This document shows positions 1 through 32,000 of a stretch of 32,000 bases of DNA, in pieces; position 1 is the first letter of the stretch; each line of letters starts with the position of its first letter. Origin of the DNA: an uncultured Clostridia bacterium (GTDB taxonomy: Bacteria > Bacillota > Clostridia > TANB77 > CAG-508); contig CANRPX010000004.1 in the NCBI GenBank assembly GCA_947632605.1, forward strand, positions 39,948 to 71,947. The letters are read 5' to 3'. Below the pieces are notes generated by a model. It was not told the origin of the DNA. It saw only the letters and a list, made by a program, of their open reading frames with translations, and searched no databases. The translations under genes were made by a program, and so were the position numbers.

Positions 1-23
1 TTATAAAAAGGAGGGCGATATAA

Positions 24-599
24 ATAAAAAAAGAAAAAACAACTCAAGGCTGGCTACCATTTGATAAAGTTTTAGAAAATGGAATAATAAGACAAAAAAA
101 TTCTTATATAAAAATTATAAAAGTAATTCCAATAAATTATGATTTAAAATCAAATTTAGAAAAAGAAGCAATTTTAAATTCTTATAAATTATTTTTAAAA
201 ACATGTGATTTTAATATTCAAATACTTATTCAAAGTAAAAAAGAAAATTTATCAAAATATTTTTTTAATCTTAAACAAATTTCCCAAAAAGAAGAAAATG
301 AAAAAATAAAAGAAATAGCAAAAGAGTATATAGAGTTTATAAAAAATAAAAATGAAGAAAATAAATCTGCATCAAAAAATTTTTATATAGTTATTAAATA
401 TGATTTAGATTCATCTGCTAAAAACATTCAAAATATTGATGAAAATATAGCAATTAATTTTTTAAATGAAGGATTTTTTAAAATAAAAGAAACTTTATCA
501 AGATGTGGTAATACTGTATATGATATTAATGAAAAGCAAGTAGTAGAAGAAATTTTAAATTCATTTTTTAATCAAAAAGGTGAAAAAAAGGAGGATTGA
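24..599 (+). pseudogene. N-terminal fragment of a VirB4/TrsE-family type IV secretion (conjugation) ATPase; no canonical start codon and out of frame with the ATPase part
   Basis: This frame is open from the TAA at 21-23 to the TGA at 597-599. It translates as IKKEKTTQGWLPFDKVLENGIIRQKNSYIKIIKVIPINYDLKSNLEKEAILNSYKLFLKTCDFNIQILIQSKK..., the pattern I associate with N-termini of Gram-positive VirB4-type proteins. GGAGGG at 10-15 lies 8 nt before ATA at 24, but I found no in-frame ATG, GTG or TTG anywhere in the frame. Removing one A from the A7 run at 583-589 joins it to ORF 580..2355. Confidence 0.6.
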
Positions 600-2355
600 T
601 AATATAGAAAATTTTTATGATGGAATATTAAATATTAAAGATAAAATGGCACCAAGTTATATAAATAATAAAAATCCAAAATATTTAGAAATTGATGGAA
701 CTTTTTATAGTGGAATATTAGTAATAGATTATTATAGAGAATACAATGATATTATTTTAAAAAATATTATAAATACTAATATAAATATGAATATATCAAT
801 ATTTTATGAAAAACAAGATACATATAAAACAATAAAAGATTTAACATATTTTATTGGAAATGTTGGTGTTGATTTAAAATCTGGAAATGAAAACAGACAA
901 GATATAGATATTGCAGCATATTCATATACAGATGCAAAATATATTAGAAAAGAAATGCAAGTAAATAATGAAGAATTATATTTTTTATATACATATATAA
1001 TAATAATTTCTGAAACTGAACAAGAAATGGAAAGAAATTTAAATAAAATAGAAGGTATTTTACAAGCATCTGGAATGATGACAAGAAAAGGGAATTTTAG
1101 ACAAGAACAAGTTTATAATTCTTGTCTGCCTTTAATGGAAAATAATAAAGATATAAAAAATGTTGCAAGAAGAAATATTTTAGGAAGTGGACTTGTTTCA
1201 ACATATCCATTCGTATCATCAAATTTGTGTGATGAGAATGGAATTTTTATTGGTACTAATATTTATAATAATTCGATGATTTTAGTAGATAGATTTAATA
1301 AAGAAAAATATAAAAATGCAAATATGTGTATTTTTGGAACAAGTGGAGCTGGAAAATCTTTTTATACAAAGTTATTAATTTTAAGATATCGACTTCTTGG
1401 ATTAGATCAGTACATAATAGATCCAGAAAGAGAATATACAAAAATTTGTGAAAATTTAGATGGAGTTTGTATTAAATTTGGTCCAACATCTAATTCTTAT
1501 ATAAATATTTTAGATATTAGAGAAGAAGAAATTGAAGAAGAAAAAGGTTTTTTAGTATCAAAATTAAGTAAATTAAGAATATTTTTTAGTTTAGTTTTTG
1601 GAGAATTAGATGAAGAAAATGTTGCACTTTTAGAAGAAAAATTAATAGAAGTTTATAAAGAAAAGGGAATAACTTTTGATGATAATTCTTTATATAACGA
1701 AAATAAAGAATTTAAGAAAAGTTCACAAATGCCAATTCTGCAAGATTTATATGAAATTTTGGAAAATGATGAAAAAACATTATTTTTTAAAAGAAAATTA
1801 TATCCATTTATATATGGTTCACTAAAATTTTTAAATAATTTTACAAATGTTGAACTTGAAAATAAATTAATTGTTGCAGATATATACGAACTTGGAGAAG
1901 AAAATTTAAAATATGGAATGTATATTTTTACAGAACTTTTTTGGGACAAAATAAAAAAAGATAGAAATAAAAATAAAGCTATTTATTTAGATGAAATTTG
2001 GAGATTAATTGGTGTTACATCAAATAAATTTGTAGCAAGTTTTATATATAAAATATTTAAAACAATTAGAAAATATGGAGGAAGTGCTGTTGCAATTACA
2101 CAAGATGTTTCTGATTTATTTAGTTTGGAAAATGGAACTTATGGAAAAAGTATTTTGAATAATTCTAGTATAAAATCATTTTTTTCTTTAGAAGAAGAAA
2201 ATATATTAGTTTTAGAAAAATATGCAAATATTTCTGAAAAAGAAAAAATAGAAATAAAATCTTTAAAAAGAGGAGAAGCACTTATGTTTATTGGAGATAA
2301 TCACATTTTATCTAAAGTAGAAGCTTCAGAATATGAAAAGGAGTTGATAGTTTGA
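580..2355 (+). CDS. VirB4/TrsE/TcpF-like type IV secretion ATPase, central and C-terminal ATPase portion
   Basis: 591-aa ORF. Walker A is GTSGAGKSFYTKLL and Walker B-like is IYLDEIWRLIG (DEAW-type, as in VirB4). The upstream segment MAPSYINNKNPKYLEIDGTFYSGILVIDYY resembles the conserved VirB4 middle region. The GTG start at 580 is probably an artefact of the frameshift with 24..599. Confidence 0.8.
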   Translation: MKKRRIDNIENFYDGILNIKDKMAPSYINNKNPKYLEIDGTFYSGILVIDYYREYNDIILKNIINTNINMNISIFYEKQDTYKTIKDLTYFIGNVGVDLKSGNENRQDIDIAAYSYTDAKYIRKEMQVNNEELYFLYTYIIIISETEQEMERNLNKIEGILQASGMMTRKGNFRQEQVYNSCLPLMENNKDIKNVARRNILGSGLVSTYPFVSSNLCDENGIFIGTNIYNNSMILVDRFNKEKYKNANMCIFGTSGAGKSFYTKLLILRYRLLGLDQYIIDPEREYTKICENLDGVCIKFGPTSNSYINILDIREEEIEEEKGFLVSKLSKLRIFFSLVFGELDEENVALLEEKLIEVYKEKGITFDDNSLYNENKEFKKSSQMPILQDLYEILENDEKTLFFKRKLYPFIYGSLKFLNNFTNVELENKLIVADIYELGEENLKYGMYIFTELFWDKIKKDRNKNKAIYLDEIWRLIGVTSNKFVASFIYKIFKTIRKYGGSAVAITQDVSDLFSLENGTYGKSILNNSSIKSFFSLEEENILVLEKYANISEKEKIEIKSLKRGEALMFIGDNHILSKVEASEYEKELIV

Positions 2356-3476
2356 GAATTATTACAGCTATGGGAGATCCTTATTTAAATAATAAATTAA
2401 AAGAAAAATATGAAGTTATTGGAAAAGATATTTTTTATCAAGAAGGAATTTTAGAAATATTAACAGAAAGAAAAAATATAGATTTGTTAGTATTAAGTAA
2501 TAATTTGCCTGGTGAATATAAATTTGAAGAATTAATTGAAAAAATAATTAAAGAAAAAGAAGAAATAGAAATAATTATTTTTTTAAAAGAAAAAGATGAA
2601 AATATTGAAAATTTTTTAAATAGCAAAAATATTTATAAAATATTTTATTTAAATGAAGAAGGATATAAAAATTTTTTTAATATAATAAATTCAAATAAAA
2701 ATAACCCACAAAATATACAAAATGAAATTCAAAATTTTAAAGAAATAATTTTAAATAATTCAAAGAAAAAAGAAATTAATTTAAAAAATGAAAAAATTCT
2801 AAAAAATGAAAATAATGAAGAAAATAAAATTTCAAAAATAATAGTAATTTCCGGAAATTCTGGTTCTGGAAAAACAATAGTATCAATTCTTTTATCAAAA
2901 TATATAGAAAAACAAAATAAAAAAGTTTTATTAATAGATTTTGATTTTAAAAATAAATCAATTAATACTTTATTAGGAATAAAAACAAAGAAAAATATAG
3001 AAGAAAATATAAGTATTTTTAATAAAAATTTATATATCTTAAATGAAGCAAAAGAAATTTTAAGTAATTTTGAAACATACAAAATAAATATGTTTTTAGA
3101 AGAATTAAAAAATAAATTTGATTATATAATAATAGATTTTTCTAATGAAATAAATGAAGATTTAGAAAAAAGTGTACTTATAAAAGCAAATAAAATTATT
3201 TTTTTATTAGAATCAAATTTATTAGAAATAAAAAAAGCAAAGAATATTTTAGAAATTTATTTAGAAGATTATAAAATTGATTTTAATAAAATAAAAATAG
3301 TATTTAATAAATCAAATAAATATAAAATACCAGAATTTATATTAAAGGAAATTTTTTCTAATTTTGAAATAATTGGAAATATAGAATATGAAGAAAAATA
3401 TACATTATTTATAAATAAAAATTTTAATATTATAAACTGTAAAGATGAATATAAAAAAATCTATGAAAAATTGTAA
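2352..3476 (+). CDS. TadZ/CpaE-like protein: N-terminal pseudo-receiver domain plus ParA/MinD-superfamily P-loop ATPase
   Basis: 374-aa ORF. The TTG start overlaps the VirB4 stop, with AAGGAG 9 nt upstream. The N-terminus has a receiver-like fold signature (IDLLVLSNNLPGEYKFEELIEKI) with Ser/Asn where the phospho-acceptor Asp is expected. The C half has the P-loop VISGNSGSGKTIVSILL followed by VLLIDFDF, typical of MinD/ParA/CpaE-type ATPases. Confidence 0.6.
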   Translation: MRIITAMGDPYLNNKLKEKYEVIGKDIFYQEGILEILTERKNIDLLVLSNNLPGEYKFEELIEKIIKEKEEIEIIIFLKEKDENIENFLNSKNIYKIFYLNEEGYKNFFNIINSNKNNPQNIQNEIQNFKEIILNNSKKKEINLKNEKILKNENNEENKISKIIVISGNSGSGKTIVSILLSKYIEKQNKKVLLIDFDFKNKSINTLLGIKTKKNIEENISIFNKNLYILNEAKEILSNFETYKINMFLEELKNKFDYIIIDFSNEINEDLEKSVLIKANKIIFLLESNLLEIKKAKNILEIYLEDYKIDFNKIKIVFNKSNKYKIPEFILKEIFSNFEIIGNIEYEEKYTLFINKNFNIINCKDEYKKIYEKL

Positions 3477-3487
3477 AAGGAGAAAAT

Positions 3488-4213
3488 ATGGAAGGTGTAG
3501 AAATAGAAAATAATATAGAAATTCAAAATACTTTAGGAGATAAATTAAAAGATTTACAAGAAAATTTTATTAAATCAGATATTGGAAAAGCTATAAATTC
3601 AGCAATAGATATAGGATTAAAAGCTGTTCTTCCAGACTTAATAGAAGATCAGATAATAGATGTGAAAAATGCAATATTAGAAAATGGATTTTCAGAAGGA
3701 ATAAAAGAAGTAATAAATTCTGCTATAAATACTGGAAAAAGCGCAATAGGAATTATAACTGGAAATTTTGAAAATGTATCACAAATACAATTAGCTATTA
3801 AAAATGGAGGAATACTTGATAAAGTTTCAAATTTATTAGATTATACAATAGACTTTGTGAAAGATAAAAATATAATTGATAAAAATATAAGCTCTCTTAT
3901 AAAAAATGGTAAAAATTCTATAATAAAATCAGTAGAAGAAAAAATAGAAGAAACTTTAACAAATCAAATAAAAGCTGTTGAAAAAGTGGAAAAATATTGT
4001 AGTAATTGGAATATAGGATATGCAGCTCAAGATATCACTGCAATGGAAAAAGCATATAAAAATATTAAAAATAATTTAGAAAAAATAATACCAATTGAAA
4101 ATATAATAAATAAAGCAAGAACTATTGAAAACTTACATAATTTAATAAAAAATAATGGAAATAATTTTAATATAAGTGAAGAAGAACAACTTTTAGCTGA
4201 AAAATTAAAATAA
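3488..4213 (+). CDS. hypothetical protein (helical, no signal peptide), last gene of the virB4 operon
   Basis: 241-aa ORF with AAAGGAG 6-7 nt upstream of the ATG, followed by a terminator at 4288-4319. I recognise no motif. Confidence 0.6.
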   Translation: MEGVEIENNIEIQNTLGDKLKDLQENFIKSDIGKAINSAIDIGLKAVLPDLIEDQIIDVKNAILENGFSEGIKEVINSAINTGKSAIGIITGNFENVSQIQLAIKNGGILDKVSNLLDYTIDFVKDKNIIDKNISSLIKNGKNSIIKSVEEKIEETLTNQIKAVEKVEKYCSNWNIGYAAQDITAMEKAYKNIKNNLEKIIPIENIINKARTIENLHNLIKNNGNNFNISEEEQLLAEKLK

Positions 4214-4287
4214 ATATTTTAATAAAAATCTAATTAAAAATTCTTATAAAATCTTATAAAAATTTAATTAAAAAAATTAAATTTATA

Positions 4288-4319
4288 GGGCAAAAATAAA
4301 GAAAATTTGCCCTTTTTTT
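4288..4319 (+). terminator. rho-independent terminator of the virB4 / TadZ-like / 241-aa operon
   Basis: GGGCAAA (4288-4294) pairs with TTTGCCC (4306-4312), followed by T7 at 4313-4319. Confidence 0.7.
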
Positions 4320-4320
4320 C

Positions 4321-4350
4321 TTGATTTTTTTGAGTGTTTTATTATATAAT
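4321..4350 (+). promoter_or_regulatory. putative sigma-A promoter of gyrA
   Basis: TTGATT (4321-4326), 18-nt spacer, TATAAT (4345-4350), about 36 nt upstream of the gyrA ATG. Confidence 0.5.
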
Positions 4351-4386
4351 GCAAGAAGAAACAAATATAAGAAAAGAGGGAAATAA

Positions 4387-6828
4387 ATGGAAAGGCAAGA
4401 TGGAAAAATAATCGAAAGAAACATTGAAACTGAAATGAGAACAGCATATATAGATTACGCAATGAGTGTTATAGTTTCAAGAGCTTTACCCGATGTTAGA
4501 GATGGTTTAAAACCTGTTCATAGAAGAATTCTTTATTCTATGTATGAAGATGGAATTACCTCAGATAAACCTTATAGAAAATGTGCTAATACAGTTGGAT
4601 CTGTTTTAGGTAGATATCACCCACATGGAGATTCTTCTGTTTATGATGCTATGGTTAGATTAGCACAAGATTTCTCTATGAGATATATGTTAATTGATGG
4701 ACATGGTAATTTTGGTTCAATTGATGGTGATGGTGCAGCTGCAATGAGGTACACAGAATCTAGAATGTCAAAAATTGCAGAGCAAATGTTAGTTGATATT
4801 GAAAAAAATACAGTAGATTTTATGCCAAACTATGATGATAGACTTCAAGAACCAACAGTACTTCCATCTAAAATACCAGCATTATTAATAAATGGTTCTT
4901 CAGGAATCGCAGTAGGTATGGCAACTAATATACCACCACATAATTTAACAGAAGTTATTAATGGTGCTATAAAGGTAATTGAAGATGACAATGTTACAAA
5001 TGAAGAATTAATGAAAATAATTAAAGGTCCGGATTTCCCAACAGGAGCAATGATTCTTGGAAAAGAAGGAATAAAAGAAGCTTATACAACAGGTAAAGGA
5101 AAAATAACAGTAAGAGCAGAAACTGAAGTAGAAGAAATGTCTGGAGGAAAACAAAGAATTATTGTTTCATCTTTACCTTATCAAGTAAATAAAGCAAATT
5201 TAATTATTAAAATAGATGAATTAGTAAAAGAAAAAAGAATAGAAGGTATTGCAGAAGTAAGAGATGAATCTGACAGAAATGAAAGAGTAAGAATTGTTAT
5301 TGAATTAAAAAGAGATGCAAGACCTCAAGTAATATTAAATCAATTATTTAAACATACACAAATGCAAGACACTTTTGGTGTTATAATGCTTGCTCTAGTT
5401 AATGGAGAACCAAAAATATTAACATTAAAAGAGTGTTTAGATGAATATATTAAACATAGAAGAGAAGTTGTTTTAAGAAGAACAAAATTTGAATTAGACA
5501 AAGCAGAAGCAAGAGCACATATATTAGAAGGTTTAATTACAGCTATTGATAATATTGATGAAGTAATCAAGATAATTCGTGAATCTTATGATGATGCAAA
5601 AGAAAGATTAATGGAAAGATTTAAACTTTCAGATATACAAGCACAAGCAATTCTTGATATGCAACTTAAGAGATTATCTGGTTTACAAAGAGAAAAACTA
5701 GAAGAAGAATATGCTGAATTAATGAAATTAATAGCATATTATAAAGAAGTTTTATCAAGTGAAACATTAGTATTTGACATTATAAAAACAGAACTTCTTG
5801 AAATTAGAGATAAATTCGGAGATGAAAGATTAACAAAGATAGCAGCAGCTGAAGGCGAATTTGAAGAAGAAGATTTAATTAAAGAAGAACAAACAGTAAT
5901 TGCATTAACACATTTTGGATATATTAAAAGAATGCCAATTGATACTTATAAGAGCCAAAGAAGAGGTGGAAAAGGAATTACTGGAATCTCAACAAGAGAA
6001 GATGACTTTGTTAAAGAAATATTTACAGCATCTACTCATGATACAATATTATTCTTTAGTAATAAAGGAAAAATGTATAGATTAAGAGGATTTGAAGTTC
6101 CAGAAGCTGGAAGAACAGCAAAAGGAACAGCAATAGTAAACTTATTAAATCTAGAACCAGGAGAAAAAATTTCAGCAATTATTCCAATTCAAAATTTTGC
6201 TGATGGAAAATATCTACTTATGGGAACAAAATCTGGATTAATTAAGAAAACACCATTAAAAGAATATGATTCAAATAGAAGAACAGGTTTAATGGGAATA
6301 ACATTAAAAGAAGATGATGAACTTATAGATGTTAGAATGACAGATGGACAAGATAATGTTGTATTAGTTACTAGAAAAGGTATGAGTATAACATTTGATG
6401 AGAAAGATGTTAGACCTGTTGGAAGAACAGCTCAAGGTGTAATTGGAATGAGAGTTGATGAAGATGACTATGTTGTTGGAATGGAACCAATTATAGCTGG
6501 AAGTAAAGCAACACTACTTGCAATTACAGAAAATGGTTTTGGAAAGAGAACAGAACTTGATGAATACAGAGTTCAAAACAGAGGTGGAAGAGGAGTTATA
6601 ACTTATAAAATAACACCAAAAACTGGAGAACTTGTTGGAATTAAAATTGTAGGTGGAACAGAAGATGTTATACTTATAACAGATACAGGAACAATTATAA
6701 GATTAAATACTGGAGAAATTAGTGTTCTTGGAAGATCAACACAAGGTGTTACATTAATGAGAACAAATGAAGGAAAAGTTGTAAGTATAGAAAAAATAGT
6801 TGAAGAAGATTCAGATTATGTAATTTAA
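4387..6828 (+). CDS. gyrA: DNA gyrase subunit A
   Basis: 813 aa. Motifs: YHPHGDSSVYDAMVRLAQDFSMRYMLIDGHGNFGSIDGDGAAAMRYTESRMSKI (catalytic Tyr region) and the GyrA box QRRGGKGITG in the C-terminal beta-pinwheel domain, which distinguishes GyrA from ParC. RBS AGAGGGA lies upstream. Confidence 0.97.
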   Translation: MERQDGKIIERNIETEMRTAYIDYAMSVIVSRALPDVRDGLKPVHRRILYSMYEDGITSDKPYRKCANTVGSVLGRYHPHGDSSVYDAMVRLAQDFSMRYMLIDGHGNFGSIDGDGAAAMRYTESRMSKIAEQMLVDIEKNTVDFMPNYDDRLQEPTVLPSKIPALLINGSSGIAVGMATNIPPHNLTEVINGAIKVIEDDNVTNEELMKIIKGPDFPTGAMILGKEGIKEAYTTGKGKITVRAETEVEEMSGGKQRIIVSSLPYQVNKANLIIKIDELVKEKRIEGIAEVRDESDRNERVRIVIELKRDARPQVILNQLFKHTQMQDTFGVIMLALVNGEPKILTLKECLDEYIKHRREVVLRRTKFELDKAEARAHILEGLITAIDNIDEVIKIIRESYDDAKERLMERFKLSDIQAQAILDMQLKRLSGLQREKLEEEYAELMKLIAYYKEVLSSETLVFDIIKTELLEIRDKFGDERLTKIAAAEGEFEEEDLIKEEQTVIALTHFGYIKRMPIDTYKSQRRGGKGITGISTREDDFVKEIFTASTHDTILFFSNKGKMYRLRGFEVPEAGRTAKGTAIVNLLNLEPGEKISAIIPIQNFADGKYLLMGTKSGLIKKTPLKEYDSNRRTGLMGITLKEDDELIDVRMTDGQDNVVLVTRKGMSITFDEKDVRPVGRTAQGVIGMRVDEDDYVVGMEPIIAGSKATLLAITENGFGKRTELDEYRVQNRGGRGVITYKITPKTGELVGIKIVGGTEDVILITDTGTIIRLNTGEISVLGRSTQGVTLMRTNEGKVVSIEKIVEEDSDYVI

Positions 6829-6854
6829 AAATACAAAAGGAGAAAGTTACTATT

Positions 6855-7454
6855 TTGGATATATTAACATTGAATTCTAAGGAAAAATTAGGATGTATAA
6901 TGTGTGATAAATGTTGCATATATAGAGGGGATATAAGATTAACCCCTCTTAATGTATGTAAAATAAGTAAGTTTTTAAATTTAAGCATAAAGGAATTTTT
7001 AAAAGAGTATACAGATAGATTAGAAAATAATAAATTAGAATTAGTACTTAAAACAAAAGGAAATCTAAAACAATGTATTCTTTATGATGAAAAAAACAAA
7101 AAATGCGGAATTCATCCAGTAAAACCAATGCAATGTGTAATGTTTCCACTTGTTCCAGAAAATTTAAAAAGAGATTATTTTTATAATTCTGGTGAATGCA
7201 AAATGGAAGAATTTAAAGAAATAAAAGTCAAAAAATGGCTAAATGGAAATAATAATATTTATAGCAAAAATAAAAAAATTTGTATGGAATGGATAGAGTT
7301 TTTAGAATACATACAGCCTAAATTAGAAAACATATCAAAAGAAAAATTAGAAGAATGTTATGAAATACTATTTGAAAATTATGATTTTAAAAAAGTAAAT
7401 TTAAAAAATCAAATGAGAAATAATATAAAAACAGTAATAGATATTGTAAAATAA
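6855..7454 (+). CDS. YkgJ-family (UPF0153) cysteine-cluster zinc/iron-chelating protein
   Basis: 199 aa with CIMCDKCC (CxxCxxCC) near the N-terminus and a later KCGIHPVKPMQC cluster. TTG start 13 nt after AAGGAG; ATG at 6900 is an alternative. No terminator separates it from gyrA, so it is probably co-transcribed. Confidence 0.7.
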   Translation: MDILTLNSKEKLGCIMCDKCCIYRGDIRLTPLNVCKISKFLNLSIKEFLKEYTDRLENNKLELVLKTKGNLKQCILYDEKNKKCGIHPVKPMQCVMFPLVPENLKRDYFYNSGECKMEEFKEIKVKKWLNGNNNIYSKNKKICMEWIEFLEYIQPKLENISKEKLEECYEILFENYDFKKVNLKNQMRNNIKTVIDIVK

Positions 7455-7456
7455 AA

Positions 7457-7485
7457 AAACCTAATTATTTTTAATTAGGTTTTTT
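7457..7485. terminator. bidirectional rho-independent terminator between ykgJ-like (+) and dnaC-like (-)
   Basis: AAACCTAATTA / TAATTAGGTTT perfect stem with a TTTT loop, flanked by an A run upstream and a T run downstream. Confidence 0.75.
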
Positions 7486-7493
7486 GTTTTTTA

Positions 7494-8516
7494 TTATATT
7501 TCTTTTTTATTTTTCTTAAAACGTAAATCTTCACCAAAAAATCTAAGAAATCTATAAGTACCAGCAAGTCTAGAACCAATTCTTGTTGTGTAAGTTTTAA
7601 ACAATTCATCAAGAGTTAAATTAGTAGATATTATAGTTTTTGTAATTTTATGGTTTTGATTTAAAAGACGAGTATTTATTATTGTAAATAATTCTGTTAT
7701 TTTTGAATCTGTAATTTTTTCTGTTCCTAAATCATCTATTATAAGTAAATCAACATTTAAAATGTTTTCATATAAATCAAATTTTGAATTCTCTTTTCCA
7801 AATTTTGCTTCATTTATTTCATCAAACATAACAGGTGCTGTTTGATAAAGAACAGTTTTTCCAAGTTTTAATATTTCATTTGCAATGCAATTACTTAAAA
7901 AAGTTTTTCCTACACCTGTATTTCCAGTAAAAATTAAATTTTTTTCATCTGGATTATCAAAATTTTCAATAAATGCTTTTACTTTTTCTTTTATAATTTG
8001 CATATTTTCTCTTGGAGAAATGTCTGATTTATATTTTTCTTTATCTGGCTTATCTGAAAAAATTCTTAAATTAAAACTAGAAAAATTTTCTCTTTCAAGA
8101 TTTCCCATATTAGACTTGTTATATGCTATATCAAAAATTTTTTGTTTTAAACAAGAACACATTTGAACAGAATCATCTTTAGAAATATATCCAGTATCTT
8201 TACACAATTTGCAATCAAAATGTGGATTAAGATAGTTATTTTCTTTAGATAATTTTTTTATAAACTCATTTTTTTCTTTTATAAGTGCAGAATTTTGTTT
8301 TTTCAAATCAGATAATAACTTTTCTTGCTCTTTTTTATTAGATAAAAGAATTGCTTTAGAAATTTTTATAGAATTTTTTGAAAGTTCTTCTTCTATTTCT
8401 GAAAGTCTAGGGTTAATTTCCATTAATTCTTTTTTTCTATTTTCTGCTTCTAAAATAGCTTTATTTCTTTTATCTTCATATTCATGTAATAATTGTTTTA
8501 ACAAAGAATTATCCAT
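7494..8516 (-). CDS. DnaC/DnaI-type replicative helicase loader (IstB-like AAA+ ATPase)
   Basis: 340 aa. N-terminal Cys cluster CKLCKDTGYI...MCSC (zinc-binding module as in DnaI), Walker A FTGNTGVGKTFL, Walker B LLIIDDLGTE. Confidence 0.85.
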   Translation of the reverse strand: MDNSLLKQLLHEYEDKRNKAILEAENRKKELMEINPRLSEIEEELSKNSIKISKAILLSNKKEQEKLLSDLKKQNSALIKEKNEFIKKLSKENNYLNPHFDCKLCKDTGYISKDDSVQMCSCLKQKIFDIAYNKSNMGNLERENFSSFNLRIFSDKPDKEKYKSDISPRENMQIIKEKVKAFIENFDNPDEKNLIFTGNTGVGKTFLSNCIANEILKLGKTVLYQTAPVMFDEINEAKFGKENSKFDLYENILNVDLLIIDDLGTEKITDSKITELFTIINTRLLNQNHKITKTIISTNLTLDELFKTYTTRIGSRLAGTYRFLRFFGEDLRFKKNKKEI

Positions 8517-8620
8517 TTTTTATACCTTTTAAATATATTTAGGTTTTAAAAAATACCTATAAAAGTAAGATTGTAAAAAAATAATAATGTTTAATTTATT
8601 TGTATATTAAATTTTATAAA

Positions 8621-9574
8621 TTAATTATCATATAATGAATCTAAATTATCAAAAGTGCTCTGAGTGTATTCATAAGCTACTTTTTCAATTTGTTTATTTT
8701 TCTTTTCTTTATCTTTTAAAGAATTTAAGTATGTATTTATTTCATCTGCTGTGCTAAATTCTTTTTTATGCCAATCAGTTAAAAGAGTATCTATGTAATC
8801 AAATCTTACTTTATTATTAGAAGAAGCCTTTTTTAATGCAATTTCTATAATTTCCATATTATATCCATAATTTTCAGTCCATTTTACAATATCTTCTTCT
8901 TCATAAGTAGTAAGTTTTCGATATAATTTTAACTTTTTAGATATTTCATTATTTATTACATTTCTTTTTTCTTGTTTTTCAAAGTATGCCTCTAAATCAT
9001 TAAAAGTTTTTATATTATTTTTGCTCCAAGCATCTGCTGTTGCTTGAATGTAATTTCTGTGTAAAGCTCGTTTATCATAAGCATAACTAAATAAAGCAAG
9101 CATAACTTGTTCATCAAATCCATATTTGCTAAACCATAAATCAATATCATTATACCAAGAAGGAGACATTACTCCTTGGAAAAATTGTGCATTAATATTT
9201 TCAACTGCTTTTGCTCTATATTGATTTTGTGAATTTTTAATAGCATCTTCAGGTGAAGATGTTACTTTAGGACTATATAATTTTGAAAATTCTAATTCTT
9301 GAATATCAACTAGAGAATAGCCATCTGTTTTCTTTACTAAAATACCTTTATCTTCCCAATATTTAATTGCATCTTTAACAGTTGGGAAGTCTAGAGATAG
9401 CGTTTTTGAAATATCATTAACTTTGATTTCTTTATCATATTTTGACAAAAATAACATATAGAAATATACCTTAATATAATTACCATTAGCTTCTGGTAAA
9501 TATTCGGTAAAAAATATATCTGGTACATCTGTACTAGAAAATAATAGAGATTTTTCGTTAAGTGATAATTTCAT
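8621..9574 (-). CDS. DnaD-domain replication initiation / membrane attachment protein (B. subtilis DnaB/DnaD-like)
   Basis: 317 aa. Winged-helix-like N-terminus (YIKVYFYMLFL...ISKTLSLDFPTVKDAIKYWEDKGIL) and two DnaD-type repeats (SPSWYNDIDLWFSKYGFDEQVMLALFSYAY...YIQATADAWSKNNIKT and IVKWTENYGYNMEIIEIALKKA...YIDTLLTDWHKKEF). Lies directly upstream of the helicase-loader gene. Confidence 0.8.
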   Translation of the reverse strand: MKLSLNEKSLLFSSTDVPDIFFTEYLPEANGNYIKVYFYMLFLSKYDKEIKVNDISKTLSLDFPTVKDAIKYWEDKGILVKKTDGYSLVDIQELEFSKLYSPKVTSSPEDAIKNSQNQYRAKAVENINAQFFQGVMSPSWYNDIDLWFSKYGFDEQVMLALFSYAYDKRALHRNYIQATADAWSKNNIKTFNDLEAYFEKQEKRNVINNEISKKLKLYRKLTTYEEEDIVKWTENYGYNMEIIEIALKKASSNNKVRFDYIDTLLTDWHKKEFSTADEINTYLNSLKDKEKKNKQIEKVAYEYTQSTFDNLDSLYDN

Positions 9575-9633
9575 ATTAAAAGCGCCCCTTTATAATAAAC
9601 TTTAATATATTTTCTTTAGTACAATGTAAAAAG

Positions 9634-9662
9634 ATTATATCATTTAAAAAGCTTAAATACAA
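9634..9662 (-). promoter_or_regulatory. putative sigma-A promoter of the dnaD-like/dnaC-like operon
   Basis: On the minus strand: TTGTAT, 17 nt, TATAAT, with a TG (extended -10) two bases upstream. Confidence 0.5.
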
Positions 9663-9738
9663 TAAAAAATATAATAAAATTTATATGAAAAATCAAGAGG
9701 AATTTTATAAAAAATATACAAATAAAAAAATGTTTTAA

Positions 9739-10038
9739 TCATAAATTCATTTTATTATTTTTATCATAAAGATATATTTTTTGGTTCTTAATAAATTTAA
9801 AAACATACTTAAAAACAGAAATTATACTTTCTTTATTTATTCCTAAAATACTTATAAGCAAAATAGGAAAGAAAAGTGAAATAAAAACATAAATTTTTAA
9901 ATTAATATTTTTAAAAATTAAATTTACTAGAAAATACAAAATAACACCAAGTGTTACATCTAAAATAGCAGTAGAATATTCTATAAATCCTAATAATTTT
10001 GGCTTGAAATTATAATTTTTTGGAAAAATAAAATGCAT
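9739..10038 (-). CDS. small two-TM membrane protein, possible VirB3/PrgI/TcpE-like T4SS component
   Basis: 99 aa with two hydrophobic helices (AILDVTLGVILYFLVNLIF, IYVFISLFFPILLISILGI). It is the last gene of the minus-strand T4SS-like operon. Assignment rests on size, topology and position only. Confidence 0.4.
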   Translation of the reverse strand: MHFIFPKNYNFKPKLLGFIEYSTAILDVTLGVILYFLVNLIFKNINLKIYVFISLFFPILLISILGINKESIISVFKYVFKFIKNQKIYLYDKNNKMNL

Positions 10039-10062
10039 AAAGACTCCTTTTAAAATTAATTT

Positions 10063-10941
10063 TTAATTATTAGTAAAAGAGGAAATGTTTGCTTGAACTG
10101 TAGTAGAAATTCCACCAAAAATTTCTTTCATATAATTATTTGATCTACTTAAAGCAAAAATAATACCAATAAATAAAAGCTTAGAAATTGAAGAATTCTG
10201 AGTTATATTTATTGTAAATGAAAGTAATAAAATAAGTAATACTAATATTTGAACTAATAATAAAGATATAAAAGTTTTAATCCAAACTTTGAAAAACCAT
10301 TCAGAAGAATTAGTTATAAGACTTAAAAAAGCAAATGGGCTAATAAGTACAAAAATTTGAATCATTATATATCTAAGTGAATACGTAAATATTAAATTTA
10401 TAAGGCCAAAACTTGTAAATGATTTTATAATTCCATCAAAAGAGAAAATATTAAACTCGTTATTTTGTAAGTATATTGTTTTGTTAATATTTTCGATAAA
10501 ATTTGAAAAATTAATACTTGTATTAAAAAGATTCTCTCCAAGTTTTGAAATACTGTTGCTTATTAAATAAATAATATTTATTATTTGTTCACAAATCCAA
10601 AGGGAAGAATTCATAATAGCAATAAATATAATAGCTTTAAAAATAAATTGTTTTGGTGAATCTATTCTAGAATATGTTAAATGTGAAATTAAATAGTTTA
10701 TTGAATAATAAATTATGAATCCCAGAACTAAACTATTTGCAATTAATAATATTCCATTTGAACTTGAAGTTCCAATAATTTGCTCAAATTTAGAATTATT
10801 CAAAATACTTGGTTTTATAAAAATAATATCATCTAAAACACTGTAAATGGTATTATCAATAGATGAAAATAGTTTAGAAAATAATTGATTTAAAGATTCA
10901 AAAATTACATTTGTTAAATTAATTGTTGTTTGTTCTTCCAT
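10063..10941 (-). CDS. polytopic membrane protein, possible VirB6/TrbL-like T4SS channel component
   Basis: 292 aa with at least 6 hydrophobic segments, located between the pilin-like and VirB3-like genes. No soluble-domain motif recognised. Confidence 0.45.
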   Translation of the reverse strand: MEEQTTINLTNVIFESLNQLFSKLFSSIDNTIYSVLDDIIFIKPSILNNSKFEQIIGTSSSNGILLIANSLVLGFIIYYSINYLISHLTYSRIDSPKQFIFKAIIFIAIMNSSLWICEQIINIIYLISNSISKLGENLFNTSINFSNFIENINKTIYLQNNEFNIFSFDGIIKSFTSFGLINLIFTYSLRYIMIQIFVLISPFAFLSLITNSSEWFFKVWIKTFISLLLVQILVLLILLLSFTINITQNSSISKLLFIGIIFALSRSNNYMKEIFGGISTTVQANISSFTNN

Positions 10942-10963
10942 AATATTTCCATTTCTATAAAAT

Positions 10964-11293
10964 TTAAGTTAATAAAGTTTGGAATAGAGATAGAACTAAA
11001 TCTATACAAAGTATAAAACCATAAGAAAAAAGACTACCTCTAATAAGTTTATTTGCTGTACGAATTTTCTCTTCATCTCCAAAACTAAATTTTTTCATAA
11101 GTACTCCAGTTCCAACTGCAACAGCAGCTGCTGGTGTTGAAATTTTTACAATATAGCTTTCAATTTTTTCAAAGGCAGAATCAATAGTAGTAACTAATTT
11201 TGGATCTGCTGCAGATACACTTGTATTAAAAGTACAAATAAATAAAAAAGAAAGCATACATGTATAAATAATTGTTATTTTTTTATTTTTCAT
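10964..11293 (-). CDS. secreted small hydrophobic protein, possible VirB2/TrbC pilin-like
   Basis: 109 aa. Signal peptide MKNKKITIIYTCMLSFLFICTFNTSVSA with cleavage probably before ADPK. The mature ~80 aa has two hydrophobic helices (PAAAVAVGTGVLM, LFSYGFILCIDLVLSLF). Its start overlaps the coupling-protein stop by 11 nt. Confidence 0.45.
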   Translation of the reverse strand: MKNKKITIIYTCMLSFLFICTFNTSVSAADPKLVTTIDSAFEKIESYIVKISTPAAAVAVGTGVLMKKFSFGDEEKIRTANKLIRGSLFSYGFILCIDLVLSLFQTLLT

Positions 11294-12560
11294 ATTGTTT
11301 TAATCCTTTCATAAATTTTTCTTTTTCATAATATGGTATCATTTGTAATTTTTTAGGTTTTAAAATTCTTAAGCCATCAGAAATAAAACTTAAACAGTTA
11401 AATGTTTCCAAGCTTTGAGAAAAAAATTTTGTATCAAAAATATAATCATTTTGTGTATATTTATTATAACTTTCTGATAAATTCGAATCTCTAGACATAA
11501 GAGTATTTGTTATTAAATTAAACTTCGTTTCTTTCGCATTTTCAGAAATAGTAGTTGAAATCTTTTCTTTTTCTTCTTTTCCAATTTGTTTTTGTGCTTC
11601 TTCAATTGTAAAAATATCATCAGTTCTAAACCAAAGTTTATTAATTAAGCTTTGCAAAATAACTTTAGTAGAAGCTTCATCTTTTAAAGTATTTTTTATA
11701 GAAGAATAGCTTTGAGTTGCAACAATGTTTATGCATTTGGCTTCTCTACATCCAGAAAAAAAGTCACCATCAGTAGTTGTAACATATTCATGAAATTCAT
11801 CACTTATAAAAGCACTTTTTCTAATTTTAGAATTGTTTCCAAGTCTAGACATAACTTCTGTTTGAAAATCTAATTTTAGATATGTAGCAATAATTTTTGA
11901 AAGATTTTTATATTCTGCGATATTCATATTTAAAACAACTATTTTTCCTTTTTCTAAAACTTCTTTAAAACCATAAAAATTAATTTCTTCTTTTGATGGA
12001 CAAAAAGTTTGTAACACATTAAAATCAGAAATAAAAATGTTTGTAATTCTACTAATTTCCGATTTTAAAATTGATAAAGTTCTATTATCTAATGAAAAAA
12101 ATTCTTTTTCAAAAAAATCTATACAAGATAAAAGATTATAAATATCTGAATCAGAAAGCTTACCATTTTTGAATAACTCTTTTAAAATGCCGAGCTTTTC
12201 TGAATAATAATCAGAAAACATTACGAGTTTATGAATTTCAGAAAAAGAAACATATCCGTTATTATATAATCTACAAAATTTAATACATTCTGCTAAAATT
12301 TGTTCAACTTTATCAAGCCAATATGATTCAGAGTTATTTGGGCTAAATAATGTTAGAATTGTTTTTAATCTATTTGCAAGAACAATAGGTTTTAAATTTG
12401 GTTTATCTAGTGGGTTATATTTAAAATTTCCAGATAAATCTATTACTATAATATCTTCTAATCTATTACTTTCATTTGCATATTTAAGTACTTGTTTAAA
12501 ATAATTTCCTTTTACATCTAAAATTAGCATAGCTAATTTTTCATTTGAATTATTTGCCAT
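11283..12560 (-). CDS. type IV coupling protein (VirD4/TraG/TrwB-like), C-terminal fragment lacking Walker A
   Basis: 425 aa. LILDVKGNYF (DxKGE-like motif after the P-loop) and Walker B FISDEFHEY. It overlaps and is out of frame with 12550..13026, which carries the TM helices and Walker A. Confidence 0.7.
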   Translation of the reverse strand: MANNSNEKLAMLILDVKGNYFKQVLKYANESNRLEDIIVIDLSGNFKYNPLDKPNLKPIVLANRLKTILTLFSPNNSESYWLDKVEQILAECIKFCRLYNNGYVSFSEIHKLVMFSDYYSEKLGILKELFKNGKLSDSDIYNLLSCIDFFEKEFFSLDNRTLSILKSEISRITNIFISDFNVLQTFCPSKEEINFYGFKEVLEKGKIVVLNMNIAEYKNLSKIIATYLKLDFQTEVMSRLGNNSKIRKSAFISDEFHEYVTTTDGDFFSGCREAKCINIVATQSYSSIKNTLKDEASTKVILQSLINKLWFRTDDIFTIEEAQKQIGKEEKEKISTTISENAKETKFNLITNTLMSRDSNLSESYNKYTQNDYIFDTKFFSQSLETFNCLSFISDGLRILKPKKLQMIPYYEKEKFMKGLKQYEK

Positions 12561-13026
12561 GTAATCTATTAATTGACCGAGTTAATGGATACATTGCAGA
12601 AGAAGTTTTTCCAGTTCCAATAGTTCCAGTTATTAAAATGTTTTGATAAAGACCTTTTTCATCAATATAAATAGGCAAATTATCATTCAAACCAACAAAA
12701 AGTGAAAGATTACTATTTTGATTATTATGATTATTAAAGTTTTTAAAATTAATTTTATTTTTAGTATTTAGTGGAATTTTTGAGAATATGAAATTAAAAA
12801 TTTTATTATATAAAATGAAATATGAAAATAAAAAACTAAAAAGATAAATTTTCTTTAATAAAATCCATGTATTTGGATAAACTGAAACTATATCAAAAGG
12901 ATGCACTGCGTAAGGAAAAATCAAATGATTAGCATTAAAAATAGGGTTAAATATAAGATAAATAAAAAACAAAACAAAAGGAAAAGAAATTATAAAAAAT
13001 AATATTTTATAAAAAAATTTCTTCAA
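12550..13026 (-). CDS. type IV coupling protein, N-terminal fragment (TM helices plus Walker A)
   Basis: 158 aa. Two or three N-terminal TM helices, then ITGTIGTGKTSSAMYPLT (Walker A), then a stop 14 codons later. The frame of 11283..12560 is already open from 7 codons before its ATG (LGQLIDYMANNS...). This is consistent with one indel splitting a single ~580-aa T4CP gene. Confidence 0.7.
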   Translation of the reverse strand: MKKFFYKILFFIISFPFVLFFIYLIFNPIFNANHLIFPYAVHPFDIVSVYPNTWILLKKIYLFSFLFSYFILYNKIFNFIFSKIPLNTKNKINFKNFNNHNNQNSNLSLFVGLNDNLPIYIDEKGLYQNILITGTIGTGKTSSAMYPLTRSINRLHGK

Positions 13027-13035
13027 TATTAAACC

Positions 13036-13182
13036 TTAAAATAATTGATTTTTTTTGATTTTTAATTTAGAGCCTTGCAAACTTTGAAGTAAAAAGATTT
13101 CTACTAAAGAATACATTGAATAAATAATTATAAATATATTGATACCAAAACTTATGAAAAAGAGGTTAAAAAGTATTTCCAT
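13036..13182 (-). CDS. unlisted small ORF (48 aa), hydrophobic N-terminus and basic C-terminus, first gene of the minus-strand T4SS-like operon
   Basis: Read by eye: ATG at 13182-13180 preceded by GAGGTG 7 nt upstream. Translation is MEILFNLFFISFGINIFIIIYSMYSLVEIFLLQSLQGSKLKIKKNQLF, with stop TAA at 13038-13036, 9 nt before the coupling-protein start. Confidence 0.35.
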   Translation of the reverse strand: MEILFNLFFISFGINIFIIIYSMYSLVEIFLLQSLQGSKLKIKKNQLF

Positions 13183-13213
13183 TTTAAATCACCTCTTTTT
13201 TAAAATTTGCAAT

Positions 13214-13242
13214 ATAATACAATAATTTTTTTGGTTTGTCTA
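13214..13242 (-). promoter_or_regulatory. putative promoter of the minus-strand T4SS-like operon
   Basis: On the minus strand: TAGACA, 17 nt, TATTAT, about 30 nt upstream of the small-ORF ATG. Confidence 0.35.
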
Positions 13243-13331
13243 TACTTTTTTAAAAAAATGTGGTAAAATATTTATCACTACAATAAAAAAATCAAAAAAT
13301 ATAAATAATAATATTTAAGGAGGAATATAAA

Positions 13332-13514
13332 ATGATAGATAAAAATACAAAAATAGGCGAATTACTAGAAATGGCTCCAGAAAAAGCAGATATATTATTA
13401 GATGCTGGAATGCATTGTTTAGGATGCCCTGCATCACAAGCTGAAACATTAGAAGAGGCTTGTTCAGTTCATGGAATTGATGTAGATGAATTAGTAAAAG
13501 AATTAAATAAATAA
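13332..13514 (+). CDS. DUF1858 / hybrid-cluster-protein-associated redox disulfide protein
   Basis: 60 aa, MIDKNTKIGELLEMAPEKADILLDAGMHCLGCPASQAETLEEACSVHGIDVDELVKELNK, with the CxxC motif typical of this family. AAGGAGG lies 8 nt upstream and a terminator follows. Confidence 0.8.
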   Translation: MIDKNTKIGELLEMAPEKADILLDAGMHCLGCPASQAETLEEACSVHGIDVDELVKELNK

Positions 13515-13538
13515 GTTTTTTCAAAAATAAAAAACTTA

Positions 13539-13576
13539 AAGAATATTGATAAAAAATATCAATATTCTTTTTTTTT
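13539..13576 (+). terminator. rho-independent terminator
   Basis: AAGAATATTGAT (13539-13550) pairs perfectly with ATCAATATTCTT (13558-13569), followed by a T7 run. Confidence 0.8.
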
Positions 13577-13597
13577 AAAATAAATTAATATATAATA

Positions 13598-13626
13598 TTG
13601 ACAGTCGTTTTTAAAAATAATATAAT
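13598..13626 (+). promoter_or_regulatory. consensus sigma-A promoter of pcrA
   Basis: TTGACA (13598-13603), 17 nt, TATAAT (13621-13626). Confidence 0.7.
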
Positions 13627-13661
13627 ACAAACACAAGTTTGGTAAAAAGTGGGAGAATTTA

Positions 13662-15974
13662 ATGGACATATTAGAAAATTTAAATGATAAACAATATGAG
13701 GCAGTTGTAAATACAGAAGGTCCATGCTTAGTTATAGCTGGTGCTGGAAGTGGAAAGACTAAAGTTTTAACACATAAAATTGCGTATTTGATAGGAGAAA
13801 AAAATGTAAAACCATGGGATATTTTAGCAATAACTTTTACAAATAAAGCTGCAAATGAAATGAAAACAAGAGTTGAAAATCTAGTTGGAGATATTGCAAA
13901 AGATATGTGGATAGGAACATTTCATTCTATTTGTGTTAGAATTTTAAGAAAACAAATAGATAGATTAGGTTTTGATTCTTCTTTTATTATATTTGATACA
14001 TCTGATCAAAAAACTTTAATAAAACAAATAATAAAATCACAAAATTTAGATGACAAACTTTATTCAGATAAATCTATACAGTATGAAATTAGTAATGCAA
14101 AAAATGATATGTTAGAGCCAGATAGTTATAGAGCAAAAGTAAAAGGAGATTTTAGAAAAGAAAAAATAGCTGAAATTTATCATATTTATCAAAAAAAATT
14201 AAAAGAAAATAATGCTATTGATTTTGATGATATAATCAATTTTACTATTAAAATTTTAATGGATAATCCAGATTTATTAGAATATTATTCAGGAAAGTTT
14301 AAATATGTTTTAGTAGATGAATATCAAGATACAAATAAAGCTCAATTCACTTTAGTATCTTTACTTGCTTCAAAATATGGAAATATTACTGTTGTTGGAG
14401 ATAATGACCAAGGAATTTATAGTTTTAGAGGAGCTGATATAACAAACATTTTGAATTTTGAAAAAGATTTTCCAGGAACACGAATAATTAAGTTAGAGCA
14501 AAATTATAGATGTACCCAAAACATTTTAAATATTGCAAATGAAGTAATTAAAAATAATGAAACAAAATATGAGAAAAAATTATGGACTGACAATGATTTA
14601 GGAAATAAACCTAAAATTTTTAGAGGAGATAATGAATATGATGAAGCAAATTACATTGTAAGACAAATTAATTCTCTAAAAATTGAAGAATATTATAAAT
14701 ATTCAGACTTTGCTATTCTTTATAGAATGAACTCACAATCTCGTAGTATAGAAGACATTTTAAGAAGAGAAGATATACCATACAAAATTGTTGGCGGTTT
14801 AAAGTTCTATGAAAGAAAAGAAATAAAAGATATTATTGCATATTTAAGGTTAATTCAAAATACATCAGATAATTTGAGTTTAACAAGAATTATAAATGAG
14901 CCTAAAAGAGGTATTGGAAAAACAAGTTTAGATAACATTGAGGATCTTTCAGCAAGTAATGGAATATCTATGTTTGAAATAATAAAAAGAGCAGATGAAT
15001 TTGGATTAAATAGAATTTTTGCAAACACTAGAGAATTTATAAGTGTAATAGAAGAATTAAAAAGTAAAAAAGATAATATAAAAATATCAGATTTAATAAA
15101 AGAAACTTTAAATAAAACGGGATATACAAGAGCATTGGAGCTTGAAAACACTGTTGAAGCAGAAACGAGAATACAAAACTTAGATGAATTTTTGACAGTA
15201 GCAATTGAATTTGAAGAAGAATCAGCTGATAATTCACTTAGTGAATTTTTAGAAGGAATAACTTTAAGTTCAGATTTAGATGGAATGGAAGATTCAGAAG
15301 ATTCTGTTACATTAATGACTTTACACAGTGCAAAAGGACTAGAATTTCCAGTTGTATTTTTAGTTGGAATGGAAGAAGGAATTTTTCCAGGATATAAATC
15401 TATTGGAGAGGAAAAAGAACTTGAAGAAGAAAGAAGACTTTGTTATGTTGGAATTACAAGAGCAAAAGAAAATTTGTTTTTAACTTGTAGTAGACAAAGA
15501 ACAATATTTGGTTCTACAAGCTGTAATCCAGTATCAAGATTTGTTAAAGAAATTCCTTCAAATATGTTAGAAGGATATGAAGATATAGAAGATAAAAGAC
15601 AAAATTTATATGATTCAGATAATGAATGGAGTTATGGGGAAAGAAGAAGACCTTCTTATTATTCAGACTATTCAAGAGAAGAATCTATTTCTACATATAA
15701 AGATATTGCAGCAGCATCTTCTAGAGGTACACAAACAACATATCAATTTAGAAGTGCAGAAAGCTTTTTAAATAGTTTAAATAAAAATAAATCAGAAGAT
15801 ATAGATTTATCAGTATATAAAGCAGGTGTAAGAGTATTACATAAAAAATTTGGAGAAGGCATTATTAATTCAGTAGAAAAAGAAGGAGAAGATTTAAAAG
15901 TAGATATAAATTTTGATAAAGTAGGGCACAAAAGGTTAATGGCTCGATTTGCAGGATTACAAATACTTGAATAA
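13662..15974 (+). CDS. pcrA: ATP-dependent DNA helicase PcrA (UvrD/Rep superfamily 1A)
   Basis: 770 aa. Helicase motifs AGAGSGKTKVLTHKIAYL, VDEYQDTN, QNYRCT, TLHSAKGLEFPVVFLVG and VGITRAKENL, plus a C-terminal Tudor-like tail GVRVLHKKFGEGII typical of PcrA. Confidence 0.95.
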   Translation: MDILENLNDKQYEAVVNTEGPCLVIAGAGSGKTKVLTHKIAYLIGEKNVKPWDILAITFTNKAANEMKTRVENLVGDIAKDMWIGTFHSICVRILRKQIDRLGFDSSFIIFDTSDQKTLIKQIIKSQNLDDKLYSDKSIQYEISNAKNDMLEPDSYRAKVKGDFRKEKIAEIYHIYQKKLKENNAIDFDDIINFTIKILMDNPDLLEYYSGKFKYVLVDEYQDTNKAQFTLVSLLASKYGNITVVGDNDQGIYSFRGADITNILNFEKDFPGTRIIKLEQNYRCTQNILNIANEVIKNNETKYEKKLWTDNDLGNKPKIFRGDNEYDEANYIVRQINSLKIEEYYKYSDFAILYRMNSQSRSIEDILRREDIPYKIVGGLKFYERKEIKDIIAYLRLIQNTSDNLSLTRIINEPKRGIGKTSLDNIEDLSASNGISMFEIIKRADEFGLNRIFANTREFISVIEELKSKKDNIKISDLIKETLNKTGYTRALELENTVEAETRIQNLDEFLTVAIEFEEESADNSLSEFLEGITLSSDLDGMEDSEDSVTLMTLHSAKGLEFPVVFLVGMEEGIFPGYKSIGEEKELEEERRLCYVGITRAKENLFLTCSRQRTIFGSTSCNPVSRFVKEIPSNMLEGYEDIEDKRQNLYDSDNEWSYGERRRPSYYSDYSREESISTYKDIAAASSRGTQTTYQFRSAESFLNSLNKNKSEDIDLSVYKAGVRVLHKKFGEGIINSVEKEGEDLKVDINFDKVGHKRLMARFAGLQILE

Positions 15975-15983
15975 AAAAATAAA

Positions 15984-16025
15984 AAGAGTATTAAGGAACA
16001 ATAATTTCCATTAATACTCTTTAAT
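15984..16025 (+). terminator. rho-independent terminator of pcrA
   Basis: AAGAGTATTAA...TTAATACTCTT inverted repeat followed by a T-rich stretch. Confidence 0.65.
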
Positions 16026-16026
16026 T

Positions 16027-16055
16027 TTGACAATTTTAAATTAAATAGATATAAT
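16027..16055 (+). promoter_or_regulatory. consensus sigma-A promoter of the 587-aa orphan gene
   Basis: TTGACA (16027-16032), 17 nt, TATAAT (16050-16055). Confidence 0.65.
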
Positions 16056-16095
16056 AACTAATATAAGATATATCAAATAAAAAGGTATGTATATA

Positions 16096-17859
16096 ATGGA
16101 ATATAGAGAAGTTATAACTGCATATCAAAATAATAGTTTAGATATCTCTGATTTTAAATCAAAATTAGAAGAGGCTAAGCCTTTAAAAGGACGTCAAAAA
16201 TACAGAGCTTTATCAATGTTGCAAGTAAGATTCTTTTCTAGTTTAGATATGCATAATATTTTATCTACACCAGAAACAGAAAGTAAATTTGATTCTTTTG
16301 CAAGAAATTGTAGCAGTCAGTTAAATTATTATTATTCTCTATTATTAGATTCAATAAAAAGTACAAAAGCTTGGAAATATGTTGGGCTTAATTCAAAAGC
16401 ACCAAATGAAGAAATTTATAAAAAATTACCAATAAATAAAAAATTCGAACTTTTTTTAAATTTGAATAGAAAATATAGTGAATTTTTAGATATTCAACAA
16501 ATAGCTGATATTAGATCAGCTTTAGGAAAAGATGATTTAGATGATGAAACTATAAGAAAAATACAATTTATTAGAATAATGTATGATGGAATAGAAAGTG
16601 ATTTAGCTAAAAGCGAATTATACAATTTAAGTGCACATCCAAAGCTTGTTTCAGCTTTAGTGGAATATAGAAGTTCTAAGAAAAAGAAAAATGTTAAATT
16701 AGAAGATTTTATTAAGTCAAAAGGTAAAAAAGTAAGTAAATCTTATGAAGAAATAGAGAAATTATTTGAAATAGATGAGATAAAAGATATTTCAGAAGTA
16801 TTAAGCTTAATTCAAGAAACTTTAAATATGCCACTTTCTGATATCATGCCAATACTTTCAGAAATTTCTGAAGGAGAAGCAGAGAAATATTATTTATCAA
16901 GTGAATATGCAGATTTTCAGAAATTGCAAGAAAAGTATCAGAGAATGGCAGAAATTAAAAGATTAGCTATACAAGAAGAAGAGGAAAAAAAACATAAAGA
17001 AGCAGAAGAAAAACGCAGAATAGAATTAGAAAATGAAAAAAGAAGAAGAGAAGCGGAAAAAAAAAGAATTGAAGAACGAGAAAAATATAAAAGAGATAGA
17101 ACAGTAGAAATTCTAGATGGCGATTATACAAAAGAATTAGAAGGAAGAATAGATGAAATATCTAAAACTCCTTTAGCAAAAGAAATAGTTATACCAGTAG
17201 TATTTATGTGGTTGGAAAGAGAAGATAGAGATTATAGTCAAATTTCTAAATTCTTTGAAAGAATACGTACTGCAGAGATTAAATCAAAAGCTAGAGCAAG
17301 TTTGTATTTAATAACAAATGCTAGCAAAGAAGTTACTTTGCAAAGGTTTAATAAATTACGACAACTTGCTAAAGAAAAAGGAATGCCAAGAATGGTAGAA
17401 GGAGCATTAGGAGGATACGGTTCTTTTAGAATAGATGAAAATGGTAATATAGCAGATTTAGCAATAATGTCTGATGAAAATAAAAAAAGAATAAAATTGA
17501 TTTTACAAGAATTTGGATATGATGCAGAGATAGAAGATACAGAGTATTTAAGATATCAAATTACTGATAAAAAAGATAAACATATAACACCACAATATAT
17601 AGCATTTTTAAGAAATTCTTTAAAAGGAAGAACAGAACTTAAAAATCAACCAATAGAATTAATTTCTTATACAGAAGGAGATGCATCAGGGATAGATGTT
17701 TTGCTAGAAACACAACTAGATGCAGTACGCCAAATACCATCATATTATCAAACAAAATATTATATAAAAAAAGGTACTTCTATAACGGTACAAAAAAAGA
17801 ACTTAAAAGAATATTTAGAAAATAGTTTAAAAAAGCAAAATGAACAACAACTTGAATAA
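16096..17859 (+). CDS. hypothetical protein with a central highly charged coiled-coil segment
   Basis: Long ORF; the track gives 16087..17859. ATG at 16096 has better spacing (10 nt) from AAAGG than ATG at 16087. Central block is QEEEEKKHKEAEEKRRIELENEKRRREAEKKRIEEREKYKRD. No enzymatic motif recognised. It has its own promoter and terminator. Confidence 0.7.
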   Translation: MEYREVITAYQNNSLDISDFKSKLEEAKPLKGRQKYRALSMLQVRFFSSLDMHNILSTPETESKFDSFARNCSSQLNYYYSLLLDSIKSTKAWKYVGLNSKAPNEEIYKKLPINKKFELFLNLNRKYSEFLDIQQIADIRSALGKDDLDDETIRKIQFIRIMYDGIESDLAKSELYNLSAHPKLVSALVEYRSSKKKKNVKLEDFIKSKGKKVSKSYEEIEKLFEIDEIKDISEVLSLIQETLNMPLSDIMPILSEISEGEAEKYYLSSEYADFQKLQEKYQRMAEIKRLAIQEEEEKKHKEAEEKRRIELENEKRRREAEKKRIEEREKYKRDRTVEILDGDYTKELEGRIDEISKTPLAKEIVIPVVFMWLEREDRDYSQISKFFERIRTAEIKSKARASLYLITNASKEVTLQRFNKLRQLAKEKGMPRMVEGALGGYGSFRIDENGNIADLAIMSDENKKRIKLILQEFGYDAEIEDTEYLRYQITDKKDKHITPQYIAFLRNSLKGRTELKNQPIELISYTEGDASGIDVLLETQLDAVRQIPSYYQTKYYIKKGTSITVQKKNLKEYLENSLKKQNEQQLE

Positions 17860-17860
17860 A

Positions 17861-17888
17861 AAAATCACTTCAAAAATGAAGTGATTTT
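17861..17888. terminator. bidirectional rho-independent terminator
   Basis: Perfect 12-bp stem AAAATCACTTCA / TGAAGTGATTTT with an AAAA loop, between convergent ORFs. Confidence 0.8.
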
Positions 17889-17893
17889 CTTTA

Positions 17894-18298
17894 TTATTGA
17901 TTATTCTTTTTAATATTTATTGGTTTTGGTATTATAAAGTTTATTTGATTTTCTTTTAATGCTACAACTGAAGTATCTCCTTTTCCAATAATTTGAGCTT
18001 CTATTGAATTAATAGGATTTTTTTCAAAAGGATTGAAAAAGAAATTTCGTACTGTGTCTAAAGTATTAAAAAGTGATGCTCTAATATTTCCCATATTCCA
18101 CATATAAGAAATACTTTTATATGTTTTTTGAGGTTTTAATTCTGCCGCAGGAAGCAATTTTTGAGCTTTGCCATTTTTTATCTTATATATGAGATTTGCC
18201 CAAAAACTTATTTTTTTTACTACTTCAATTTCGTAATTTTTTATAGCAGATTCATCTTGAATGTTATTATTTTGATTTTTTAAATTAATATCATTCAT
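17894..18298 (-). CDS. hypothetical protein
   Basis: ORF track gives 17894..18313 (139 aa). The third in-frame ATG (18298) is preceded by GGAGAG with 6-nt spacing, so MNDINLKNQ... is the likelier start. No motif recognised. Confidence 0.55.
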   Translation of the reverse strand: MNDINLKNQNNNIQDESAIKNYEIEVVKKISFWANLIYKIKNGKAQKLLPAAELKPQKTYKSISYMWNMGNIRASLFNTLDTVRNFFFNPFEKNPINSIEAQIIGKGDTSVVALKENQINFIIPKPINIKKNNQ

Positions 18299-18404
18299 AA
18301 CCATCTCTCCCATATTAAATTTAAGTTTATTTTATACTAAAATTTAAAAAAAACAATAAATTTAAACAAAACTTAATCTAAATGTTACAATCTAACAAAA
18401 AAAT

Positions 18405-18433
18405 TTGAAATATATATAAAAATACTGTATAAT
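18405..18433 (+). promoter_or_regulatory. sigma-A promoter (extended -10) of the ABC-F gene
   Basis: TTGAAA (18405-18410), 17 nt, TGTTATAAT-type box with TATAAT at 18428-18433. Confidence 0.65.
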
Positions 18434-18467
18434 ATTAAAGTCTTAAAAATGTTAGGAGGTTAAACAA

Positions 18468-20054
18468 ATGCTTTTATCAAATGGTGTAACTTTAAGATTC
18501 GGAAAAAGAGTACTTTTTGAAGATGTTACAATTAAATTTACAAAAGGAAATTGTTATGGATTAATCGGTGCAAATGGTGCTGGAAAATCTACGTTTTTAA
18601 AAATATTATCAGGAGAAATTGAGCCTAATAAAGGTGAAGTTATTTTAGATAAAGGTGAAAGATTATCTGTGTTAAAACAAGATCACTATGCTTTTGAAGG
18701 ATATACTGTTATTGATACTGTTATGATGGGAAATAGTGAACTTTATAGAATTATGAAAGAAAAAGATAGCATTTATAGTAAGCCAGATTTTTCTGAAGAA
18801 GATGGTATGAAAGCTGCAAAATTAGAAGAAAGATTTGCAGAATTAGATGGATGGAATGCTGAAACAGATAGTGCAAAACTTTTAAATGATTTAGGAATTG
18901 ATAGTGATTTACATTATAAATATATGAGTGAAATAGAAGCAAAAGATAAAGTAAAAGTGCTTTTAGCACAAGCTTTATTTGGTAATCCAGATGTTCTTTT
19001 GTTAGACGAGCCTACTAATGACTTAGATATAAAAACAATAAATTGGTTACAAGACTTTTTAATAGATTTTGAAAATACTGTAATAGTTGTATCACACGAT
19101 AGATATTTTTTAAATAAAGTTTGCACACATATTGCTGATGTAGATTTTGGAAAAATTAAAGTATATCCAGGAAATTATGATTTCTGGTATGAATCAAGTC
19201 AGCTTGCTCTAAAACAAATGAGAGAAGCAAATAAAAAGAAAGAAGAAAGAATAAAAGAATTACAAGAATTTATTGCTAGATTTAGTGCAAATGCTTCAAA
19301 ATCAAAACAAGCAACATCTAGAAAAAAATCTTTGGAAAAAATAGAATTAGAAGAAATAAAACCTTCAAATAGAAAATATCCATATATAGATTTTAAACTA
19401 GATAGAGAGCAAGGAAAAGAAGTTTTAGAAGTAAAAAATATATCTAAAACTATAAATGGAGAAAAAATATTAGATAATATTAGTTTTACAGTAAAAAGAG
19501 AAGATAAAATAGCACTTTTATCAGATAATGAAATTGCTAAAACTGTATTATTTCAAATTATTGCAGGTGAAATAGAACCAGATGAAGGTGAACTTGTTTG
19601 GGGAACTACTATTACAAAAGATTATTTTCCAAAAGATAATAATTATTTATTTAATTCAGATTTAACATTAACAGATTGGCTTCGACAATATTCAAAAGAT
19701 CCAGATGAAACTTATGTAAGAAGCTTTTTGGGAAGAATGCTTTTTTCTGGAGAAGAGGCATTAAAGAAAGTAAATGTTCTTTCAGGAGGAGAAAAAGTAA
19801 GATGTGTTTTGTCTAAATTAATGCTTTCAGGTGCTAACTTCTTAATTTTTGATGAACCAACAAATCATCTAGATATGGAGTCAATTACAGCTTTAAATGA
19901 TGGAATGCAAAAATATAAAGGAATAATGATATTCACATCACATGACCACCAATTAACACAAACAGTTGCAAATAAAATTATAGATATAACAGGAAATAAA
20001 GTAATAGTTAGAGAATGTACTTATGATGAGTATTTAGAAGAACAAGACAGATAG
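18468..20054 (+). CDS. ABC-F family ATPase (two tandem ABC domains, no membrane domain; YbiT/Uup-like translation factor type)
   Basis: 528 aa. Walker A GANGAGKST, first-domain Walker B LLLDEPTNDLD, second-domain signature LSGGEKVRCVL and FDEPTNHLD, with a charged inter-domain linker (KKKEERIKELQEFIARFSANASKSKQATSRKK). Confidence 0.9.
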   Translation: MLLSNGVTLRFGKRVLFEDVTIKFTKGNCYGLIGANGAGKSTFLKILSGEIEPNKGEVILDKGERLSVLKQDHYAFEGYTVIDTVMMGNSELYRIMKEKDSIYSKPDFSEEDGMKAAKLEERFAELDGWNAETDSAKLLNDLGIDSDLHYKYMSEIEAKDKVKVLLAQALFGNPDVLLLDEPTNDLDIKTINWLQDFLIDFENTVIVVSHDRYFLNKVCTHIADVDFGKIKVYPGNYDFWYESSQLALKQMREANKKKEERIKELQEFIARFSANASKSKQATSRKKSLEKIELEEIKPSNRKYPYIDFKLDREQGKEVLEVKNISKTINGEKILDNISFTVKREDKIALLSDNEIAKTVLFQIIAGEIEPDEGELVWGTTITKDYFPKDNNYLFNSDLTLTDWLRQYSKDPDETYVRSFLGRMLFSGEEALKKVNVLSGGEKVRCVLSKLMLSGANFLIFDEPTNHLDMESITALNDGMQKYKGIMIFTSHDHQLTQTVANKIIDITGNKVIVRECTYDEYLEEQDR

Positions 20055-20067
20055 AAAGAGGTAAAAA

Positions 20068-22224
20068 GTGAATAAAATATTTAATAAAATTGCTGAAGAG
20101 CTTAATATTAGAGAATCTCAAGTTGAGGCAACAGTAAAACTAATTGATGAAGGAAATACAATTCCTTTTATAGCACGTTATAGAAAAGAAGTTACAGGAA
20201 ATTTAAGTGATGAAATATTAAGAGATTTAGGAGAAAGACTCACATATTTAAGAAATTTGGAAAACAGAAAAGAAGAAATAATAAGACTTATTGATGAGCA
20301 AGGAAAACTTACAGATGAATTAACAATTAAAATTGCAAGTACTATGGTTTTATCAGAACTTGAAGATATATATAGACCATTTAGACCTAAAAAAAGGACA
20401 AGAGCTACAATAGCTAAAGAGAAAGGATTAGAACCTTTAGCTAATATTATTTATTTACAACTAGAAAAAAGAAATTTATATGAAGTTGCAAAAGAGTATG
20501 TTAATGAAGAAAAAGGTGTAGCAAATGAAGAAGAAGCTTTACAAGGAGCATTAGATATAATTGCTGAAAATATTGCAGATGATGCTGATTATAGAAAAAA
20601 AATAAAATCATTATGTTTTAGAGAAGCAGTTATTACAAGTAAGGCAGTAGATGAAGATAAAAAATCTCCTTATGAAATGTATTATGATTTTAAAGAGGGA
20701 ATTTTAAAAATACCAAGTCATAGAATTTTGGCTATAAATAGAGGAGAAAAAGAAGAGTTTTTAAAAGTAAAAATTGAAAAACCTGATGAAAAAATTTTAG
20801 ATTATTTGAAAAAACAAATAATAAGAGATTATAAAAGTCAATTTAATGAACCACTTTCAAATGTTATAGAAGACTCATATAAAAGATTAATTGAACCATC
20901 AATTGAAAGAGAAATACGTGCAGATTTAACAGAACGTTCAGAAGAAAAAGCGATAAAAGTATTTGGTAAAAATGCAAAACAACTTTTATTACAACCACCA
21001 ATTAAAGATATGACAGTTATGGGATTTGACCCTGCATATAGAACTGGTTGTAAAATAGCAATTATAGATAAAACCGGAAAACTTTTAGATACTACAACAG
21101 TTTATCCAACAGAACCACAAAACGATACGGAAGGTGCTAAAAATACATTAAAAGCACTTATTTTGAAATATAATGTAAATATGATAGCAATAGGAAATGG
21201 AACAGCATCTCGTGAATCTGAAACTTTTGTATCTAATATGATAAAAGAAATTACAGGAGATATTTATTATGCAATAGTTAGTGAAGCTGGTGCATCTGTA
21301 TATTCAGCATCTAAACTTGCAACAGAAGAATATCCAGATATAAATGTTTCTTTAAGAGGAGCAATATCAATTGCTAGAAGACTTCAAGATCCACTTTCAG
21401 AGCTTGTAAAAATAGATCCAAAAGCAATAGGAGTTGGTCAATATCAACATGATGTAAATCAAAAAAAATTATCTGAAAGTTTAACAGGAGTTGTAGAAGA
21501 TGCTGTTAATTCAGTAGGTGTTGATGTAAACACTGCTACACCATCACTACTTTCTTATGTATCTGGAATAAATGGTTCAATTGCTAAAAACATTGTTAAA
21601 TATAGAGATGAAAATGGTGAAATAAAACAAAGAAAAGATTTACTTAAAGTTCCAAAATTAGGACCTACTGCATATAAACAGTGTGCTGGATTTATTAGGA
21701 TATTTAATGGAAAAAATCCATTAGAAGTAACAGCAGTTCATCCAGAAAGTTATGATGTTGCAGAAAAGTTATTAACAAAATTAGGATATTCTGTGGAAAA
21801 CTTAACTCAAAAAGATAAATTAGAAGATTTAAAAAATGATTTAAGTAAAGTAGATTGTGAAAAATTAGCAAGTGAATTAAATGTAGGAGCTCTTACTTTA
21901 AAAGATATTATAGAAGAGCTTTCAAAGCCAGGTAGAGATCCAAGAGAAGACTTACCAAAACCAATTTTGAGAAGTGATGTTTTGAAATTTGAAGATTTAC
22001 AAGAAGGAATGGAACTTACTGGAACGGTTAGAAATGTTATCGATTTTGGTGCTTTTATAGATATTGGTGTTAAACATGATGGATTAGTTCATATTTCTGA
22101 AATGGCAGATAAATATGTGAGAAATCCATCAGAAATAGTATCAGTAGGAGACATAGTAAAAGTAAAAGTTATAGGAATAGATAGAGAAAAACAAAAAGTA
22201 AGTTTAAGTATGAAAGTAAAATAA
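20068..22224 (+). CDS. tex: Tex-like transcription accessory protein (YqgF/RuvC-like, HhH and S1 RNA-binding domains)
   Basis: 718 aa. N-terminus IAEELNIRESQVEATVKLIDEGNTIPFIARYRKEVTG, YqgF-like core MGFDPAYRTGCKIAIIDKTGK, and C-terminal S1 domain GMELTGTVRNVIDFGAFIDIGVKHDGLVHISEM. GTG start with GAGG upstream. Confidence 0.95.
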   Translation: MNKIFNKIAEELNIRESQVEATVKLIDEGNTIPFIARYRKEVTGNLSDEILRDLGERLTYLRNLENRKEEIIRLIDEQGKLTDELTIKIASTMVLSELEDIYRPFRPKKRTRATIAKEKGLEPLANIIYLQLEKRNLYEVAKEYVNEEKGVANEEEALQGALDIIAENIADDADYRKKIKSLCFREAVITSKAVDEDKKSPYEMYYDFKEGILKIPSHRILAINRGEKEEFLKVKIEKPDEKILDYLKKQIIRDYKSQFNEPLSNVIEDSYKRLIEPSIEREIRADLTERSEEKAIKVFGKNAKQLLLQPPIKDMTVMGFDPAYRTGCKIAIIDKTGKLLDTTTVYPTEPQNDTEGAKNTLKALILKYNVNMIAIGNGTASRESETFVSNMIKEITGDIYYAIVSEAGASVYSASKLATEEYPDINVSLRGAISIARRLQDPLSELVKIDPKAIGVGQYQHDVNQKKLSESLTGVVEDAVNSVGVDVNTATPSLLSYVSGINGSIAKNIVKYRDENGEIKQRKDLLKVPKLGPTAYKQCAGFIRIFNGKNPLEVTAVHPESYDVAEKLLTKLGYSVENLTQKDKLEDLKNDLSKVDCEKLASELNVGALTLKDIIEELSKPGRDPREDLPKPILRSDVLKFEDLQEGMELTGTVRNVIDFGAFIDIGVKHDGLVHISEMADKYVRNPSEIVSVGDIVKVKVIGIDREKQKVSLSMKVK

Positions 22225-22231
22225 AATAAAA

Positions 22232-22270
22232 AAATAGCTAAATTTTATAAGATTTGGCTATTTTTTATTT
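22232..22270 (+). terminator. rho-independent terminator of tex
   Basis: 12-bp stem AAATAGCTAAAT / ATTTGGCTATTT (one G-U pair), 8-nt loop, T run. Confidence 0.65.
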
Positions 22271-22304
22271 TATTGCTGAAAATAAGCAAGGTATAAAGAA
22301 TTAA

Positions 22305-22333
22305 TTGACTTTCTGACTAAAAGATAGTATAAT
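22305..22333 (+). promoter_or_regulatory. near-consensus sigma-A promoter driving the GC-rich cassette
   Basis: TTGACT (22305-22310), exactly 17 nt, TATAAT (22328-22333). It lies in AT-rich DNA immediately before the compositional jump at about 22341. Confidence 0.6.
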
Positions 22334-22340
22334 AAACAAC

Positions 22341-23036
22341 ATGGCTAGGCTTTGCTCTAGCTAAATTCATCGAAGGGAGTGTTTTCATGAAACACGTCAC
22401 AGCAGCACAGGTTAACCAGAACGACAACATGGAGGTAAGCGCTATGTATGAAGAAGATCGGAGAGCCGAAGAAGTAGCCGAGAGCATCACTCATGAGGAA
22501 GATCAGTGCTGGGAGGACTACTTGAAAGAGAGCGAGCATGAAGAGGAGCATTCTTCCGAGCTCGCCGTCGAGTATGATATCCAGCAGGAAGTCGATTCCG
22601 AGTGTGCGGACCCCTATGCCGACAGAATGAGCGGCAAGAACAAGAGGGCTAATCGCAGGAAGCAGGCTGCCCACCACAAGGCTAAACTCCGCAAAAAGGC
22701 CATCGTGGCCGATAAAAGTTACGTGAAGCGGGCCGAGAAGGATACCCAGGAGGGTAAACGTACCAAAGCATTCCATCACGGAATGGAAAAGGACGACTAC
22801 CAGAGGGCGCACGAGATGTCTAAGGACTATATTCGTGCACGGAAGGCCATCTTCGAAGGAAAATCTCGTACGAGCCGTGCGAACAAGCTCTGGAAACTGG
22901 CAGGTGCCATGCATTTGTTGACGCCAGAATGTTCCAATTAAAAGAAAGCACTCGGTGACGAGGGTGTTAATCAAAAAATGCTGAATGAGTCACCAAACCC
23001 ACAACAAACGGGCACTGCAAGAGCAGTGCCCGTGTC
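22341..23036. other. compositionally anomalous GC-rich island (roughly 50-58% G+C against about 25% in the flanks)
   Basis: Hand counts: 22441-22500 = 29/60 G+C, 22561-22620 = 35/60, 22681-22740 = 32/60. The flanking line 23101-23160 = 15/60. Both edges are abrupt. Confidence 0.9.
22387..22941 (+). CDS. orphan protein of foreign composition: acidic N-terminal half, basic C-terminal half
   Basis: 184-aa ORF. AGGGAG lies 7 nt before the ATG, with a promoter upstream and a strong terminator downstream in the same orientation. Codons (GAG, AAG, CGC/CGG/AGG, GCC, CTC) are unlike host genes. Acidic stretch: EEDRRAEEVAESITHEEDQCWEDYLKESEHEEEHSSELAVEYDIQQEVDSE. Basic stretch: KNKRANRRKQAAHHKAKLRKKAIVADKSYVKRAEK...RARKAIFEGKSRTSRANK. 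I recognise no family. Confidence 0.65.
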   Translation: MKHVTAAQVNQNDNMEVSAMYEEDRRAEEVAESITHEEDQCWEDYLKESEHEEEHSSELAVEYDIQQEVDSECADPYADRMSGKNKRANRRKQAAHHKAKLRKKAIVADKSYVKRAEKDTQEGKRTKAFHHGMEKDDYQRAHEMSKDYIRARKAIFEGKSRTSRANKLWKLAGAMHLLTPECSN

Positions 23037-23043
23037 TATTTTT
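23009..23043 (+). terminator. strong rho-independent terminator of the GC-rich cassette
   Basis: 10-bp GC-rich stem CGGGCACTGC (23009-23018) / GCAGTGCCCG (23023-23032), AAGA loop, then TGTCTATTTTT. Confidence 0.8.
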
Positions 23044-23064
23044 ATAAAAATTTAAAATATTAAA

Positions 23065-23853
23065 TTATATAGTTATAAGTTTTCCTGGTTCAGTTCTACT
23101 TGCAACATTTAATTTAATAGTATTTATATCTGAATTGTTAGTCATAAGTTCTTCAGCTACTGTTTTATAAGCAAGTTCTGGAAAGTTATTTTCTTTACTT
23201 AAATGTCCTAACATAACTTGTTTTAAATCTTTTTTCATTAAGAAGGAAATAGTTTTTCCAGCTTCTTCATTTGATAAATGGCCATAAGGCCCTTTAATTC
23301 TTTGCTTTAAAAGAAAAGGATATCTAGAAGCATTTAACATTTCAGGTTCATAATTTGATTCTAGTAATATAAAAGAACTATGTTCTAATTCTTGAAGTAG
23401 ATTTGTATCAATATGACCTAAATCAGTAGCAATACTCAATTTTCTTTTTCCATTATGTATATTAAATCCGCAAGGATTTGCAGCATCATGTGGTATAGAA
23501 AAAGGATGAATATTTAAATCATTTAAAGAAAAATCTTCATTATTATTAAAGACATTTATATTTGAAGGAGAAATTTTTTGCTTTGTTTTCTCCATTGCAT
23601 TCCAAGTTTCTAAATTAGCATAAACAGGAATATTAAATTTTTCAGATACCATTCCTAAACTTTGTATATGATCTGAATGTTCATGAGTAATTAAAATAGC
23701 ATCAATTTCTTCTATTGATGAAGATATTGATGCTAAACCTTCACAAATTTTTTTGCAACTAGCTCCGCAGTCTATTAAAATTTTAGTGTTTTTTGAGCTT
23801 ACAAATAAACAATTACCAGAACTTCCACTATACAAGCTACAAAATTTTAACAT
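23065..23853 (-). CDS. MBL-fold metallo-hydrolase, YycJ/WalJ-like
   Basis: 262 aa. N-terminus LKFCSLYSGSSGNCLFVSS...ILIDCG and metal-binding HEHSDH motif. The overall layout resembles B. subtilis YycJ. Confidence 0.85.
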   Translation of the reverse strand: MLKFCSLYSGSSGNCLFVSSKNTKILIDCGASCKKICEGLASISSSIEEIDAILITHEHSDHIQSLGMVSEKFNIPVYANLETWNAMEKTKQKISPSNINVFNNNEDFSLNDLNIHPFSIPHDAANPCGFNIHNGKRKLSIATDLGHIDTNLLQELEHSSFILLESNYEPEMLNASRYPFLLKQRIKGPYGHLSNEEAGKTISFLMKKDLKQVMLGHLSKENNFPELAYKTVAEELMTNNSDINTIKLNVASRTEPGKLITI

Positions 23854-23875
23854 ATTTTATTCTTAGCCCCTTGTT

Positions 23876-25138
23876 TTATTCTTCATTAATTCTTTCTATT
23901 TTAGCACCTAAGTTTCTAAATTTTTGTTCTATATTTTCATATCCACGATCTATATAATTTAAGTTATATATTTCAGTTTTTCCTTTTGCTACAATACCAG
24001 CAATTATAAGAGCTGCACCAGCTCTTAAGTCTGTTGCATATACTGGAGCTGCAACAAGTTCATTAACACCTTCAAAAATAGCTGTTTTTCCTTGAGCAGT
24101 GATTTTAGCACCCATTTTATTTAATTCTGCTGTATATTGAAATCTTGATTCCCAAATACTTTCATTTATAATGCTAGTTCCTTCTGAAAGAGAAAGAAGA
24201 ACTCCCATTTGAGGTTGTAAATCAGTAGGAAATCCAGGATATGGAAGTGTTTTAATATTTGCTTTATGAGTTCTTTTTGAGTACCAAACTCTTAAATGAT
24301 CTCCATTTGCATCTACATTTCCACCCATTTCTACTACTTTAGCTATTATTGATTCTAAGTGTTTTGTAATACAGTTTTTAATTATTATATCTCCTTTTGA
24401 AGCAATAGCAGCAAGCATAAAAGTACCAGCTTCAATTTGATCTGGAACTACTGAATATGTAGCATCTCCTTTTAATTCTTTTACACCATTTACTTTTATA
24501 ACATCAGTTCCAGCACCTCTAATATCTGCACCCATTGTATTTAAAAAGTTAGCAACATCAACAATGTGTGGTTCTTTAGCAGCATTATCAATAACTGTAA
24601 TACCTTCTGCTAAAACAGAAGCAAGCATTGCATTAATTGTTGCTCCAACAGAAACAACATCCATATATATAGAAGTACCTTTTAATTTTTTTGCTTTAGC
24701 TGTGATATTTCCATTTGAAACATCAACAGTAGCACCAAGTGCTTCAAAAGTTTTTATATGTTGGTCGATAGGTCTTGCACCTATATTACAACCACCTGGA
24801 ATACCAACTTGTGCACTTTTTGTTCTTCCAAGTAGAGCGCCTAATAAATAATAAGAAGCTCTAAATTTTCTAGTTGTTTCTAAAGGTATTTTATTAGAAT
24901 TTATGTTGCGAGTATCGACTGTTATTTCATGTTCATTGTTCCAAGTTACTTTGGCACCAATTTCTTTTAATATATCACAATATAATCTTACATCACTTAT
25001 ATTTGGTAAATTTTCTATTGTACAAATTCCATTTATTAATAAGGTAGCTGGTATTATTGCAACAGCGGCATTTTTAGCACCGCTTATTACTACTTCACCT
25101 TTTAGAGGTGTTTTTCCAGTAATAACTAATTTTTCCAA
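23876..25138 (-). CDS. murA: UDP-N-acetylglucosamine 1-carboxyvinyltransferase
   Basis: ORF track gives 23876..25153. The second in-frame TTG (25138, MEKLVITGKTPLKGEV...) has GGGGG about 8 nt upstream and matches usual MurA N-termini. Motifs: SGAKNAAVAIIPATLL and the active-site Cys loop GGCNIGARPIDQH. Confidence 0.93.
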   Translation of the reverse strand: MEKLVITGKTPLKGEVVISGAKNAAVAIIPATLLINGICTIENLPNISDVRLYCDILKEIGAKVTWNNEHEITVDTRNINSNKIPLETTRKFRASYYLLGALLGRTKSAQVGIPGGCNIGARPIDQHIKTFEALGATVDVSNGNITAKAKKLKGTSIYMDVVSVGATINAMLASVLAEGITVIDNAAKEPHIVDVANFLNTMGADIRGAGTDVIKVNGVKELKGDATYSVVPDQIEAGTFMLAAIASKGDIIIKNCITKHLESIIAKVVEMGGNVDANGDHLRVWYSKRTHKANIKTLPYPGFPTDLQPQMGVLLSLSEGTSIINESIWESRFQYTAELNKMGAKITAQGKTAIFEGVNELVAAPVYATDLRAGAALIIAGIVAKGKTEIYNLNYIDRGYENIEQKFRNLGAKIERINEE

Positions 25139-25282
25139 AATATATACCCCCAATATTTTGCTTTATATTATGAGCAAAAATTACTCACAAGGAAATATAT
25201 CACAAAAATTAAAGATTTACAACACTTTTTTAAAAGATATAACTAAATCGAAAGATGATTGTAATATAAGGAAGAAATTCAT

Positions 25283-25894
25283 TTATTTAGAGAACATTTC
25301 GACTAATTTAAATTTTAGTTTTACAGTTTGATTATCATTAGTAATAATATCAAATTCATCATCAGTTAAATTTTCATTTAAAGTTTCTTTTGAAGATTCA
25401 TCTATTACACCTGAAGAAATATCAACAAAACAAAGTGGTGGGAAAAGAGAGCACCACCAATTATTTCCTTCGGCTTTGCCTATATTAATTTTTAATGCAT
25501 CATAATATCCAGCAGGCAAAGAAATATTGCCATATTCTTTTGTTGGAAAATAAAAATTACCAATTTCTAAATTTACAGGATAATCATAACCTTCTGATTT
25601 TATTGTGTTTATTGCTATTTCTTTAAAATTTTCTAGATTGTCTATTGTAAGATTAATTGCATCACTTTTTTGTAATCCATCATAAGAAAGAGTTTCCATA
25701 TATTTTAAAATTTCATTTCTAACTTTTAATTTTAATTTTTGATCTTCTTCTGAATTACTGTTTGCTAAAATATGAAGTCTAAAAAAATTATCTGAAATAT
25801 CTGAAGAAACACTTTTTGCGTAAGATGAAATTGTAAAAAATAAAAAAGCTAAAAAAAGTAATACTAATAAAGCAAGTTGTTTTAAAGTTCTCAT
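25283..25894 (-). CDS. spoIIR: stage II sporulation protein R
   Basis: 203 aa. Signal/anchor sequence, then FRLHILANSNSEEDQKLKLKVRNEIL and NNWWCSLFPPLCFVD, both hallmark SpoIIR motifs. AAAGGAG RBS. Confidence 0.9.
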   Translation of the reverse strand: MRTLKQLALLVLLFLAFLFFTISSYAKSVSSDISDNFFRLHILANSNSEEDQKLKLKVRNEILKYMETLSYDGLQKSDAINLTIDNLENFKEIAINTIKSEGYDYPVNLEIGNFYFPTKEYGNISLPAGYYDALKINIGKAEGNNWWCSLFPPLCFVDISSGVIDESSKETLNENLTDDEFDIITNDNQTVKLKFKLVEMFSK

Positions 25895-26121
25895 TAATAT
25901 TCTCCTTTAAATTTAATTTAGTGAAATATTGTAGTTTTATAGAATTCTAACATATATAGAAAAATATAAATTAAATTCCACATTTATTATTTATTTGTAA
26001 GTATTTGCAAAAAAAGAAAAAAATATTCAAAAAAGTTGTCAACCAAAAATTAAAAAAAGAAAAATCGTTAATATTTAATTATGTAAGGGATTTGGTGTCG
26101 AAAAATAGAGTACGATTTAAA

Positions 26122-26150
26122 TTGACCATGAAATTATGCAATGTTAAAAT
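26122..26150 (+). promoter_or_regulatory. putative sigma-A promoter of the 156-aa orphan gene
   Basis: TTGACC (26122-26127), 17 nt, TAAAAT (26145-26150). Confidence 0.5.
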
Positions 26151-26184
26151 TATAATAATTTAAAAATATATGGAGGTCGATTAA

Positions 26185-26655
26185 ATGGATAAGCAAAAGA
26201 TTTGTAGCTTTTACATAAGTGAATTTCACTTATTAACAATTTTATTGCCATATATAAATGAAAAAATAATAGAGAAAAGAAAAATTGCAGTAATTTTACA
26301 AAAGGATATTTCTGAAAATGTTGAAAGTTATTTGAAAAATGTAAGAAATTTAAATTTAAACAATGAAAAAATTATAAATATTGGCTGGAAAAAAAGTAAT
26401 GAGAAAAACATTGAAAATTTGGAAGGAAAAGATGTTGTAGTGATAGGAAATAAAGAATATATTGAAACAGTTAATGAACAAATAGAAAACATAGATGTAA
26501 AAGAAATTTTAAATTGTTATAAAGTAAATGAGATTGAAAGAATAGATAAAATATTATCAAATCATCAAAAAGTTTTAAATACTGAAGGCACAAGAGAATC
26601 AAAAAATTTTTCACAAAATGCACAAAAAAGAAAAACAATAAAAACACAAATTTAA
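26185..26655 (+). CDS. hypothetical protein
   Basis: 156-aa ORF with TGGAGG 7-8 nt upstream of the ATG. No motif recognised. Basic C-terminal tail QNAQKRKTIKTQI. Confidence 0.55.
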   Translation: MDKQKICSFYISEFHLLTILLPYINEKIIEKRKIAVILQKDISENVESYLKNVRNLNLNNEKIINIGWKKSNEKNIENLEGKDVVVIGNKEYIETVNEQIENIDVKEILNCYKVNEIERIDKILSNHQKVLNTEGTRESKNFSQNAQKRKTIKTQI

Positions 26656-26736
26656 AATATTATTGCTATATAAATTTTTGTCAATAGATAGATATTCGAA
26701 ATAACAAGATGAAGAATCTTATATTAATAGCTTAGG

Positions 26737-26765
26737 TTGACGAAACAGTAAAAATGATGTAATAT
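26737..26765 (+). promoter_or_regulatory. sigma-A promoter (extended -10) of the pyrophosphorylase-mutase fusion gene
   Basis: TTGACG (26737-26742), 17 nt, TG-T-TAATAT with TAATAT at 26760-26765. Confidence 0.55.
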
Positions 26766-26820
26766 ATACCAAAATGGAACTTCGAATATGTTTCTAATTT
26801 TGAAAGGAGTAAAAAACATA

Positions 26821-29781
26821 ATGAAAGAAGAACTAGAAAAAGTAAAAAAGATTCTTAAAAAATATGGTCAAGAACATTTGCTTTTAAAATACAATGAAAT
26901 GGATAAAGAGCACAAAGAAGAATTATTAAATCAAATAGAAACCATAGATTTTGAATTAATGAAAAGATTATACGAACAAGCTACAAAACCAGTTAAGTTA
27001 GAAAATGTTACAGTAGAACCAATTGAGCATGTTGACAAATCAAAACTAACAGTAGCTGAAAGAGAAATGTATGAAAAGAAAGGTATTGAAGCTATTAAAT
27101 ACAATAAATTTGCAGTTGTAACAATGGCTGGAGGGCAAGGTACAAGACTTGGTCACAAAGGACCAAAAGGTACATTCATATTTGATGAAAACAAATCTAT
27201 TTTTGAAGCATTATGTGATACAATAAAAAATGCTTGGAGAGATTATGATACAGTTATTCCTTGGTATATAATGACAAGTAGAGAGAATAATGATGCAACA
27301 GTAGAATTTTTCGAACAAAATAATTATTTTGGATATCCTAAAGAAGCTATAAGATTTTTCAAACAAGATGAATTACCATTAGTTGCTTTAAATGGAAAAA
27401 TTTTATTAGATGAAAACGGAATGGTTAAAAAAGCAGCAAATGGACATGGTGGAACTTTACAATCAATGGAAAAAAGTCATGTTATAGATGAAATGAAAAA
27501 AGCAGGAATTGAATGGGTATTCATAAATGGTGTTGATAATGTTTTAGTAAAACCAGTAGACCCATTATTAATAGGTATGTCTATACATAATAAAGTTTTA
27601 GGAGCAGTTAAATCAATAGAGAAAACAGACCCAAAAGAAAAAGTAGGTGTATTTTGTAGAAAAAATAAGAAAGTAGGAGTTATAGAATATACAGAAATTT
27701 CTGATGAAATGGCTAACTTAAGAGATGATGAAAGATCTTTAGTTTATGGTGATGCAAACGCAATATTCCACTTATACAATATTAAAGGATTAGAAAAAGT
27801 TAGTGAACTTAGTCTTCCATATCATACAGCAGTAAAGAAACAAACATATATGGATGAAAACGGAAAAATAATTGAAGGTGATAAACCAAATGCATATAAA
27901 TTTGAAATGTTTATATTTGACTCTTATGAAATGTTTGATGATGTAGTTGTTTTAAGAGTTAAGAGAGAAGAAGAATTTGCTCCAATAAAGAATGCTCAAG
28001 GACAAGATAGTCCAGAAACAGCTAGAAAATTATATAGAGATTATATGAACAAAGTAGAGTATACAAAACGTTACAAAGAATGGTCAACAAGTCCAATTTT
28101 TGATGAAGACACAAGAAAAGAATTATTAACAATAGCAGGAAATGAAGAAGAAATAAAAGATAGATTTTATAAAGACCTAGAGTTTGGAACAGCTGGAATG
28201 AGAGGAGTTATTGGTAATGGTACAAATAGAATGAATATTTATACTGTTACAAAAGCTACTCAAGGTTTAGCAAATTATATTTTAAGAAAAGGAACAGAAA
28301 ATAAAGGTGTAGTTATTGCTTATGATTCAAGAAATATGTCTCCTGAATTTAGCAAAGCTACGGCACTTTGCTTAAATGCAAATGGAATAAAAACATACAT
28401 ATTTGATTCTCTAAGACCAGTTCCAGAATTATCATTTGCAGTTAGAGAATTAGGATGCACAGCAGGAATTATGATTACAGCAAGTCATAATCCACCAGAA
28501 TATAATGGTTATAAAGTATATTGGGATGATGGTGCACAAATAGTTGAACCACACGCATCTGAAATAATTGCTGAAGTAAATAAAGTAAAAGATTATTCAT
28601 TAATAAGATCTATTACTTTAGAAGAATCTAAAAAATTAAGATTATATAATGTAATTGGTCCTGCAATGGATAAACTTTATTTAAAAGCTATAAAGAAACA
28701 AGTATTAAATCCAGAAGTTATAAAAGAAGTTGAAAAAGACTTAAAGATTGTTTATACACCACTTCATGGCACAGGAAATATTCCTGTTCAAACAGTATTA
28801 GCAGATTTAGGATTTTCTAATGTTTATGTAGTTCCAGAACAAGAATTACCAAATGGAAGTTTTCCAACAGTAGATTATCCAAATCCAGAAGATATTAAAG
28901 CTTTTGATCTAGCATTAAAACTTGCTGAAAAAGAAGATGCAGATGTTGTTTTAGCAACAGACCCAGATGCAGATAGATTAGGTGTTTTAGCAAAAGATAG
29001 CAAAACAGGAAAATACATGTCATTTACTGGAAATATGTCTGGATTATTAATTGCTGAGTACATATTATCACAGAAAAAAGCTAAAAAAATGTTACCTAAA
29101 AATGGTGCATTAATTTCAACAATAGTTTCTTCTAACTTAGCTATTGCAATAGCTAAAGAATATAAAATTGATTTTATAGAAGTTTTAACAGGATTTAAAT
29201 ATATTGGTGAACAAATTAGAAAATTTGAAGAAACAGGAAGTCATGAATATTTATTTGGATATGAAGAAAGTTATGGTTGCTTAGTAGGAACTCATGCAAG
29301 AGATAAAGATGCAATAACAGCAGTTATGATACTTTGCGAAGCAGCTGCATATTACAAAAAACAAGGATTAACTTTATGGGATCAAATGATTAAAATTTAT
29401 GAAAAATACGGATTCTATAAAGAAGGAATTTCTACAATTACATTAAAAGGTGCTGATGGAGCTGTAAAAATGAAAGAGCTTCTAGATTCTATAAGAAAGA
29501 ATCCACCAAAACAAATTGGAGGATATAAAGTAACTAGAATAAGAGATTATAAATCAGGAGAAATTTTAGATCTAAAAACTGGAAAGAAATCAAAAACAGA
29601 TTTACCAACATCAAATGTTTTATATTATGATTTAGAAGATGTAGCTTGGTGTTGTGTAAGACCATCAGGAACAGAGCCAAAAGTTAAGTTCTATATGGGA
29701 GTTAAAGGAAATTCATTAGATGATGCAGAAAAGAAATTAGATAAAGTTAAAAAATCTATGATGAGTTTAGCTGAAAAATAA
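26821..29781 (+). CDS. fusion protein: UDPGP-family (UAP1-like) UDP-sugar / UDP-N-acetylhexosamine pyrophosphorylase domain plus alpha-D-phosphohexomutase (phosphoglucomutase/phosphomannomutase, PgcA-like)
   Basis: ORF track gives 26788..29781 (997 aa). ATG at 26821 follows AAAGGAG by 10 nt. N-terminal ~420 aa carry MAGGQGTRLG, NGVDNVLVKP and KFEMFIFD (eukaryotic-type UDPGP). From about nt 28060 the PGM part starts with its usual N-terminus (YKEWSTSPIFDEDTRKELL...FGTAGMRG). It carries all four PGM signatures: TASHNPPEYNGYK, TDPDADRLGV, GYEESYGC, RPSGTEPKVK. Confidence 0.85.
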   Translation: MKEELEKVKKILKKYGQEHLLLKYNEMDKEHKEELLNQIETIDFELMKRLYEQATKPVKLENVTVEPIEHVDKSKLTVAEREMYEKKGIEAIKYNKFAVVTMAGGQGTRLGHKGPKGTFIFDENKSIFEALCDTIKNAWRDYDTVIPWYIMTSRENNDATVEFFEQNNYFGYPKEAIRFFKQDELPLVALNGKILLDENGMVKKAANGHGGTLQSMEKSHVIDEMKKAGIEWVFINGVDNVLVKPVDPLLIGMSIHNKVLGAVKSIEKTDPKEKVGVFCRKNKKVGVIEYTEISDEMANLRDDERSLVYGDANAIFHLYNIKGLEKVSELSLPYHTAVKKQTYMDENGKIIEGDKPNAYKFEMFIFDSYEMFDDVVVLRVKREEEFAPIKNAQGQDSPETARKLYRDYMNKVEYTKRYKEWSTSPIFDEDTRKELLTIAGNEEEIKDRFYKDLEFGTAGMRGVIGNGTNRMNIYTVTKATQGLANYILRKGTENKGVVIAYDSRNMSPEFSKATALCLNANGIKTYIFDSLRPVPELSFAVRELGCTAGIMITASHNPPEYNGYKVYWDDGAQIVEPHASEIIAEVNKVKDYSLIRSITLEESKKLRLYNVIGPAMDKLYLKAIKKQVLNPEVIKEVEKDLKIVYTPLHGTGNIPVQTVLADLGFSNVYVVPEQELPNGSFPTVDYPNPEDIKAFDLALKLAEKEDADVVLATDPDADRLGVLAKDSKTGKYMSFTGNMSGLLIAEYILSQKKAKKMLPKNGALISTIVSSNLAIAIAKEYKIDFIEVLTGFKYIGEQIRKFEETGSHEYLFGYEESYGCLVGTHARDKDAITAVMILCEAAAYYKKQGLTLWDQMIKIYEKYGFYKEGISTITLKGADGAVKMKELLDSIRKNPPKQIGGYKVTRIRDYKSGEILDLKTGKKSKTDLPTSNVLYYDLEDVAWCCVRPSGTEPKVKFYMGVKGNSLDDAEKKLDKVKKSMMSLAEK

Positions 29782-29801
29782 AAGTTTCTTAAAATTATAT
29801 G

Positions 29802-29849
29802 AACTCAAATTATTAAATGAAAGTTTAGTAATTTGAGTTTCTTTTTTTT
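29802..29849 (+). terminator. rho-independent terminator
   Basis: AACTCAAATTA...TAATTTGAGTT stem followed by a T8 run. Confidence 0.75.
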
Positions 29850-29941
29850 GTAATTTACATATAAATTGTAATACTTTTATATTGAATTAAATGAAATAAA
29901 AATATATAATTTATATAGATGTTATATTTTAGGAAGAAAAA

Positions 29942-31774
29942 ATGAGTAAAGACGATAGAGTAGTAATTTTTGATACTGGTATCGATAGAATAACAAGAGA
30001 AAAATTAACCAGTATAATATTAAGGAACACTACTATAAGTGAAAGCAGTTTTCCAAAACTTAGATATGCATTAAGAACAAACCCTCAATTAAAAAGAATT
30101 GAGGTTATTTGTATTGAAGAAAATAAAGAAACATTAGATAAATTTTTTGGTATTTTTAGAGATGAGAACGGAAATATTGCCATTGATTTAAATAAAATTG
30201 TGTTAAGAGGAGAACTTAAATCATTAGATAATGACTTTTTCACATTGGTAAGAAATATAGAAATAGAAGATTATGATATAAAAGAATGGGATAAAATCCA
30301 AGAAAAATTTCCAAGTTTAAAAAATGTTATTTATACTGGAATAATCTCTGAAAATGATTTAGGAAAAGATTTAACAAAATTATTTTCATTGTCAAAATAT
30401 ATGGATGTCGTAAAATTAGATTTTCCACGCACAGATACTAGCGTTAGAGACTTTATAAAAGAAAATAATCTATTTGGATATATATTATCTGCAGATGGAA
30501 AATCATTAATTAATTTAGCTAGAATTAGAAATAGAAGAATAGATGTCCCAGAATTAAAAATTAATTTAAGTGATTTAACAAAAATAAAACCTTATCAATT
30601 AAAAAATACAGAAGTTACAGTAGTTATAGATGATGCATCACAATTATCAAGAGAAAAATTGGAAGAATATAAACATCAAGGTTATAAAATTAAAAAAATA
30701 GAAATCTTTTCGAAAGAAAATAATAAGTCTCAAAATCAACCTTATGATCTTAGAACATATATACAAATAAGAGAAAGATTAGAAGAATTAGTAGAAGGTA
30801 TACCACTACACATATCACAGAAAGAAAGATTTGCAGAAGTATATAAAAGAATTTGTCAAAGTATAGTTTATGATACACCAGCAGTATATCCTGAAACTGC
30901 CACAGAAAAACAATATTCTGTAAATGAATCTTCAAATTGCAGAAATTTAAAAAATGGATTATTAAAAGGAAAATGTGTATGTGCAGGATATGCAGACATA
31001 TTAAGAAATGCATTAGCTATGGTTGGAATAGAAGCAAAATATATTTCAGGTGATGTAATAGATGAAGTAATTTCAGCTAAAGACTTTGATAAACGTAAAT
31101 TTAAGAAAGATGTTAATTTTGAAAAAATAGGAGATAAAGTTTTTATTTTAGGCAGTCATGCATGGAATAAAGTTAAATTAGATGATAAGTGGTACAATGT
31201 AGATGTTACTTGGGATGCTGTTAAAGTAAGGTCAGGAATGAATCCTACATATTGTTTAAGAACAGATGAAGAAATTCAAAAGAAAGAAAAGAAAATAAAA
31301 TTTAAAGGTCCTGAATGTGTAACAAAAGTGGACAGAGAAGAAATAGCAGAAATGTTTAATATAAGCCATTTCCGTATTGGAAAAGTAGAAATACCAAATA
31401 TGAGAGATGTAAAAGGAGTTTTACGATATACAAGAGAAGACTTAGCAGATTTTGGAAGCAGTATAAAAAGAAAATTTCTTAAATTTAAAGAAAGAATGCA
31501 AAATATATTTAAAAGAGAAAAGAATCTGCTTTTAGATGAATCTGATGAAGAATATGATGAATATTATGATGATCAATATGATTCTGATGATGATCAAATT
31601 GATGATACTGCTGAACAAGAAGATGGTACTTCAAGAAGTAGTACTCAAGAAAACAGTTGGGATTTAAGTAATTGGAAGATAGATAGAACAGAATTTTCTA
31701 AAGAAACAGATAAAATTGCGAGAAGAACTAATGATGGAAGAAGAGAAAGTGATAGAGAGGATGAGATTAAATGA
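29942..31774 (+). CDS. transglutaminase-like (papain-fold Cys-His-Asp) domain protein with a repeat-like N-terminal region and a polyacidic C-terminal tail
   Basis: 610 aa. Core GKCVCAGYADILRNALAMVGIEAKYISG ... GSHAWNKVKLDDKWYNVDVTWD matches the transglutaminase-core Cys / His / Asp arrangement. Tail is DESDEEYDEYYDDQYDSDDDQIDDTAEQEDG. No signal peptide. Confidence 0.7.
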   Translation: MSKDDRVVIFDTGIDRITREKLTSIILRNTTISESSFPKLRYALRTNPQLKRIEVICIEENKETLDKFFGIFRDENGNIAIDLNKIVLRGELKSLDNDFFTLVRNIEIEDYDIKEWDKIQEKFPSLKNVIYTGIISENDLGKDLTKLFSLSKYMDVVKLDFPRTDTSVRDFIKENNLFGYILSADGKSLINLARIRNRRIDVPELKINLSDLTKIKPYQLKNTEVTVVIDDASQLSREKLEEYKHQGYKIKKIEIFSKENNKSQNQPYDLRTYIQIRERLEELVEGIPLHISQKERFAEVYKRICQSIVYDTPAVYPETATEKQYSVNESSNCRNLKNGLLKGKCVCAGYADILRNALAMVGIEAKYISGDVIDEVISAKDFDKRKFKKDVNFEKIGDKVFILGSHAWNKVKLDDKWYNVDVTWDAVKVRSGMNPTYCLRTDEEIQKKEKKIKFKGPECVTKVDREEIAEMFNISHFRIGKVEIPNMRDVKGVLRYTREDLADFGSSIKRKFLKFKERMQNIFKREKNLLLDESDEEYDEYYDDQYDSDDDQIDDTAEQEDGTSRSSTQENSWDLSNWKIDRTEFSKETDKIARRTNDGRRESDREDEIK

Positions 31775-32000
31775 AATTAAAAGATAAAAAGTTAGAAAAG
31801 ATTCTTGCATACAAAGTTGGAAAGTTTTCTGGTGAAGAAATTTCAGAAAAAGAATTAAGTAGCATTGAAGAAGTAAATATCAGTAATAGAAACTTTTCTG
31901 GTGAAGATATTGGAGTTAGCTTACAAGAATTAGCATTATGCCCTGGTATAAGAAATATGAGCCTTCAATATTTTACAATAGATGATAACATAGTAGATAT
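31771..32000 (+). CDS. partial ORF (runs off the window), leucine-rich-repeat-like protein
   Basis: ATG at 31771 overlaps the upstream stop (ATGA). Open to the window end: MKLKDKKLEKILAYKVGKFSGEEISEKELSSIEEVNISNRNFSGEDIGVSLQELALCPGIRNMSLQYFTIDDNIVD. Confidence 0.5.
   Translation, partial: MKLKDKKLEKILAYKVGKFSGEEISEKELSSIEEVNISNRNFSGEDIGVSLQELALCPGIRNMSLQYFTIDDNIVD

Follow-up and report, generated by a model that had tools for sequence, protein, structure and literature searches.

The GC-rich segment of the window (the whole stretch of 32,000 nucleotides analysed, from an uncultured Clostridia bacterium) is shown by sequence analysis to be a chromosomal protein-coding gene, designated X. The signature of its family is the avoidance of adenosine at codon position 3, and the richness of X in G+C is a by-product; this signature was missed by the initial annotation. 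Comparison with related species shows X of the window to be a shortened, derived copy with a relaxed ban on A-ending (NNA) codons, drifting toward the composition of the host with its frame intact. An account that joins such a family gene with selection against NNA codons and with escape of its mRNA from a factor reading adenosine at the third position has, in our judgement, about an even chance of being correct.

Layout of the locus and the X protein

The segment 22341–23043 has 50% G+C against 25% in the background (z 6.3). In sliding windows of 700 bp the G+C fraction peaks at 0.497 (position 22351), the remaining 32 kb having a mean of 0.246 (sd 0.040, maximum 0.329), and windows of 40 bp step up at ~22340 and down at ~23035. 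The segment is also the top outlier of a trinucleotide scan (L1 distance 0.74 vs median 0.31). Codon choice is unlike that of the 19 other genes of the window: GAG:GAA is 14:10 in the X ORF vs 63:750, AAG:AAA is 11:9 vs 75:841 and GCC:GCA is 10:5 vs 6:234, with GC3 of 0.63 vs 0.05–0.14. The deviation is thus significant and bears out the hand counts of the initial annotation, together with its description of a sole deviant segment in 32 kb with abrupt edges (placed by it at ~22341 and ~23036) and foreign codon preferences (GAG, AAG, GCC). Throughout ~1 Mb of related loci the X homologue is likewise the sole outlier of each AT-rich locus. As also described before, no terminal inverted repeats or target-site duplication occur at the segment, the repeat search giving AT-rich low-complexity matches only. 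No integrase or transposase lies beside X in the window, where its neighbours are tex and a yycJ-like metallo-beta-lactamase-fold (MBL) gene.

The upstream flank and conserved anchor of the slot is tex (20068–22224, + strand; 718-aa ORF, GC3 0.07), Tex_N, YqgF, HHH and S1 Pfam domains being on record for a product identical to it. The AT-rich inverted repeat of host-like composition that follows (22220–22274, + strand; inverted repeats I1, I2 and I5) may, from its position, serve as the tex terminator. The sigma-70-type promoter TTGACT-17-TATAAT (22305–22333, + strand) matches the consensus at 11 of 12 positions, and of the 12 X loci compared, 11 have TTGAC(T/A)-17-TATAAT at the equivalent place and L007 has TTGATT. 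Transcription would start near 22340. A hairpin with the stem GCTAG/CTAGC is predicted close to the 5'-end of this transcript (22344–22361, + strand) and may stabilise it; L094 has a hairpin at the equivalent place and the long-form loci have one of different sequence. The Shine-Dalgarno site GAAGGGAG (22372–22379, + strand) is located 7 nt before the ATG at 22387. The string cgaagggagtgttttcATG covering this region is identical in the sister species L094, and in L003 the site carries a G>C change at 22379.

The short form of X (22387–22941, + strand) comprises 184 codons including the TAA stop and is delineated by its ORF, its codon periodicity and its homology (alignments A1–A3). Public gene callers start at an alternative ATG (22444–22446, + strand), which gives a 165-aa product P0001. 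Judging by the alignments, this is probably not the true start and the callers truncated X: the 19 residues upstream of it align with the conserved N-terminal helix, Tyr21 falls in the conserved Tyr12 column (Tyr is invariant in the long forms), and the context of ATG 22387 is conserved in L094. Downstream of the ORF a hairpin GGTGAC ... GTCACC is predicted in the 3'-UTR (22954–22994, + strand). Its closing stem and flanks are common to the window and L094, and its loop carries window-specific changes (an indel in an A run near 22973–22978 and TG/CA at 22979–80). The intrinsic terminator (23008–23043, + strand) consists of a stem (23008–23033) followed by the T tract GTCTATTTTT; it may also serve the converging operon of the MBL gene (23065–23853, − strand; 262-aa ORF, GC3 0.10, Lactamase_B Pfam families on record). 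All parts of the self-contained expression unit proposed initially (promoter, Shine-Dalgarno site, 184-codon ORF and terminator) are therefore found by sequence; the terminator stem alone had been given as 10 bp and measures 11 bp, with 8 G-C pairs.

The ORF exhibits strong three-base periodicity (GC1/2/3 of 0.57/0.36/0.63). Over 234 triplets its frame contains 1 stop, compared with 14 and 10 in the remaining + frames, and the chance of a 184-codon open frame at this composition is about 8e-5 per frame. Sense dN/dS is lower than antisense dN/dS in every pair of homologues (0.24–0.62 vs 0.7–1.3); the whole range of sense values in family pairs is 0.12–0.62, the nearest relatives of the window copy being saturated. 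It could be supposed that the ORF is incidental and that the segment encodes a structured, GC-rich RNA without coding function or an mRNA under selection for overall secondary structure. The compositional edges do coincide with the predicted transcript, which folds with z-scores of −3.3 (window) and −3.9 (L086). These scores probably originate from the UTR and terminator hairpins, because the coding region folds no better than its synonymous-codon shuffles (z from −1.8 to +1.2). With Rfam the segment gave nothing at the gathering score or at E up to 10 (sub-threshold best 12–25 bits, far below the cut-offs), and it contains no tRNA or tmRNA genes. Selection on base composition, moreover, cannot give a phase-specific ban on A. 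With the large GC-rich RNAs of AT-rich Firmicutes (OLE, ROOL, GOLLD, raiA) X shares the look of an intergenic block with its own promoter and terminator, but it differs from them in its codon periodicity and purifying selection as well as in the absence of an Rfam match and of excess structure in the coding region. The RNA explanation is very unlikely.

The protein is bipartite, as had been noted: residues 20–76 (22444–22614, + strand) have a net charge of −20, residues 82–175 have +19, and two HH pairs begin at residues 96 and 130. The acidic region harbors a conserved CW motif (Cys41-Trp42) and Cys73. Three conserved blocks are seen in the family alignments A1–A4. The best conserved one is the basic core (residues 84–119, KNKRANRRKQAAHHKAKLRKKAIVADKSYVKRAEKD; 22636–22743, + strand) with invariant Arg-Arg, Arg and Asp columns, and the C-terminal one comprises residues 159–176 (KSRTSRANKLWKLAGAMH; 22861–22914, + strand). 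The long-form C-terminal domain, which follows this block in other species, is missing from the window copy. The basic core is a high-confidence helix (pLDDT about 90) in the alignment-based AlphaFold2 model of a long form, whose confident part (pLDDT also about 90) is formed by this helix, a beta-hairpin and another helix; the single-sequence model is poor (pTM 0.24). Probably, X is a helical protein that binds nucleic acid or the ribosome. The long-form basic core, e.g. KNRAKRAERRKATAMHKRK, presumably resembles an arginine-rich RNA-binding helix of the lambda N type. Ten of the 11 long forms with protein read end in -VA or -AA, including -LAA (the C-terminus of the 217-aa L104 form is not among them). 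We take the -AA and -LAA ends to resemble the ssrA/ClpXP degron, and the long-form proteins are probably short-lived. In contrast to genuine lambda N helices and ssrA degrons, the resemblances of X are short and of low complexity, and the window copy has no -AA end.

Profile searches of Pfam, PHROGs, NCBIfam and PADLOC with X gave nothing significant, nor did a sequence profile search of the PDB, in agreement with the initial annotation, which recognised no family motif. Foldseek of the X model against PDB and BFVD gave no match with E below 0.1, and X has neither a profile match to RelE/HigB-type toxins or other known toxin or defence families nor a RelE-like fold. The suggestion of an anti-phage or anti-defence gene finds no support in PADLOC, PHROGs, viral contigs or the phage and plasmid records.

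The X family and its descent

Five further independent assemblies from separate samples (ENA ERZ27249265 and ERZ27249483; Logan assemblies of runs DRR849014, ERR10663734 and ERR10663737) span both junctions of the segment at 99.2–99.8% identity, with strain-level SNPs on both junction sides. The protein is identical in all six assemblies, and a single SNP in the ORF (22908), necessarily silent, is present in three of the five others. The identical junctions make an assembly chimera or contamination, which had been considered initially and has the compositional contrast alone in its favour, practically negligible.

Homologues of X, with 17–35% identity to the window protein, are found in at least 15 related uncultured Clostridia of the gut, each time in the identical slot flanked by tex and the yycJ-like gene. 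The family emerged by reading the equivalent slot in related genomes (about 10 kb per locus), not by database search. Its hosts are MAGs from rabbit, mouse, sheep and human and belong to one clade. The gene order is tex, X, the converging MBL gene, murA and spoIIR in all X contexts examined, and every homologue with context looked up is in this slot. It is filled in L006, L007, L008, L012, L086, L089, L091, L094, L097, L099, L104 and others and empty in three relatives only (L009, L010 and L011). Eleven distinct long-form genes encode 217–264 aa, the L006 form has 141 aa, and an intact reading frame is maintained in every species that has the gene, low as the identity to the window protein is.

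Within the L008/L086/L089/L091 group dS is 0.30–0.72 for X vs 0.26–0.67 for the MBL gene, and dN is 0.155–0.36 vs 0.03–0.08. Since in this subclade dS of X equals that of the neighbouring gene, the family is shown by these rates to descend vertically. The X protein evolves at roughly five times the rate of the neighbouring one, and X identity falls steeply with MBL identity, being 81% at 96%, 66–74% at 94% and 27–44% at 90%.

These data do not agree with a very recent horizontal acquisition by the window species, which the abrupt compositional edges and the first protein search, with no close homologue beyond X itself, had suggested. Besides the syntenic homologues in related species, L094 has the promoter, the 3'-UTR hairpin and the context of Shine-Dalgarno site and ATG in common with the window, and neither an integrase, inverted repeats and target duplication nor a plasmid or phage match was found. 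Such an acquisition is highly improbable. The nucleotide search for a donor (blastn against plasmid and phage records) and a scan of viral contigs revealed no relative of X. X itself and one weak relative were all that was returned by a single-sequence search among 5.8 billion proteins and by exhaustive phmmer comparison with 1.84 billion representatives; neither collection yielded a donor family.

The ban on A-ending codons

In the five genes from L008, L086, L089, L091 and L097 the frequency A3 rounds to 0.00: four have no NNA codon and that of L091 has one, i.e. 1 per 1134 codons pooled (p about 1e-21 or lower), with T3 of 0.09–0.26. The A:G ratio of their Lys, Glu and Gln codons is 0:289 vs a T:C ratio of 60:191 for pyrimidine-ending codons (Fisher p = 1.5e-22), and their four-fold sites have A/T/C/G of 1/73/236/112. 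Six genes pooled contain AAA 0 / AAG 142, CAA 0 / CAG 49 and GAA 8 / GAG 130, and AGA, CGA, ATA, TTA, CTA, GCA, CCA, ACA and TCA are all absent. Three more lineages have 1–2 NNA codons each. A-ending codons make up 0–3% per gene in the 11 long-form genes and 3% in the 141-aa L006 form; in the genes neighbouring X they make up 42–55%. The ban spans every codon box, ATA and CGA included, and the first and second codon positions of the family genes are often A. T-ending codons are tolerated and accumulate (T:C of 27:27 in L097), which indicates that the signal is codon-level selection and not base composition. The high G+C is a by-product because selection acts, within the reading frame, against adenosine at the third position. 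No ORF but X has A3 ≤0.05 in the AT-rich clade's share of the ~1 Mb of fetched loci (2612 ORFs); other NNA-poor ORFs in these loci were rejected as spurious frames or as coming from GC-rich genomes. A literature search found no published description of the X family or of NNA-free genes.

Comparison of sister species reveals how strictly the ban is kept. The probability that G is retained at Lys, Glu and Gln codons is 1.00 in X vs 0–0.36 in host genes, and that of retaining G or C at all synonymous sites is 0.89–0.94 vs 0.24–0.35. No G-to-A differences are observed at the 31–50 Lys/Glu/Gln sites per species pair, and 5–10 C/T differences occur at pyrimidine-ending sites. For the family these comparisons show that the ban was held across species splits that randomise host synonymous sites. 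The neutral rate was calibrated with three flanking genes and simple two-state models. Calibration with the MBL gene alone hinted at near-neutral decay of GC3 and was superseded by one that included tex and murA as well. Polarising the synonymous changes of host genes by parsimony suffers from base-composition bias, and its outcome was given no weight.

The window copy does contain NNA codons (A3 0.17, GC3 0.63, A:G 19:33), with A/(A+G) of 0.35 and T/(T+C) of 0.39. The ban is relaxed further in L094, L007 and L012, where A3 is 0.30–0.41 and T3 0.25–0.28. Since the relaxed copies share locus, promoter and orientation with the others and A3 rose in them alongside T3, the missing A3 does not reflect a mutational inability. 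Sense dN/dS of the low-GC3 pair L007/L099 is 0.12, which means purifying selection despite the relaxed ban. The protein itself thus does not require the ban, which counts against the preferred explanation.

It is possible, though unlikely, that no codon-level selection is involved and that, in the clade ancestor, the slot received a gene from a donor of very high GC content and the gene has ameliorated slowly and unevenly ever since. The excess of T3 over A3 would then be due to faster cytosine deamination on the non-transcribed strand under heavy transcription, with protection by the GC-rich duplex. Consistent with this, the L006 profile (A3 0.03, T3 0.04, C3 0.55, G3 0.38) resembles one from a high-GC organism, GC3 values of the species grade from 0.92 down to 0.31 without a break, the near-consensus promoter may drive high transcription, and GC3 is not at equilibrium, since GC-to-AT changes outnumber the reverse (19 vs 2) at codon position 3 in the L008 trio. 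However, zero G-to-A differences would need a strand asymmetry estimated at >50-fold, and in the relaxed copies of this locus A3 increased together with T3, the two nearly to the same extent in the window copy. Of the host synonymous G/C states, 65–76% were lost between these same pairs of species. The two-state model gives a neutral G/C ceiling of about 0.5–0.57 at synonymous sites, which cannot yield the 0.84–0.93 seen in X, and the protein collections searched yielded no donor family. Like ameliorating islets of the Lawrence-Ochman model, X is a sharp-edged compositional outlier, and several lineages including that of the window drift toward the host. Unlike them, it has been syntenic throughout the clade since before the species split, has no mobility genes or detectable donor, and keeps one class of synonymous sites without any amelioration.

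Other origins of the pattern were set aside: a vertebrate source, given that the CpG observed/expected ratio of X is about 1; and a diversity-generating retroelement, hypermutation or biased gene conversion, as no reverse transcriptase or template repeat is found in the regions read and AT-to-GC changes are not in excess.

An ORF of 205 codons lies antisense to X (22357–22974, − strand) and is judged to be a by-product and no gene. Were it a gene, it could force the pattern, because absence of A at sense position 3, which is antisense position 1, precludes antisense stops; all copies of high and intermediate GC3 indeed have this frame open along the full length of X. The sense strand being devoid of TTA, CTA and TCA is sufficient for this, and exclusion of all sixteen NNA codons is not required. 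Antisense dN/dS of 0.7–1.3, 3–7 stops in the low-GC3 members with intact sense ORF, and the location of promoter, ribosome-binding site and T tract on the sense strand leave this explanation hardly any probability.

Two properties of the family count against the preferred explanation. With a single exception, the genes of high and intermediate GC3 terminate in TAA, which is itself an A-ending triplet. Retention of C-ending codons is likewise better in X than in host genes (0.79–0.92 vs 0.26–0.46); some additional force, or reduced mutation at the locus, must therefore act as well.

Possible role of the NNA-free transcript

The preferred explanation supposes that X mRNA must stay intact or translatable while some factor acts on adenosine-ending codons in the ribosomal A site. 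Candidate agents would be the ribosome-dependent mRNA endonucleases of the RelE superfamily, e.g. a HigB-like toxin. YoeB accommodates adenosine of the third A-site position in a pocket, and YafQ cleaves at AAA. Because such an agent would hit about half of the genome's codons, an NNA-free transcript would be one of few survivors. In a variant of this mechanism X itself would block NNA decoding and have to escape its own action. HigB prefers adenosine at the third A-site position, for which RelE, HigB and YoeB all have selective pockets (PMC5027501, PMC4931118). By analogy with these interferases (HigB, YoeB, YafQ) the NNA-free X transcript has the look expected of immunity. X itself is no such toxin by sequence or predicted fold, no toxin gene or agent specific for A-ending codons is seen in the window, and the link to the superfamily is our inference.

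MazF-type interferases offer another parallel: mRNAs free of the recognition element ("ACA-less") survive global cleavage. MazF sites are, however, phase-independent short motifs, and the feature avoided by X is set by the reading frame. To our knowledge, purging of a whole third-position class for toxin immunity has not been reported for any natural gene. That X is the first natural gene purged of the whole NNA class, either for its mRNA to stay translatable during a global attack on ribosome-bound mRNA that depends on third-position adenosine, or for self-immunity of X as a new kind of decoding blocker, is a bolder claim, which we hold to be conceivable but rather doubtful. Such a blocker would be a shut-off switch for a genome with half of its codons A-ending, and under both versions the window lineage would be one where the NNA-free arrangement was recently abandoned.

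Synonymous codon choice with presumed regulatory meaning is known from bldA/TTA control in Streptomyces and from modification-tunable transcripts, and stress regulons with codon bias tied to tRNA modification are likewise an established idea. X could accordingly be tuned at translation, using codons poorly read by the host so that its synthesis hangs on a minor tRNA or a U34 modification and reports the metabolic state. In line with this, 27% of long-form codons are those of Lys, Glu and Gln, all G-ending, and the strong promoter and ribosome-binding site would leave elongation limiting. Yet T-ending codons, common in the host and presumably well read, increase and A-ending ones stay at zero, so that the rule is "no A" and not "rare codons". 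The ban further includes ATA and CGA, which are decoded by lysidine- and inosine-bearing tRNAs and not by U34 tRNAs, and the inosine-bearing tRNA also reads CGC and CGT, both heavily used in X. X is set apart by synonymous codons as the known cases are, but there one rare codon or one tRNA modification class is concerned and here all sixteen A-ending codons, read by several tRNA types, are excluded and common T-ending ones allowed. Tuned translation seems an improbable cause of the ban.

The synonymous sites of one bacterial gene family are thus under a near-absolute, phase-specific constraint apart from ordinary codon optimisation, kept for the clade's whole history against one of the strongest AT mutation pressures known. 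It also follows that a compositional island need not mean recent import, which calls for caution in annotation. Whether the codon specificity of ribosome-dependent toxins serves selective translation is an open question (PMC5027501, PMC4931118), for which X provides a concrete candidate transcript. Species that keep the ban, species that have lost it, that of the window included, and species that have lost the gene form a natural set for comparison.

Composition and coding character of the G+C-rich segment

Outside the segment the G+C content of 700-bp windows has a mean of 0.246 (sd 0.040) and a maximum of 0.329 over the 32 kb; within the segment it peaks at 0.497 at 22351 (z = 6.3). The scan confirms the initial annotation, which had described the segment as the sole compositional outlier of the 32 kb; its borders lie near 22340 and 23035, practically where abrupt changes had been placed (about 22341 and 23036). 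The segment is a self-contained expression unit, as was also claimed. It comprises a predicted promoter TTGACT-17-TATAAT (22305-22333; 11 of 12 positions match the consensus), a Shine-Dalgarno site GAAGGGAG separated by 7 nt from the ATG at 22387, a 184-codon ORF on the forward strand (22387-22941, hereafter X) and a predicted terminator. The latter is indeed a G+C-rich hairpin with a T tract, but its stem has 11 bp and it spans 23008-23043, not 10 bp and 23009-23043.

The base composition of X by codon position (G 0.39 at position 1, A 0.49 at position 2) is that of a real gene, and its frame contains one stop in 234 triplets versus 10-14 in the other forward frames. Both the feature and the gene are real. 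The codon choice differs from that of the 19 other genes in the expected way: GAG:GAA is 14:10 versus 63:750, and the G+C content at codon position 3 (GC3) is 0.63 versus 0.05-0.14. The predicted acidic-then-basic protein is borne out by net charges of -20 for residues 20-76 and +19 for residues 82-175. In line with the reported lack of terminal inverted repeats and target-site duplication, a repeat search revealed no inverted or direct repeats of mobile-element type flanking the segment.

Two other readings were rejected. A structured RNA is not supported: there is no Rfam match, and the coding regions fold no better than synonymous-codon shuffles (z from -1.8 to +1.2); whole transcripts, with UTR and terminator hairpins included, gave z of -3.3 and -3.9. 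A vertebrate origin is ruled out by CpG, which is not depleted in X.

Genomic position, descent and protein family

The same segment with the same neighbours is found in five further assemblies from separate samples (99.2-99.8% identity), and the exact window protein is recorded from NCBI, ENA and Logan assemblies; the suggestion of a chimeric or contaminated assembly is thereby dismissed. Within the species the X ORF shows one synonymous SNP and no amino-acid changes. Related genomes were fetched with the yycJ-like metallo-beta-lactamase-fold gene (MBL) as query. The convergence of tex on MBL is retained in all closest species representatives, and the occupancy of the slot between them varies. 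In related loci L009, L010 and L011 it is empty of X, being an AT-rich spacer of 142, 426 and 36 bp, respectively; in L006, L007, L008 and L012 it measures 854-1230 bp and carries, like the window, an ORF that runs in the direction of tex; its product is a homologue of the window protein (23-31% identity). After profile searches the family counts about 20 proteins, all unnamed and lacking Pfam domains, and the order tex / X / MBL / murA / spoIIR holds in every readable context. Neither adjacency to tex nor a G+C island is seen in more distant relatives, whose MBL identity is at most 69%. The homologues in the same slot of related species contradict the earlier reading of a very recently acquired foreign cassette, and nothing related turned up among plasmids, phage records and viral contigs.

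In the group of L008, L086, L089 and L091 dS of X (0.30-0.72) matches that of MBL (0.26-0.67), which indicates vertical descent of X there, with dN about five times higher (0.155-0.36 versus 0.03-0.08). At MBL identities of 96, 94 and 90% the identity of X is 81, 66-74 and 27-44%, respectively. Values of dN/dS are 0.24-0.62 for the sense frame versus 0.7-1.3 for the codon-aligned antisense frame; in low-GC3 pairs the ratio is 0.12, so the protein is still constrained there.

The window protein shares three blocks with the ORFs of L006, L007, L008 and L012: an acidic N-terminal block containing a Cys-Trp motif, the basic core KRAxRRKxxAxxKxK...ADK...KR...D and a C-terminal SQxxRAxxLxKKA. Most family members (217-264 aa) possess an additional well-conserved C-terminal domain, HLEWLxEYGKRN...DRYxRExEEKVKREL...NIF. 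The chain ends in -VA or -AA in 10 of the 11 long-form proteins read, with -LAA in records P0008, P0009 and P0011. Such ends, present in most of the long forms P0004-P0016 and absent in the window copy, resemble the ssrA tag recognised by ClpXP. The window protein is a short form that ends just past the third block, as does the 165-aa protein of the sister species (L094); in the window copy both the C-terminal domain and an -AA end are missing. The L006 form has 141 aa. Two conserved cysteines and a histidine (Cys41, Cys73 and His95/96 in the window) could form a metal site. The claim that the protein belongs to no recognisable family stands, since Pfam, NCBIfam, PADLOC, PHROGs and a PDB profile search were all empty. 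An AlphaFold2 model of one long form has a mean pLDDT of 71.6, with a core near 90 built of a basic helix, a beta-hairpin and a helix; Foldseek found no neighbours of it with E below 0.1.

The promoter TTGAC(T/A)-17-TATAAT occurs in 11 of the 12 printed loci (TTGATT in L007), a strong Shine-Dalgarno site in all 12 and a small 5'-end hairpin in most. Public gene calls mostly give 165 aa from the second ATG at 22444 (P0001), and a 184-aa product comes from one Logan call (P0002). Conservation speaks for the 184-aa product starting at 22387, because the window and L094 share the string cgaagggagtgttttcATG without a change and the 19 residues ahead of the second ATG align with the N-terminal helix of the family.

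Two of the related gaps have features of their own. In the X-less gap L010:6790-7218 a promoter of the TTGACA type and an AGGAGG site precede a short ORF, which has a non-standard start and encodes a peptide that is hydrophobic and roughly 36 residues long. This may be another small gene or all that is left of the cassette. The gap L006:6790-8019 (rabbit MAG CANQGE010000008.1, X on the minus strand) holds two tandem cassettes, and each has separate copies of promoter, 5' UTR, 3' UTR and terminator. In the second cassette the ORF (76 aa, adenine frequency at position 3, A3, of 0.08) ends in a double stop, beyond which an in-frame stretch resembles the C-terminal block of the family; this cassette looks like a duplicated, decaying paralogue.

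Exclusion of adenosine from the third codon position

GC3 of X spans 0.92 to 0.31 across species, with flanking genes at 0.07-0.15, and this composition is in fact a codon rule. In L008, L086, L089, L091 and L097 A3 is 0.00, T3 is 0.09, 0.12, 0.12, 0.10 and 0.26, the A:G ratio of Lys/Glu/Gln codons is 0:58, 0:61, 0:60, 0:50 and 0:60, and T:C of pyrimidine-ending codons is 9:39, 10:40, 8:38, 6:47 and 27:27, respectively. The same four values are 0.03, 0.04, 4:30 and 0:40 in L006; 0.17, 0.20, 19:33 and 19:23 in the window copy; 0.41, 0.28, 50:25 and 32:6 in L012; and 0.55, 0.38, 152:13 and 126:9 in the host gene tex of the window. Six pooled X genes contain 0 AAA and 142 AAG, 0 CAA and 49 CAG, 8 GAA and 130 GAG, and not a single AGA, CGA, ATA, TTA, CTA, GCA, CCA, ACA or TCA; T-ending codons are ordinary (GCT 33, GAT 22, ATT 21, TAT 14). 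Five pooled genes have one A-ending (NNA) codon in 1134, with A:G of 0:289 versus T:C of 60:191 (Fisher p = 1.5e-22) and four-fold sites A/T/C/G of 1/73/236/112. Three further X lineages have 1-2 NNA codons apiece. The fetched loci comprise about 1 Mb and 2612 ORFs; of those ORFs that belong to the AT-rich clade, X alone has A3 at or below 0.05.

Since A is frequent at positions 1 (0.30) and 2 (0.49) of the window copy, the rule is tied to the reading frame and not to base composition, RNA stability or DNA properties. The avoided codons include ATA and CGA, which established decoding rules assign to lysidine- and inosine-bearing tRNAs rather than to U34 tRNAs, and CGC and CGT, read by the same inosine tRNA as CGA, are heavily used. 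The avoided feature would therefore be the adenosine of the mRNA codon, not one tRNA class. An antisense gene was rejected as the cause: it needs only 3 of 16 NNA codons to be avoided, and its frame evolves neutrally and is broken in low-GC3 members. The 205-codon antisense ORF arises because antisense position 1 is sense position 3, where A3 of 0 permits no stop.

The rule is maintained and not merely inherited. Between sister species 24-35% of synonymous G/C positions in tex, MBL and murA are still G/C, versus 89-94% in X. Retention of G in Lys/Glu/Gln codons is 0-0.36 in host genes and 1.00 in X; seven pairs were compared, and in X the 31-50 sites of each pair are all unchanged. A two-state model based on over 400 host sites in each class puts the host retention factor at 0.34-0.53 per lineage, even in the closest trio, which sets a ceiling of about 0.5-0.57 G/C at such sites for a neutral X; the observed values are 0.84-0.93. 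The locus is capable of producing A3: in copies with a relaxed rule, which have the same promoter and orientation, A3 rises together with T3 (window A/(A+G) 0.35, T/(T+C) 0.39). Neutral strand-asymmetric amelioration of an ancient import, one of two main rivals, fits the A/T asymmetry poorly, and so does the other, codon-tuned translation. Selection against NNA codons in X is the reading we consider quite likely. GC3 itself is not at equilibrium, as polarised third-position changes in the trio (19 GC to AT, 2 AT to GC) show; C-ending codons are slowly drifting to T. These codons are nevertheless kept at 0.79-0.92 in X versus 0.26-0.46 in host genes, for which NNA avoidance does not account. 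We could not find a description of a comparable codon-level constraint in the literature searched; as far as that literature goes, the constraint on the X family is not previously described.

A frame-specific exclusion of third-position adenosine would point to the decoding centre, where the known readers of this base are ribosome-dependent mRNA endonucleases. RelE, HigB and YoeB each have a selective pocket at the third A-site codon position, and YafQ cleaves at the AAA lysine codon (PMC5027501, PMC4931118). With about half of the codons in the genome A-ending, such an A-site enzyme would halt almost all translation and spare an NNA-free mRNA. The X transcript may thus be built to escape an attack dependent on third-position adenosine; alternatively, the X protein might itself be the agent, whose action its own mRNA must escape. 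Escape as the specific cause is the reading we prefer, although tentatively and at a rather low probability. Three points count against it: TAA serves as the stop in almost every member, C at position 3 is partly protected too, and no toxin gene was seen in the window.

The window copy and other features of the window

The rule holds throughout the L008 group and L006 and is gone in the window, L094 and L007/L099/L012; this distribution over three sub-clades points to an ancestral rule with several losses. The lapsed values of the window copy (A3 0.17, GC3 0.63) roughly match decay at the host rate (retention of 0.34-0.38 since the L006 split) if the constraint was lost part-way along the lineage. 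The ORF is intact and the protein invariant in six assemblies; this intactness and the purifying selection on low-GC3 relatives suggest that X is probably still a gene here.

The 3' UTR (22942-23064) differs from all five other assemblies by an A-run indel near 22973-22978, TG/CA at 22979-80 and C/T at 23005; the first two of these private changes fall in the loop of the 3'-UTR hairpin, beside the nearly invariant X ORF. At 22379 another assembly of the species (L003) has G>C at the final G of the Shine-Dalgarno site.

A gathering-score Rfam match at 15397-15496 to RF03531 (n00280, a Clostridioides difficile sRNA 'included into helicase gene') lies within a UvrD/PcrA-type helicase ORF (13662-15974); conservation of the coding sequence is its probable cause. 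The region 580-13026 resembles a piece of a conjugative or integrated element, with TraG-like P-loop proteins (580-2355 and 11283-12560), a ParA/MinD-like ATPase (2352-3476), an IstB/DnaA-like ATPase gene (7494-8516) and a DnaB_2 gene (8621-9574). Between 2400 and 3600 the sequence is extremely rich in A+T (G+C 0.14). No Pfam match was obtained for three ORFs of 139-158 aa (12550-13026, 17894-18313 and 26185-26655), the last of which is conserved beside spoIIR in all related loci.
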